A DNA stretch of 64,000 nucleotides from Alphaproteobacteria bacterium (lineage in GTDB: Bacteria > Pseudomonadota > Alphaproteobacteria > RF32 > CAG-239): positions 1,726 to 65,725 of the forward strand of contig SUUV01000002.1 of assembly GCA_015062345.1 (NCBI GenBank), given 5' to 3'. Positions 1-64,000 of this stretch are shown in pieces. Under the pieces are notes generated by a model, which was not told the DNA's origin, made no database searches, and saw nothing but the letters and a program-made list of their open reading frames with translations. How positions within the stretch are numbered: position 1 is the first letter of the stretch; each line of letters begins with the position of its first letter. The translations under genes and the position numbers were made by a program.

Positions 1-573
1 GGTCTTGAGCTCGCCGGCAGTAGGAATAAACGGTAATAAAGTAAGATGAACAAACATCACTCTGTCACGTCCCAAATCATAAGCAACCTGACGAATGGCC
101 TCTAAATACGGTTGTCCTTCAATGTCACCTACCGTACCGCCTATTTCACACAAAACAAAATCTTCATCGTCTAAATTTGAAACAATAAAATCTTTAATTT
201 CATTGGTAACATGCGGAATTACCTGAATGGTTGCGCCGTTATATTCACCCCGCTTTTCTTTATCAATCACTCTTTGATAAATCTTGCCGGTGGTAATTGA
301 GTCAAACTTGGTGGCGGATACCCCCGAAAACCTCTCGTAATGGCCTAAATCCAAATCGGCTTCCGTGCCGTCATCGGTGATAAAAACTTCTCCGTGCTGA
401 TATGGACTCATAATTCCGGGATTGACATTTAAATACGGGTCTAATTTTCTTAAACGCACCTTGAAACCGTGCCCTTGCAACACTGCTGCTAAAGAGGCGG
501 AAGCTAAACCTTTTCCCAATGAAGATACAACACCGCCGGTTATAAATATAAATTTTGTCTTTGGATTAATCAT
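1..573 (-). CDS. pyrG: CTP synthase, N-terminal part (runs off window start)
   Basis: Manual translation from ATG at 573: [22 protein letters not shown]...; not in ORF track because truncated; secG-pyrG synteny. Confidence 0.96.
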
Positions 574-610
574 CTTTTTAAAGTCCTTATTTATCTGTTT
601 AAAAGTGAGA

Positions 611-649
611 AAGGCACCTTATGTTTTTTTTAAGGTGCCTATTTTTTTT
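611..649. terminator. Hairpin between secG and pyrG
   Basis: AGGCACCTTA...TAAGGTGCCT inverted repeat; the long T run is on the + side, so termination of secG is less certain. Confidence 0.55.
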
Positions 650-665
650 GTTTGTAACCATATAC

Positions 666-998
666 TTACTCAGCCTGTGGAACGGTCGGTACAACCGGCT
701 CGGCAGGTGCTGCCGGTACATTTTGAGTTGCGGGAGCAACATCTAAAATTGAAGAACTTTTGCGTTCAACACCTTTGTAATATATAGCAAGCGAAATGCT
801 GGTTACAAAGAAAACTGTTGCTAAAATTGCCGTTAAACGAGTTAACAGGTTGCCTGTTCCTCTGGCGCTTAAAAAACTGTTTGCACCCGAACCACCGCCT
901 AAACCGTTTAAGGCACCGCCCGATGACCTTTGCATCAAAATGATGGCAACCAAAAAAATTGCCGTAATTAAATGTATAACTAACAATACCGATCCCAT
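666..998 (-). CDS. secG: Preprotein translocase subunit SecG
   Basis: Two TM helices with ILMQRSSGGALNGLGGG loop; tpiA-secG-pyrG order. Confidence 0.95.
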   Translation of the reverse strand: MGSVLLVIHLITAIFLVAIILMQRSSGGALNGLGGGSGANSFLSARGTGNLLTRLTAILATVFFVTSISLAIYYKGVERKSSSILDVAPATQNVPAAPAEPVVPTVPQAE

Positions 999-1013
999 TT
1001 TATTTTCCTTTTC

Positions 1014-1778
1014 TTATTTTTTACAAACACTTTGAGCAATGCCCATAAAATCGGTTGCTTTTAAGCTGGCACCGCCGATTAATGCTCCGTCAACATCTTC
1101 TAAAGCCAAAAGTTCGGTTGCATTAGAAGGTTTAACTGAGCCACCATACAACAAACGCATTTTATTTGCAACGGATTTTCCTAACTTTTTAGCAACAACT
1201 TTTCTGATGGCAGCATGTGTCTCTTGAACTTCGGCAGCTGTCGGTGTTTTTCCGGTGCCGATTGCCCATACCGGCTCATATGCAATTACGGTGTTGGTTG
1301 CATTTGCAGTTTCCGGAACCGAGCCCATAATCTGATTTGTACAAACCTCAATGGTTTTTCCCGATTCTCTTTCTTCCAAAGTTTCACCGATGCAAATTAC
1401 GGCTTTTAAGCCTGATGCATGCAAACTTGAAGCTTTTTTGCAAATAAGCTCATTGCTTTCACCATGATTTGTTCTTCTTTCGGAATGCCCTACCAAAGCA
1501 TATGTGCAGCCCAAATCTTTAAGCATTAAGGGGCTGATATCACCTGTATGAGCGCCTTTTTCGGCCATATGACAATCTTGCGCACCCAACGCAACCTTGG
1601 AACCGCGCAAAGCTTTTTTAACTCTGTCAAGCAAAGTAAACGGCGGACAAACCAAAAATTCGCATTCGGGTTTTCCGAGTTTTTTAACCTCATTTGCCAC
1701 TTCTTTAGCCAAATTTGTTCCGTCTTCTAAAAGACCGTTCATTTTCCAGTTACCGGCAATTAAAATTTTACGAGCCAT
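1014..1778 (-). CDS. tpiA: Triosephosphate isomerase
   Basis: AGNWKMN, GHSERR, AYEPVWAIGTG, YGGSV motifs. Confidence 0.98.
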   Translation of the reverse strand: MARKILIAGNWKMNGLLEDGTNLAKEVANEVKKLGKPECEFLVCPPFTLLDRVKKALRGSKVALGAQDCHMAEKGAHTGDISPLMLKDLGCTYALVGHSERRTNHGESNELICKKASSLHASGLKAVICIGETLEERESGKTIEVCTNQIMGSVPETANATNTVIAYEPVWAIGTGKTPTAAEVQETHAAIRKVVAKKLGKSVANKMRLLYGGSVKPSNATELLALEDVDGALIGGASLKATDFMGIAQSVCKK

Positions 1779-1942
1779 ATCAAATTCCTTTTAATTAAAA
1801 TTCACTGATAAAATTCTTTAGCACATTGATTTTTATTTTTCCAGTTAAAAAAAGTTTTCAACACCAATATTTTGTAATTGCAATAAATAAATATTAAACT
1901 ATAATGGCACAAAATGTTTTTTATTAATAGTAGGAAAAAAAT

Positions 1943-3826
1943 ATGATAACTAAATTAGCAAAAGCACAAAAAGGTTGGGCTGCAAAGCTCATATTGACCT
2001 TAACCGCACTCAGTTTTATGTCCTTGTTCGGTGTTAGCAGTTATATAAGCAATGCCAACAACAATCGTGCAGTTATAAAAGTGGATAATATTGAAATTTT
2101 GCAATCTCAGTTTGCCTATCAGGCTCAAAACGAACTTGCCCTTGCTTCAAAACTTTTGGGTGAAAATCAAGAGCTTACCGACGAAATGAGAACAGCCATT
2201 GTTTACGGCTTGTCGCAAAAACTCTTAAACGATTCGATTATGGATAGAACTGCCAAAAAGCACAATGTGTTGTTTAGTCCGAATTTTATCCACAACCTTA
2301 TTGTTAATGATGTTACATTTCGTGATGAAAACGGAAACTTCAACCGAGATATGTTCAGAGAGCTTTTATCTCAAAGCGGTTTATCCGAAGCCGAATATGT
2401 AAAAGCCATCAGTCGCAATTTGGCTCGTCGTTTGCTTGTTGATAATCAGGTTTTAAACATCAATGTCCCTCAAGTTTTGCTTGATGCTCAAACAAAAGTT
2501 GATAATAAACGCCGTACATTTAAATATGTAAACATTAAACCTTCGGAGATGAAAATCGACAGGACAATTTCCGAAGAAGAAATCAACCAATATTATGAAG
2601 ATTTTTCTGCCGGATTTATGGAACCCGAACGCAGAGATTTAACGGTTTTGTATGTGCCGATGCAAAACATTTTTGACAATATAAAAATCAGTGATGAGGA
2701 TATTGCTTTTTATTATGAAGACAATAAATCGGACTATGAAACACCGGAGACTCGTCAAGTGTTGCAAATGATGTTTGAAGAAGAACAACTTGCCAATAAA
2801 GCATTTTTTGAGCTCAAACAAGGAAAAGATTTTTACGACATCGCTCAAGAGCTTGCAAACCAAAGCAAAGAAGATACAGACCTTGGCTTTGCTTCCGGTG
2901 ATGAGCTCGTTGCTGAGTTGTCGGAACAAGTTTTTGCTCTTAAAAAAGGTGAGTTTACTAAACCTGTAAAAGTTGGTGATATGTGGCAAATTATGCAAGT
3001 TGCCGACATTAAAGAAGGTTCAAAAACCGATTATGCTCAAGCCAAAGCCGAAATTGAAAAAATCTTAAAAGATGAAAGGCTTTATGATGAAAGCTATGAG
3101 GTTTTGGCCTCCATTGAAGACAAACTCGGTGCCGGAACAGATTTGGAAACCATAGCACAAGAGATGAATGTTAAACTTGCCAAAGTAACAGGTTATGCCG
3201 AAGATAAAACATTTGCAGCAACCACAGGCAAACTTGATGATGTTGTTACAAGTGTTGATTTTGTTGATACTGCGTTTTCTTACGCAGCCGGTGAAACATC
3301 TCAGGTTTTGGAAACCGATAACGGCTTGTTTGCTTTAAGAGTGGATAGCATTAAAGAAACTCACCCCAAAGCCCTTGAAACTGTTCGTTCTGACATTGTG
3401 AAGCTTTGGTCTGACAATGAAAAAACGGCCATAGCTCAAGAAAAATTAAATGACATAATGCACGACTTGGAAAATGGTGATGACTTGTCAGATGTTGGCC
3501 CTCGTTATGGTTTAGATGTGTATAATTCAAGACCGATTACCAGAAATGAGACCTTTGCAAACTTGAATTATGCCGATATCAGAGCCATGTTTGCCGATTC
3601 GCTTAATACACCTCGTCAGATGCAATATGGTGAAGATTATGTTGTTGCCGTTGCTGTTCAAGATTTTGACAATGAGGTTGAATTAAGCATGGAAGAAAAA
3701 GACTTGGTTAAACGCAATGCCGAGCAACAACTCTTAAGCGCATTTGCCGATGCGTTGCTCAAAAGCTATGCCGATGAATATAAAATCAGAGTAAAATATA
3801 AGCTTATGGGCTTAACTGATTTATAA
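1943..3826 (+). CDS. ppiD: Periplasmic folding chaperone PpiD (SurA N-terminal domain plus rotamase)
   Basis: N-terminal TM anchor, 627 aa, PE(R/T)R..L rotamase-like segments; divergent from tpiA as usual in Alphaproteobacteria. Confidence 0.8.
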   Translation: MITKLAKAQKGWAAKLILTLTALSFMSLFGVSSYISNANNNRAVIKVDNIEILQSQFAYQAQNELALASKLLGENQELTDEMRTAIVYGLSQKLLNDSIMDRTAKKHNVLFSPNFIHNLIVNDVTFRDENGNFNRDMFRELLSQSGLSEAEYVKAISRNLARRLLVDNQVLNINVPQVLLDAQTKVDNKRRTFKYVNIKPSEMKIDRTISEEEINQYYEDFSAGFMEPERRDLTVLYVPMQNIFDNIKISDEDIAFYYEDNKSDYETPETRQVLQMMFEEEQLANKAFFELKQGKDFYDIAQELANQSKEDTDLGFASGDELVAELSEQVFALKKGEFTKPVKVGDMWQIMQVADIKEGSKTDYAQAKAEIEKILKDERLYDESYEVLASIEDKLGAGTDLETIAQEMNVKLAKVTGYAEDKTFAATTGKLDDVVTSVDFVDTAFSYAAGETSQVLETDNGLFALRVDSIKETHPKALETVRSDIVKLWSDNEKTAIAQEKLNDIMHDLENGDDLSDVGPRYGLDVYNSRPITRNETFANLNYADIRAMFADSLNTPRQMQYGEDYVVAVAVQDFDNEVELSMEEKDLVKRNAEQQLLSAFADALLKSYADEYKIRVKYKLMGLTDL

Positions 3827-3832
3827 AAACAT

Positions 3833-3858
3833 TAAGCCGCTTTTATTAGCGGCTTTTT
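3833..3858 (+). terminator. Rho-independent terminator after ppiD
   Basis: AAGCCGC-N8-GCGGCTT followed by T run. Confidence 0.7.
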
Positions 3859-3877
3859 ATTTACAAAAGGAAGAAAA

Positions 3878-4786
3878 ATGAAAATAGTATTTATGGGAAC
3901 ACCTGATTTTGCCGTTCCGGTTTTGGAAAGACTTATCAAAGAACACGAGGTTGTTTGTGTTTATACCAAAGAGCCCAAGGTGGCCGGCAGAGGAAACAAA
4001 ATTACAAAAACACCTGTTCATTTGTTGGCAGAAAAATTTGGCATTGAGGTCAGAACACCAAAAACCTTAAAAACGGAAGATGAACAACAAAAGTTTTGCT
4101 CGTTAAAGGCCGATATTTCGGTTGTGGCCGCATACGGCTTAATTTTGCCTAAAGCCGTAATTGAGGCTTTTGATAAAGGGTGTATCAATGTTCATGCTTC
4201 ACTGTTGCCCAAATGGCGAGGAGCGGCGCCGATTCAACGAAGCATTGAATATGGCGATTCTAAAAGCGGTGTAACCATAATGCAAGTTGTTGAAGCCTTA
4301 GATGCCGGCGCAATGTATAAAAAAGGCGAGGTCAAAATTGATGCCGATACAACAGGTGGTGATTTGCATGATAAATTATCGGTTATCGGGGCAGATTTAA
4401 TCAGTGAGGTTTTATCAGATTTTGATAATATTGTTCCCATTGAACAAGACCAAAATTTAGTAACCTATGCCAACAAACTGGATAAAGAAGAAGCAAAAAT
4501 AAATTTTGATATACCGGCCGAAATTTTGGAACGCAAAATCAGAGCCTTTAATCCGTTTCCGGCAATGTTTTTTGAATATGAGGGCGAAAGATTTAAGGTT
4601 TTAAAAGCAACCGTTGAAGATGTAAAAGCTAAAGCAGGACAAATTGTTGAAGGTCACAAAGCCTTAATCATCGGCTGTCAGGATAGAGCCATAAGTGTAA
4701 AACAAATTCAGCGCCAAGGCAAAAAAGCAATGCAAATTGAGGAACTTTTGCGAGGCTTTAACTTTGAAAAAGACACAGTTTTATAG
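3878..4786 (+). CDS. fmt: Methionyl-tRNA formyltransferase
   Basis: MKIVFMGTPDFA, INVHASLLPKWRGAAPIQ. Confidence 0.97.
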   Translation: MKIVFMGTPDFAVPVLERLIKEHEVVCVYTKEPKVAGRGNKITKTPVHLLAEKFGIEVRTPKTLKTEDEQQKFCSLKADISVVAAYGLILPKAVIEAFDKGCINVHASLLPKWRGAAPIQRSIEYGDSKSGVTIMQVVEALDAGAMYKKGEVKIDADTTGGDLHDKLSVIGADLISEVLSDFDNIVPIEQDQNLVTYANKLDKEEAKINFDIPAEILERKIRAFNPFPAMFFEYEGERFKVLKATVEDVKAKAGQIVEGHKALIIGCQDRAISVKQIQRQGKKAMQIEELLRGFNFEKDTVL

Positions 4787-4935
4787 TAAATAAGTTTTAA
4801 GTGGGTTGTAAAGTTAAAAGTTAGGGCTATATCATAGGTGTTCAATGATGATATGAAAAGTCAAGCAGATTTTGAATTTCAGAATTGAGCCGAAAATGTT
4901 CCTTTGGCAAAAGTTGATATCAGTTGCAAAAGGTC

Positions 4936-4965
4936 AAAAAAGAGGGGTTGCTACCCCTCTTTTTT
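4936..4965. terminator. Bidirectional terminator between fmt and family copy 1
   Basis: A run, AGAGGGG-N6-CCCCTCT, T run. Confidence 0.8.
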
Positions 4966-4977
4966 ATAGTTTTCATA

Positions 4978-5451
4978 CTATTCAATATAGAAAACTTCAA
5001 ATGATTTTGTGTAATGACCTGCTGGCATGCCTGCAGGTATAGTTACATCTGCCCTGATTAACAATCTAACACCATCCATGCCTGTTTGTTGCATATCTAA
5101 TGCTACATCAATCGTATTATCTTTATTCCCCAAAGTGATAGTATCTTCCATATATACTTTTGATAAATCAATTTCGGAGGTAAGACCAAAATTACATTCA
5201 CTAGCATCTGCCCCATCAACTCTTACAACAGAACCGCCCAAGTTATATGCTTGATCAATACTAACACTAAAAGTACCATCTTCTTCAGAAGCTGAATCAA
5301 GGTAAATAGTACCTAATTCAAGTGAAGAACAAGTAATATTATTAACATATTTAATATCTGCATTAACCTCAACTGTACCATAACTGTTTTCAGCATTTGC
5401 TGATGTTGCAGCCATTAAAGCAACTGCGCTTAAAAGAAAATATTTTCTCAT
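4978..5451 (-). CDS. Secreted DUF4402-like/pilin-like protein, family copy 1
   Basis: MRKYFLLSAVAL signal peptide, C..L.LGTIY, second Cys, C-terminal TIPAG.PAGHYTKSF; paralogous to 8 other loci in the window. Confidence 0.8.
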   Translation of the reverse strand: MRKYFLLSAVALMAATSANAENSYGTVEVNADIKYVNNITCSSLELGTIYLDSASEEDGTFSVSIDQAYNLGGSVVRVDGADASECNFGLTSEIDLSKVYMEDTITLGNKDNTIDVALDMQQTGMDGVRLLIRADVTIPAGMPAGHYTKSFEVFYIE

Positions 5452-5485
5452 ATTATTTAATCCTTAAAAATAGTTAAACTTAATT

Positions 5486-5586
5486 TGAAAGGTGCAAAAA
5501 TTTACCTTTCACATCGCATCATAAACCGTTTTTTTTTTTTGCAAGTAAAAAGAGTCTAAATGTGGATTTAAATCAAAAATGGTGTA
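5486..5586 (-). promoter_or_regulatory. Conserved family promoter module, copy 1 (A12)
   Basis: Coding strand: TACACCATTTTTGATTTAAAT..GACTC-7bp-TTGCAA-A10-CGGTT-TATGAT, then TGAAAGGT...ACCTTTCA hairpin; T12 at 5529-5540. Confidence 0.8.
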
Positions 5587-5606
5587 GAGGTGTCTCTCTC
5601 ATCACC

Positions 5607-6000
5607 GCCATACCGGTGCCCGAACTTTAGTTCGGAATAGACACCGGTATCTAAGGGAATAATTTAGCTATATAATTTAACCTGGACTCCGGCATCAAGT
5701 GCCGGAGTGACAGTTAGGAGGCGCTTGCAAAGTATGAGGATAAAAAACAAATATTTTTTAAAATTAATGTAGTGCATATTCACCTCACGGTCATACCGGT
5801 GCCCAAGCTTTAGCTTGGAATAGACACCGGTATCCAGGGGAATAATTTAGCTATATAATTTAACCTGGACTCCGGCATCAAGTGCCGGAGTGACAGTTAG
5901 GAGGTGGACTTCAGCATCAAGTGCCGGAGTGACAGTTAGGGGCGGTTTCAAAGTATGAGGATACAAAACAAAAATCTTGTGTTTTTTACTAATTCGAAGA
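5607..6000. repeat. RPE/REP-like nested palindrome array A (2 units plus a half unit)
   Basis: GTCATACCGGTG...CACCGGTATC(C/T)A(G/A)G...CCTGGACTCCGGCATCAAGTGCCGGAGTGAC units about 183 bp apart. Confidence 0.9.
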
Positions 6001-6056
6001 TCGCTTGACCTCACATTTTTAATGTGAGGAGCGATGACTGTTATATTATTTTAATT

Positions 6057-6350
6057 TTACAAATCCTGAATATCTTTGATACTGATAATCAGCCGTTTAT
6101 TAAACCTCAAACAGATTTTACACAAACTGTCCAGATGCATTTCGCCTTTGCCGATAAGCCATCGTTTGAGTGTCAGCTCAGACACATTTGCCATTTCGGC
6201 CAGTTTTTCCAAGCTGATTTTTTCTTCGATACTGATACGGCAGATTTGTCTTGCCACACTTTGGATTAATTTTTTGCGATAATTTCTTCTGATACTTAAA
6301 TTTTGTGAATATTCTTTTTCAAAATATTCGGTTGGTTTAGTTTTTTCCAT
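6057..6350 (-). CDS. XRE/Cro-like helix-turn-helix regulator
   Basis: KISLEKLAEMANVSELTLKRWLIGKGEMHLDSL fits the XRE HTH pattern; AGGAG RBS upstream. Confidence 0.7.
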   Translation of the reverse strand: MEKTKPTEYFEKEYSQNLSIRRNYRKKLIQSVARQICRISIEEKISLEKLAEMANVSELTLKRWLIGKGEMHLDSLCKICLRFNKRLIISIKDIQDL

Positions 6351-6380
6351 ATTTTTAGCTCCTGTTTTTTTTTAAGTTAA

Positions 6381-6540
6381 CAAAAACCGCCTTGAAAAGA
6401 ATCAAAGCGGGGAGCTACAAAACTGTTAAAGCGCAGTCTTCCTTATTCGAGCAAAAATGCCTTATATCGGAAACTCCCCTTAACAAGGAGTTTTGCTTTA
6501 ATGATGTTTTGTAGACACCATCGCCGTTTGGCAACGATGT
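6381..6540 (-). ncRNA. Candidate structured leader or sRNA upstream of the HTH gene
   Basis: Several nested inverted repeats (CTACAAAAC/GTTTTGTAG, TTAAAGC/GCTTTAA, AAACTCC/GGAGTTT), ending in a hairpin plus U run; TTGCAA-16-TAATAT promoter just upstream. Confidence 0.4.
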
Positions 6541-6680
6541 TATATTAAATGTTTTATCAAATTTTGCAAGCATAAATTGCAGGTGGATATTTAAATCAAA
6601 AATGGTGTAACGGGACACTTAAAAAACATCGATTCTCATATTATATCTTAGCATATTTCAATCGGTTTAAGTGAGGGCAT

Positions 6681-7058
6681 ATGTCAAATTTAGGAAAAAT
6701 ATTTATTTATGAAAAAACTCCCGAACAGCTTGAAAAATATAGACATCATTTTGAGACCAACGGTTTTTTTACATTCGGCACCGATAATTTATATTTTCTC
6801 ACTCAATATGCCAAAGAGATAAATCCGGATATTATCATTATAAATTTACCCTTATCAATAAAACTAAGCAATGAGGCATTTATTGAGCTTGAAGAAAAAC
6901 TTTGTCAGGCAAAATCTTGTCCTCAAATTTATATCAATTATCAATTGCCGTATCGACACAAACCGCAATTTCATTATTGGAACTTTGACACACAAGATTT
7001 AAATTATGAACAAATTTTGCAGATTATAAACGATTCTAACAAAAAATATCTGAATTAA
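6681..7058 (+). CDS. Degenerate (pseudo-)receiver-domain protein
   Basis: KIFIYE...GFFTF...PDIIIINLP follows the REC fold pattern, with Asn at the phospho-Asp position. Confidence 0.5.
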   Translation: MSNLGKIFIYEKTPEQLEKYRHHFETNGFFTFGTDNLYFLTQYAKEINPDIIIINLPLSIKLSNEAFIELEEKLCQAKSCPQIYINYQLPYRHKPQFHYWNFDTQDLNYEQILQIINDSNKKYLN

Positions 7059-7065
7059 AAAAATA

Positions 7066-7096
7066 AAATCTCCGGTTTAAGCACCACCGGAGATTT
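7066..7096. terminator. Hairpin between the receiver-like gene and rpmJ
   Basis: AAATCTCCGGT...ACCGGAGATTT inverted repeat at a convergent junction. Confidence 0.7.
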
Positions 7097-7120
7097 GAAA
7101 AATCTTACAAACAGTTCAGA

Positions 7121-7246
7121 TTAACCCTGACGACATTTCAATTTAGGGTTCTTTTTGTTAATTACATAAACACGACCCTTACGGCGAACAATCTGACAGT
7201 CTTTATCACGAACTTTTTTAGATCTTAAAGAGCTATAGCATTTCAT
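7121..7246 (-). CDS. rpmJ: 50S ribosomal protein L36 (type B, Zn-ribbon-less)
   Basis: Manual translation: [41 protein letters not shown] (41 aa); below the ORF track cutoff. Confidence 0.95.
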
Positions 7247-7408
7247 TTTCTCATTCCTTTACAAATTAGTTGAGCGCAACTTATGATAATTTAAACCAAT
7301 TGTCAACCTAAATTTTGTGTTTATCTGATTTTTTTTAATATTAGTTGCTTTTTTACTTCTTGTGTGTATAATGTGCCAATGCAAGTTATGTGTTTATGCG
7401 GAGATGAT

Positions 7409-7942
7409 ATGAAAAAAACGATTTTGATTTTGTTTACTTTTTTTATGTATATAAATAGTGCAAATGCACAAAAAATCAGCTACATTGAAGAAATGCAAGC
7501 TCTAGGCGCCGTTGCCGGACAAGGTCTTGCTTGCGATGCTTCAAAATATGACACCTATGAAATGCTGGCAAGAGCCATTCTTATATCTAAAGCAAAATCC
7601 GATATTGACCAGCTTACCGGTATGAATGCTTATAATGAGTATAAAGTAAATGCTTTTATATCCAAAATTCAGGACGGCTTTTACAATTGTCGCTCAATTG
7701 CTGCAGATTTTGACAAGCAACAAATTTTCAAAATGGTTTTATACGGTGACGGTACAATCAAAATGCCTGACGGCACAATTGTAACCCCTCGCAATGCTTA
7801 TGACCCCACACTTGTTTATCAAAAAGAAGAAAATGCCAAACAAAAATATATGGATATGTACTATAAACAAGTGCAAAAATCACAAAATGATCCCGCATTC
7901 AAAAGAGCTTTGCGTGAACATCAATTAAGAGAAGGTTTTTAA
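7409..7942 (+). CDS. Secreted hypothetical protein
   Basis: GGAG RBS then MKKTILILFTFFMYINSANA signal peptide. Confidence 0.75.
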   Translation: MKKTILILFTFFMYINSANAQKISYIEEMQALGAVAGQGLACDASKYDTYEMLARAILISKAKSDIDQLTGMNAYNEYKVNAFISKIQDGFYNCRSIAADFDKQQIFKMVLYGDGTIKMPDGTIVTPRNAYDPTLVYQKEENAKQKYMDMYYKQVQKSQNDPAFKRALREHQLREGF

Positions 7943-7973
7943 TTTTAATTTATTTTTTTAGGAGTATTTGCTG

Positions 7974-9653
7974 ATGGCTTCATATCAGTATGTGTTTGTA
8001 ATGCAAAATTTAACCAAAGTATTCCCCGGCGGAAAAGAACTGTTTAAGGGAATTACTTTATCGTTTTTACCGGGGGCAAAAATCGGTGTGTTAGGTGTTA
8101 ATGGTGCCGGTAAATCAACCCTTTTGAAAATTATGGCAGGAAAAGACAAAGAGTTTAACGGCGAAGCTTGGGCGGCAGACGGTGTAAAAGTCGGATACTT
8201 AGAACAAGAACCGCAACTTGACCCAAACAAAAATGTTATGGAAAATGTGATGGACGGGCTTGGCGAAGTTAGAGACTTGCTTAAAGAGTTTGAAGAAGTT
8301 TCCGCCAAATTTGCCGAACCGATGTCAGATGAAGAAATGAACGAACTCATTGAAAAACAAGCAGAGCTTCAAGAAAAAATTGATGCTTGCAACGGGTGGG
8401 ATTTTGAACGCACCATTCAAATTGCCATGGACGCACTTCGTTGTCCGCCGGCCGATGCCGATGTTACAAAACTTTCAGGCGGTGAAAAGCGCCGTGTTGC
8501 TTTGTGTCGTTTGCTTTTGCAAAAACCCGATATGCTCTTGCTTGATGAACCAACAAACCACCTTGATGCCGAGTCGGTAGCGTGGCTTGAACAACACTTA
8601 AAAGAATATAAGGGTACGGTTGTAATGGTAACTCACGACCGCTATTTCTTGGATAATGTTACCGGTTGGATTTTAGAGCTTGACCGTGGACAAGGCATTC
8701 CGTATGAAGGCAACTATTCTTCTTGGCTTGAGCAAAAACAAAAGCGCTTGGAACAAGAGCAAAGAGAAGAAACCGCTCGCCAAAAAACTTTGGCTAATGA
8801 ACTTGAGTGGATTCAAAAAAATCCGAAAGCTCGTCAGGCAAAATCTAAGGCTCGTATCAATGCTTATGATGAACTGTTGTCACAAGCCACAAAAGATAAA
8901 ATCACTCATGCCTATATCAACATTCCGATGACTGACAGGCTTGGCGATTTGGTAATTGAAGCCAACAATATCAGCAAATCTTTCGGTGACAGAGTGTTAA
9001 TTGATAACTTGTCATTTAAAATTCCCAAGGGTGCAATTGTCGGTATAATCGGTCCGAACGGTGCCGGTAAAACCACATTGTTCAAGATGATAACAGGACA
9101 AGAAAAGCCCGATTCCGGTGAAATCAGACTGGGTGATACGGTAGATTTAGGCTATGTTGACCAAAGCCGAGACGAACTTAATGCCAACAAAAATGTGTGG
9201 GAAGAAATTTCTGACGGTTTGGATATTATCGAACTCGGTAAAAAACAAATGCCCTCGCGTGCTTATGTCGGACAGTTTAATTTTAAGGGCTCAGATCAAC
9301 AAAAGAAAGTTGGACAACTTTCAGGCGGTGAAAGAAACCGAGTACACTTGGCAAAAATGCTTAAAAAAGGTGCCAATGTTATTTTGCTTGATGAACCTAC
9401 AAACGATTTAGATGTGGATACACTTCGCTCACTGGAAGAAGGTATTATGAATTACCCCGGTTGTGTTTTGGTAACATCACACGACAGATGGTTTTTAGAC
9501 CGCTTGGCAACTCATATTTTAGCCTATGAAGATGAAGGGCATGTCGAATGGTTTGAGGGTAACTTTGAAGAATATGAAAAAGACAAGCGCCGCCGTTTAG
9601 GTGATGAAGCTTGCCGTCCTCATCGCATAAAGTATAAAAAACTCGAAAGATAA
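7974..9653 (+). CDS. ettA: Energy-dependent translational throttle ABC-F protein EttA
   Basis: [23 protein letters not shown], two ABC cassettes, C-terminal PHRIKYKKL. Confidence 0.96.
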
Positions 9654-9682
9654 AAAAGAGGAGCTTAATGCTCCTCTTTTTT
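9652..9682. terminator. Bidirectional terminator between ettA and family copy 2
   Basis: AAAAAAGAGGAGC-TTAAT-GCTCCTCTTTTTT. Confidence 0.85.
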
Positions 9683-9687
9683 GGGGT

Positions 9688-10143
9688 TTATTCTTGAGTT
9701 ATGGTTAATGTAAACGAACCTGTGTATTCGCCGGGTTTAACATTGGCGGGGATTGTAAGTATGGCATTCAAGAAACCATCTGAATAAGTCGGTTGCAAAG
9801 CCATTACATCACCATTAATATTTTTTAAATATATAGTATCCATGTCAAAAAACAATGGATCTTCGGTTACAGGTTCTCCATTAGCTTTATAACATGACGG
9901 TGAAGAAAAACTACTTATTGATAAAAGATCACCGTAGGGCTCAAATTGCGCTCCGCCAGTATCCAGAACAATTGCCTCATTGCCTTGTTTTACAACAATT
10001 GTTCCAAAGTCAATATCATCACAGGTAAAAGTGCCTGCCACTTCAATTGTAGCTTTTGCGGTTACTTCGGCATAATCGGTTGTTGCATTTGCTGTGCTTG
10101 TAGCCAAGAGAGCCACAGCGCTCAAAAGAAAATATTTTCTCAT
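9688..10143 (-). CDS. Secreted DUF4402-like protein, family copy 2
   Basis: MRKYFLLSAVALL, TCDDIDFGTIVV, LTIPANVKPGEYTGSFTLT. Confidence 0.85.
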   Translation of the reverse strand: MRKYFLLSAVALLATSTANATTDYAEVTAKATIEVAGTFTCDDIDFGTIVVKQGNEAIVLDTGGAQFEPYGDLLSISSFSSPSCYKANGEPVTEDPLFFDMDTIYLKNINGDVMALQPTYSDGFLNAILTIPANVKPGEYTGSFTLTITQE

Positions 10144-10181
10144 CAATTTATTCCTTTACAAAAATTAAGTTTAAGTACATT

Positions 10182-10282
10182 TGAAAGGTGCAAAAATTTA
10201 CCTTTCACATCGCATCATAAACCGTTTTTTTTTTTTGCAAGTAAAAAGAGTCTAATTGTGAATTTAAATCAAATTTGAGGTA
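10182..10282 (-). promoter_or_regulatory. Family promoter module, copy 2 (A12)
   Basis: Near-identical to 5486-5586; T12 at 10225-10236, GAGTC at 10248. Confidence 0.8.
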
Positions 10283-10337
10283 GAAAGATATAAAAAAACC
10301 CGAAAATTGAATCATCAATTCTCGGGGATTAAGATTT

Positions 10338-10721
10338 TTACTCAGGCAAAGCCTCAAGAAAACTTCGATAGATATTTTCCCATTTAGAAAAATATCTTTC
10401 CTCGCTTCCGGTAAGAGCTCCTTCCGGTCTGTTTAGAGCAATCATAAAGTCAAGATACGCTCTAATGCAACAGATTTGTTCTGCGTCATATCGAGGCAGA
10501 ATTTCATTCTTAAAGGAAGCAATTTGTTCATCATCAGTTTCTTCCAGTGGCTTTGATAACATAGAAACAATGTTTTCAAACAATTGTTCTCCGGCTTTTC
10601 TTTTTTCTTCATGTGAAGCCAAGCCGATAAAAATACTAAGATACCCCATAATTTTCATAATGTTATAATTTATGTCGGTATGATAGCATATGGATATTTT
10701 TTGTAAAGTAATTTCTTGCAA
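10338..10721 (-). CDS. Hypothetical protein
   Basis: 127-aa ORF followed by a terminator-like hairpin (10296-10328); start codon uncertain. Confidence 0.55.
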   Translation of the reverse strand: MQEITLQKISICYHTDINYNIMKIMGYLSIFIGLASHEEKRKAGEQLFENIVSMLSKPLEETDDEQIASFKNEILPRYDAEQICCIRAYLDFMIALNRPEGALTGSEERYFSKWENIYRSFLEALPE

Positions 10722-10788
10722 TTTATAAAAATATTAATACTTTTTATTTTAATATGACTAAAACTTAACTTATAAAAGTGAGAAAAAT

Positions 10789-12699
10789 ATGCATGGTATT
10801 CACCCCTTAATTGTTGATTTGACCTTAATTACCGTTTATGCGGCAATTACAACCCTGATTTTCAAAAAGTTAAAACAACCGATGGTTTTGGGGTATCTGC
10901 TTGCCGGAATTTTTGCCGGCCCTTATTTTAATTTGGTTCCAACCGTGACCGATAGAACCAATTTAAGCTTGTGGGCCGATATCGGAGTGATTTTCTTGCT
11001 TTTCAGCTTAGGTCTGGAATTTAGTTTCAAAAAAATGGTAAGTGTCGGAAAATCGGCCATGATAACCGCTACCTTAAACATTTTTCTTATGCTGTTTGTC
11101 GGACATTATGTCGGCTTGTTTTTAGGCTGGAGCACAATGGACAGCTTTTTCTTGGGCTCAATGATTTCGATGTCGTCAACCACTATTATCATTAAGGCAT
11201 TTGACGACTTAAACATAAAAAAACAAAAATTTACCGACTTGGTTTTTGGGGTGCTTATCATTGAAGATATTATGGGAATTTTGTTGTTGGTGTTGCTTCC
11301 GACTATTGCCATCGGACGAGGTTTCAGCGGTGGTGAGCTCGGGCTTAGCACCTTAAAACTTTTGCTGTTTTTAATTATATGCTTTGTGGTCGGTATATAT
11401 ATGATTCCGACTATGTTAAAAAAAATCAGCAATTTTTTAAATGATGAAATGCTTTTGCTTGTCAGCATTGCTTTGAGCTTAAGTATGGTATATCTGGCGG
11501 TATATTCCGGATTTTCTTCGGCTTTGGGGGCGTTTATTATGGGCTCCATATTGTCTGAAACCGGCGTAATAAAACGCATTGAAAATGTGATAAAACCGCT
11601 TAAAGACTTTTTTGGTGCAGTGTTTTTTGTAACTGTCGGTATGATGGTAAACCCTCAAATGTTTGTTGAATATGCATATCCGATTATGGTGATAACTTTG
11701 GTTGTCTTAATCGGTAAAGTTGTATTTTCGGTTTTTGGTTTTGTGGTATCGGGGCAAAACTTAAAAACTTCGGTTTGCAGCGGATTTTCACTTGCACAAG
11801 TGGGCGAATTTGCTTTCATTATTGCCACCCTCGGAATGAGCTTAAAAGTAATTGACAGCTTTGTATATCCGATAATTGTGGCAGTTTCGGTAATTACAAC
11901 CTTTTTAACACCGATTATGATAAAAACATCAAATTATACTTATAAATTTTTGAACAAAATATTGCCGCAAAAATGGCTTAATTATATTGACCAAAGTTCA
12001 AAAAATACGGTTACCGCCATCACCGAAGAAAAATTATGGCGAGCCTTGTTTAAGAGCTATTTTGTGCGCATCATTTTGTTTTCAATTATACTTTATGCAA
12101 TTATCGCATTGGTTAACCAAGGTATAAGACCCTATGCCGTTAAGTGGTTTCCGAATGTGCCGATGCGTATCTTTTTGACCTTTACGGCCTTGCTATTGAT
12201 GGCACCTTTTTTGAAAGCTCTTATCGGTTGGAATATGGTTTTGCCCGAGCTTGCAAATGATATTTTGGTAAAGATGCACTTAAAAAAAGACAAATCGATA
12301 ATTTCGAAAGAATGTGACGAATTGGAAATTAATGAAAATTGTATGCCGGCCAGTAAATCATTATTGGAAGATGTTTTAAATGAAAATAAAGAAATGGTAA
12401 AAGAATTTTTTGTGTCTAACAGCAGAATTGCCCGAATATCGGCTGTGCTGTGGTATTCAAGAAAAGCAAACCGCATTCCGTTGTTGATTTTGACATCATT
12501 TAGACTTTTGGTAGTGGCGTTTTTTATCGTAACGGCCGTACACCAATTTTTAACCGAAAACCCGAAAGTTATTTTGGTGTTGCTTGTAGCCTCGGTATTT
12601 TTGATTATGCAATCTAAATGGCTCTTAAATCAATATTTAAAAATGGAAAACCAATTTTTGGATAACCTAAAAGGTGAAATTGAAGAAACCAATGAGTAA
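10789..12699 (+). CDS. CPA2-family cation:proton antiporter (Kef-like)
   Basis: KQPMVLGYLLAG, GVIFLLFSLGLEFS, SMSSTTII, LAQVGEFAFII. Confidence 0.9.
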   Translation: MHGIHPLIVDLTLITVYAAITTLIFKKLKQPMVLGYLLAGIFAGPYFNLVPTVTDRTNLSLWADIGVIFLLFSLGLEFSFKKMVSVGKSAMITATLNIFLMLFVGHYVGLFLGWSTMDSFFLGSMISMSSTTIIIKAFDDLNIKKQKFTDLVFGVLIIEDIMGILLLVLLPTIAIGRGFSGGELGLSTLKLLLFLIICFVVGIYMIPTMLKKISNFLNDEMLLLVSIALSLSMVYLAVYSGFSSALGAFIMGSILSETGVIKRIENVIKPLKDFFGAVFFVTVGMMVNPQMFVEYAYPIMVITLVVLIGKVVFSVFGFVVSGQNLKTSVCSGFSLAQVGEFAFIIATLGMSLKVIDSFVYPIIVAVSVITTFLTPIMIKTSNYTYKFLNKILPQKWLNYIDQSSKNTVTAITEEKLWRALFKSYFVRIILFSIILYAIIALVNQGIRPYAVKWFPNVPMRIFLTFTALLLMAPFLKALIGWNMVLPELANDILVKMHLKKDKSIISKECDELEINENCMPASKSLLEDVLNENKEMVKEFFVSNSRIARISAVLWYSRKANRIPLLILTSFRLLVVAFFIVTAVHQFLTENPKVILVLLVASVFLIMQSKWLLNQYLKMENQFLDNLKGEIEETNE

Positions 12700-12747
12700 A
12701 CAAACCCCCGCCTTTGATAATAGGGTGGGGGTTTGAGTTAGTTGTAT

Positions 12748-13191
12748 CTAGTAAGTTGAAGTTACGGTAAATGAACCGGTATATGTACCGGATTCAATTT
12801 GAGCGGGAATAGTTAATTTACCACCAATATCAGTTTCAGTGGTATTTAATTCTACAGTTAATTTTTTTGTTTTTCCTTCTGCTGAAAGTTCAACACTTGT
12901 AGGCATATTATAGTTTGCTTCATCAGAGTAACAACCGGCCATACTTTCTCCGGTAACTGATATGATATCGCCGGAAATATCAGGCTCATCGTACCCTGAA
13001 GAATCGACAAATATCGTAGAAATTCCATTGTTTTGTTTAACAACAATTGTACCAAAATCTAAATCTGAACACTCAAAAATACCGGCAACTTGAATGGTAG
13101 CTCTTGCGGTAACTTCTGCGTATTCTGTTGTTGCGTTGGCTGTGCTTGCAACTAAAAGCGCAACAGCGCTTAAAAGAAAATATTTTCTCAT
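12748..13191 (-). CDS. Secreted DUF4402-like protein, family copy 3
   Basis: Likely start ATG 13191 (MRKYFLLSAVALL); ECSDLDFGTIVV; GGKLTIPAQIESGTYTGSFTVT. Confidence 0.85.
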   Translation of the reverse strand: MRKYFLLSAVALLVASTANATTEYAEVTARATIQVAGIFECSDLDFGTIVVKQNNGISTIFVDSSGYDEPDISGDIISVTGESMAGCYSDEANYNMPTSVELSAEGKTKKLTVELNTTETDIGGKLTIPAQIESGTYTGSFTVTSTY

Positions 13192-13230
13192 AATTTTAAT
13201 TCCTTTACAAAAATTAAGTTTAAATGTACT

Positions 13231-13331
13231 TGAAAGGTGCAAAAATTTACCTTTCACATCACATCATAAACCGTTTTTTTTTTTTGCAAGTAAAAAGAGT
13301 CTAATTGTGAATTTAAATCAAAAATGGTGTA
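13231..13331 (-). promoter_or_regulatory. Family promoter module, copy 3 (A12)
   Basis: T12 at 13274-13285, GAGTC at 13297, distal motif ends at 13331. Confidence 0.8.
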
Positions 13332-13352
13332 GAGGTGTTGTCACCCATCACG

Positions 13353-14044
13353 GTCATACCGGTGCCCAAGCTTTAGCTTGGAATAGACACCGGTATCCAG
13401 GGAATAATTTAGCTATATAATTTAACCTGCACTCCGGCATCAAGCGCCGGAGTGACAGTTAGGAGGCGGTTGCAAAGTATGAGGATAAAAAATAAATATT
13501 TTTTAAAATTAATGTAGTGTATATTCACCCCACCGTCATACCAGTGCCCAAGCTTTAGCTTGGAATAGACACTGGTATCCAGGGAATAATTTAGCTATAT
13601 AATTTAACCTGGACTCCGGCATCAAGTGCCGGAGTGACAGTTAGGAGGTATGTTGCAAAGTATGAGGCTAAAAACAAATATTTTTTAAAATTAATGTAGT
13701 GTATATTCACCCCACCGTCATACCAGTGCCCAAGCTTTAGCTTGGAATAATTTAGCTATATTACCACCTGGACTCCGGCATCAAGTGCCGGAGTGACAGT
13801 TAGGAGGCGGTTGCAAAGTATGAGGATAAAAAACAAATATTTTTTAAAATTAATGTAGTGTATATTCACCCCACGGTCATAGCGGTGCCCGAACTTTAGT
13901 TCGGAATAGACACCGGTATCTAAGGGAATAGCTATATAATTTAACCTGGACTCCGGCATCAAGCGCCGGAGTGACAGTTAGGAGGTATGTTGCAAAGTAT
14001 GAGGATAAAAAACAAATATCTTGTGCTTTTTACTAATTCGAAGA
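13353..14044. repeat. RPE/REP-like nested palindrome array B (4 units)
   Basis: GTCA...TGAC units at 13353-13456, 13535-13638, 13717-13797 (internal deletion) and 13876-13975, joined by a conserved AT-rich linker. Confidence 0.92.
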
Positions 14045-14076
14045 CGCAAAAACCAATGGTGATAAATTTAAATTTT

Positions 14077-14532
14077 TTATCTTGCCAGTCTATCAAGTGC
14101 GCCTTGCAAAATGTAGGCGGCAGCGGAGGCATCTAAAACTTTTTTTCGTTTCATACGAGATAAATCTACCTCTTTTATCAAAAAATTTTCAACAGCACTT
14201 GAAGACAATCTTTCGTCCCAAAACATATATGGCAGATTGGTTTCCAGATAAATTTTCTCGGCAAATTCGCGTACTTTTATGGCGATTTCTCCTTCTTGCC
14301 CGTTCATCTGCAGAGGAAGTCCGTAAACAATGGCTCCGATTTCTTTTTCTTGAATGATTTTTTTTATCTCATTGATATCGGTCGGCCAATCTTTTCTTTC
14401 AATAATTTTGTAAGAAGTAGCAATCGTTCTTAGCAAATCAGAAACAGCCACCCCAAGCCTTTTGGTGCCAAAATCAAACCCCATAATGGCCTGATACGGT
14501 TTTAAGCATTGTTTAAATTCTTCAATTTCCAT
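14077..14532 (-). CDS. ruvX: YqgF/RuvX pre-16S rRNA nuclease
   Basis: GFDFGTKRLGVAVSD, VYGLP, WDERLSS, DASAAAYILQ. Confidence 0.95.
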   Translation of the reverse strand: MEIEEFKQCLKPYQAIMGFDFGTKRLGVAVSDLLRTIATSYKIIERKDWPTDINEIKKIIQEKEIGAIVYGLPLQMNGQEGEIAIKVREFAEKIYLETNLPYMFWDERLSSSAVENFLIKEVDLSRMKRKKVLDASAAAYILQGALDRLAR

Positions 14533-15883
14533 TTTCTTCCTTTTGTGTTATAAAATTTTTTAAATCGGCTAATTTTAATTTAAGACTTTCTGGCGCTTCG
14601 ATAGAGGCTTGATTTATCTGTTTTTTTGCAATCTCTATATTGCCGATTGTCAAGCTGTATTGTGCCGAGCAATATAAGGCATATGGTTTTTGCCCATTTT
14701 CATCATAAGCTCTGGCCAACAACAACCAACCTGTTGATGATGGATTTTTATGTTGTATCCGATTTAGCACAGTAATAATTTTTTGCAAAGTTTGTTTATC
14801 GTGCGGCAATTCTAATGATGTATGCGCCCAACTTAGCATAATTTCGTTTGAAGAAGGTTTCAACTCAAGAGCTTTTTTGTAGGCATTAAGTGCCGGTTTT
14901 AATCTTGAACTTTCAAACAAAAACTGACCTTTAAGTTCATAAAAATACGGATTTTTCGGGTCTTGTTTAATCAGTTTGTTTAAAATTGAAATTGCTTTGT
15001 TAAAATTACTTTTTTTATAGTTTATAATGGCATTGGCATATAATCCGGCTTTTGAAACATCATCAACAGGATACATATTTTGAGCTCTCTCTATGGGGAG
15101 CAAAAACGCAGACAATTTTGCTTTTATAAGCTTAAAATCTTCATCATAAGGTGATATATCGCTAAAAGAATTGTTCTTTAAGGCCTCATTAAAAAATTGT
15201 TCTCGTTCCATACTCAACGGGTGTGTCCTGAAATATGAAACTTCATTATATCCGCTTAGTCGGTTGTGAGATTGAATTTTTTTCATAAAATTTCTCAATC
15301 CTTTAGCCGATTGTTCGGTTTGTGCCAAATATTTTATTGCACTTTCATCTGCGCTTCTTTCTTCTTGCATCTGATAAGCACTTAAAGCATTTAACAGTGA
15401 ACTTTGTGAGCCTAACATAACCGCCAAAGCCGCATCGCCTCTGCCGCTTGCTGCTGCAGCCGCTCCGGCGGCAATCAGTGAAGCTACGGACAATGTTTGC
15501 ATCTGTTCTAAGCGCAATTTTTGCCTTGCTATATGTCCGCCGGCAATGTGTCCGGTTTCGTGCGCCAAAATTCCGCTAAGTTCGTTTACATTGTCGGCAT
15601 TTATCAGTGTTCCGGTGTGCACAAACATATAATTTCCGTTACTGACAAACGCATTTAACGAATTGTCATTGACGATAAATATCTTATTTTCATCAAAGGA
15701 AATTCCGGCAACATTAAACAACGGCCTTATAATATTGGCCAGAAAAGTTTGCGTTTCATCATCTGAAATTAAAGAGGGACCCCGTTGTGCACAACAATCA
15801 AAAATCAAAACTGTTGCCAGTGTAAAACCGGCAAACAGTTTGATTAATTGTTTGTAAATTAGCCGATAAGTCTTCTCCACCAC
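14522..15883 (-). CDS. M48 metalloprotease with TPRs (BepA/YfgC-like)
   Basis: LNAF, ILAHETGH (HExxH), E.SAD, RTHPL, C-terminal TPR-like helices. Confidence 0.88.
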   Translation of the reverse strand: MVEKTYRLIYKQLIKLFAGFTLATVLIFDCCAQRGPSLISDDETQTFLANIIRPLFNVAGISFDENKIFIVNDNSLNAFVSNGNYMFVHTGTLINADNVNELSGILAHETGHIAGGHIARQKLRLEQMQTLSVASLIAAGAAAAASGRGDAALAVMLGSQSSLLNALSAYQMQEERSADESAIKYLAQTEQSAKGLRNFMKKIQSHNRLSGYNEVSYFRTHPLSMEREQFFNEALKNNSFSDISPYDEDFKLIKAKLSAFLLPIERAQNMYPVDDVSKAGLYANAIINYKKSNFNKAISILNKLIKQDPKNPYFYELKGQFLFESSRLKPALNAYKKALELKPSSNEIMLSWAHTSLELPHDKQTLQKIITVLNRIQHKNPSSTGWLLLARAYDENGQKPYALYCSAQYSLTIGNIEIAKKQINQASIEAPESLKLKLADLKNFITQKEENGN

Positions 15884-18345
15884 GCAGTTTTGCCTTCCTT
15901 TTTATCATTGTTAGAAGTTTTATCGGTGTTTAAATTTATGTCATCATGACTGCTATACAAGACCACCGCCGATTCTTTTTCTTTTGTTTCATAGCGATTG
16001 TTGTTGCGACGATAGTTCTTTCGTCTTCTGTCATAATGCAATCTGCGACCTCTGTGACGATGTCCGTAATGTTCGTTATCATTTTGACTTTCAACGCTTT
16101 CGTCATTGTCTTCATCATCAAAGGGCAAGCTTTGCGGTTCGTCACCAAACAGGTCATCATCATGATGCTCATAAGCTGTTGTAACCGTGTCTTCGGTGTC
16201 GTCTTCTTCAACCTTAACCGCTTTAACCCTTTCAATTTTATAATCGGAAACGGTTTTAAGCTCATTGTCGGCCGAAATGATAACATTCATTTTATATCGG
16301 CTTTCTAACTGACACAAATTCTGTCTTTTTTGATTTAACAGATAAATGGCCGTATCTGTGGGCACATAAACGGTTATTTTTGATGAACGATTTTTTGTTC
16401 CTTCTTCTTCAATGGCACGCAAGATAAGCATTGCTCCCGATTCTGTTGTTCTGATAAAACCTTGGCCGTGACAATATGGGCAGGGCTGATAATTGCTCTC
16501 CATAAAGGAAGAATGCATGCGTTGACGCGAAATTTCCAACAATCCGAAACAACTCATCTTGGCAATCTGTATGCGAGCTCTGTCATTTTTTAAGGCTTCT
16601 TTCATGCGTTTTTCAACTGCCGAATTATTTTTGGGCTCGTCCATATCAATAAAGTCTATCACTATCAAGCCGGCCAAATCTCGCATTTTGAGTTGTCTTG
16701 CAATTTCATCGGCGGCTTCCAAGTTGGTCTTTAATGCTGTTTCCTCAATATCTTTTTCTTTTGTTGCACGACCGGAGTTTACATCAATTGAAACTAATGC
16801 TTCGGTCGGATTAATCACCAAATATCCGCCCGATTCGAGTTGAACAATCGGGTTATGCAGTTTATCAAGTTGCGATTCTACTTGAAACCTTTGGAAAACA
16901 GGCATTTCTCCGCTCTTGCGGGTTTTTATTTTTCTTAAATTGCTCGGAGATAATATTTTTACAAAGTCACGAGCTGTTTTAAATGCCTCGTTACCATCCA
17001 CGATAACTTCTGCAATGTCTTTGGTAAACATATCTCTTAATGCTCGTTTAATCAGATTACCTTCTTCATAAATCATAGACGGAACTTTGTTTTTTAATGC
17101 TCCGATTCTTATTTGATTCCATGTTCTGATAAGATAGTTATAATCACGAACAATGTCGGCTCTGGTTTTTTCTTCACCGGCAGTACGAATAATCATCGAC
17201 ATATCGGAGCCCAACGGCAATTCGTTCATAATTTCTTTTAAGCGCTTGCGGTCGGCGGCATTGGTGATTTTGCGTGATACTCCGCCGCTTTTGATGCGAT
17301 TGGGCATTAATACGCAATAGCGTCCTGCAAGTGATAAATATGTGGTAAATGCGGCGCCTTTGTTTCCGCGTTCTTCTTTGACAACCTGAACGAGCAAAGT
17401 TTGACCTTCTTTTATCACATCTTGAATGGTGGAATAGTGATAAAGTTTTCTGGCTTTGATGAGCTTTTTTTGTAACTCAAAATCGTTCTCATTGTCATCG
17501 TCATCAGTGTCAACGGCAACTTCATCATCGTTGTCATTATCATCATCGGTGTCGGCATCATCTTGCGTAACATCTTCACACACCGACGGTTCTTCATTTT
17601 CAATTTCGTTTGCCAAAACTTTAAGTTCTGCTTTTTCATCTTGCGAAGGTTGTTCGTTTTCTGTCGGTTGCTCATTGTTTTCAACTTCTGTGGCGAGCTT
17701 TTTGCGACGAGTATATTTTCTTTTTGGTTTTACGGGTTTTTCGTCGGCTTTTTCTTCCGATTTTTTTTCTTCATCAGGCAGATTTTCTTCTTTGTTTTGA
17801 CTTACAACCTGCTTTTGTGTAACCGAATTGTTGTTGTCAACAGATGCGTTTTCTTCCATATTTTGAGAACTGTCTTCTTGCTCTGAAATCATACTTTCAA
17901 GGGCTTGAGCCTTGTCCTCAAGAGCTTTGGAAGCTTCTTCTATGGCTTTTTTTGCTTCTTCTTCACGAAGTCTGGCTTCATATAAAGCTCTTTTTTCGGC
18001 ACGGATTCGTTCTCGTTGTTCTTCTCTTTCTTTCAAATATTGTTTTTTGCGTTCAATAATTTCATCAACTTCTCTGTCAACGGCTTCAACCATGGCATCG
18101 GATATGTTGTAATAATCAGGATGAATTTCACCGAAAGCCAAAAAACCGTGCTTGTTTCCGCCATAATCAATAAAAGCGGCTTGTAACGAAGGCTCCACTC
18201 TGATAACTTTTGCCGTATAAATATTTCCTTTGATTTGTTTGCGGAAACTCGATTCGAACTCAACATCTTCAACCTTGTTTCCATCTACGATAACCACTCT
18301 GGTTTCTTCAGGTTGGGTGTCATCAATTAACATTCTTTTTGTCAT
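15859..18345 (-). CDS. rne: Ribonuclease E (Rne/Rng family)
   Basis: VEPSLQAAFIDYGGNKHGFL, DVNSGRAT, DFIDM, CPYCHG Zn link; long acidic insertion in the S1 domain. Confidence 0.95.
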   Translation of the reverse strand: MTKRMLIDDTQPEETRVVIVDGNKVEDVEFESSFRKQIKGNIYTAKVIRVEPSLQAAFIDYGGNKHGFLAFGEIHPDYYNISDAMVEAVDREVDEIIERKKQYLKEREEQRERIRAEKRALYEARLREEEAKKAIEEASKALEDKAQALESMISEQEDSSQNMEENASVDNNNSVTQKQVVSQNKEENLPDEEKKSEEKADEKPVKPKRKYTRRKKLATEVENNEQPTENEQPSQDEKAELKVLANEIENEEPSVCEDVTQDDADTDDDNDNDDEVAVDTDDDDNENDFELQKKLIKARKLYHYSTIQDVIKEGQTLLVQVVKEERGNKGAAFTTYLSLAGRYCVLMPNRIKSGGVSRKITNAADRKRLKEIMNELPLGSDMSMIIRTAGEEKTRADIVRDYNYLIRTWNQIRIGALKNKVPSMIYEEGNLIKRALRDMFTKDIAEVIVDGNEAFKTARDFVKILSPSNLRKIKTRKSGEMPVFQRFQVESQLDKLHNPIVQLESGGYLVINPTEALVSIDVNSGRATKEKDIEETALKTNLEAADEIARQLKMRDLAGLIVIDFIDMDEPKNNSAVEKRMKEALKNDRARIQIAKMSCFGLLEISRQRMHSSFMESNYQPCPYCHGQGFIRTTESGAMLILRAIEEEGTKNRSSKITVYVPTDTAIYLLNQKRQNLCQLESRYKMNVIISADNELKTVSDYKIERVKAVKVEEDDTEDTVTTAYEHHDDDLFGDEPQSLPFDDEDNDESVESQNDNEHYGHRHRGRRLHYDRRRKNYRRNNNRYETKEKESAVVLYSSHDDINLNTDKTSNNDKKEGKTAWWRRLIG

Positions 18346-18806
18346 CTTTTTATCCTATTTATAATTCCGTATTGCAAACGGAAAATTTATGCCTTGTACG
18401 AGATAGGTATAAAATAAAACAACAAATATCTGGTTTTCATATAATAATACTTAAAAGCAAATCGGCATTTTGAGCCAAAAGTTTTTGTTTTACATTTACC
18501 GAACGGATAAGATAAAGTGATTGTTCTTGTTTAATTAGTCTTTACTTACCGCATCCAAAATATCTCGTATATTCTTACGGTTAAAGCTTGTAAGCTATGT
18601 AAATGTGAGAAAGCATATTGAGTGTTAAAGGCTTTTCTCATTAAAAAAATCAGCAGCAAATTCTTTAACCGAGTTCTACAATACATAATTTCTTTTAAAT
18701 TACAACAACAATTTTCATCATAAGCAAAACTTTTTAACCGATTGGTAAGAGTTTTTTGCTACCATAAACGCAAATGTGTGACGATTCTAAGACATATAAC
18801 GGATTT

Positions 18807-20042
18807 ATGATGTCCGGATTTATAAGAAAAATACTGATGCTGACGGCTTTGGTATGTTTTTTTGTATTTACGGCTGTGTCGCAAGTTTGTGCCGGAAATA
18901 TTACCAATATGCGTATAGGTCAACAAGTCGGCAGTGTCAGAATTGTTTTTGAGGCCGATAAAGCATTTGATTACAAGGCATTTTTGCTTAATGACCCTAA
19001 ACGATTGGTTGTTGATATATTCAATATGGATATTAAAAAAACTTTGCAAAGTGATGATAATAACCTGATTGCAAATACCAGAGTCGGAAAACTTGACGGC
19101 AATAATAAACGAGTTGTTTTTGATTTGAAAAAACCGGCTATAATCAAAAAGGCATTTATGCTCAAACCGCAAAGTAATATGAAATGGCGTTTTGTTGTTG
19201 ATGTTATGCTGTGTTCCGAGCGAGATTATAAAGCAAAAGTAGGTGCAAAGCACGCTCTTTCAAGCAATTCGGATAACGAAACAAAAATTGCTTCAACTTC
19301 ATCGGATTGGTTTTTTGATACAAAATCCGATATTAAATCCAAACCGCGTAAAAAGATAATTGTTCTTGACCCCGGACATGGTGGTAAAGATCCCGGAGCA
19401 ATTGGTGCATATGGAAAAACATATGAAAAAAACATTACCTTAGCAATGGGAAAAGAACTCAAAGCAATGCTTGAGAAAAAAGGTTATACGGTATATTTGA
19501 CCCGAAGTACCGATGTTTTTATTCCGTTGCGCCAACGAGTTAAAATTGCACAAAAATATAAAGCGGATTTGTTTATGTCGATTCATGCTGATAGTGCCTT
19601 AAACCGAAACGCGAAAGGTTTGTCGGTTTATACATTGTCTGAAAAAGCATCTGACAAAGAAGCAGCTGCTTTGGCTGAACGGGAAAATAAGGTTGATATA
19701 ATAGGCGGAGTTGATTTTTCGGAAAATTCCAAAGAAATTAATGATATTCTGATTTCATTGTCACAAACCGACAGTCGTAATAAATCATCTAAGTTTGCAA
19801 CATACATTGTTAATGAGATGAAAAAATCGGTTAAGCTGTTAAATGATACGCACCGATTTGCCGGATTTGCCGTGTTGAAAGCTCCCGATATTCCGTCGGC
19901 ACTTTTGGAAATGGGATATTTATCCAACAAATCGGAAGAAAGCTTGTTAAAACAAAGCTCCTATCGTAAAAAATTGGCCACATCGGTTACGCAGGCTATT
20001 GATAAATATTTTAATGACCCTGAAATTGCTGCATTATATTAA
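18807..20042 (+). CDS. amiC: N-acetylmuramoyl-L-alanine amidase (AMIN plus Amidase_3)
   Basis: LDPGHGGKDPGA, SIHAD, LLEMGYLSN; signal peptide; exact start uncertain. Confidence 0.9.
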   Translation: MMSGFIRKILMLTALVCFFVFTAVSQVCAGNITNMRIGQQVGSVRIVFEADKAFDYKAFLLNDPKRLVVDIFNMDIKKTLQSDDNNLIANTRVGKLDGNNKRVVFDLKKPAIIKKAFMLKPQSNMKWRFVVDVMLCSERDYKAKVGAKHALSSNSDNETKIASTSSDWFFDTKSDIKSKPRKKIIVLDPGHGGKDPGAIGAYGKTYEKNITLAMGKELKAMLEKKGYTVYLTRSTDVFIPLRQRVKIAQKYKADLFMSIHADSALNRNAKGLSVYTLSEKASDKEAAALAERENKVDIIGGVDFSENSKEINDILISLSQTDSRNKSSKFATYIVNEMKKSVKLLNDTHRFAGFAVLKAPDIPSALLEMGYLSNKSEESLLKQSSYRKKLATSVTQAIDKYFNDPEIAALY

Positions 20043-20131
20043 ATGTTCATAACTTTTTGAAAAATTGATTTGCATTTTATTTTATATGTTATAAAGTGGC
20101 ATAAAATGATAATGATGTAGAGAATACCCAT

Positions 20132-22558
20132 ATGTTTAAAATTTTTACCGCATTGGTCAGTGCCGGAATGTTTTTTGCCACACTTGCTTTGGTGGCAATG
20201 ATTGTATTTTTCAGTAAGCTCAGTGTTGAACTTCCTGATTATAGGCAATTGGCAAAATATGAACCTGCGGTTACAACTCGTCTGTTTGCAGGTGATGGTC
20301 AGCTCTTGATGGAATATGCGGCTGAAAAGCGTTTGTTTGTGCCTGTTGATAAAATTCCTGCTCGAGTCAAACAAGCTTTTATTGCTGCCGAAGATAAGCA
20401 TTTTTATTCGCATGGCGGAATAGATTTTATCGGCATTGCAAGAGCCATAATCAACAATTTGAAAAATTTGGGCAAAGGTCGTCGTCCTGCCGGTGCTTCA
20501 ACCATTACGCAACAGGTAGCTAAAAACTTTTTGCTCAGTTCGGAAGTTTCTTATATTCGAAAAATTAAAGAGGCAATTTTGGCGCATCGTATGAATAAGG
20601 CCTTTACCAAAGACCATGTGCTTGAATTGTACTTAAACGAAATCTATCTCGGAAATCGGTCTTATGGCGTGGCTGCTGCGGCTTTGAATTATTTTAACAA
20701 GTCGTTGGACGAGTTAACATTGGAAGAAATAGGCTATTTGGCAGCTTTGCCCAAAGGACCTAACAATTATCACCCTAAGAAAAAATATGATGCGGCCGTG
20801 GCACGACGAAATTGGGTAATCGGCAGAATGGTAGAAGACGGGTATGTCACAAAAGAAGAAGCCGATATTGCAAAATCTAAACCGTTGGTCACAACGGACA
20901 GAAAAACAGGCTTTCTAAAAGATGCCGAATATTACAGTGAAGAAGTAAGAAGAACTATATCTCACAACTTAGGTGATGATGCTTTGTATGAAGGCGGGCT
21001 GATTGTCAGAACAACCATCAATCCTCAAATTCAGTCCATGGCGACCAAAGCTTTCAGAAAAGGCCTGATAGACTACGATGTAAGACACGGTTATAAAGGT
21101 GCAACTCATAAAATTACCTTAGATGAGAACTACAAACAAACTCTTGACGATGTTGTGCTTGAAAAAGGGGCTCAACCCACATGGCAAAAAGCTGTGGTCT
21201 TGGAAGTTGAAAAATCAAAAGCAAAAATTGAAACAGAAGATGAGTTAACCGCACATATATATCTTGAAGACATTGCTTGGGCAAGACCTCGATTAAAAAA
21301 TAACGGTATCGGAGCAGTGCCGACCGATGTGTCAAAAGTTTTAAATGTCGGTGATGTTATATATGTTGAAAAACTTGACAATTCTAAGACCAAAAACGAC
21401 GATGCTTATGCTTTAAGACAAGTTCCCGATGTTGAAGGTGCTATGGTGGTAATTGACCCGCATACCGGAAAAGTGCTTGCATTGGTAGGTGGGTTTGATT
21501 TTAAAAAATCTCAATTTAATCGTGCCACACAGGCATATCGTCAAACAGGTTCATCGTTTAAGCCGTTTGTATATTTAACGGCTTTGGAAATGGGATATTC
21601 CCCAAATGATTTGATTTTAGATGCTCCGTTTGTATTGGATCAAGGAGTGGGACAACCCAAATGGAAACCCGCAAACTATTCTAAAAAGTTTTACGGGCTT
21701 ATGACACTTCGTCAGGGAATTGAGCAATCTAAAAATTTGATGACAGTTCGTTTGGCACAAGATATCGGTATGGATAAAGTGGCCGAAATGACTAAAAGAG
21801 TTGGTATAAATGACAATTTACCGCAATATTTGTCTTCATCATTGGGCTCTGCCGATGCCAGAGTTTTGGATATGACAAGCGCTTATGCCATAATTGTTAA
21901 CGGCGGTAAAAAGGTTAGTCCGCATTTAATTGAGCGCATTCAGGACCGTAGCGGAAAAACCATATACAAATATGATGAGTTTGATTGTATGGAGTGTTAT
22001 GCCGACAAATGGGAAAATCAGGAGGCTCCGATAAAGCCTGATTTGAGAGAACAAATTATTGATCCGCTTACAGCATATCAAATGACTTCCATTTTAGAAG
22101 GTGTTGCCGTAAGGGGAACAGGTGCAAAATTAAGAAGCTTAAATAAGCATTTAGCCGGAAAAACCGGTACAACCAATGACAACAAAGATGCTTGGTTTAT
22201 CGGATTTTCGCCTGATTTGGTGGCCGGAATTTATGTAGGATATGATGAACCTGTAAGTTTAGGTCGTTATGAAACCGGTGCATCTGCTGCACTTCCCATA
22301 TTTTATGATTTTATGAAAGAAGCCTTAAAAGATGTTCCTGATTATGATTTCAGAATACCGGCAGGAATAAAGCTCGTGCGTATAAATCCTAAAACCGGTA
22401 AATTATCTGAGCCAACCGATAAAACGGTTATTGTTGAAGCTATTAAACCTGATTATAGTTTTGATGCTTCAAAACAAAGAGTTGTCGGAAAAGACAAAGA
22501 AGATATGATGATTATTGACAATCAAGACACCGGACTTCAGGTCGGCGGAGAATATTAG
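20132..22558 (+). CDS. mrcA: Penicillin-binding protein 1A
   Basis: EDKHFYSHGG, GASTITQQVAKN, SSFK, SKN, KTGT motifs. Confidence 0.95.
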   Translation: MFKIFTALVSAGMFFATLALVAMIVFFSKLSVELPDYRQLAKYEPAVTTRLFAGDGQLLMEYAAEKRLFVPVDKIPARVKQAFIAAEDKHFYSHGGIDFIGIARAIINNLKNLGKGRRPAGASTITQQVAKNFLLSSEVSYIRKIKEAILAHRMNKAFTKDHVLELYLNEIYLGNRSYGVAAAALNYFNKSLDELTLEEIGYLAALPKGPNNYHPKKKYDAAVARRNWVIGRMVEDGYVTKEEADIAKSKPLVTTDRKTGFLKDAEYYSEEVRRTISHNLGDDALYEGGLIVRTTINPQIQSMATKAFRKGLIDYDVRHGYKGATHKITLDENYKQTLDDVVLEKGAQPTWQKAVVLEVEKSKAKIETEDELTAHIYLEDIAWARPRLKNNGIGAVPTDVSKVLNVGDVIYVEKLDNSKTKNDDAYALRQVPDVEGAMVVIDPHTGKVLALVGGFDFKKSQFNRATQAYRQTGSSFKPFVYLTALEMGYSPNDLILDAPFVLDQGVGQPKWKPANYSKKFYGLMTLRQGIEQSKNLMTVRLAQDIGMDKVAEMTKRVGINDNLPQYLSSSLGSADARVLDMTSAYAIIVNGGKKVSPHLIERIQDRSGKTIYKYDEFDCMECYADKWENQEAPIKPDLREQIIDPLTAYQMTSILEGVAVRGTGAKLRSLNKHLAGKTGTTNDNKDAWFIGFSPDLVAGIYVGYDEPVSLGRYETGASAALPIFYDFMKEALKDVPDYDFRIPAGIKLVRINPKTGKLSEPTDKTVIVEAIKPDYSFDASKQRVVGKDKEDMMIIDNQDTGLQVGGEY

Positions 22559-22566
22559 AGGTAAAT

Positions 22567-23671
22567 ATGAAAGCAGAATTTGTAAACATAATTGAGAAAA
22601 TCAAGCAGTCTTTAGCACTGCTGAGGAGGTCTCTTTGATTATGATAATGCACTTTTAAGATTGGAAGAACTTAATGCTTTGAGTGAAAATCCCGATTTGT
22701 GGAGTGATTCTCAAAAAGCCTTAAAAATCACCGGTGAAAAAAACAGATTGGAAGATGCCTTAAAATCTTTTGATTTAATGAACAATAGCCTGATCGATTA
22801 TGAAGAAATGGCCGTTCTTTCGGAAGATGATGAAGAAATGCAAAATGAAATTTTTTCACTTTTGGAAAATCTGCAATCTGATGTTGCAATTGCCGAAATT
22901 GAAGCACTGTTTTCAGGTGAAGCAGATGCTAATGATGCTTATGTTGAAATTCATGCCGGAAGCGGTGGAACAGAAGCGCAAGATTGGGCTGAGATGCTTT
23001 TAAGAATGTATATCAGATGGGCTGAAAAAAGAAAATTTAAGGTAGAATATCAAGAAGAAACTGAAGGTGATGTTGCCGGTATTAAATCGGTTACAATAAA
23101 AATAGGCGGACACAATGCATACGGTTGGCTAAAATATGAAAGCGGTGTGCATCGACTTGTCCGAATTTCACCTTTTGACAGTGCAGGAAGGCGACACACC
23201 AGTTTTGCATCGGTAAATGTGTTTCCGGTTATTGATGATAAAATTGAAATCAATATTAATGAGGCTGATTGTCGTATTGATACATACAGAGCATCGGGTG
23301 CCGGCGGACAACATATCAATAAGACCGATTCGGCAGTCCGAATTACTCACATCCCTACCGGAATTGTCGTACAAAGCCAAAATCAGCGCTCGCAATTTCA
23401 AAACAGAGATAATGCTTGGAAAATGCTTAAAGCCAGATTATATGAATTGGAGATGAAAAAGCGGGAAGATATAGCCAGTGAACAACGAGATAATCAAGGC
23501 GATAACGGTTGGGGATATCAAATCAGGTCATATGTTTTGCAACCGTACCGCATGGTAAAAGATTTGCGTACAGAGGTTGAAACTTCCGATTGTAAAGCAG
23601 TATTGGACGGTGATATAGATATGTTTTTGCAAGCCGCATTGTCAGATAAGGTCGGGAAAGATAAAAATTAA
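22567..23671 (+). CDS. prfB: Peptide chain release factor 2 (programmed +1 frameshift)
   Basis: ORF1 MKAEFVNIIEKIKQSLALLRRSL ends CTT TGA (22633-22638); the +1 frame continues into the SPF and GGQ motifs. Confidence 0.96.
22624..22639 (+). promoter_or_regulatory. prfB frameshift signal
   Basis: AGGAGG-TCT-CTT-TGA-T: internal SD plus slippery CTT TGA. Confidence 0.93.
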
Positions 23672-26600
23672 TGAAAAAGATATCCGGTAAAGCATATTTT
23701 TTCAAAAAAACAGTCGATTATATAGGAGTCGGTCTGCTGCTTTTTTTGTTGTATATGCTATGGATTTTGTACAAGGGTCCGCTATCGGTAGATTTTTTGA
23801 AACCTTACATTATACAGGCCTTAAATTCGCAGGATACGGAATATTCAATGAATATCGGTAAAGTGAATTTGGAGTTGGTTCGTTCAATTCAGCCGGTAAA
23901 AATTATAGCAAAAGATGTGGTTTTAAGAAAAAATGATGATAAATTTTCCATTCAGGCACCAAGCTTGTCTTTGTCGTTTAGTGTGAGGGCATTGCTAAAA
24001 GGAATTATTGCGCCTTCAAATGTTTCGGTTGAAAAACCCAAAATGGCAATTTTTACGACTTATGGTGTTGATAAAGAAAAAACCAATGAAGTTAACAAGA
24101 AAAAAGTGGAATATTATATTGATTGGTACGAAGGTTTTTTGGAACGGTTTAATTCTGATGAGATGATATATCCGGAAAGTTTTATCAATAAGATAGAAGT
24201 TAATCATGCCGAAGTTGAGTTTCATGAGGTAGATTTGGGCCGAAAGCAAAGTTTTAAGGAAGTTAATGTTGATTTTAATCGAAATATTGCAGACTTAGAG
24301 CTTGCAATTTCAGGTTTGTTGGATAAGTCGGACCGTCTTGTTACATTAGGCTTAAAAGGTGATTATAACATTTTAAAAAATAAACTTAATTTAGATTTTG
24401 TTTTTTCCGATTTTGAAGTCTCTGACTTTTTGAATACCGGCAATGAAAATATTTTGCGTATTGATGTGCCGATAGACGGCAAAATCAGTACAAAAATTGA
24501 TTTTGCTAAAATTATTGATAACAAAGAAGATGTTTTGGAGCATCTGGACACCATAGTCGGCAATATAGATTTTAAGGTCAATGGTGGTGACGGACAAGTA
24601 ATATTTAACAATCAGGAAAAGTTTAATTATGACATAGATTCTTTTGTTTTAGAAGGTAATATTGCCGGTGGGCTAGATGCGGTTATCATTAATAATGCCG
24701 ATTTTGAAACGGCCGGTCAAAAAACTCGTTTAAGCTTAGATGTATCCGGATATAAAAAATATTTTTTCGAGAACTCGCTTGCCGATTTAAAAATTATTTT
24801 CACCTCTGAAATTGAAAAATTCAAATTGGCGGACTTATCGAAGTTTTGGCCCAGATATTTGGCAGAGCCGGCTTGGCAATGGTGTAAAGACCATCTTATC
24901 GGCGGGCAGGCCCAAAACGGAAAATTTGTTTTTAAGTTTAATTATGATGAAAACAAAAATAATTTGAGCCTTTCGTCATTAGACGGTATGGCAGATTTAA
25001 TCGACGGCGATTTAACATATCTTGAGGGTATGCCGGTAGTTAATCATGTTTACGGGGTGGCAAAATTTAATAATTCTTCAATTGATATTGACATTGATAA
25101 AGGTGTGTCAGACGGAGTTTTGGTCAACAAAGGCAGAGTGTTGCTTTATGATTTAAACAAAGAGCACAGCTACATTGATATCCGAATTGACGGCAATTCA
25201 TCTGTTGCAGATGCGTTAAAGTTTATTGACAATCCGCCGTTAAATTTTGCTTCAGGTATGGGGATAAATCCTCAAGATGTTTTGGGTGATGTAGATATTC
25301 AATTAGGACTAAATTTTGAATTGCATCGAAATTTAACCGCCCAAGAAATAAATGTTGATGTTAAAGCCGATTTGAAAGATGTCAGGATAAAAAACATAGT
25401 TGATAACAAAGATTTAACCGCCGACAAACTTAATGTGGAAGTTAACTCAAAAGGTTTTATTGTTATCGGTGATGCGATGTTTGATAAAGTTAATCTCAAT
25501 TTGTTTATAAATGAAACTTTTGCCAACAAAACATACAAAAGCAAAGCCAAAATTTCTTTTAAACTTAATGATGAAGTTAAGAAACAATTAGGTATTGACA
25601 GTTCTATTTTAAATCCGCCTTATATCAACGGATATGCGGATATAACTTCGGATATTACGGTGTTAAACAATGATACCATTGTTTTAGATGTTAATGCGGA
25701 TATCACCAATGCACAAATTGATTATAGCTTTTTAGGATTTAAAAAGGATAAAGGTCAAAAAGGCAACATTAAAACCACAATAGAATTGGAACAAACAAAA
25801 GTAAGATCTGTTCCGTCGTTTAGTTTGACCAAAGATGATTTTTCATTGAACGGAAACCTAAAACTTGATAACCATGGCAGAATTAAAGAAATTGATATCA
25901 CGGATATTAAAGGCCCCAAAACTTCGGCGGCAGCAAAAATTGATATCAGTTATGCTCCAAAGAAAAAGGCCAAAATAAATATTAGCGGTAACAGTTATGA
26001 TTTGAATACTTTGTTTGATAAAAAAGAAAAAGCTCGTAAAGAAAGCAGTAAATCATCTGATGACAGCGGGTTTAAAAATGCAATAGATTCCGAAATTTTT
26101 ATTGCGGTGAACAGTTTGTGGACCAATCCTGATACACCGATTAAAAATTTTGCCGGAAGTGCCATCATTAAAAACGGTATTGGGCTTGACCAAATACATA
26201 TGGTCGGAAACTACGGTACGGATAAGTCTATAAAACTAAAATTAGATTATGTACCCAAACCGAGTGGTGAGCATATATTGTCAATAGATTCCAACAATGC
26301 GGGAAGCACATTAAGAGTGTTGCGTTTGTATGAAAATATGCACGGCGGTATTTTAAAAATTGAGGGCAAACATTCTCAAGACAACGACTTTATCGGTCAT
26401 GCCAAGATACGAGATTTTAGCATTAAAAACACTCCTTTGTTGGCAAAATTGTTAACGGTGGCATCGTTTAGCGGTATTCTTGATTTATTAAGAGGTGAGG
26501 GAATTTATTTTTCGCATTTTGATGCTCCGTTTGAGTATACAAATAAAACACTTAAAATAAAAGAAGCAAAAATGTTCGGCAATGTTATAGGTTTTACCAC

Positions 26601-26862
26601 AAACGGCTCGTATAATGTGTCATCGGAACAACTTAATTTGAAAGGAATTATATCTCCTGCTTACAGCCTAAATTCTTTTATCGGTAAAATTCCGTTTGTA
26701 GGTTCGGTTTTGGCCGGTAAAGATGGCACGGTAATTGCGGCAAATTATACAATTGACGGAAGTTTATCCGACCCGCAAATTGCCATTAATCCGCTGTCGA
26801 TGTTTAGCCCCAATTCGTTAAAAGATTTATTGTCATCAGCCTTTGGAGGCAGTGATGAATAA
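23671..26862 (+). CDS. AsmA-like/DUF3971 (YhdP-family) bridge protein
   Basis: N-terminal TM, beta-rich 1063 aa, FWP...P.WQW motif, C-terminal G...PAYSLNSFIGKIP...INPLSM. Confidence 0.75.
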   Translation: MKKISGKAYFFKKTVDYIGVGLLLFLLYMLWILYKGPLSVDFLKPYIIQALNSQDTEYSMNIGKVNLELVRSIQPVKIIAKDVVLRKNDDKFSIQAPSLSLSFSVRALLKGIIAPSNVSVEKPKMAIFTTYGVDKEKTNEVNKKKVEYYIDWYEGFLERFNSDEMIYPESFINKIEVNHAEVEFHEVDLGRKQSFKEVNVDFNRNIADLELAISGLLDKSDRLVTLGLKGDYNILKNKLNLDFVFSDFEVSDFLNTGNENILRIDVPIDGKISTKIDFAKIIDNKEDVLEHLDTIVGNIDFKVNGGDGQVIFNNQEKFNYDIDSFVLEGNIAGGLDAVIINNADFETAGQKTRLSLDVSGYKKYFFENSLADLKIIFTSEIEKFKLADLSKFWPRYLAEPAWQWCKDHLIGGQAQNGKFVFKFNYDENKNNLSLSSLDGMADLIDGDLTYLEGMPVVNHVYGVAKFNNSSIDIDIDKGVSDGVLVNKGRVLLYDLNKEHSYIDIRIDGNSSVADALKFIDNPPLNFASGMGINPQDVLGDVDIQLGLNFELHRNLTAQEINVDVKADLKDVRIKNIVDNKDLTADKLNVEVNSKGFIVIGDAMFDKVNLNLFINETFANKTYKSKAKISFKLNDEVKKQLGIDSSILNPPYINGYADITSDITVLNNDTIVLDVNADITNAQIDYSFLGFKKDKGQKGNIKTTIELEQTKVRSVPSFSLTKDDFSLNGNLKLDNHGRIKEIDITDIKGPKTSAAAKIDISYAPKKKAKINISGNSYDLNTLFDKKEKARKESSKSSDDSGFKNAIDSEIFIAVNSLWTNPDTPIKNFAGSAIIKNGIGLDQIHMVGNYGTDKSIKLKLDYVPKPSGEHILSIDSNNAGSTLRVLRLYENMHGGILKIEGKHSQDNDFIGHAKIRDFSIKNTPLLAKLLTVASFSGILDLLRGEGIYFSHFDAPFEYTNKTLKIKEAKMFGNVIGFTTNGSYNVSSEQLNLKGIISPAYSLNSFIGKIPFVGSVLAGKDGTVIAANYTIDGSLSDPQIAINPLSMFSPNSLKDLLSSAFGGSDE

Positions 26863-27325
26863 AAAATTTAAAATCGGGATAGATTATCATGGCGTAATCA
26901 CCGCTAATCCGGATTTTTTTAAAAAATTTAACCGCTATGCGTTGGATAATAATTGTTTGATATATGTTATCAGCGGCGGGCATACAAAAGATATTGAAAA
27001 ATATTTAACCGAAAAACAGATATCATATTCTGCCATATGGTCAACACTTGACTATTATGATAAATTGCAAGAAGTGAGATATAACCAGGACGGAACATTT
27101 AAGGTTGATGACATATTGTGGGATAGCGCAAAAGCATTGTATTGTGCTCAAAATGATATCAATGTTCATATTGATGATTCGGTTGTTTACGGAAAATATT
27201 TCACAACTCCGTTTTGTTTGTATAATATCTTAGAAAAAAAATGCCTGATAAACGACAAATATATCAGCTTCAACCAAACACCTGAAAAAGTGCTTAAAAG
27301 CCTTCTTGATGTAACAAAAAAATAA
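26855..27325 (+). CDS. HAD-like hypothetical protein
   Basis: KIGIDYHGVI (motif I variant), ISG, K, HIDDS. Confidence 0.55.
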   Translation: MNKKFKIGIDYHGVITANPDFFKKFNRYALDNNCLIYVISGGHTKDIEKYLTEKQISYSAIWSTLDYYDKLQEVRYNQDGTFKVDDILWDSAKALYCAQNDINVHIDDSVVYGKYFTTPFCLYNILEKKCLINDKYISFNQTPEKVLKSLLDVTKK

Positions 27326-27370
27326 CGACGAAAGTATTAAAACTTCCGCCGTTAATGTCAGCAAAAAGTT

Positions 27371-27853
27371 TTATTCAGCTGTTGCATATAATGTATAAGT
27401 GCCTTCATACGAGCCTGCAGGATAGTTGGCAGGGATATGTAACATTCCACCAATTGATACGCCTTCACCACCAGCTCCAAGTTCATAAATACTATCTTCA
27501 TCAATATAAAACTCAAGCTGCGCTGCATCTTCACCTTCGCCTATCACCGGTCCAAATTCAGCTCGTTGTTCGGAATCTATATTTGAAAGAGAACTAAAAT
27601 CACCAGTGCATTCTGCATCTGTACCTCCTTCAGCAAAAACTGCCGCCCCGGTTACAGCACCACTTGTTGTTACGGTGGAAGGTTGACCATTTGTTTTTAT
27701 ATATATAGTACCAAGATTAAACTCTGAACAGTTTAATTCTTGTATGTGTTTAATAGTAGCATTAACTCCAATATTGCCTGTAACATCACTTGCGGCATTT
27801 GCCGTTGTTGTAATTAATATTGCCACAGCGCTCAAAAGAAAATATTTTCTCAT
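27371..27853 (-). CDS. Secreted DUF4402-like protein, family copy 4
   Basis: MRKYFLLSAVAIL, NCSEFNLGTIY, GGMLHIPANYPAGSYEGTYTL. Confidence 0.85.
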   Translation of the reverse strand: MRKYFLLSAVAILITTTANAASDVTGNIGVNATIKHIQELNCSEFNLGTIYIKTNGQPSTVTTSGAVTGAAVFAEGGTDAECTGDFSSLSNIDSEQRAEFGPVIGEGEDAAQLEFYIDEDSIYELGAGGEGVSIGGMLHIPANYPAGSYEGTYTLYATAE

Positions 27854-27886
27854 AATTTTAATCCTTAAAAATAGTTAAACTTAATT

Positions 27887-27986
27887 TGAAAGGTGTAGAA
27901 ATCACCTTTCACATCACATCATAAACCGTTTTTTTTTTTTGCAAGTAAAAAGAGTCTGTTTGTAGATTTAAATCAAAAATGATGTA
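27887..27986 (-). promoter_or_regulatory. Family promoter module, copy 4 (A12)
   Basis: T12 at 27929-27940, GAGTC at 27952. Confidence 0.8.
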
Positions 27987-28006
27987 GAGGTGTCTCTCTC
28001 ATCACC

Positions 28007-28208
28007 ATCATACCGATGCCCGAACTTTAGTTCGGAATAGACACCGGTATTCAGGGAATAAATAAAGCTATATTACCACCTGGACTCCGTGGTCAAGCCA
28101 CGGAGTGACAGTTAGGAGGTGGACTCCGGCATCAAGTGCCGGAGTGACAGTTAGGAGGCGGACTTCAGCATCAAGTGCCGGAGTGACAGTTAGGAGGCGG
28201 ACTCCGGT
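28007..28208. repeat. RPE/REP-like palindrome array C
   Basis: One full unit plus tandem 39-bp right-half hairpins, including the variant GGACTCCGTGGTCAAGCCACGGAGTGAC. Confidence 0.88.
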
Positions 28209-28263
28209 AATAATTGCTTACTAAAGTTATTAAGAGGTGATAAATATAAATTTGTTTGACTAT

Positions 28264-28332
28264 TACCTCAAAAATGATTAGATATCCACAATAGACTCTT
28301 TAAAATTGCAAAAAAAAAAAACGGTTTAGAAT
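28264..28332 (+). promoter_or_regulatory. Poly-A promoter of pilin 1 (A12), homologous to the family promoter
   Basis: TACCTCA..TGATT..ATCCACA.TAGACTC-7bp-TTGCAA (28306) - A tract 28310-28321 - CGGTT - TAGAAT (28327). Confidence 0.75.
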
Positions 28333-28363
28333 GTGAACAGAATATAATATATGGAGTTAGTTG

Positions 28364-28993
28364 ATGAGAAAAGTTTGTGAGCTTGGAAGAAGTATGGTTG
28401 AGATGTTAGGAGTTCTTGCCATAATCGGAGTTTTATCGGTTGGCGGAATTGCCGGTTACTCAAAAGCAATGATGAAACATAAAATGAACGAACATAGAGT
28501 TATGCTTAATTCTCTTATTAATACTCTATTTATGTATGCGGATAAAGTTATTTCTTTCAATAATAATTCTACAGAAACAGTAATCATTAGTGAAACATTT
28601 TATAAATCAGGTCTTTTGCCTGATGATGTTAGATTATATGAACATAGCACCGATTATTTAAGAGATGTTTTTAATAATTCTATTTGGTTATTTACTAATC
28701 CTTATGCTAAGCAAGTAGGAATGGGATATACCATTACCGGAAATGAAACAGGGCGAGAAATATGTGTAAATCTGATAAATGTAGCAAAGGAAAATTCGGC
28801 TAATTTGTTTCAAATCCTATCCGATAAAAATGATGGAAATGATAACTATACTACACATGGACGATACTATGGTGATAAATTTTGCACTCAGGATGTAAGT
28901 TGCATCAGAAATATAACTTTTAATGATATAGATATCTTATGTAACAATTGTTATGACCGCAGTTGCAGATTTTATACGGTTATAGCATACTAA
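28364..28993 (+). CDS. Type IV pilin-like protein 1
   Basis: G|RSMVEMLGVLAIIGVLSVGGIAGY prepilin helix with E+5; Cys-rich variable C-terminus. Confidence 0.85.
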   Translation: MRKVCELGRSMVEMLGVLAIIGVLSVGGIAGYSKAMMKHKMNEHRVMLNSLINTLFMYADKVISFNNNSTETVIISETFYKSGLLPDDVRLYEHSTDYLRDVFNNSIWLFTNPYAKQVGMGYTITGNETGREICVNLINVAKENSANLFQILSDKNDGNDNYTTHGRYYGDKFCTQDVSCIRNITFNDIDILCNNCYDRSCRFYTVIAY

Positions 28994-29002
28994 TTTCTTT
29001 TA

Positions 29003-30400
29003 TCAACTATCTTGTCCGTACATTGCCGAGCTTTTATTTAAGGTATAAATTTCATTATCAGTCGGCAGATTATAGTAAACATATTCTACATTTGATAACT
29101 CATTGCCAAATTGCAAAACCTGACGACTTAAATTGTGCATAAATACGGCCCGCATAGTGTTATCTAATCTTTGTGAAAATTTATTTTTAAAATCAGGTGA
29201 TGTGATTATATTGGCTATCATAATGCCACCGTTTTTAAGATGATTTTTTACCATTTGAAAAAAATCTGCCGTTACAAAATTCAGCGGAATGCTTTGCACC
29301 GAAGAAAACACATCAACCACAATTAAATCATATTTATTTTTATCATTTAGCATAAAAAGATACGCATCTTGGTAAATAAACTTTTTGTTTTTGCTTAACG
29401 GCTTTTGTAAAAACTTTTCTTCCGCTATTGTTTGCAATTTTTTTTCAACATCTAAAAATGTATAATTGTTTTTTGTATCGTCAATTCCAACCGTAAAACC
29501 ACCGGCTCCCAAAACTAAAATGTCATAAATTTTATCATCGTTCATTGTTTTTATGAAATTATCGTTGATAAATTTTATGTAGTTAAACATCAAAGAACTG
29601 TCTGCGGAAATTTTTGATGAATGTGAACCGTTAATTTTCATCAATAAAGATTGAGCTTGGTTGCCAACAACATCTTCGGGAACAATTTCAAGTCTTGAAA
29701 CAGCATCGTCTTTTATCAAATAATTTGTGCCATATATCAAGTTTTCGTTGTTGAGCAAGTAGCAAAAAATTAAAAAAACAATAAGCAATATTAACGAGGG
29801 CAGTTTTTCTTTTTTGTGGCATATAATCAATAAGCAAGCAGATGTTAAACCGACCAAAACCATAATGGTTGCACTTACCGAAAGAAAAGGCATCAAAACA
29901 AGGGTGGTACCGATAGAACCGGCAACACTGCCGAATGTGTCAACTGCCATAAATCTGCCGGTATAATTTGTATCATAACGATGTATAATCCGGCCGATTG
30001 CCGATGTGATAAAGCCCATAAACACAGACGGAACAGCAATAAAAAACAAACAATATAAACTAACCGGAAGCAAAAAGCCTTTTATATTTAAAAAGTATAG
30101 AAAAATAAAATACACTTCCATAACATAATATGATGAAGCAACAACAAAAATTATGCCTAAAACAACAATCATCTTTTGTATCAATTTACGAAGTTTGTTT
30201 TTGCTTAGATTTATTACTGAGCCTAAATAATAGCCAAGGCTCATAAACATCAAAATAAAAGTGATGACAATTGAAGTAATTAAGGTGTTAGAGCCGACAA
30301 AATTAATCAACTGTCTTAGAACAATCAGCTCAAAAGAAAGGCTTGAATAACCCAACAAAAAAACAACGGCAAGTAGAGAAAATTTTAATTTGTTCGTCAT
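29003..30400 (-). CDS. Membrane-fused spermidine synthase-like SAM-binding protein
   Basis: N-terminal TM block, then ILVLGAGG, DAY and YDLIVVDVF. Confidence 0.75.
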   Translation of the reverse strand: MTNKLKFSLLAVVFLLGYSSLSFELIVLRQLINFVGSNTLITSIVITFILMFMSLGYYLGSVINLSKNKLRKLIQKMIVVLGIIFVVASSYYVMEVYFIFLYFLNIKGFLLPVSLYCLFFIAVPSVFMGFITSAIGRIIHRYDTNYTGRFMAVDTFGSVAGSIGTTLVLMPFLSVSATIMVLVGLTSACLLIICHKKEKLPSLILLIVFLIFCYLLNNENLIYGTNYLIKDDAVSRLEIVPEDVVGNQAQSLLMKINGSHSSKISADSSLMFNYIKFINDNFIKTMNDDKIYDILVLGAGGFTVGIDDTKNNYTFLDVEKKLQTIAEEKFLQKPLSKNKKFIYQDAYLFMLNDKNKYDLIVVDVFSSVQSIPLNFVTADFFQMVKNHLKNGGIMIANIITSPDFKNKFSQRLDNTMRAVFMHNLSRQVLQFGNELSNVEYVYYNLPTDNEIYTLNKSSAMYGQDS

Positions 30401-31357
30401 TTATAACCCTAATTTGTTTTTTATAAATTTCTCTAATGATTTTTCGTCTCGCCACATAATTTTGATATTAAGCACATTTATATGTTGCTTGATATCCGAA
30501 GGAATTTTTACATAGTCCTTGGATGTGGTAAATATAGCCAGATTTTCTTTTTTTGCTTCATCAATAATGCTCATTAAATCTTCTTTTGTATAAAAATGAT
30601 GGTCGGGAAAATCTTTTGTTCTTACAACATCTAAACCCACATTTTTAAGCGATTGATAAAGTTTTTCGGGATATCCGATACCGGCAAAAGCATATACTTT
30701 TGAGTTTGTAACTTTTGGCTTATCTTCTGTTATATCGGCAAAAAATATCGGTAAGTCGGTTTTGTGGGATAAATTTGTTTTATCATCACCTATTACAATG
30801 AGGGCATCGGCTCTTTTTATACCGCCGGCAAAAGTTTCACGCAACGGACCGGCCGGAATGACTGCGCCATTACCGATACCGAATTTACCGCTAAAGACCA
30901 AAAATGAAATGTCCTTATACAAACTCGGATTTTGAAACCCATCGTCCATTACCAAAATATCAGCTCCGTTATCTAAAGCCTGCTTGGCGGCTTTTGCTCT
31001 GTCGGCATTGATGCAAACAGGAGCAACCTCAGATAACAACAACGGCTCATCACCAACCTCATCAGGAGTATGAATTTGTTTGTTTACAACAACACCGCTT
31101 AATTTTCCGCCATATCCTCGAGATATAAAAAACGGATTTTTGCCGTATTTTTTTAGCATCTGCACTATTGCAATCGATACCGGAGTCTTTCCTGTACCTC
31201 CGGCGGTTAAATTTCCGATGCATATCACCGGTAAGCCGGATTTATAGGGCTTTTTAAGTTTAATTCTTAGTATTGTGGCAAAACAATAAAGCCAACCTAA
31301 CGGTAACAAAATATAATAAAAAATATTTTTTTTGTTCCAAAAGGTTGGCGTTTTCAT
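30401..31357 (-). CDS. lpxK: Tetraacyldisaccharide 4'-kinase
   Basis: GNLTAGGTGKTP, SRGYGG, GDEP, DDGFQ, FPDHH. Confidence 0.96.
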   Translation of the reverse strand: MKTPTFWNKKNIFYYILLPLGWLYCFATILRIKLKKPYKSGLPVICIGNLTAGGTGKTPVSIAIVQMLKKYGKNPFFISRGYGGKLSGVVVNKQIHTPDEVGDEPLLLSEVAPVCINADRAKAAKQALDNGADILVMDDGFQNPSLYKDISFLVFSGKFGIGNGAVIPAGPLRETFAGGIKRADALIVIGDDKTNLSHKTDLPIFFADITEDKPKVTNSKVYAFAGIGYPEKLYQSLKNVGLDVVRTKDFPDHHFYTKEDLMSIIDEAKKENLAIFTTSKDYVKIPSDIKQHINVLNIKIMWRDEKSLEKFIKNKLGL

Positions 31358-31374
31358 TTTAACATCCTGTTTTC

Positions 31375-32640
31375 TTAATCAAGATAGCATTGGATTTTTT
31401 CAACAATGCCGTCTAAAACTTTGGCTTCGCCATATGCCCAGTTGTAAGCAAGTGAGCGTTTGGCTTCCAAAAGTTCCGGATTGGTAAGCAGGTTTTCGAC
31501 CATTGCCATTAAGTCAATCACATCATTGACCTGAATGATACCATCGGCTTTTTTGGCTCTGTTGACGGCATCGGTAAAGTTATGCATATGCGGACCGACA
31601 ATTACGGCATCACGACAACGAGAAGGTTCCATAAAGTTTTGACCGCCATGCGGAATGAGTGAACCGCCGATAAACACCAAATCAAACAAATCATACCAAA
31701 TGCCTAACTCACCAATGGTGTCAGCAATGTAAACATTGGTATCGGAAGTGATTTTTTCACCGGCAGAACGCAAAGATACCTTTAAACCCAGTTCATTTTG
31801 CAATCTGTTCTTAATTTCAATGCCTCTGTGCGGATGACGAGGAGCAATAAAGGTCAACACATTGGGGATTTTCTTGTTTAAATCTTTTAAGAACTTACCG
31901 ATTCTGAATTCCTCATCTTCATGAGTGGAGCTTACAAGCCAAGTTGTACGATTGCCGATTTGTTCGGCAATTTCTTTTTTCTTTTCTTCATCAATAGGCA
32001 AAGGAAGACCTGCATATTTTAAGTTGCCCAAGCATAAAGTGTTTTTTGCCCCTAAAACTCTTAAACGATATTCATCTTGGTCCGATTGTCCCAAACACAG
32101 TGTAAAACAATCTAAAATTTCCTTAATGGCAAATTCAAACTGTTGCCATCTTTTGAACGATTTATTGGAAATTCTGCCGTTAACCAAAATCAGCGGAATG
32201 TTCTTTCTTTTGATGCAAGAAAGTGTTGACGGCCAAAATTCGGACTCAAACCACAAAGCAATGTCAGGACGCCAATGTCTTATAAATCTGGTTGCAAATG
32301 TAGGATTTTCAATCGGCAAATATTGATGAAATGCGCGTTCAGGCAAGCGTTTTGCCATAATTTCCGCAGATGTTGTAGTACCCGTTGTTACCATAATATG
32401 CGCATCTTGATATGTTTCAAGTAACTTTTGAATTAGCGGTAACATCGAAATAGATTCACCCACAGATGCGCCGTGCATCCAAATAAGTTTTCCTTCGGGA
32501 CGAGGTTTTGATGGACGACCGATTCGTTCGTTGAAGCGTTTTATATCTTCTTTTCCGTTCTTTTTGCGTTTTTCAATATATGGCTTAATAACAAGCGGAT
32601 ATAAAATACGAAGCAGAGTATTATAGATTCTAATCAACAT
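31375..32640 (-). CDS. waaA: Kdo transferase
   Basis: WMHGASVGE, ESEFWP, APRHP, GGSLIPHGGQN; likely start ATG 32640. Confidence 0.95.
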   Translation of the reverse strand: MLIRIYNTLLRILYPLVIKPYIEKRKKNGKEDIKRFNERIGRPSKPRPEGKLIWMHGASVGESISMLPLIQKLLETYQDAHIMVTTGTTTSAEIMAKRLPERAFHQYLPIENPTFATRFIRHWRPDIALWFESEFWPSTLSCIKRKNIPLILVNGRISNKSFKRWQQFEFAIKEILDCFTLCLGQSDQDEYRLRVLGAKNTLCLGNLKYAGLPLPIDEEKKKEIAEQIGNRTTWLVSSTHEDEEFRIGKFLKDLNKKIPNVLTFIAPRHPHRGIEIKNRLQNELGLKVSLRSAGEKITSDTNVYIADTIGELGIWYDLFDLVFIGGSLIPHGGQNFMEPSRCRDAVIVGPHMHNFTDAVNRAKKADGIIQVNDVIDLMAMVENLLTNPELLEAKRSLAYNWAYGEAKVLDGIVEKIQCYLD

Positions 32641-32659
32641 CAATTTAGTTCCTTTTATT

Positions 32660-33388
32660 TTAGTTAACTTTTTTGCGTTTGTTTTTAGGTAATGTCCCTT
32701 TCGGAATATACGGCATATTAAGTTCTTTGTCAATTTGCCATGTGAGGTTGTTAAGAGCATTTTCAATTTTTAAGCGATATGATTCCAAATCTTCCTTTGA
32801 AGCATTTTTATCAATTAAAAAAGGCTCGGTTACGGCACAAATGCCTTTGCTAAACGGCTTTGGCACAAACATTTTATCCCAACTTTGCTCAATAATAACC
32901 GAATTTTTTATGCTGTAAGTTACACCGATAACCGGAATGGCAGCTTTTTGAGCATAATATACAGGGCTTAAAGACATTGTCATTGAGGGGCCTCTCGGAC
33001 CATCGGGAATAATGGCAATTGTGGTACCGTTTTTTAGCTCTTTCATAATGGAAACAGCAGCCCCTTTGGCATTTTCATTGGTGGAGCCGTCAATGCTACC
33101 GATACCGAATTTTTTTAAAATAGCGGCAATTAATTGTCCGTCACGATGAGGTGAAACCAAAGCTTTTAATTTTTTTCGTTTATCCCAAAACGGAGGTATC
33201 ATCGGAGCTCTGCCATGCCATGCAACAAAAATTACACTGCCGTATTTTTCCAAGTTGTCATAAAAAGTTTCAACTCCACGCAAATCCCATCGGGTTGAGG
33301 CTTTTATGAGCCTGATATACCAATAGGCAACATAGCTTATGACATTGATGGCAAATTTAGATTTTGTAATTTTTTTTAATATAGACAT
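32660..33388 (-). CDS. DUF374 lysophospholipid acyltransferase-family protein
   Basis: WHGR, SPHRDG, PDGPRGP, SWDKM.VP.PF; upstream of waaA-lpxK. Confidence 0.85.
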   Translation of the reverse strand: MSILKKITKSKFAINVISYVAYWYIRLIKASTRWDLRGVETFYDNLEKYGSVIFVAWHGRAPMIPPFWDKRKKLKALVSPHRDGQLIAAILKKFGIGSIDGSTNENAKGAAVSIMKELKNGTTIAIIPDGPRGPSMTMSLSPVYYAQKAAIPVIGVTYSIKNSVIIEQSWDKMFVPKPFSKGICAVTEPFLIDKNASKEDLESYRLKIENALNNLTWQIDKELNMPYIPKGTLPKNKRKKVN

Positions 33389-33582
33389 TATGTGTTTCTG
33401 AGTTCAATTTTACAAGTTATTAACAAGCACATCATAAACATTTTTTTTAAATCTGCAATAACTTAATTAGCTTTTAACACTTAAGCCTGTGGATTAAAAA
33501 GATTTAGCATTGTCACCCTTGCCAAATGTTTATAGATTTCCTATATTATGATAAAGTAATAAATAGGGAGAAATCTTAAATT

Positions 33583-35913
33583 ATGTCCGAAAATAACGAA
33601 GATAAACAAAATAAGGCAATTCCGGTGTTGCCCTTACGAGATACGGTTGTATTCCCGAAAATGATTGTGCCGTTGTTTGTGGGGCGTCAAAAATCTATTC
33701 AGGCCTTACAGCAGGTCAACGAAATAGGCGGTAAGGTTGTTTTGGTAACCCAAAAAAAAGCCTCGATTGAAGACCCTAAAGAAAAAGATATTTACAATAT
33801 CGGAACACTGGGAAGTATTTTGCAAATGCTCAAACTCCCCGACGGTACGGTTAAGGTTTTAATTGAGGGTGTAGAGCGTATCATAGTAAACAGTTTTATT
33901 GATGACGGAAACTTTATCAGTGCCAAAATTGAAGCTTTGCCTGAAGTTTCTATGGACGAACGGGAAATTGAAGTTTTATCTCGCTCGGTAATTTCGTTGT
34001 TTGAAGAATATGTAAAGGTTTCAAGAAAACTTTCTCCCGATGTGATTGTGGCCGTTCGTCAAATTGAGGATTATAGCAAGCTTGCCGATACCGTTGCCTC
34101 GCACATTACCCTTAAAACCGAAGAAAAACAACAGCTTTTGGAAGCAGAAAATTTATCGTCTCGGTTTGAAAAGCTCTTAGAGTTTATGAATTCCGAGTTG
34201 GCGATGATTGAAGTTGAAAACAAGATAAAAAATCGTGTTAAGCAACAAATGGAAAAAAGCCAAAAAGAATATTATTTAAACGAGCAAATGAAAGCCATTC
34301 AAAAAGAGTTAAATGATGGTGATGAAGAAGATGAAATTTCGGCCTTAAAAAAACGCATTAATAATACTAAGCTTTCAAAAGAAGCCAAGGATAAGGCTTT
34401 GGCCGAATTAAGAAAGTTAAAAACTATGGGAGCGATGAGCTCCGAGGCTACCGTTGTGCGCAATTATCTTGATTGGTTGTTGGACATTCCGTGGAAAAAG
34501 CCCTCCAAAGTTAATAATGATTTGCAAAAAGCCACGCAAATTTTGGAAGCAGACCATTATGGTTTGGATAAGGTTACCGAACGCATTGTGGAATATTTGG
34601 CCGTGCGTTCAAGAGCAGATAAAATTAAAGGGCCGATTTTGTGTTTGGTCGGACCTCCGGGGGTTGGTAAAACTTCACTGGGGCAATCCATTGCCAAGGC
34701 AACCGGCAGAAAGTTTGTCAGAGCCTCGTTAGGCGGTATGCGTGATGAGGCCGAAATTAGAGGACACAGACGCACATATATCGGCTCAATGCCCGGAAAA
34801 ATTGTTCAGGGTATGAAAAAAGTCGGAACATCAAATCCGCTTTTCTTGCTTGATGAAATTGATAAATTGGGCAATGATTGGCGAGGTGACCCGAGCTCGG
34901 CGCTTTTGGAAGTGTTGGACCCTGAGCAAAATTCTACTTTTAATGATCACTATTTGGAAGTAGATTATGACTTGTCCGATGTAATGTTTGTGACAACCGC
35001 AAACTCTCTTGATATGCCAAGACCGTTGCTGGATAGAATGGAAATTATCCGTTTGTCGGGTTATACCGAAGATGAAAAAATCGAAATTGCCAAACGACAT
35101 TTAATTCCCAAGATTTTTGGTGAAAATGCGGTTAAATGTTCTGAGCTTTCCATCACCGATGAGGCAGTTCGTGACATTGTGCGCTATTACACTCGTGAAG
35201 CCGGTGTACGCAATTTGGAAAGAGAGCTTTCGGCCATTGCCCGAAAAGCCGTAAAAGAAATTTTGCTTTCAAAGGATAAGTGTTTAAAAATTGAAGTTAC
35301 GGCCGAAAATTTGGAAAAATATTTAGGTATCAAAAAGTATCATTTCGGACAAGCCGAAGAAACCGACCATATCGGTGTTACTACCGGTCTTGCGTGGACG
35401 GAAGTCGGTGGTGACATACTTTTTATTGAAGCGGTGGATATGCCCGGCAAAGGCAAGGTTATGCAAACCGGAAAACTCGGCGATGTAATGAAAGAATCAA
35501 TTGATACGGCATATTCGGTGGTAAGAGCTCGCTCAAAAGATTTAGGCATTGAGCCTGATGTGTTTGAAAAGACCGATATTCATATCCATGTGCCTGAGGG
35601 TGCAACTCCCAAAGACGGACCATCTGCCGGTATTGCAATGTTTACAACACTTGTTTCGGTGTTTACAAAAACTCCGGTCAGAAAAGATGTAGCTATGACC
35701 GGTGAGATAACACTGCAAGGCAGAGTGCTCCCGATTGGCGGGTTAAAAGAAAAACTTTTATCAGCTTTAAGAGGCGGTATCAAAACCGTGATTATCCCCA
35801 AAGATAATGAAAAAGATTTGGCTGAAATTCCGGATAATGTAAAACAAAACTTAAAAATTGTACCGGTAAGTGAGGTCAAAGAAGTTTTAGAAATTGCCTT
35901 GAAAACTAAGTAA
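33583..35913 (+). CDS. lon: ATP-dependent Lon protease
   Basis: GPPGVGKTS, RGHRRTYIG, PKDGPSAG. Confidence 0.98.
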   Translation: MSENNEDKQNKAIPVLPLRDTVVFPKMIVPLFVGRQKSIQALQQVNEIGGKVVLVTQKKASIEDPKEKDIYNIGTLGSILQMLKLPDGTVKVLIEGVERIIVNSFIDDGNFISAKIEALPEVSMDEREIEVLSRSVISLFEEYVKVSRKLSPDVIVAVRQIEDYSKLADTVASHITLKTEEKQQLLEAENLSSRFEKLLEFMNSELAMIEVENKIKNRVKQQMEKSQKEYYLNEQMKAIQKELNDGDEEDEISALKKRINNTKLSKEAKDKALAELRKLKTMGAMSSEATVVRNYLDWLLDIPWKKPSKVNNDLQKATQILEADHYGLDKVTERIVEYLAVRSRADKIKGPILCLVGPPGVGKTSLGQSIAKATGRKFVRASLGGMRDEAEIRGHRRTYIGSMPGKIVQGMKKVGTSNPLFLLDEIDKLGNDWRGDPSSALLEVLDPEQNSTFNDHYLEVDYDLSDVMFVTTANSLDMPRPLLDRMEIIRLSGYTEDEKIEIAKRHLIPKIFGENAVKCSELSITDEAVRDIVRYYTREAGVRNLERELSAIARKAVKEILLSKDKCLKIEVTAENLEKYLGIKKYHFGQAEETDHIGVTTGLAWTEVGGDILFIEAVDMPGKGKVMQTGKLGDVMKESIDTAYSVVRARSKDLGIEPDVFEKTDIHIHVPEGATPKDGPSAGIAMFTTLVSVFTKTPVRKDVAMTGEITLQGRVLPIGGLKEKLLSALRGGIKTVIIPKDNEKDLAEIPDNVKQNLKIVPVSEVKEVLEIALKTK

Positions 35914-35918
35914 CAAAC

Positions 35919-35951
35919 AAAGGCTCTTGAACAAAATCAGGAGCCTTTTTT
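35919..35951. terminator. Terminator between lon and family copy 5
   Basis: AAGGCTC...GAGCCTT followed by T run. Confidence 0.7.
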
Positions 35952-35977
35952 ACGGTTTAATCCATATATTTTAATGA

Positions 35978-36457
35978 TTAGTATGTGTATGTTACGGTAA
36001 ATGAACCGGTATATTCTCCTGCTTTGACTTCTGCCGGAATTCTTAAGGTAGATGAAATAATACCCCTGCCACTACCACATTGATCACCTACAGCACCATA
36101 AGCACTAGCAGACATAGTATCACCTGAACTGTTTGTTAATACAAAATCATTAATATCTATTTCTTCATCCCAAAGAGTGTTACCATCTGAAGCGGTACAA
36201 CAAGTATAACTTTTACCACTAACAGAAATAAGGTCATCATATGAGGAAACAAACTCTTGAATAGGAATTTCTCCATCAATTTCTATGTCTGAATTACCCT
36301 GTTTAACAACAATTGTACCCCAATCCATATCATCACACTCAAAAGTACCTGCGACTTCAATTGTTGCCTTAGCTGTTACTTCAGCATAGTCGGTTGTTGC
36401 ATTTGCTGATGTTGCAGCCAAGAGGGCAGCTGCCGATAAAAGAAAATATTTTCTCAT
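35978..36457 (-). CDS. Secreted DUF4402-like protein, family copy 5
   Basis: MRKYFLLSAAALL, ECDDMDWGTIVVKQGN, LRIPAEVKAGEYTGSFTVTYTY. Confidence 0.85.
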   Translation of the reverse strand: MRKYFLLSAAALLAATSANATTDYAEVTAKATIEVAGTFECDDMDWGTIVVKQGNSDIEIDGEIPIQEFVSSYDDLISVSGKSYTCCTASDGNTLWDEEIDINDFVLTNSSGDTMSASAYGAVGDQCGSGRGIISSTLRIPAEVKAGEYTGSFTVTYTY

Positions 36458-36495
36458 TTTTTAATTCCTTTACAAAAATTCAGTTTAAGTACATT

Positions 36496-36596
36496 TGAAA
36501 GGTGCAAAAAATCACCTTTCACATCGCATCATAAACCGTTTTTTTTTTTTGCAAGTAAAAAGAGTCGTTTAAAGAATTTAAATCAAAAATGAGGTA
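36496..36596 (-). promoter_or_regulatory. Family promoter module, copy 5 (A12)
   Basis: T12 at 36539-36550, GAGTC at 36562. Confidence 0.8.
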
Positions 36597-36616
36597 AAGG
36601 TGTCTCTCTCATCACC

Positions 36617-36786
36617 GACATACCAGTGCCCAAGCTTTAGCTTGGAATAGACCCGGTATCTAAGGGAATAATTTAGCTATATTACCACCTGGACTCCGGT
36701 ATCTTCGTGCCGGAGTGACAATTAGGAGGCGCTTGCAAAGTATGAGGCTTAAAACAAAAATCTTGTGTTTTTTACTAATTTGAAGA
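36617..36786. repeat. RPE/REP-like palindrome unit D with conserved tail
   Basis: One unit plus tail ending TACTAATTTGAAGA, as in arrays A and B. Confidence 0.85.
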
Positions 36787-36914
36787 CACTAAAACATTTT
36801 TGTTTGCACAAAAATAAAGGGTGACAGTTTAAAGTTATTATTAATTCGAAGCAATATGACCTAACTAAAGTGTTTAAGCGGTGACTTTGTTTTTAAATAT
36901 AAAAAAAGCTCCCG

Positions 36915-37139
36915 TTATGAGAGCTTTTTTAATTGTTGTTTTAAATATTCCAAAATATAAACTCTGATTGCACTTGATAAATTTTTGTTTTCATCACGAT
37001 TTATATCAATTTTGCTTACTAAGGCATTGATACTTTGGTTATTTTCTTTGGCTATGCTAAGCAAAACTTCATAAAATTCTTCTTCCAAAGTGATACTCGT
37101 GTAATGTCTGCCGGCAATGACAACGGAAATTTTTTTCAT
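36915..37139 (-). CDS. Ribbon-helix-helix domain protein (RHH_4-like)
   Basis: MKKISVVIAGRHYTSITLEEEF...NLSSAIRVYIL. Confidence 0.8.
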   Translation of the reverse strand: MKKISVVIAGRHYTSITLEEEFYEVLLSIAKENNQSINALVSKIDINRDENKNLSSAIRVYILEYLKQQLKKLS

Positions 37140-37140
37140 C

Positions 37141-37608
37141 TTATTTCTTTCGGAAACTGTCAATGGAAATAACCTCTGCCGGAGTAGAGTTCAAAGTTTC
37201 TTTTTCATCAACTTCAATATCTTCAAGGCGAGTTGCTTTGTCGCTTTCTTCAAAGTTAAAACTCAAACCGAATTTGGCATAAGGGTCGGCAAAATATGTA
37301 ATGGCGGCAAACGGCACAACCAAACGGTGAGGGACTCCGCCAAAGGTTAAAACAACCGAAAACTTATCATCGCTAACCTCTAAACCTGAAAATTGATGTT
37401 GCAAGACAATAGTCATATTTTCCGGATATTGAATTTTTAACATTTGCGGAATTTCAACTTCATCAAAATTTGTTTTGAATGTAATGTAATAATGGTTTTC
37501 CCCCGGTAAACCTTGCTTGGAAGCAATTTTTAAGGCATCAACCACAACCCCCATCAGATGTTTGCTGATTAATTTGTCATAATCAATTTCAGAAATATAG
37601 TCTTGCAT
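37141..37608 (-). CDS. sspB: ClpXP adaptor SspB (alphaproteobacterial type)
   Basis: GLPGENHYYITFKT, YPENMTIVLQHQF, C-terminal VISIDSFRKK; directly downstream of ssrA. Confidence 0.9.
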   Translation of the reverse strand: MQDYISEIDYDKLISKHLMGVVVDALKIASKQGLPGENHYYITFKTNFDEVEIPQMLKIQYPENMTIVLQHQFSGLEVSDDKFSVVLTFGGVPHRLVVPFAAITYFADPYAKFGLSFNFEESDKATRLEDIEVDEKETLNSTPAEVISIDSFRKK

Positions 37609-37639
37609 TTTTATCCTCAATTTAATAAGCACATATAAA

Positions 37640-38184
37640 AATGAGCCGTTCTGTTGCTAGGTGGCTCATTCCCCACTTTTAACAAACCAATGTCAAAAGA
37701 ATTTTGAATTTGTTGCTATCGCCTAAATTAAGCAGCTACTGCAACAGGTGCAAAATTATCATTTGCGTTCATTTATTTTGAACCGATAACGGTGGTATCT
37801 TGCCGAACACAGCAAAAGTATCTTTATTATATACTGTCTAACCTGTTTCACCCCCATAAAAATCGTATAAGTACTTTCATGCTTGCAACTTTTTATACTC
37901 GTGTACCTTTTTGTACACTTCGTATAAAAAATTTCGGCGCAGCAAAGCACTTATCCGCTTTTTGTTTTTAAGTACTTTCATGCTTGCAACTTTTTATACT
38001 CGTGTACCTCTTTGTACACTTCGTATAAAAAATTTCATCACAGCAAAGCACTTATCCGCTTTTTGTTTTTAAGTGGCAAGCACTTATATACAATATAAAA
38101 TGGTGGAGGTGCCGAGTACTGCCCTCGGGTCCAATATACCTATTTCATACCGCCTCTAGTGTCATAGTCAGTTACCTGACAAGC
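37640..38184 (-). ncRNA. ssrA: Two-piece (circularly permuted) tmRNA
   Basis: Acceptor piece ends ...GGCACCTCCACCA at 38101. Coding piece starts GGGGGTG at 37855 (G3-U pair). Tag ANDNFAPVAVAA* at 37766-37728. Outer ends approximate. Confidence 0.93.
37865..38091. repeat. Two tandem 101-bp palindromic elements in the tmRNA intervening segment
   Basis: Units start at 37868 and 37969, each with TTTTTATAC..GTGTAC-loop-GTACAC..GTATAAAAA. Confidence 0.88.
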
Positions 38185-38317
38185 ATTTTATAACAACACT
38201 TTTCACATTTTTCAAGTTGTTTTTTATCGCAATATTTATCTTATGCTCAAAAAAGCACTTGATTTTCTTTTTATTATCACCATAATGAAAAAAGTTTTTA
38301 ATATGAAAGGATAAGAA

Positions 38318-38851
38318 ATGTTATTTACACTGTTTTTTCTTTTTAGTTTGTTTTTTGTAAAATCTGTTTTAGCCAATCCGGCTTGTGCCGTGTGTACCAT
38401 AGCCGTAGGTGCGTCCTTAGAAATTGCTCGCAAGCTTGGTGTTGACGATAGTGTTGTCGGTGTGTGGGCAGGTGCATTTTTAGTGTTATTGGGTTATTGG
38501 ACCATTAAATGGTTTGATAAGAAAAATTGGCACTTTAAAGGGCGTGATTTTATCATCTTGGTAACTTCAGTTGCCATGATTGGTTTTATGTACATTAGTC
38601 AGCTTGAATATCATGCTGAGGTAATAGGAATTTTCTATCTTGACCCGTTTTTATTTAGCACCATTGCCGGTGCGGTTGTGTTGGTTTTATCGTCTGATTT
38701 TTATCAATGGATGAAGAAAAAAAATGGCGGTCACGCTCATTTTCCGTTTGAAAAAGTTTTTGTTCCGGTAGCATCGTTGTTCTTGCTTAGCGCATATTTT
38801 TATTATTTTCCGCTTTGCCAAAAAGCTGCCGAACCGTTATATAACTTTTAA
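38318..38851 (+). CDS. Membrane protein with N-terminal CxxC motif
   Basis: Signal/TM, ANPACAVCTIAVG, LGVDD, about 4 further TM helices, HFPFEKV. Confidence 0.75.
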   Translation: MLFTLFFLFSLFFVKSVLANPACAVCTIAVGASLEIARKLGVDDSVVGVWAGAFLVLLGYWTIKWFDKKNWHFKGRDFIILVTSVAMIGFMYISQLEYHAEVIGIFYLDPFLFSTIAGAVVLVLSSDFYQWMKKKNGGHAHFPFEKVFVPVASLFLLSAYFYYFPLCQKAAEPLYNF

Positions 38852-38894
38852 TTGTATTCTTAAATCATACATTATACATAAGAGAGAATCAGAA

Positions 38895-38921
38895 AGATAC
38901 TCCGACTAAGTCGGAGTATCT
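38895..38921. terminator. Perfect 12-bp-arm palindrome at a convergent junction
   Basis: AGATACTCCGAC-TAA-GTCGGAGTATCT; lacks long T runs, so the function is uncertain. Confidence 0.5.
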
Positions 38922-38956
38922 TGGTATGTTAGATTTTTATTAATAAGTAAAGATGT

Positions 38957-39409
38957 TTACTCATCTACATAAGTTACAGTAAGTGAACCGACATAGTGTC
39001 CACTTTCTACGTTTGCGGGAATTGTTAAAGTACCATATATTATGGCAGATGAACCAGATTCAGAAACAGGTGAAAAAGTCAACTCACTGTCATTTTCACC
39101 CGCTGTTAAAGTCACATCATTCATCGATAAACCATAAATAAAGCTACCACTTGAAAGTTGGCAAGTTGCTTTACCTTCTCCACTAACTGATATAATATCA
39201 TTTCCAATTTGCATATCCTCATCAAAGAAGGTTCTAATTGTTGTTTCTTGATTATTTAGTTTTACAACAATCTCACCAAAACTCAATGTGGTACACTCAA
39301 TAATATCTGCTACCGAAACTCGTGCATCTACATTTAATTCACCTACTTGAGCATTAACATTGCTTGCAGCCATCAAAGCCACAGCGCTCAAAAGAAAATA
39401 TTTTCTCAT
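38957..39409 (-). CDS. Secreted DUF4402-like protein, family copy 6
   Basis: MRKYFLLSAVALM, ECTTLSFGEIVV, GTLTIPANVESGHYVGSLTVTY. Confidence 0.85.
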   Translation of the reverse strand: MRKYFLLSAVALMAASNVNAQVGELNVDARVSVADIIECTTLSFGEIVVKLNNQETTIRTFFDEDMQIGNDIISVSGEGKATCQLSSGSFIYGLSMNDVTLTAGENDSELTFSPVSESGSSAIIYGTLTIPANVESGHYVGSLTVTYVDE

Positions 39410-39449
39410 AATTTAATCCTTTACAAAAATAGTTTAACTTAATTTTCAT

Positions 39450-39549
39450 TGAAAAGCTAAAAATTTACCTTTCACATCACATCATAAACCGTTTTTTTTT
39501 TTTGCAAGTAAAAAGAGTCTTTTAAAGGCTTTAAATCAAAAATGAGGTA
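39450..39549 (-). promoter_or_regulatory. Family promoter module, copy 6 (A12)
   Basis: T12 at 39492-39503, GAGTC at 39515. Confidence 0.8.
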
Positions 39550-39600
39550 ATAAAAATACCCGCTTTATAACAAGCGGGCAAGTTGTAAACGGTAATATTT

Positions 39601-40557
39601 TTATGCTTTTTTATCTTTTATAAGCGACAATATCATAGCTCCGAACAGCAATCCGAAAGTTACGCTTAATGATTGCCAAGCCAAGATATGAACACCGAAA
39701 ATCGGCATAAAGATTTTGCAACCGATAAAAATTAATATAATTGACAATGCCGGTTTTAAATATACAAACTTATTTACAATGGCGGCAAGCAAGAAATATA
39801 AAGCTCTTAATCCCAAAATTGCAAAAATATTGCTGGTATAGACCACAAACACATCTTGCGTAATTAAAAATATGGCCGGAATGCTGTCAAAAGCAAAAAT
39901 CACATCCATTGTTTCAATAATAATCAATGCGAAAAACAAAGGTGTAATATAGTGTTTACCGTTTTCTTTAATGAAGAAGTGTTCGCCTTTGAGCTCATGT
40001 GTAACATGGAAAAACTTTGACAGTGTTTTATAGAGCCTGCTTTCTTTGAAAGATTTTTGTTCACCTTCCTTATGGAAAAGCATTTTGGCGCCGGTATAAA
40101 CCAAGAACACCGAAAAAATGTAAAGTGTCCAATGAAAACGAGAAATTAAGGCTTCACCTAAGTATATCATAATTCCGCGCATAACAAGAGCGCCCAAAAT
40201 TCCCCAAAACAACACCCGATGTTGATATTTTGCCGGAACACCCACAGAAGAAAATATAATTGACATTACAAATATATTGTCCAAAGATAAACTTTTCTCC
40301 AACAAATATCCGGTAAAATAGTCCATACCCAAATCGGCACCTTTTTCATATATGACAAAGACTCCGAAAATAAGCGCAATTACAATGTAAAACACACATA
40401 TCCACAAAGTATGCCAAAAATGCGGTTCTTCATTTTTGCGATTAAACACAAACAAATCCAATGCCAATAACACAATTACACTGACACCGAAAATGCCCCA
40501 CATCATGTTGGTTGACAATACGGCATGTTCAGCCATTAATGAGTTTAAGATTTCCAT
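39601..40557 (-). CDS. TerC/Alx family membrane protein
   Basis: EKSLSLDNIFV, QHRVLFWGILGAL, DVIFAFDSIPA, SNIFAILGLR. Confidence 0.93.
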   Translation of the reverse strand: MEILNSLMAEHAVLSTNMMWGIFGVSVIVLLALDLFVFNRKNEEPHFWHTLWICVFYIVIALIFGVFVIYEKGADLGMDYFTGYLLEKSLSLDNIFVMSIIFSSVGVPAKYQHRVLFWGILGALVMRGIMIYLGEALISRFHWTLYIFSVFLVYTGAKMLFHKEGEQKSFKESRLYKTLSKFFHVTHELKGEHFFIKENGKHYITPLFFALIIIETMDVIFAFDSIPAIFLITQDVFVVYTSNIFAILGLRALYFLLAAIVNKFVYLKPALSIILIFIGCKIFMPIFGVHILAWQSLSVTFGLLFGAMILSLIKDKKA

Positions 40558-40573
40558 TTAATTTCCTTTTATT

Positions 40574-41539
40574 TTAGTTCTCAATATTCCAAGTTGTTTT
40601 GATTATATCTTCAATATTGGTATATTTAGGTTTCCACCCCAAAATTTTTGTTGCCGTTTGAGCTTTTGCCACCACAACGGCAGGGTCACCGCTGCGACGC
40701 GGAGCAAAATTATAATTTAACCTTTTACCGATTACATTTTCGGTTGCATCAACAATTTCTTTAACCGATGTGGCTTTACCTGTACCTAAATTCAAGCAAT
40801 ATGATTTCTTATCGGATATCAGTTTTTTTACGGCCAAAACATGAGCGGTTGCCAAATCGGTTACATGGATATAATCACGCAAGCAGGTGCCGTCAGGCGT
40901 GTCATAATCGGAACCGTATATCGAAAATTTTTCGCGTTTTCCGGTTGCAACTTCCATAATTATCGGCAGTAAATTTTGCGGATTTTTTTCTTTTCCGACA
41001 ATGCTTTTATCGGCTGCATAACCGACAGCATTAAAATATCTTAATGCAATATAGTTAAAATCTTTTAGTTTAGAATACCAATCCATTAAATCTTCAATGG
41101 CGGCTTTTGTATAGCCGTAAAAACTCATCGGATTGCGACTATGATTTTCATCTAAAGGCAAATATTGCGGCATTCCGTAAACGGCAGCTGATGATGAAAA
41201 CACAATATGTTTAACATTGTTATTTATCATTGCATTTAAAATATTAATTGTACCGGTCAAATTATTAACCGAATACAACTGCGGATTTTCCATAGATTCG
41301 CCGACGGCTTTTTTGGCTGCCAAATGAATAACCGCATCAATGTTTTGTTTCATGGCATTATCCAAAGCTTTTTCATCTAAAATGTCCGCTTTGATAAACG
41401 CACTTTCTTTGAACAAATTTATTTCTTGTCCGGTTGATAAATTGTCATAAACAACGGTTTCAAAACCATTTTCCAAAAGTTCTTTGACCACATGACTTCC
41501 GATATAACCGGCGCCACCAACAACTAAAACTTTAGGCAT
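40574..41539 (-). CDS. galE: UDP-glucose 4-epimerase
   Basis: GGAGYIGSH, YGYTK, LRYFN, DGTCLRDYIHV. Confidence 0.95.
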   Translation of the reverse strand: MPKVLVVGGAGYIGSHVVKELLENGFETVVYDNLSTGQEINLFKESAFIKADILDEKALDNAMKQNIDAVIHLAAKKAVGESMENPQLYSVNNLTGTINILNAMINNNVKHIVFSSSAAVYGMPQYLPLDENHSRNPMSFYGYTKAAIEDLMDWYSKLKDFNYIALRYFNAVGYAADKSIVGKEKNPQNLLPIIMEVATGKREKFSIYGSDYDTPDGTCLRDYIHVTDLATAHVLAVKKLISDKKSYCLNLGTGKATSVKEIVDATENVIGKRLNYNFAPRRSGDPAVVVAKAQTATKILGWKPKYTNIEDIIKTTWNIEN

Positions 41540-41558
41540 AAAAATTCTCCTTAAAATT

Positions 41559-41951
41559 TTACAAAGATTTTATATATGCTTGCACAATCGGAATATCTGC
41601 CGGAGCCAAATCATAATCAAGTAAATGCATCGGCTCAACCCAAGCATATTGTTCGTGAGCATCTGTTTTTGTAATGAGCGGATTTTCACATTCGGCAATA
41701 AATGTGTTCAAAACGAAACTGCCGAAAGCATAACCGTGTTCCGATTTCATAAAGAGCTCTTTAACCGTTATTTTAAGATTTAATTCTTCTATTAACTCAC
41801 GGCACAAACATTCGGGTAAAGTTTCACCTTTTTCAAGTTTACCGCCGGGGAGCTCCCATTTAAATTCTAAATCTTTGCCTTTTTTTCTTTGTGCAAGCAA
41901 AATTTTGCCGTTATGTATGATAATACCGGCTGCAATTTGTTTTTGTTCCAT
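41559..41951 (-). CDS. NUDIX hydrolase (MutT/NudG-like)
   Basis: WELPGGKLEKGETLPECLCRELIEE Nudix box. Confidence 0.9.
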   Translation of the reverse strand: MEQKQIAAGIIIHNGKILLAQRKKGKDLEFKWELPGGKLEKGETLPECLCRELIEELNLKITVKELFMKSEHGYAFGSFVLNTFIAECENPLITKTDAHEQYAWVEPMHLLDYDLAPADIPIVQAYIKSL

Positions 41952-42406
41952 TATTTGTCCTTTTTAATCGGTTTTACATAAGCAATGGCGGCATGTTCTT
42001 CACAATATGTTTGTCCGCCGCGTATGGTTTTGCCGCAAAAACAAAAATTGTCATCTTTGGGGTCACCGATGGGCCAACGACAGGTATGATTGTCCAATTC
42101 GGTTAATTTAAGACAAGAATCTTTCTTTTTAGTCGGTGTTTTTGCAACCGTAACCGTTGCAACAGGCTCTGTTTTAACTGCTTTTGGAGCTTTTTTTACG
42201 GTTTCTTCTTTAACAACAGTTGTTTTTGTTGCAACAACTTCTTCTTTTTTCTTAATGGGTGAGGGACGGGCTTTTAGAGCCAAACGGTGCACTTTGCCGA
42301 CAATAGAGTTTTTTGAAACTCCGAGTCTTTTTGCAATTTCATTTGTGGTTAAGCCTTCTTTCCACATTTGTTTTAAGCCATCAATCATTTCTTCGGTCCA
42401 AGCCAT
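41951..42406 (-). CDS. gcrA: GcrA cell-cycle regulator
   Basis: MAWTEEMIDGLKQMW..G...IA..LG.SKNSIVGKVHRL; CRWPIGDP...FCFCG...YCEEH. Confidence 0.92.
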   Translation of the reverse strand: MAWTEEMIDGLKQMWKEGLTTNEIAKRLGVSKNSIVGKVHRLALKARPSPIKKKEEVVATKTTVVKEETVKKAPKAVKTEPVATVTVAKTPTKKKDSCLKLTELDNHTCRWPIGDPKDDNFCFCGKTIRGGQTYCEEHAAIAYVKPIKKDK

Positions 42407-42559
42407 TATATCCTCCAAAATTTGCAAATTTATCAAAAAATTATTCTCAAGATACATACATTTTTTCTTTAAGTCCAGTTTTAATTTAAAATAGCTCTTT
42501 TTTTTCTTCAAAAATGTGTTATTGTAGATAAACAGATTTATTTTATCGGGTGAAATTAT

Positions 42560-43798
42560 ATGAAGTATGTTTTGAAAATTTGCTTTTTGTTATTGATTGG
42601 TGTTTCACAAACCGTGCAAGCATCGGCAATAGATTATAAAAAATATTTTGAGGTAGACTTAGATGCTCCGGTGCCTGATTTGAAAACATTGTCCGAAGAA
42701 CTTGAAAAAGCAACCGAAATATACAATTCCCGCTATATGGTAAGTTGGGATATGGGGCCGACTTTTGATAAACTTTTCAAAGGTGTAATCACTTCGTACG
42801 GCACATCGGAAAAGCGCATAAAATCGGCCATGGAAGATGAATTTTTTGATATGATTATGATGACACCAAAAGAATTTTATCCGTATATCGGACCATATTT
42901 GCATACCTTACCCGGCATTCCGGATAGAGTGTTGATGTTGCCGGGGATTAAAGAAACCAAAAACAAGTTTCCTGAAAGAATTGCTCCGCAATTGCAAGGA
43001 ATTGAAAATTTAGAGTTTTTATCGCCGCATTTGTACATATTGCTGATGCCAGAAATGTGGCCGGATAATCAACCGCCGATAGAAATGCCCAAACAAAAAA
43101 GAGCCAAAATTCCGCCAATTTCATTTTCGCCCGATTTTATGGAAAGAGTTATGAAAAACACACCTGAATTTGGCTTTGGCGGTGCTTTTGAAACTAACAA
43201 CAAACCCGGACTTGATAAGTTAAGAACATTAAAAATCACCAAAGATTCGCCCCTTACCACAGGTGATATCAGGGCATTTTTAAGAACTGTTGACGGAGTT
43301 AAAAGTTTTGGTACATTAAACAATACTCTCAAAATTATGCACGCAAGCGACTTGGTTGATTATTATGAGCGCAAAAACGGTACGGCTTTGTCGTTAAATA
43401 ACTTAAAAGACGGAGTAAATCCGTGTCAGCGCTTAGCCTTAAAAATCAAATGGGCAGGTCTTGAAGATGAGTTTACTCAGGTTGTCGGAAAAGAAGGATT
43501 TTCTTTAAATGAGTGGGCTTATACCTGCGATAAAACCATAAAAGCTTATCGTGTTTCAAGAGTTTCATCGGCATATATGTCTGTGATTAAGGCTGTTCAA
43601 GAAAAAACATATGATGCATATGTAAACAAGCTCAAACCGCTTTATGCCGAACGCCAGTTTGCCACAATGCAAAGCCTTGTAGAAATGCACAAAGCCCCAA
43701 AACACGATGTGTTTGAGGCTATGAAAAATGAGAAACTCATTTATGATGCATTGTATCCCTTAGGCGGAATGATGATTATTGCACCGATATCAAACTAA
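42560..43798 (+). CDS. Secreted hypothetical protein
   Basis: 412-aa ORF with signal peptide. Confidence 0.75.
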   Translation: MKYVLKICFLLLIGVSQTVQASAIDYKKYFEVDLDAPVPDLKTLSEELEKATEIYNSRYMVSWDMGPTFDKLFKGVITSYGTSEKRIKSAMEDEFFDMIMMTPKEFYPYIGPYLHTLPGIPDRVLMLPGIKETKNKFPERIAPQLQGIENLEFLSPHLYILLMPEMWPDNQPPIEMPKQKRAKIPPISFSPDFMERVMKNTPEFGFGGAFETNNKPGLDKLRTLKITKDSPLTTGDIRAFLRTVDGVKSFGTLNNTLKIMHASDLVDYYERKNGTALSLNNLKDGVNPCQRLALKIKWAGLEDEFTQVVGKEGFSLNEWAYTCDKTIKAYRVSRVSSAYMSVIKAVQEKTYDAYVNKLKPLYAERQFATMQSLVEMHKAPKHDVFEAMKNEKLIYDALYPLGGMMIIAPISN

Positions 43799-43807
43799 AA
43801 CAACAGA

Positions 43808-43935
43808 TTAACCGTAAACATATGTAATTGACACAATGGCACTGTAACCGTCTTGTTCGATTCCGGCCGGAATGTTAAGCGTTGTACCGATATTAACCGA
43901 CTTTTCATCAGCACCAATTAAAAATGTAAAATCTG
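43808..43935 (-). pseudogene. 3' remnant of a ninth DUF4402-like family gene
   Basis: Minus frame reads ...DFTFLIGADEKSVNIGTTLNIPAGIEQDGYSAIVSITYVYG*; no signal peptide or poly-A promoter; fused to the distal motif. Confidence 0.7.
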
Positions 43936-43983
43936 ATTGTGGATTTAAATCAAAAATGAGGTAGCGGTATGTTCTCCTTTACT

Positions 43984-44107
43984 GTCGTACCGGTGCCCAA
44001 GCTTTAGCTTGGAATAGACACCAATATCTAAGGGAATAATTTAGCTATATAATTTAACCTGGACTCCGGCATCAAGTGCCGGAGTGACAGTTAGAGGCGG
44101 ACTCCGG
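43984..44107. repeat. RPE/REP-like palindrome unit E
   Basis: Same unit as arrays A-D. Confidence 0.85.
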
Positions 44108-44163
44108 TAATAATTGCTTACTAAAATTGTTAAGAGGTGATAAATATAAATTTGTTTGACTAT

Positions 44164-44231
44164 TACCTCAAAGATGACTAATTATCCACAAGAGACTCTT
44201 TAAAATTGCAAAAAAAAAAACGGTTTAGAAT
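44164..44231 (+). promoter_or_regulatory. Poly-A promoter of pilin 2 (A11)
   Basis: GACTC 44194, TTGCAA 44206, A11 at 44210-44220, TAGAAT 44226; about 190 bp near-identical to the pilin 1 upstream region. Confidence 0.75.
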
Positions 44232-44262
44232 GTGAACAGAATATAATATATGGAGTTAGTTG

Positions 44263-45003
44263 ATGAGAAAAGTTTGTGAGCTTGGGCATTTTATTCTTCC
44301 AAAGAGTGGTGCAGATAAGAAGGGGTTTTTGAGCGCCGTGTACAAAAAGGGTACACAAGCGAAAAAACACCGATTAGATGTGGCACAATTTGGAAGAAGT
44401 ATGGTGGAAATGCTTGGGGTGTTAGCCATAATCGGAGTGCTTTCTGTTGGCGGAATTGCAGGATATTCTAAAGCTATGTTTAAGCACAAATTAAATAAAC
44501 AAACAGAACAAATCGGTCTAATTCTGGATTATATGATTATTAATCAAGAATCATTAAAAACAGCTGATTTTTATGTATTAAATACTCTGAAAAAACTTAA
44601 CATTATATCTGAAGATATGGTAAAAGAAAATGACAATATGTATGCATATGACATTTTTAATACCAGAATTAAGCTTGAAAATCATCATCTGCCGTCTCAA
44701 CCAGCTGGAGGCCTTGCAATAGGTTTACAAATAGATACATCAGGACACTCAATGGATATATGTCGTAATTTGCTGACAATGGCACAACAAAGAGCTGAAG
44801 ATATTTCAAGGGTTTATGTGCAACGCACGGAAACTGATGCTTCAAATACAAGTATGTCAACATATTACGGTAATAAAATTACAAGTCAAAACAAATATTT
44901 GCGCAATTTATCAATCACTCAAATTGACAATGCCTGTCAAGTGTGTGAAGATACAACCGAATGTTTTGTCTTTGTTTTAATAGGCTATACTGATGTGAAG
45001 TGA
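44263..45003 (+). CDS. Type IV pilin-like protein 2 with a 36-aa leader insertion
   Basis: MRKVCELG-[36 aa]-RSMVEMLGVLAIIGVLSVGGIAGYSKAM; C-terminal Cys cluster. Confidence 0.85.
   Translation: MRKVCELGHFILPKSGADKKGFLSAVYKKGTQAKKHRLDVAQFGRSMVEMLGVLAIIGVLSVGGIAGYSKAMFKHKLNKQTEQIGLILDYMIINQESLKTADFYVLNTLKKLNIISEDMVKENDNMYAYDIFNTRIKLENHHLPSQPAGGLAIGLQIDTSGHSMDICRNLLTMAQQRAEDISRVYVQRTETDASNTSMSTYYGNKITSQNKYLRNLSITQIDNACQVCEDTTECFVFVLIGYTDVK
44286..44393. repeat. 108-bp in-frame palindromic element in the pilin 2 leader
   Basis: Absent from pilin 1; TTGG direct repeats at the boundaries; GTGTAC-AAAAAGG-GTACAC core; TTCTTCCAAA/TTTGGAAGAA arms. Confidence 0.75.
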
Positions 45004-45005
45004 TG

Positions 45006-46271
45006 TTATATTCGGGGCAAATATTGTTTTAATTTTTCATAATCGGGATATTGTTTCAAATCGCCAAGCAGGGTATATGTGGGAGTTGACGAAAAAAAAT
45101 ATTGTGCCGCTTTTAAGATGTCATCTTTGCTGACATTATCAATTTTTGCTATCACTTCATCGGTCGGAATAACTCGGCCATGCAACAACATTTGACGAGC
45201 AATAACTTCGGCAGTTGATGAAGAACTTTCCAAAGCCATAAGCATGCTGGCCTTTAGCTGAACTTTGGCTCGATTCAGTTCTTTATCGGTAACATATTCG
45301 TTTAATACCTTTTTAATTTCATCGGACACAACCGGAAGTAAGGTGTTTAACTGGTCAGCAGATGTGCCGGCATAAATCCCGAATAAGCCGGTTGAAGTTT
45401 GTGACGAATGGTACGAATATACACTATATACCAAACCTCTTTTTTCTCTAATTTCTTGGAAAAGTCGTGACGACATTCCGCCGCCGAAAATGGTAGAAAA
45501 AATGTTTATCGGATAATAAAGCGGATTTGTATATTCTACACCTTTAAAGCCTATAAGCATATGCGCTTGTTCAATTTGGCGGGTTTCTTGATAAAATCCG
45601 CCCTGATAAACTTGAGGAGCAATTTCAAAAACAGATTGTTTTTGATAGTTTGCCATTCTGGCTTTTACCATTTCAACAAAGTTTTCATGTTTGATGTTGC
45701 CCACAGCAACAACAACCGTGTTGTTGGCTGCATAATGGTTATGCATATAAGAATGTAACATATCGGCATTAAACGAGCGAACGGTCTCTTTCGGGCCTAA
45801 AATTGTTCTCCCTAAGGGCTGATTGGGAAAAGCGGTTTCTTGAAAATAGTCAAACACAACATCATCAGGAGTGTCAATTGATTGCTTAATTTCTTGAATT
45901 ACGACTTCTTTTTCTTTGACCATTTCATCATCGGGAAATGTCGGGTGTAAGACAAAATCGGCAATGACATCGAGTGCAAGTTCAACATCGTTTTTAAGCA
46001 TTTTTGCATAAAAAGCGGTAAACTCTCTTGAAGTGTAGGCATTGTTTTGACCGCCGACATTTTCAATTTCTTCAGAAATTTGAACTGAGTTTCTTTTTTT
46101 GGAGCCCTTAAAAACCATATGCTCAATAAAGTGTGATATTCCGTTTAAGTCTTGCGGTTCATAGGCAGAGCCGGTGTTCACCCAGATACCCAAAGATACG
46201 GTTTCTGTATTTTCTCTTTGTGCCGTAACAACTCTTAATCCGTTTTCCAAAGTAGTCAGTTTGTGTTGCAT
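45006..46271 (-). CDS. M16 (pitrilysin/MPP-like) zinc peptidase
   Basis: SHFIEHMVFKG (HxxEH), NAYTSRE, GGGMSSRLFQEIREKRGLVY. Confidence 0.93.
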   Translation of the reverse strand: MQHKLTTLENGLRVVTAQRENTETVSLGIWVNTGSAYEPQDLNGISHFIEHMVFKGSKKRNSVQISEEIENVGGQNNAYTSREFTAFYAKMLKNDVELALDVIADFVLHPTFPDDEMVKEKEVVIQEIKQSIDTPDDVVFDYFQETAFPNQPLGRTILGPKETVRSFNADMLHSYMHNHYAANNTVVVAVGNIKHENFVEMVKARMANYQKQSVFEIAPQVYQGGFYQETRQIEQAHMLIGFKGVEYTNPLYYPINIFSTIFGGGMSSRLFQEIREKRGLVYSVYSYHSSQTSTGLFGIYAGTSADQLNTLLPVVSDEIKKVLNEYVTDKELNRAKVQLKASMLMALESSSSTAEVIARQMLLHGRVIPTDEVIAKIDNVSKDDILKAAQYFFSSTPTYTLLGDLKQYPDYEKLKQYLPRI

Positions 46272-46361
46272 TTTTTATCCTATTTAAAAACTCAGTTGAC
46301 AGTATTATATTCCGTGTATAACATAAATCAACCATAATTTTAAAAAAAAGGGTATTAAAAT

Positions 46362-47024
46362 ATGAAAAAAAATCCTCATTTTGCCATTGTGTTGTCCGGT
46401 TGCGGTCGAGCAGATGGCTCCGAAATTCATGAATCGACTTGTGCAATGCTTGCCATAGATTGTTTAAATTCAACTTATCAATGTTTTGCTCCCGATATCA
46501 AGCAAGCCATGGTTGTAAATCATATCACCGGTGAGCGAGTTGACGAACATAGAAATGTTTTAGAAGAATCGGCACGCATTGCCAGAGGCAACATTAAGCC
46601 GCTAACAGATTATAACCCCAATGATTTTGATGCTATTGTTTTCCCCGGCGGTATCGGTGCGGTTATAAACTGGTGCGATTTTTCCGTAAGCGGTGTAAGT
46701 TGTCAGGTTGATACTTCCGTCAGAAAAGCTATTTGGGACAGCTATAAAAAAGGTTTGCCGATTGGTGCAATGTGTATTGCACCTGTTTTGATTGCCAAGG
46801 TGTTGGGCTCTGAGGGGGTAAAAGTTACTATCGGAAACGATGAAAAAGTGGCGGCTTCGATTTTAAAAACCGGTGCCGTTCACGAAAACAAAGAAGCGGT
46901 TGAAGTGTGTGTCGACCAAATTCATAAGGTGGTTACAACTCCGGCTTATATGTTGGCGCAATCAATTAAAGAAGTTTGCGAAGGGGCTGACAATATGATA
47001 AAAGCTTTGATAAAACTTATGTAA
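46362..47024 (+). CDS. elbB: DJ-1/PfpI-family glyoxalase ElbB
   Basis: LSGCGRADGSEIHE, ESARIARG, PGG.GA, MCIAP, TTPAYM. Confidence 0.9.
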   Translation: MKKNPHFAIVLSGCGRADGSEIHESTCAMLAIDCLNSTYQCFAPDIKQAMVVNHITGERVDEHRNVLEESARIARGNIKPLTDYNPNDFDAIVFPGGIGAVINWCDFSVSGVSCQVDTSVRKAIWDSYKKGLPIGAMCIAPVLIAKVLGSEGVKVTIGNDEKVAASILKTGAVHENKEAVEVCVDQIHKVVTTPAYMLAQSIKEVCEGADNMIKALIKLM

Positions 47025-47077
47025 TTTTTGCTTGTAAAAAAACAAATCTCTCTTATTATAAATAAGGGAGATTTTTT

Positions 47078-47788
47078 ATGCCATATTTTGACACACATAT
47101 TCATTTGCAAGATTTTGAACAAGATATATTTTCGGTATTAAAAAAAATACAAAAATGTATTTGTGTAAGCGCCAAAGTTTCCGATTGGGAAAAAGTGGCT
47201 CAAATTTACGAACAATATCCCGATATGATAGTGCCGGCCTTTGGTTTGCACCCGTGGTATATCAACAATACGGCTAAAAATTGGGAACAAGAGCTTGAAA
47301 CATACTTAAAAAAATATCCTTTGGCGATGGTTGGCGAATGTGGGCTTGACAGATTAAAAAGCAAAGATGAACAGGCTCAAAAAGATGTTTTGATAAAACA
47401 GATTAACTTGGCAAAAAAATATAATCGCACCATGCTTTTGCATATGGTAAAAGCTGATATGTGGTTGCAAGACATATGGGAGTTGTTACCGCAAAAGTTT
47501 GTGTTTCATTCGTTTAATGCCAATACAGATTTGTTAAAAAAGGTTTTGCAATTTGGCGGATATGTCGCTTTTAATAAAAAAATTTTAAAAAATAAACAAG
47601 CAAATGAAATTGTATCTTTGGTACCGTCAGATAAAATTTTAATAGAAAGCGATGCTCCGTATCAAAGCAGTGTTGATGATATGATAGAACTTACAACAAC
47701 TTTGGCTGATATCAGAAAAGAAAAACTTGAAGTTTTACTTCAACATTTGTATAACAATGCATCGGAGCTGATGAAAAATGATAAATAA
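47078..47788 (+). CDS. TatD family hydrolase
   Basis: DTHIH, GLHPW, GECGLD, ESDAP. Confidence 0.9.
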   Translation: MPYFDTHIHLQDFEQDIFSVLKKIQKCICVSAKVSDWEKVAQIYEQYPDMIVPAFGLHPWYINNTAKNWEQELETYLKKYPLAMVGECGLDRLKSKDEQAQKDVLIKQINLAKKYNRTMLLHMVKADMWLQDIWELLPQKFVFHSFNANTDLLKKVLQFGGYVAFNKKILKNKQANEIVSLVPSDKILIESDAPYQSSVDDMIELTTTLADIRKEKLEVLLQHLYNNASELMKNDK

Positions 47789-48500
47789 CAGATTTATGCG
47801 TACACAAGCCCTAATCGGGGGCAAAGCCATGCAAAAACTTCAAAATTCTACTGTTATGATTGTAGGACTTGGAGCTGTTGGCGGTTATGCCTTGGAGGGA
47901 ATTGCCCGCTCAGGTGTAAAAAAGCTTATTTTGGTTGATTTTGACTGCTTTGATGAAACCAATATAAATCGGCAAATTTTAGCCTTGAGCTCGACAATCG
48001 GCCAGAAAAAAACAGATGTTGCTTTTGAGAGAGTAAAACAAATTAACCCGACTTGCGAGGTTGTGCTTATGGATATGTTTGTTGATAAAAATAATGTCGA
48101 TAAGCTCGTTGGTTTAAAGCCCGATTTTGTAATTGATGCCATAGATTCGATAAAACCGAAATGCGAACTGATTAAGGCTTTAATTGATAATAATGTTGAT
48201 TTTATTTCATCAATGGGGGCAGCGCTTAAAACCGATACAAGTACCATAAAAATTGCAAATTTGAATCAGACGCAAAATTGTACAATGGCGCGAAGTGTAA
48301 GGCAAAATTTGAAAAAGCTTAATGTCGATTTAAAAAAAGTTGTATGCGTGTTTTCAAATGAAATTTGCCGATTGCCCGATTCTGCCATAACCGAAAATGA
48401 AAACGGCGGAAAACAAATTTTGGGCTCGCTTCCGACCATTACGGCCATTTTCGGTTTGATGATGGCAAATTATGTGATACAAAAACTGATTGAAAAATAA
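47778..48500 (+). CDS. tcdA: tRNA threonylcarbamoyladenosine dehydratase (ThiF family)
   Basis: GLGAVG, DFD..DETNINRQ, DAIDS..PK, SSMGAA. Confidence 0.85.
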   Translation: MINNRFMRTQALIGGKAMQKLQNSTVMIVGLGAVGGYALEGIARSGVKKLILVDFDCFDETNINRQILALSSTIGQKKTDVAFERVKQINPTCEVVLMDMFVDKNNVDKLVGLKPDFVIDAIDSIKPKCELIKALIDNNVDFISSMGAALKTDTSTIKIANLNQTQNCTMARSVRQNLKKLNVDLKKVVCVFSNEICRLPDSAITENENGGKQILGSLPTITAIFGLMMANYVIQKLIEK

Positions 48501-48558
48501 GAAAACCCGCACTTAAAAAGTTGAATGCGGGTTAATATACTAAATAAATCTTTGCAGA

Positions 48559-49113
48559 TTATACAGGCTCATTGATTATGGTGATTGTAATTGTACCGCT
48601 CAATTCTCCGCCTGAAAAATTTTCTGGAATATTAAGTGTTCCGCCTACATCTATAGAATCACCATATTTTTCCATATCTGGATCTATTGCGTGTCTATCC
48701 ACATATTCAGCATAAAGATTTGTTATATATGCTTCTTCAGAATTAGGATCATCAGAAGGACCGCCAAAGCCACCGGTTAAAGACACATGATCGGGGTATA
48801 AAACAGAATATCCTTCATAAATACCCGATAAGTCACATCGACCGGCTTTGCCACCAGTGGCACCTGTAACATCACCGTCCCATCTTATGGGATAGTTATC
48901 CCCACTATTACTGTATGCACCGACAGTAACCGAAGATGGCTTATTATTTGCTCTTATATAGATATTACCAAAGTCCAAGGTTGAGCAATTTACTTCTGAT
49001 ACAACACTCACATTGGCGGTTACTTGCATGTTTGCAATTTCTCCTTGTTCTGCGGCTATAACAGTGTTTGCACTCAAGAGAGCTACAGCAGAAAGTAGAA
49101 AATATTTTCTCAT
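48559..49113 (-). CDS. Secreted DUF4402-like protein, family copy 7
   Basis: MRKYFLLSAVALL, NCSTLDFGNIY, VGGTLNIPENFSGGELSGTITIT. Confidence 0.85.
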   Translation of the reverse strand: MRKYFLLSAVALLSANTVIAAEQGEIANMQVTANVSVVSEVNCSTLDFGNIYIRANNKPSSVTVGAYSNSGDNYPIRWDGDVTGATGGKAGRCDLSGIYEGYSVLYPDHVSLTGGFGGPSDDPNSEEAYITNLYAEYVDRHAIDPDMEKYGDSIDVGGTLNIPENFSGGELSGTITITIINEPV

Positions 49114-49152
49114 TTTATTAATTCCTTTACAAAAATTAAGTTTAAGTACATT

Positions 49153-49251
49153 TGAAAGGCAAAAAACTACCTTTCAATACGCATCATAAACCGTTTTTTT
49201 TTTTTGCAAGTAAAAAGAGTCGTTTAAAAGATTTAAATCAAAAATGAGGTA
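49153..49251 (-). promoter_or_regulatory. Family promoter module, copy 7 (A12)
   Basis: T12 at 49194-49205, GAGTC at 49217; module ends 1 bp before the neighbour's stop codon (49253). Confidence 0.8.
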
Positions 49252-49252
49252 C

Positions 49253-50584
49253 TTAAAAATACAAAATCCATAAATAAACGGCGGCGATAAACACACTTAC
49301 CAGCATCACGGGAATAGACCAGATTAAAAATCTGACAAACCCTATCGGATGCCCTTCACGAGAGGCAAGTCCGGCTACAATTACATTGGCCGAAGCTCCG
49401 ATTAGTGTTCCGTTTCCGCCAAAACAAGCACCAAGTGATAAAGCCCACCACACCGGCATCATGGCTTCTCGACCGCCAAAAGCCGGCTCCATGGATTTTA
49501 GCATCGGTATCATGGTGGCTACAAACGGAATGTTGTCAATAGCACTTGATAAAACTGCCGATGAACCCAAAATTAAAAATACGGTCTTTTTAATGCTGCC
49601 TTGAGTTAAATCTATAAAAAATTCACCCAAAATTTGCAACACACCCGTAATTTCAAGTGCGTGCACCACCATAAAAAGCCCGCAGAAAAAGAAAATGGTT
49701 GTCCAGTCTACAAGGTTGAAAATGTCTTCGGTTTTTTCATCTCGGTCATAATGCGTTTCGCCGAGTGTGTAAAGCAAAAGCAATATTGCCGCCCCAAACA
49801 GAGCAATCACTCCGTTTGCAATGTGGATATATTCGGCACTGATAAAACCTGCAATGGTAAAAGTGAGCACAATTAAAGATTTATACAAAAGCACCTTGTC
49901 GGTTATGCTCTCAAATTCATTCATACGCATAATTGATGCGCGGTTTCTGTCCGTTGTTTTAAGAGTTTTGCGCCAAATTAAGACAAAGAAAGCAGTTAAC
50001 ACAATTATGCAAACAATAACAACCGGCGCAAGTGTTTTCAAAAAGTCTAAAAATGACAGGTTTAAGGCAGAGCCGATTAAAATATTCGGCGGGTCGCCGA
50101 TAAGAGTGGAAGTTCCGCCTATGTTAGAGGCAAAAATTTCTAATATCAGATAAGGGAAGGGGTTTATACCGAGTTTTCGGGTAATTTGAAATGTGACCGG
50201 CACAATTAATAAAACAGTTGTAACATTATCTAAAAATGCCGAGAAAAATGCGGTTACAAAGGCAAGCATTATCATAATTCCGATTGGGTGTGCCTTAACT
50301 TTTTTTGCACCCCAAACAGCCACAAACTGAAACAAACCTGATTTTTCGGTAATGTTTACAATTACCATCATACCGACCAGAAGGGATATTGTGTTAAAAT
50401 CTATACCGCTAAAAGCTTGCGCTTGAGTTAAAAGCCCGAAAAAAATCATTATGGTGGCGGTTAAAAGCGTTACAACCGCACGATTGATTTTTTCGGAAAA
50501 TAATATCAGATAGCAAATTAAAACCAGAGCGCAAGCAACTGTTTTTGCATCAATTCCGAAATTTTGGGTTAGTAAGTCAAGCAT
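49253..50584 (-). CDS. ArsB/NhaD (ion transporter superfamily) permease, paralog 1
   Basis: SAFLDNVTTVL, NIGGTSTLIGDPPN, DNIPFVATMIP, GGNGTLIGASAN. Confidence 0.88.
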   Translation of the reverse strand: MLDLLTQNFGIDAKTVACALVLICYLILFSEKINRAVVTLLTATIMIFFGLLTQAQAFSGIDFNTISLLVGMMVIVNITEKSGLFQFVAVWGAKKVKAHPIGIMIMLAFVTAFFSAFLDNVTTVLLIVPVTFQITRKLGINPFPYLILEIFASNIGGTSTLIGDPPNILIGSALNLSFLDFLKTLAPVVIVCIIVLTAFFVLIWRKTLKTTDRNRASIMRMNEFESITDKVLLYKSLIVLTFTIAGFISAEYIHIANGVIALFGAAILLLLYTLGETHYDRDEKTEDIFNLVDWTTIFFFCGLFMVVHALEITGVLQILGEFFIDLTQGSIKKTVFLILGSSAVLSSAIDNIPFVATMIPMLKSMEPAFGGREAMMPVWWALSLGACFGGNGTLIGASANVIVAGLASREGHPIGFVRFLIWSIPVMLVSVFIAAVYLWILYF

Positions 50585-50596
50585 AGTCCGAGCCTT

Positions 50597-51937
50597 TTAC
50601 ATAAAGTGAATAATATAAAGATAAATCATTGCCAAGGTCACACTGACAAGCATTACCGGAATTGACCAGATTAAAAACCTGATAAAACTGATTGCATGTC
50701 CTTCACGGGTGGCAAAGCCTGCAACAATTACATTGGCAGAGGCGGCAATTAATGAGCCGTTACCACCAAAGCAAGAACCGAGTGATAATGCCCACCATAC
50801 AGGCATCATCACATCACGACCGCCCATAGACGGCTCCATGGTTTTAAGAAGCGGAATCATAGTTGCAACAAACGGAATGTTATCAATGGCAGTTGATACA
50901 ATGGCTGATACCCAAAGCACTAAAAAGGTGGCTTTTTTGATGCTTCCTTCGGTGATTTCAATAAACTTTTGCCCCAAAAGTTCTAAAACTCCGGCAACTT
51001 CCAAGCCGTAAACAATGGCAAACAGTCCGCAGAAAAAGAAAATGGTTGTCCAATCTACAAGACTGAAAGCATCTTCAACTTTTTGGTCTCGTTCTTGATG
51101 CTTGTCGCCAAGTGTGTAAAGCATCAGCAACAAAGCGGCACCAAACAGAGCAATTGTTCCGTTGTTGATATGGATATATTCGGCACTGATAAAGCCGATT
51201 ATGGTCAGCGCTAAAACCCCGAGAGATTTATAAAGCAAATTATAGTTTGTAATGCTGTCTGTTTCATTAATTTTCATAATTTTTTCTTTGTCGGTTTGGT
51301 TTGCCGTCATTTTGCGACCAAAAACAAAGTCAAAAACGGCAATTAAGACAACCATATTTATAACAACAATTAGGGTAAGTTCTTTTACAAAATCCATAAA
51401 CGAGAGGTTTAAGGCAGAGCCGATTAAAATGTTCGGAGGATCACCGATAAGAGTGGCCGTTCCGCCGATATTAGAGGCGAAAATTTCTAAAATTAAAAAC
51501 GGGTAGGGGTTAAGCTTTAGGTTTCGGGTAATTTGAAAAGTAACCGGCACAATTAATAAAACGGTGGTAACATTATCTAAAAGGGCAGAAAATATGGCGG
51601 TAACAATAGAGAGCATAATAAGCAGACCTCGAGGCGAGGCTTTAACGAGTTTTGCACTTTTGATGGCTACATATTGAAACATACCCGATTTTTCGGCAAT
51701 GCCGACAACAATCATCATACCGATAAGAAGTGAAATGGTGTTAAAATCTATACCGGCAAGAGCAGAAGTTTGAGTTAAAATGCCGGTAAAAATCATCACC
51801 GAGGCGCCCAAGAGTGCCACAACCGCACGATTAAGTTTTTCAGTAAACAAAATTATGTAACTGATAACCAAAATTGAAGTTGCCAATATTTGCGGATTAA
51901 GTCCGAAAATGACTTGCGGCAAAATATGAGCGTCCAT
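50597..51937 (-). CDS. ArsB/NhaD permease, paralog 2
   Basis: Same motifs as the adjacent paralog; likely start ATG 51937 after GGAGG. Confidence 0.88.
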   Translation of the reverse strand: MDAHILPQVIFGLNPQILATSILVISYIILFTEKLNRAVVALLGASVMIFTGILTQTSALAGIDFNTISLLIGMMIVVGIAEKSGMFQYVAIKSAKLVKASPRGLLIMLSIVTAIFSALLDNVTTVLLIVPVTFQITRNLKLNPYPFLILEIFASNIGGTATLIGDPPNILIGSALNLSFMDFVKELTLIVVINMVVLIAVFDFVFGRKMTANQTDKEKIMKINETDSITNYNLLYKSLGVLALTIIGFISAEYIHINNGTIALFGAALLLMLYTLGDKHQERDQKVEDAFSLVDWTTIFFFCGLFAIVYGLEVAGVLELLGQKFIEITEGSIKKATFLVLWVSAIVSTAIDNIPFVATMIPLLKTMEPSMGGRDVMMPVWWALSLGSCFGGNGSLIAASANVIVAGFATREGHAISFIRFLIWSIPVMLVSVTLAMIYLYIIHFM

Positions 51938-52097
51938 AAAAATCCTCCAAAAAATATATCCACCGCACAATATATATGCCCTAATCTTAAAAAACAAATA
52001 ATATTTTTTATAAAAGTTTTATAACTTGGTATGGAAATGAAGATTTTTGATTTATTAAAAAACACAAAACAGGATATCAAAATATCCTGTTTTGCGT

Positions 52098-52964
52098 CTA
52101 AAGGTTGTTACTTTTTTCCAGCAGAAGTGTATACATAGACTGTTGAGCTTTAATACAAAGACCATACTCTTGAATGTACATTTTTACAAGTTCTGCTGCG
52201 TTTTCAAGTTCAAACAACTTGAGTTGAGCTTCACCGCAGAGCGCATAATTTTGAATGTACATTTTTACAAGTTCTTCTGCGTTTTCAAGTTCAAACATCT
52301 TAAGTTGAGCTTCACCGCAGAGCGCATAATTTTGAATGTACATTTTTACAAGTTCTGCTGCATTTTCAAGTTCAAACAACTTGAGCTGAGCCTCATTGTA
52401 AAGGCTATATTTCTGAATATATGTCTTTACAAGTTCTGTGGCATCTTCAAGTTCAAACAACTTGAGTTCGGCTTTGTCGCGAAGTCCATATCTTTGAATA
52501 TATATCTTCACAAGCTCCATAGCGTTCTCAACCTCAAACAACTTGAGCTCCGCTTCATCGCAAAGTTCATATTTTTGAACATACATCTTCATAAGTTCTG
52601 CTGCGTTTTCAAGTTCAAACAACTTGGGTTCGGCCTTGTCCCAAAAAATATATTTTTGAATATATATCTTTACAAGTTCTGCGGCATTTTCAAGTTCAAA
52701 CATCTTGAGTTGAGCCTCAACGCAAAGGTGACCTCTTTGAATATATATTTTCACAAGTTCTTCAGGATTTTTAAGCTCAAGCATTTTAAGTTCGGCCTCC
52801 TTACAAAGAAGATATTTTTGAATATACATCTTTACAAGTTCTTCAGGATTTTTAAGCTCGAACATCTTAAGTTCTTCATCATCGCTGAGGTGATATCCGT
52901 TTCTTATACGCCTTCTTAACTGAGAATAGTTAATCATATTTTTTAGCTTTAATAATAGATTCAT
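52098..52964 (-). CDS. Protein with nine tandem 27-aa helical repeats
   Basis: Unit LCxEA(E/Q)LK(M/L)FELENAxELVKxYIQxY, repeated 9 times (81-bp DNA period); hairpin at 52066-52093 downstream. Confidence 0.8.
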   Translation of the reverse strand: MNLLLKLKNMINYSQLRRRIRNGYHLSDDEELKMFELKNPEELVKMYIQKYLLCKEAELKMLELKNPEELVKIYIQRGHLCVEAQLKMFELENAAELVKIYIQKYIFWDKAEPKLFELENAAELMKMYVQKYELCDEAELKLFEVENAMELVKIYIQRYGLRDKAELKLFELEDATELVKTYIQKYSLYNEAQLKLFELENAAELVKMYIQNYALCGEAQLKMFELENAEELVKMYIQNYALCGEAQLKLFELENAAELVKMYIQEYGLCIKAQQSMYTLLLEKSNNL

Positions 52965-53108
52965 AATTTATATTGTCGGTTATAAAGCATTGACCCGTCG
53001 CCTTTAAATTAATAATTTAGTTTGTAGATATTTATCTATCACAAAATATTTATTTTGTCAACTCTTTATAAATTTATATGCAACAGTGGATAAGGGTTAT
53101 CAGTATAC

Positions 53109-53372
53109 TCACCTAAACCACCAAAAAAATGGGATAGCCATAAAAAGATAGCATACAGCAAAAATAACATATTTATTTGATATTTTTTGAAAAATTTTAA
53201 TTTTACGAATAAACGGGAACAACAGATATGTAAAAAGATAGACATTGCCCCAATAAGAAACATAAGTTTCACAATTTGCCGAATCTAACAGCCAACACGA
53301 AATCATGCCTAATGCCAGCGGGATTAGTATAAAACCTAAAGTAAAATACAATATTTTTTTAAATCTGATCAT
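53109..53372 (-). CDS. Small membrane protein
   Basis: AAGGA RBS then MIRFKKILYFTLG..., three hydrophobic segments. Confidence 0.55.
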   Translation of the reverse strand: MIRFKKILYFTLGFILIPLALGMISCWLLDSANCETYVSYWGNVYLFTYLLFPFIRKIKIFQKISNKYVIFAVCYLFMAIPFFWWFR

Positions 53373-53659
53373 ATTAAATTCCTTTTTATCAGATTGTATC
53401 AAAAAAACTATAAAAGGCAATATAAAAGTATTGCCTTTTATATTTAAGTATCATTGATTTTTTCTGACTTTATATTTTCCTGCGGTTACAACTATCTTAC
53501 TAACCATATTATTTTCCTTTATAAAAAAAATTAAAACAACGATATTACTCTTAATATCAATATTGATATAGGTATATCAATATGTAGCTATCAATAGGCA
53601 GAAGAAGATTTTTTTATTGAAAAATAAAATTAATATTTAAGAAAAAATAAAGGGTATAT

Positions 53660-54220
53660 ATGATAGATGCCAAATTATATTTGATGAATATGTTAAACAT
53701 TTTGAGGATGAATATGAAAATTTTATTTATTTTATTGAGCGTATTATATTCTTTTAAGTCAACCATAACACAGGCTAATGAAATATATTATGGTATTGAT
53801 GTAAATGAAATTGTCACAAAAAATGATATTTTATACGATAATGTAAAAAATACTATTGATGATTATACTTTATTATTGCAATACGAACTTGAATTTAATA
53901 ATTGCACTGCCAATATTACTCAAAATAAAAATTGTTATGATGATATAGCTAATAAAATATTGAAAAAATTTTATATGTATTCAGATGTAAGTGTCAAACA
54001 ATATGAAAATTTTAAAACCGCACTTAATGAGATTTATGGTATTAAATATTGTCGTAATAAATATTTGTGGCCAAGCGGATATATATGCGAATTTGAAGTT
54101 ACTAAAGATATGTTACAGGATATAGAAAAATATATAAAAGGATTATTGTTTGATAGTAAAATTAAAATGCTAAACTATATGCCGGAACTTGCAAATTATA
54201 AAGCAAGAAATAAACAGTAA
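53660..54220 (+). CDS. Secreted Cys-containing hypothetical protein
   Basis: Signal peptide from MKILFILL (true start probably downstream of 53660); NCYDDIANKILKKFY motif. Confidence 0.65.
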   Translation: MIDAKLYLMNMLNILRMNMKILFILLSVLYSFKSTITQANEIYYGIDVNEIVTKNDILYDNVKNTIDDYTLLLQYELEFNNCTANITQNKNCYDDIANKILKKFYMYSDVSVKQYENFKTALNEIYGIKYCRNKYLWPSGYICEFEVTKDMLQDIEKYIKGLLFDSKIKMLNYMPELANYKARNKQ

Positions 54221-54410
54221 TTTCTTGCTTTATAACAGTTATAATTTATTTTGCTAAATGAGCCTTATTTGCTCTATTTAACCACCCATTTAAATTTTCA
54301 TATTGACTTTTATCTTTTTCTGCAATGTTATTATAATACTTCTTCATTTCTTTAATATATCTTAATACTAAATTATTAAAATATATTGTAAATAATTCGG
54401 AGATTATATT

Positions 54411-54866
54411 ATGAAAAAAATTATCTTTTCAATTTTTCTTTGTTGCATAGTTTCACAAGCATTTGCAAAAAAGAATAATGTAGAATATCTTGCACAATTA
54501 CAAAATGATTTTACAGAATGCAGTGAAACTTTTCATATTAAATCCGAACAATGTTCAGATACAGGGAGCATGAAATGTTATAAATTTTTAACGGAGTTAC
54601 ATAAAAGCACACAAAATTGCTACACTGAGGTTGCTAAGAGGATTTTTTTAAAATTCTATAATTTGAATGAACAACAAGCTAATCAGAAAATTGAAGATTT
54701 TGCATCATCAATATACAAAAATTACTTATTTATATATCAAGAAAATAATTATTGCAGAGCAAATAATTGTGGTATATCAGCATTTTTATATAGCGAGTAT
54801 GCCACAACATTTGCTCTAAAAGATTACATAGATATGATGTTTACTGCACTTGAAATTTATTTATAG
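54411..54866 (+). CDS. Secreted Cys-containing hypothetical protein (distant paralog of 53660)
   Basis: GGAG RBS, MKKIIFSIFLCCIVSQAFA; NCYTEVAKRIFLKFY, YCR. Confidence 0.7.
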   Translation: MKKIIFSIFLCCIVSQAFAKKNNVEYLAQLQNDFTECSETFHIKSEQCSDTGSMKCYKFLTELHKSTQNCYTEVAKRIFLKFYNLNEQQANQKIEDFASSIYKNYLFIYQENNYCRANNCGISAFLYSEYATTFALKDYIDMMFTALEIYL

Positions 54867-54927
54867 TACATATTATATCTGTTTCTGTGTCCTTTTTCAA
54901 AAATTTTTTAATTTTACTACTTTTTAC

Positions 54928-54956
54928 TTGAATTTTATCGGTAAATGGTGTAGAAA
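54928..54956 (+). promoter_or_regulatory. Putative sigma70 promoter of rpoBC
   Basis: TTGAAT-17bp-TAGAAA with TG just upstream of the -10 box, about 200 bp before rpoB. Confidence 0.5.
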
Positions 54957-55160
54957 ATTGTCGGTTTTATTAAATATTATTTGGTGAATTAGTCCCGAGT
55001 TTGGCGCAATGCCTTGTGGTTCGGGCGATTCGTGTGTGAAAAAACGTTTTTTTATATTAACCATCTGTATAACGGGGTTTGGTTTTATCTCGGGTAGCTC
55101 CCGAAAAATAAGGCCGATAGTATGGTTTACAGATTTTAACCGAAGAAGGATAAAAGCAAA

Positions 55161-58100
55161 ATGAAAGAATCTTATACGAGCAAAAAGCGTGTAAGAAAGA
55201 ACTTTGGCAAAATTGATGCTGTTATTGATATGCCAAGTTTGATTGAAGTTCAAACCGGTTCATACTCCAGCTTTATCAATAATGTTGATAACTATGGACA
55301 ACACTGTGAATTTGGTTTGGAAGAAGTTTTCAAATCTATTTTCCCGATTAAAGATTTTTCAGGTAACGGTGAGTTAGAGTTTGTTAAGTATGAACTCGAA
55401 GAACCAAAATATGATGTTGATGAATGCTTAAAGCGTGATTTGACATATGCTGCCGCAATTAAGGCAACGCTTCGCCTGATTGTTTGGGATATAGATGAAG
55501 CAACCGGTGCAAAATCGGTGCATGATGTTAAAGAACAAGATGTTTATATGGGCGACATTCCGCTTATGACCGATAAAGGTACATTTATCTTTAACGGTAC
55601 CGAGCGTGTGGTTGTGTCACAAATGCACCGTTCACCGGGTGTGTTCTTTGACCACGACAAAGGCAAAACGATGTCATCGGGTAAATATTTGTTTGCCGCT
55701 CGCATAATTCCGTATCGCGGTTCTTGGCTCGATTTTGAGTTTGACGCCAAAGATTTGGTTTATGCCCGCATTGACCGTCGTCGTAAATTGCCTGTAACAT
55801 CAATTTTATATTCGTTATATTCAAAAGAAACCGAAGACAGAATTAAGGCCGGTGAGAAAGTACCCGAAGAAGAAATTAAGGGTATGGATAAGGAAGAAAT
55901 TTTAAATTATTTCTACGAAGCTGACGAATATGTTGCAAACAAAAAATCTTGGAAAGTTAAATTTAATCCGGAACGCGCAAAAGGTATGAAATTTGACTTT
56001 GATTTGGTTGATGCCAAAACCGGTAAGGTTGTTTGGGAACAAGGTAAAAAATTGACCTTAAGAACAGCAAACAAGCTTGTAGAAGAAGGCTTGGAATATT
56101 ATCAGGTTGCTAAAGAACAACTTTACGGTAAATTCTTGGCAAAAGCTTTGGTTGATGCAAAATCTGGTGAGATTATTGCTGATGCCGGTGCTGAGTTAAA
56201 CGAAGAATTGCTTGATAAAATTGCTGATGCAAAAATTAAAGAATTGAGCATTTTGTACATTGACGGTGTAAATGTCGGTCCGTACATTCGTAACACATTA
56301 GAAGCTGATAAAAACCATTGTCGTGAAGAAGCATTGCTTGATATTTATCGTGTTATGCGTCCCGGCGAACCGGCTACATTAGATGCTTCATATCATTTAT
56401 TTAAGGCTTTGTTCTTTGATGAAGAAAGATATGACTTATCATCGGTGGGTCGTGTTAAGATGAACTTGGCGATGGATATACCTTTTGAAGAAGCTCCGGA
56501 TACATATCGTACCTTAAGAAAAGATGATATTTTGCGTATTGTTAAACATATGATTGAACTTCGTGACGGCAAGGGTGAAGTTGATGATATTGACCACTTG
56601 GGTAATCGTCGTGTTCGTTCGGTCGGTGAATTGATGGAAAACCAATATCGTATGGGCTTATTAAGAATGGAAAGAGCAATCAGAGAAAAAATGAGTGCTG
56701 AAGTTCTAAACAATGTTAAACCGCAAGATTTGGTAAATGCAAAACCGATTGCTGCCGTTATCAGAGAGTTTTTCGGTTCATCACAGCTTTCGCAATTTAT
56801 GGACCAAAACAACCCGTTATCGGAAATTACACACAAGCGCCGTTTGTCGGCATTGGGCCCCGGCGGTTTGTCTCGTGACAGAGCTGGTTTTGAAGTTCGT
56901 GACGTACACCCGACACACTATGGTCGTATTTGCCCGATTGAAACTCCTGAAGGACCGAATATCGGTTTGATTAACTCACTTTCAACTTATGCTCGCATCA
57001 ATAAATATGGCTTTATTGAATGCCCTTATCGTAAAGTTGTTGATGGTGTTGTTACCTCTGAAGTTGTATATTTGTCAGCTGATGAAGAAGGCAAGTTTAT
57101 CATTGCGGAAGCAAATGCAAAAGTTAATGAAGACGGACATTTTGAAAACGATATGATTGCTTGTCGTAAAGCAGGCGATGTTGTTTTTGCCGCTCCGACA
57201 GAAATTAATTTGATTGATGTGTCGCCAAAACAACTTGTTTCGGTTGCGACAGCCCTTATTCCGTTTTTGGAAAACGACGACGCAAACCGTGCATTGATGG
57301 GTTCAAACATGCAGCGTCAAGGTGTGCCTTTGTTGCGTTCCGAAGCTCCGCTTGTAGGTACCGGTATTGAGGCAACCGTTGCTAAAGATTCCGGTGCGAC
57401 ATTGGTAGCTAAATATGACGGTGTTGTTGATTCGGTAGATGCAAATCGTATCGTTATCAGATCAGATGATAAACACGCAAGCAATGTAGGTGTTGAAATT
57501 TATCGTTTGCAAAAATTCCGTCGTTCAAACCAAAACACATGTATCAACCAAGTTCCGCTTGTTAAAGTCGGTGACAAAATTAAAGCCGGTGATATCATTG
57601 CTGACGGTCCTTGTACCGATATGGGTGAATTGGCATTGGGTAAAAATGTTTTGGTTGCATTTATGCCTTGGAACGGTTTGAACTACGAAGATGCTATTTT
57701 GCTTTCGGAAAGAATTTCTCGTGATGATGTTTTAACTTCACTTCACATTGAAGAATTTGAAGTTATGGCTCGTGATACAAAACTCGGTCAAGAAGAAATC
57801 ACCAGAGATATTCCTAATGTCGGTGAAGAAGCTTTGCGTAACTTGGACGAAGCCGGTATTGTCTATATCGGTGCGGAAGTTAAAGCAGGTGATATCTTGG
57901 TTGGTAAGGTTACACCGAAAGGTGAATCTCCGGTTACTCCGGAAGAAAAACTTTTGCGTGCAATCTTTGGTGAAAAAGCAAGTGATGTTCGTGATACATC
58001 ATTAAGAGTTCAACCGGGTATTGAAGGTGTTGTTGTTGATGTTCATGTATTCTCTCGTCGTGGCGTAGAAAAAGATGAACGCGCACTTTCTATTGAACAA

Positions 58101-59327
58101 CAGGAAATTTCACAACTTGCAAAAGACCGTGATGACGAAATTGCAATTATTCGTCGTTCGTTTGATGCCAGATTGAAAGCAATGCTTGTCGGTCAAACAG
58201 TTGTTGATGCACCAAAAGGCATTGATAAAAAAGCAACATTAACCGAAGAAATGCTTGAGTTGATACCTTCATCACAATGGCGCAAGATTGTTGTTAAAGA
58301 TGAAAAGACAATGACTGAAATTGAAGAATTTTCAGCTGCTTTTGATGAACGCGTTGCAAAAGTTCATAAACACTTTGACAACAAAGTTGAAAAAGTTCAA
58401 AGAGGTGACGATTTGTTGCCCGGTGTACTCAAAATGGTTAAAGTATTTATTGCTACCAAGCGTAAAATGCAAACCGGTGATAAAATGGCCGGCCGTCACG
58501 GTAACAAAGGTACTGTTTCACGCGTGTTGCCTTTACAAGACATGCCGTACATGGAAGACGGTACTCCGGTTGATATCGTGTTAAACCCGCTTGGTGTGCC
58601 TTCTCGTATGAATGTGGGACAAATTTTGGAAACACACCTTGGTTGGGCTGCAAAAGAATTAGGTAAACAACTTGATGAACTTTGCGAGCAATACAAAAAA
58701 GGTGAAAAGACCATTGATGAATTAAACGCACGGTTAAAAGAAATTTATGGTGAAAAACAGTATAAAGCTGAAATTGAAACCTTAAATACACAAGAAAAAA
58801 TGGAACTTGTTTCTAACCTTAAAAACGGTATTCCGATGGCAACTCCGGTATTTGACGGAGCTAACGGTGATGATATTAATCGTATGCTTGAAATGGCTGG
58901 TTTACCGACATCAGGTCAAATTGACTTGTATGATGGCAGAACAGGTGAAAAATTTGACCGTAAGGTTACTGTGGGTATCATCTATATGATTAAACTTCAC
59001 CACATTGTTGATGAAAAAATGCACGCTCGTTCGGTTGGTCCGTACTCACTTGTTACACAACAACCGTTAGGTGGTAAAGCCCAATTCGGCGGACAGCGTT
59101 TCGGTGAGATGGAAGTGTGGGCATTGCAGGCATATGGTGCTGCCTATACCTTGCAAGAAATGCTCACTGTTAAATCTGACGATGTCAACGGCAGAACAAA
59201 AGTGTATGAAGCAATTATACGCGGTGAAGACACATTTGACACCGGTGTTCCGGAATCGTTTAATGTTTTGGTAAAAGAAATGAAGTCTTTGTGTCTTAAT
59301 GTTGAAATGTTGAACGAAGAAGTTTAA
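55161..59327 (+). CDS. rpoB: RNA polymerase beta subunit
   Basis: [22 protein letters not shown], 1388 aa. Confidence 0.99.
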
Positions 59328-59347
59328 GGATAAGGAGTAATATAAAT

Positions 59348-62300
59348 ATGAATGATATAATGAAATTTATGGGTCAGCAAGTAGCTGAAGAGTCTTTTGA
59401 TGAAATCAAAATCTCTATTGCTTCTCCTGAACAAATTCGTTCTTGGTCATTTGGTGAAGTTAAAAAGCCCGAGACCATTAACTATCGTACATTTAAGCCT
59501 GAAAGAGACGGTTTGTTCTGTGCTCGCATTTTTGGTCCGGTTAAAGACTATGAATGTTTGTGCGGTAAATATAAAAGAATGAAATATCGCGGTGTTGTTT
59601 GCGAAAAGTGTGGTGTTGAAGTTACACTTTCAAAAGTTCGTCGTGAAAGAATGGGACACATTGAGTTGGCCGCTCCGGTTGCTCATATTTGGTTCTTAAA
59701 ATCTTTGCCGAGCCGTATTTCAATGCTTACCGATATTCCGATGAAACAGCTTGAAAGCGTGTTATATTTTGATAAATATATCGTCATTGAGCCGGGGCTT
59801 ACCGATTTGACATTAAATCAGCTTTTGACCGAAGACGAATATCAAGATGCACTTGATAAATATGGCGAAGATGCTTTCAGAGCCGGAATCGGTGCCGAAG
59901 CATTGCGTGAAATTTTAGCCAATATCGATTTGGAAACGGAACGCGCCGTTATGCGTGCAGAATTGAAAGAAACCAATTCGGAAGCAAAACGCAAAAAGTT
60001 GGTTAAAAGATTGAAGATTGTTGAATCGTTTATTGAATCTAACACCAAGCCCGAATGGATGGTATTGACCGTATTGCCGGTTATTCCGCCTGAACTCAGA
60101 CCTCTTGTGCCGTTAGACGGTGGTCGTTTTGCCACATCTGATTTGAACGATTTATATCGTCGTGTAATTAACCGTAACAATCGTTTGAAAAGATTGTTAG
60201 AGTTAAGAGCTCCGGATATTATCGTCAGAAACGAAAAGAGAATGTTGCAAGAGTCTGTTGATGCATTGTTTGACAATGGTCGTCGTTCTCGTGCAATTAC
60301 CGGTACAAGCAAGCGTCCTTTGAAATCTTTGTCAGATATGCTCAAAGGTAAACAAGGTCGTTTCCGTCAAAACTTACTTGGTAAACGCGTTGACTATTCA
60401 GGTCGTTCGGTTATTACGGTTGGTCCTGAACTTAAACTTCAACAATGCGGTTTGCCGAAAAAAATGGCACTTGAATTGTTCAAACCTTTTGTATATTCAA
60501 AATTGGAGCTTTACGGACACGCAACAACCATTAAACAAGCAAAACGCATGGTTGAAAAAGAGCGTCCGGAAGTTTGGGATATATTAGAAGAAGTAATCAG
60601 AGAACATCCTGTGTTATTAAACCGTGCTCCTACATTGCACAGACTTGGTATTCAGGCATTTGAACCGGTGTTGGTAGAAGGTAAGGCAATCCACTTGCAT
60701 CCGCTCGTATGTACAGCATTTAACGCAGACTTCGACGGTGACCAAATGGCTGTGCATGTTCCGTTATCAATTGAATCACAATTGGAAGCTCGTGTATTGA
60801 TGATGTCAACAAACAACATCTTGTCACCTGCATCAGGTAAGCCGATTATTGTTCCTTCACAAGATATGGTGTTGGGTATTTATTACCTTTCATATGAAGC
60901 AGAAGGTGTAATCGGTGAGGGCAGTGTTTATGCAGATACTGATGAAGTTATGCTTGCACTTGATTCTAAGGTTGTTGATTTGCATGCAAAAATCAAATGT
61001 CGTATGGAATATGTTGATGACAATGGTGAAACAAAATATGGCTTAGTTGATACAACTCCGGGTCGTATCATTGTTTCGGACATATTGCCCAAGCATAAAG
61101 ATGTACCGTTCTCAATTGTAAACCGTTTGCTTAAAAAGAAAGAAATTTCTGAAATTATTGATACGGTTTATCGTCATTGCGGTCAAAAAGAAACCTGTAT
61201 CATGGTTGATAAAATTATGTCACTCGGTTTCCAAAATGCTTGTAAAGCAGGTATTTCATTCGGTAAAGACGATTTGATTGTTCCTGCTGCCAAAAAAGAC
61301 CTCATTGAAGAAACCACCAAACAGGTTAAAGAATTTGAGCAACAGTATCAAAACGGTTTGATTACCAAGGGCGAAAAATATAACAAAGTGGTGGATATCT
61401 GGGCATCATGTACCGATAAAATTGCCGATGAAATGATGAAAAACATTTCTAAGACCGAAAAAGGTTACATTAACTCCGTATATATGATGGCACACTCGGG
61501 AGCTCGTGGTAGTGCTGCGCAAATGAGACAGCTTGCCGGTATGCGTGGTTTGATGGCAAAACCTTCAGGTGAAATTATTGAACAACCGATTATTTCAAAC
61601 TTTAAAGAAGGTTTGACGGTGTCTGAGTACTTTAACTCAACCCACGGTGCTCGTAAAGGTTTGGCCGATACTGCACTTAAAACCGCAAACTCCGGTTATT
61701 TGACTCGTCGTTTGGTTGATGTGGCTCAAGATGTTGTAATTACTGAAACAAACTGCGGTACAGAAAGAGGTATCATTGTTCGTCCGGTTGTTGACGGCGG
61801 TAATGTAATTGTTTCTATCGGCGACAGAATTTTGGGTCGTACAATTCAAGAAGATATTGTTCATCCCGAAACAGGCGAAGTTCTCATTCAAAGAGGCAAA
61901 CTTATTGATGAAAACGATGCCGAGTTGGTAGAAAAAGCAGGTGTTGAACAAGTAAAAATTCGTTCTGTATTAACTTGCGATTGCGAACATGGTGTATGTG
62001 CGGCTTGTTACGGCCGTGACTTGGCAAGAGGAACACCTGTAAATGTGGGTGAGGCAGTTGGTGTAATTGCTGCTCAATCTATTGGTGAGCCGGGTACACA
62101 GCTTACGATGAGAACATTCCACATCGGTGGTGCGGCATCAAAATCTGCCGAGCAATCAAGTGTTGAAGTTCCGTTTGCGGGTGTGTTAAAACTTGAAAAC
62201 AAACATACCGTGACCGATTCTGAGGGTAATTTGATTGTGTTATCTCGTAACTGTGATATCGTAATTGAAGATGCTCAAGGCCGTGAAAAATCTCGTCACC

Positions 62301-63514
62301 ACATTCCTTACGGTACAAAAGTTTTAGCTCAAGAAGGTGCTAAAGTTAAGAAAGGTCAAAAAGTTGCAGAATGGGATCCGTTTACAATTCCGGTAATTTC
62401 GGAAAAAGCAGGTTCTGCTCAACTTGTTGATTTAATTAATAATGTATCCGTAAAAGAAAATATGGACGAGACCACAGGTATTGTTTCTAAGGTTGTAATT
62501 GATTGGCACTCAGGTGCATCATCAAATGCAAACTTAAAACCGAGCATTGTGTTAAAAGATGCCAAAGGTAAACCTGTAAACTTTGACAACGGAAAAGAGG
62601 CTCGTTACTACCTTTCTGTTGATGCCGTATTAACGGTTGATAACGGCTCAGAAGTTAAGGTCGGTGATGTAATTGCTCGTATTCCGAGAGAAAGCTCAAA
62701 AACCAAAGATATTACCGGTGGTTTGCCTCGAGTTGCCGAACTCTTTGAAGCTCGTCATCCTAAAGATCAGGCTATTATCTCTGATGTTGACGGTATGGTT
62801 GAGTTTGGAAAAGACTATAAGGCAAAACAACGCATCAGTGTTGTTCCCGCAAAAGGTGAGCCGATTGAATACTTAATTCCAAAAGGTCGTCACTTGGTTG
62901 TACAAGACGGTGATATTGTTAAAAAAGGCGACTTGTTGGTTGAAGGTACACCGGCACCACACGATATTTTGCGTGTATTGGGTGTTGAAAAGTTGGCTGA
63001 ATACTTGGTTAAAGAAGTTCAAGATGTGTATCGTTTGCAAGGTGTTAAAATCAACGATAAGCACATTGAGGTAATTGTATCTCAAATGCTCAAGAAAGTT
63101 GAAGTAACAACTCCGGGTGATACAACATTCTTGGTTGGTGAACAAGTTGACCGTGATGTATTTGAACTTGAAAACGAAAAAGTAATCAAGGAAAACGGAA
63201 TTCCGGCACAGGCAGACCCTGTATTGCTCGGTATTACCAAAGCATCACTTCAAACCAAGTCGTTTATTTCAGCGGCTTCCTTCCAAGAAACAACTCGTGT
63301 ATTGACCGAGGCGGCTGTATCAGGTAAGACAGACAGATTGCATGGCTTAAAAGAAAATGTAATTGTCGGTCGCTTGATTCCGGCCGGTACAGGTACCGTA
63401 CTTCGTTCATTGAAACGAGTTGCAGCTCAAAATGATAAAGAAATTTTGGCTCAACGCGAGGCTGCCGCAAATGCTCAAATTGAGGCATTGCCGACAGCAG
63501 ATGAAGAAGCTTAA
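59348..63514 (+). CDS. rpoC: RNA polymerase beta' subunit
   Basis: [11 protein letters not shown]-terminal Zn finger. Confidence 0.99.
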
Positions 63515-63532
63515 AATTTTGTAGCTAAAATA

Positions 63533-63610
63533 AACCCCTCGCTTGGCTGATTGTCAGGCGAGGGGTTTTGTAATGAAAAACCGCTCTTTGAAAACAATCA
63601 AAGAGCGGTT
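63533..63610. terminator. Two back-to-back hairpins between rpoC and family copy 8
   Basis: CCCCTCGC...GCGAGGGG+TTTTT and AACCGCTCTTTGA...TCAAAGAGCGGTT. Confidence 0.75.
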
Positions 63611-63617
63611 GGAGTAA

Positions 63618-64000
63618 TTATTGTAAAACCGTAATTGAAAATGAACCACTGTATGATTGAGCCGGAACATCTCCTTCTATGGTAAGTTTAGCATAAATCT
63701 TGCCATCACCGTGAACGCGTATATTATCAATATAAATCGTATCCTCAGCACCAGAATGCAATATAACACTACCCATATCGCTATCAACTCCTGAAAGCAT
63801 ATAATTTGGTGTATCAGGTTCGCCATCTTCATCATAAACAGGATTAAAATTACATTGTCCAATCGATGCTCCGTCAACTTCAACAATGTTACCTGTGGTT
63901 GTCATACCATATAAATCTAGAGTAGATTCTGAATTTCCGCTTTTCAAATAAATTGTACCAAAATTTAACGGTGTACAAGTCATATCCGTAACATATTCAA
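63618..64000 (-). CDS. Secreted DUF4402-like protein, family copy 8 (5' end outside window)
   Basis: ...TCTPLNFGTIYL...GQC...KLTIEGDVPAQSYSGSFSITVLQ. Confidence 0.75.
   Translation of the reverse strand, partial: EYVTDMTCTPLNFGTIYLKSGNSESTLDLYGMTTTGNIVEVDGASIGQCNFNPVYDEDGEPDTPNYMLSGVDSDMGSVILHSGAEDTIYIDNIRVHGDGKIYAKLTIEGDVPAQSYSGSFSITVLQ

Follow-up and report, generated by a model that had tools for sequence, protein, structure and literature searches.

Certain genes of an uncultured alphaproteobacterium are preceded by a long A tract lying between hexamers that resemble the -35 and -10 elements of a promoter, and the question is whether this tract is a slippage-prone switch or a promoter part whose length is itself selected. 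The window, i.e., the whole stretch of DNA that was analysed (64,000 nt; G000:C47:1726-65725), comes from a genome of 1.58 Mb in 62 contigs with 36% G+C, referred to here as G000. An Rfam gathering scan of the window matched alpha tmRNA, and the 20 public runs found to contain a stretch of the window are animal gut or faeces metagenomes, all of DNA and none of RNA.

The initial annotation had described nine sites of the form TTGC-A(n)-CGGTT-TATGAT (or TAGAAT), and all of them are present in the window (Table 1). Its measurements were likewise reproduced: n is 12 at eight of the sites and 11 at one (44210), and with TTGCAA taken as the -35 hexamer the spacer amounts to n+3, i.e., 15 bp, or 14 bp at 44210. 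In every case the tract separates TTGCAA from a TAnnAT hexamer, and a gene in the same orientation lies downstream. On the coding strand the putative -10 hexamer is TATGAT at the seven sites preceding genes that begin MRKYF... and TAGAAT at the two sites preceding pilin-like genes. When one mismatch was allowed, the pattern TTGC+A11 matched nine times in the window against 0.69 expected, and none of 100 shuffles reached nine. Outside the nine sites the window has a single further A/T run of at least 9 nt (T9 at 6365). From their position we infer that the hexamers form a promoter.

Table 1. Cassette copies in the window and the genes behind them (tract position is that of its first letter on the forward strand).
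Feature	Position	Strand	Tract	Remarks
Copy 1, putative promoter cassette	5518..5587	-	T12 at 5529	sequence reading and conservation
Copy 1, -10 hexamer TATGAT	5518-5523	-		
Copy 1, CGGTT	5524-5528	-		
Copy 1, A12	5529-5540	-		
Copy 1, TTGC	5541-5544	-		
Copy 1, conserved 43-nt upstream box	5545-5587	-		
Copy 1, 5' leader	5452..5517	-		conserved hairpin 5486-5511; AAGGA ribosome-binding site; ATG at 5451
Copy 1, gene	4978..5451	-		DUF4402-like, putatively secreted, 157 aa, MRKYFLLSAVAL... signal peptide
Copy 2, core TATGAT-CGGTT-A12-TTGC	10214..10240	-	T12 at 10225	gene about 9688-10143 (-), DUF4402-like
Copy 3, core	13263..13289	-	T12 at 13274	gene about 12748-13191 (-), DUF4402 36.5 bits
Copy 4, core	27918..27944	-	T12 at 27929	gene 27371-27853 (-), DUF4402-like
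Copy 5, core TTGC-A12-CGGTT-TAGAAT	28306..28332	+	A12 at 28310	gene about 28364-28993 (+), type IV pilin-like
Copy 6, core	36528..36554	-	T12 at 36539	gene 35978-36457 (-), DUF4402-like
Copy 7, core	39481..39507	-	T12 at 39492	gene 38957-39409 (-), DUF4402-like
Copy 8, core TTGC-A11-CGGTT-TAGAAT	44206..44231	+	A11 at 44210	gene about 44263-45003 (+), pilin-like, long leader
Copy 9, core	49183..49209	-	T12 at 49194	gene 48559-49113 (-), DUF4402 34.5 bits

The conserved unit comprises a 43-nt upstream box (TACCTCATTTTTGATTTAAAT...GACTCTTTTTAC), TTGC, A12, CGGTT and the -10 hexamer, to which the main class adds a leader of 62-73 nt that opens with a conserved hairpin. AAGGA as the ribosome-binding site and a conserved signal-peptide start (MRKYFLLSAVAL...) complete it. 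The pilin class shares the end of the box (GACTCTTTAAAA) and the core, and has TAGAAT as the -10 hexamer and a leader of different sequence (31-34 nt). Among 119 distinct leaders, seven stem pairs of the hairpin are possible in 118 or more, and an eighth pair in 93; the changes are mostly from G-C to G-U, with scant true covariation, and in the Rfam gathering scan of the window, where alpha tmRNA was the sole match, the hairpin matched no family.

Conservation within the unit is uneven. Of 139 copies selected by the outer flank alone, 138 retain TTGC, 131 CGGTT and 135 the -10 hexamer (94-99%), while the columns neighbouring the core are 40-87% conserved. The conservation of CGGTT equals that of the hexamers and points to constraint beyond the needs of a spacer. 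One dead copy, which precedes a pseudogene of 55 aa, has A8 together with mutated flanks, and this is how unconstrained decay appears. In one diverged family member of G000 the tract is interrupted and 18 nt separate TTGC from TAAGAT, giving a spacer of 16 bp.

The nine sites of the window are a sample of 146 exact core copies in G000, or about one cassette gene per 11 kb of a 1.6 Mb genome. The tract is A12 in 117 of these, A11 in 18, A13 in three, A10 in one, A9 in three, A8 in three and A7 in one, although assembly or sequencing errors may account for part of the A11 and A13 tracts, given a 12-nt homopolymer in low-coverage bins with contig depths of about 3-8. TATGAT is the -10 hexamer in 131 copies and TAGAAT in 13, with single-base variants in two, and a further 15 copies differ from the core by a single base or are truncated at the end of a contig. 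Counted by length, the A/T runs of the genome number 445 (8 nt), 51 (9 nt), two (10 nt), 20 (11 nt), 126 (12 nt) and six (13 nt). All 154 runs of at least 10 nt fall inside the cassette, since the 15 that the exact pattern misses belong to the same module in altered or cut form. The cassettes also break the assembly, as a contig ends no more than 200 nt from 30 of the 146 copies. Logan contigs from four public runs covering 27300-46900 of the window reached a depth of 40-216 at five promoters vs. 3-20 elsewhere; no tract indel was seen among 12 of 30 indel rows, which, being from short contigs that break at the repeat and pile up on it, are uninformative on slippage.

Every one of the 146 copies is upstream of a co-oriented start region, and an intact family open reading frame (ORF) follows 134 of the 137 copies that are not cut by contig ends. 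The downstream genes fall into DUF4402-like small secreted proteins (122 copies), type IV pilin-like proteins (10) and a third family starting with MIKLF... (three); the remaining 11 copies have no downstream gene or are cut by contig ends. Assignment to Pfam DUF4402 (PF14352) varies in strength among the seven window proteins: six score at E<0.01, but only two of them (36.5 and 34.5 bits) reach the gathering cut-off of 25.2 bits, four staying below it, and the seventh, the protein of copy 1, has no Pfam match at E<0.01. In a protein atlas the product of 48559-49113 is grouped with DUF4402 clusters (score 0.95, TM 0.57-0.60), and a PDB profile search with the DUF4402-like profile gave no matches. 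A search of the open literature found no paper on DUF4402 and none describing the cassette.

By direct reading, the two pilin-like proteins of the window carry G/RSMVE and a hydrophobic helix (MLGVLAIIGVLSVGG), the one behind copy 5 starting with MRKVCELG/RSMVEMLGVLAIIG. Their scores with the prepilin N-terminal domain TIGR02532 (10.7 and 10.6 bits) are below its cut-off of 16.3, and G000 encodes a prepilin peptidase (A24) and T2SSE ATPases. The conserved 5' module stops abruptly, and the mature parts behind it are hypervariable. Mutual identity of the seven DUF4402-like window proteins is 25-34%, and a match of 250 nt or more to any paralog exists for just 22 of the 137 mature-coding parts, with a median nearest identity of 74%. 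Judged by these comparisons, the genes are evidently old, their bodies having diverged beyond DNA alignment.

A repeated unit of this kind raises the question of whether the core is a promoter at all, or instead marks the end or insertion target of a mobile cassette, or a site of recombination, by which the genes spread over the genome, with the hexamers there by coincidence. Indeed, the units are scattered singly among housekeeping genes (LpxK, KdtA, Lon, M16 peptidase, TerC, epimerase, citrate transporters), other short repeats adjoin many copies, and the spread is patchy, the exact A12 core being present in 15 of the 201 family genomes searched and in six of 23 genera, mostly in the genus of the window and in genus g8. 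Nevertheless, we hold such a site to be hardly probable, as the distance to the start codon is fixed within each class (the leader lengths given above), the orientation is fixed, a ribosome-binding site follows the core and TAnnAT stands at the right distance. In addition, the core is common to unrelated gene families, and neither transposase nor integrase was seen adjoining the copies examined in the window.

If the core is a promoter, its spacer is unusual for this genome. The premise of the initial annotation, an optimum of about 17 bp, is borne out by the other promoters of G000, which favour spacers of 16-17 bp: in 1281 cassette-free upstream regions, delimited by a crude gene finding that accepted any ORF of 100 aa or more, TTGnnn-Nx-TAnnnT pairs numbered 64 at x=17 (21 in shuffled sequence), 50 at x=16 (24) and 35 at x=15 (22). 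The 16S rRNA promoter reads TTGACA-17-TATAAG after an A/T-rich run. As the housekeeping holoenzyme here uses canonical spacing, 15 bp is off the optimum, and a scan for consensus promoters with 16-18 bp spacers did not call the cassette site. The hexamers fit the TTGnnn and TAnnnT of RpoD promoters, whereas the spacer (15 bp for A12, 14 bp for A11) falls outside 17 +/- 1 bp. On inspection of the window sites, no extended -10 (TG at -15/-14) was seen.

The same scan of 1281 regions gave an excess at x=12 as well (43 vs. 19 in shuffled sequence).

G000 has four matches to the sigma-70 family, comprising RpoD, two RpoH-like proteins and one ECF factor, with no FliA among them. Other promoter types were compared by eye with their consensus sequences and rejected: for sigma-54 (GG/GC at -24/-12) no GG is correctly placed, for sigma-32 the -10 is mismatched and the spacing would again be 16-17 bp, sigma-28 does not fit and FliA was not found, and for an ECF promoter (AAC...CGT) the spacing is wrong.

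Since the housekeeping preference is for 16-17 bp, TTGCAA-15-TATGAT should be weak for RpoD alone and A13-A14 stronger. It has accordingly to be considered that the cassette is a plain RpoD promoter, weak or off but poised at A12, in which the slipped-strand gain of one or two A (16-17 bp) switches single copies ON, so that a very large set of surface proteins would be expressed stochastically and in combinations; A12 would then be kept as a state one or two steps short of ON. This we consider possible, though unlikely. It agrees with the spacing peaks and the rRNA promoter, with the 16 bp spacer of the diverged family member, and with the pilin-like genes of cassette-free genomes of the same genus, which by eye show TTGCAA-16-TATAAT (L140) and TTGCAA-17-TAAAAT (L148). 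A13 or A14 tracts make up three of 146 copies in G000, three of 69 in G003 and at least six of 25 in G075, as would match a few ON copies among many OFF ones. The targets too are of the kind that varies in phase, i.e., secreted and pilus-like proteins with hypervariable mature parts behind a conserved 5' module. What this account leaves unexplained is the conserved CGGTT, for which a plain spacer has no need; moreover, MutS and MutL are both encoded in G000. The distribution of tract lengths bears on it further.

In relatives the length is strikingly constant. A12 tracts account for 117 of 146 copies in G000, 50 of 69 in G003, 43 of 60 in G013, 32 of 42 in G061, 37 of 50 in G086, 35 of 49 in G108, 14 of 21 in G129 and 12 of 25 in G075, so that A12 is the mode in all eight species over two genera, with 340 of 462 copies (about 74%; 48-80% per species). 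Since copies in the other genomes were counted with a search pattern that has TTGC and CGGTTTA as fixed letters, the conservation of these letters there is partly built in. The cross-genome check free of this bias is G013, where pilin-like genes were chosen by protein alone: 24 of 29 have the exact core (A12 in 18, A11 in three, A13 in three), and the other five are cut by contig ends, have long leaders or are variants (A9 with CGATT; A22 at a contig start). The profile of the seven window proteins gave no matches in G013, i.e., the core does not drive DUF4402 genes there. Instead it precedes a large pilin-like family (17 of 23 sites in the examined regions; about 50-60 genes), and the conserved box is shorter (GACTCTTTAAAA or AATCTTTAAAG) and is followed by TTGC. 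One core thus serves different gene families, upstream sequences and leaders in both G000 and G013. Among the matches listed in a contig scan, many of which were chance matches owing to an unconstrained gap, the loci from Alphaproteobacteria MAGs were used, and these uncultured Alphaproteobacteria have the same core before pilin-like genes. At L155 of G001, before a pilin-like gene in a cassette-free genome of the window's genus, the sequence is TTGC-A11-TAAACC-TATAAT, in which 17 nt from TTGC to the -10 are retained and the tract is interrupted. In five genomes of genus g8 lacking the A12 motif, the upstream box gave two single matches and no variant-length cassette was found.

Positional pairs between G000 and G003 allow the direction of change to be judged. 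Pairing by blastn on both flanks gave five pairs with short, repeat-like flank matches and was replaced by tblastx on one flank, which gave 42 pairs, some of which may be mis-paired tandem paralogs; 28 of them are 12/12 and 14 are discordant, 12 of the latter with an A12 partner. The presence of this partner indicates that the deviating lengths are derived. Tract length does vary among loci and among species, as the G000 tally and the 14 discordant pairs demonstrate, and these pairs are compatible with a switch. The variation is however skewed towards contraction, with 26 copies of A11 or A7-A10 in G000 (18 and eight, respectively) against three of A13, and the non-A12 copies of G003 are A11 (seven), A10 (three), A9 (four), A8 (two), A13 (two) and A14 (one).

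The proposal that most copies are silent by default and that A13-14 turns one ON does not sit well with these data. A 12-nt homopolymer slips far faster than bases are substituted, and a tract free of selection should therefore span many lengths by now. A12 remains the mode in all eight species even though the gene bodies have diverged, and A13 and A14 are rare. A truly silent state gives selection nothing to act on and could not be held at exactly 12, where neutral slippage should broaden the lengths; length 12 must therefore carry a phenotype that 11 and 13 lack. The caveat of the initial annotation, that A12 might be the selected functional length, fits better. Given the share of A12 in eight species despite diverged bodies and a CGGTT conserved like the hexamers, A12 is most likely a selected set-point and not a neutral OFF state. 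Two readings survive: A12 may be the optimum of a factor-assisted promoter, or it may be the deliberately low, poised state of an RpoD promoter which would gain strength at A13 or A14.

Uniform length could also arise by concerted evolution, in which gene conversion among the copies homogenises the 5' module, tract included, and A12 is a majority allele whose length is incidental and tolerated. An abrupt module end in front of hypervariable mature parts is the pattern that gene conversion of a 5' cassette leaves, and module positions with no obvious role are also fairly conserved. In addition, with nine copies near contig ends left out, the ORF is intact behind 108 of 109 A12 tracts, 19 of 20 A11 or A13 tracts and seven of eight tracts of A10 or shorter. 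Genes behind deviant tracts being intact like the others (27 of 29 overall), length deviation has no visible cost, and moderate changes may be harmless. Even so, homogenisation as the sole cause appears rather improbable to us. The same mode holds in two genera whose cassettes are unlike in their upstream boxes, -10 variants, leaders and gene families, which argues against pure drift of a majority allele, since under contraction-biased slippage such an allele should vary among lineages. Besides, a core kept at 94-99% beside columns at 40-87% speaks for site-specific constraint and not for blanket homogenisation.

Promoters with a homopolymer in or near the spacer are known from several pathogens. 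In Neisseria meningitidis porA and opc, a poly-G or poly-C tract between the -35 and -10 sets high, medium or no expression by its length. Unlike the cassette, these are single genes with optimum spacers of about 17 bp, and strains differ widely. Citti and Wise reportedly found in 1995 that each vlp promoter of Mycoplasma hyorhinis has a poly-A tract in its -35/-10 spacer and that the ON length gives the canonical spacer of 17 bp. Tract lengths differ among the vlp genes within one clone. Like the cassette genes, the vlp genes form a multigene family of surface proteins, with a conserved 5' region before every member and poly-A in the promoter spacer; they are, however, clustered and number seven or so, whereas the cassette has about 146 dispersed copies of near-uniform length with a 15 bp spacer. 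One report describes the vlp genes as a multigene system of variable surface proteins with conserved 5' regions and combinatorial expression (PMC4198240). In Helicobacter pylori sabA, an intergenic T/A tract next to the core promoter acts as a rheostat, grading output through local DNA structure and through the way in which the promoter elements are aligned along the helix axis, an arrangement common to several genes (PMC4081817). The sabA tract is located upstream of the -35, is highly variable among clones and is not part of a duplicated cassette, while the tract of the cassette is inside the spacer.

The closest working likeness is to the Bordetella fim promoters, which similarly combine a shared box with homopolymer spacing to the -10. 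In Bordetella pertussis and B. bronchiseptica the paralogous fimbrial-subunit genes fim2, fim3 and fimX share a "fim box," and the length of a C-stretch, which sets the distance from the activator region to the -10, alters the transcript level (PMC1891110). A conserved box split from the -10 by a homopolymer in pilus-subunit paralogs was found in both G000 and G013. The fim system comprises four genes with a C tract of widely ranging length, fim2 10-15 and fim3 13-18 in B. pertussis strains (PMC1891110), whereas the cassette has about 146 genes and an A tract that is exactly 12 in 74% of copies. Such wide ranges in a known system count against reading A12 as a switch in its OFF position. BvgA dependence is known for fim, and no activator is known for the cassette. 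Compared with all of these systems, the cassette stands apart in its approximately 146 dispersed copies, its near-fixed length and its modal, non-canonical spacer of 15 bp. A homopolymer of at least about 9 nt between promoter elements, as in phase-variable promoters, is found at 9/9 window sites and among the 146 genome copies, but the broad length spread among loci or strains is lacking (340 of 462 exactly A12), a usual hallmark of phase-variable repeats beside the two defining ones, variation within a population and expression that depends on length. We class the cassette as a putative homopolymer-bearing promoter of a surface-protein multigene family.

Taken in this way, the locus may belong to a dedicated, mass-duplicated promoter cassette in which A12 is the selected working length and an extra factor is probably needed, an account to which we would give an even chance. 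The cassette would give one common control to more than 140 surface or pilus-type genes scattered over the genome, and A12 would set the distance and the helical phase between TTGC with the upstream box and the -10. Because the housekeeping holoenzyme does not favour the 15 bp geometry, recognition probably goes beyond a plain reading of -35 and -10. The likeliest addition would be an activator or else a sigma contact extending to the conserved flanks, on the pattern of the Bordetella fim promoters. Copies of other lengths would be derived, mostly contracted and probably attenuated or off, and slippage would for this reason be at most a secondary, loss-biased tuning and not the trigger from OFF to ON.

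If the tract sets promoter geometry, the approximately 146 natural promoter replicates with their A7-A13 variants would amount to a built-in experiment on how spacer and A-tract affect initiation. Unless the reads are PCR-free or long, homopolymer miscalls at the cassettes would be taken for a biological signal. With lower probability, the genome may hold a contingency regulon of more than 140 surface genes, each behind a slippage-prone A-tract promoter that is on or poised at A12, where slips of a single base would dim or light every gene independently and yield an enormous combinatorial surface repertoire. Doubtful as this is, it would be by far the largest known repeat-controlled set of phase-variable genes, and it would be found in an uncultured, non-pathogenic lineage. 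Should slippage indeed switch these genes, large-scale stochastic surface variation would not be limited to pathogens such as Neisseria, Mycoplasma, Bordetella and Helicobacter, and would extend to uncultured gut Alphaproteobacteria, with a bearing on phage and immune evasion in the gut.

In the DUF4402 class, that is, the copies of the promoter-like cassette which precede the genes for MRKYF... secreted proteins, the 5' leader between the -10 box and the start codon contains a conserved hairpin with a stem of 7-8 bp (TGAAAGGT...ACCTTTCA). The hairpin begins approximately 7 nt past the -10 box and would therefore be placed at the predicted mRNA 5' end. Seven pairs are formed in at least 118 of the 119 distinct leaders, among which the changes are chiefly from G-C to G-U and true covariation is slight. 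No matching family was found in the Rfam gathering scan of the window. The hairpin may serve as a 5' stabiliser or as a protein-binding site.

Not all the related genes carry the cassette. In the genome to which the window belongs (G000), it is absent before three intact MRKYF/MKKYF-type genes. One of these has an interrupted tract, A7 followed by T6, with 18 nt from TTGC to TAAGAT, i.e. a spacer of 16 bp, and the upstream regions of the remaining two are unrelated. In G013, a relative from another genus of the same family, an A22 run replaces TTGC-A12 immediately 5' of CGGTT-TAGAAT at the very start of a contig (G013:C32:1-150, L226), being either a contig-end assembly artefact or a large expansion.

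In both genomes additional gene classes are found under the same cassette core, namely a Cys-rich secreted family in G000 and a short MSNF... class in G013. Many pilin-like genes encode long, variable N-terminal leader peptides ahead of the G|RSMVE site, composed of repeated peptide modules (e.g. ...GADKK... and ...VYKNGTRAKRRQADV...). Such long modular leaders are unusual in prepilins. The small genome of G000 also encodes two RpoH-like sigma factors and one ECF sigma factor, the gene of the latter adjoining that for a Spy-like periplasmic chaperone.

Features associated with the cassette and its genomic surroundings
Feature	Location	Strand	Remarks
Leader hairpin, cassette copy 1	window 5486-5511	-	equivalent place in other DUF4402-class copies
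Two short repeats	window 5689-5707 and 5589-5604		immediately upstream of cassette copies
tmRNA gene, alphaproteobacterial (permuted)	window 37640-38219	-	between two cassette copies
Pilin-like genes with long leader	window 44263-45003	+	also G013 loci L006, L012, L020, L023
MRKYF/MKKYF-type genes without cassette	G000:C53 offsets 11824, 12420; G000:C47 offset 31946	-
RpoH-like and ECF sigma factor genes	G000:C50, C21, C24 (L002-L004)
Cys-rich secreted family (MIKLFLFVLLVFPLVSEATTCVKDY...)	G000:C4, C5, C59		218-388 aa; 3 copies
Short MSNF... class	G013 L018, L019, L022, L024		core in TATAAT variant

In the 62-contig assembly of G000, 30 of the 146 cassette copies are situated no more than 200 nt from the end of a contig. 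The cassette is thus one of the main causes of assembly breaks, and its true copy number may therefore be above 146. Throughout the cassette-free upstream regions of this genome, TTGnnn-N12-TAnnnT pairs are over-represented (43 compared with approximately 19 in shuffles), and the excess may reflect another repeated element. The two short repeats immediately upstream of cassette copies are a palindromic CCGGCATCAAGTGCCGGAG-type element, of which there are 63 copies across the same genome, and a GGTGTCTCTCTCATCA element, of which there are 19. These two may be REP- or MITE-like, and they could be connected with the way in which the cassette-gene units spread.
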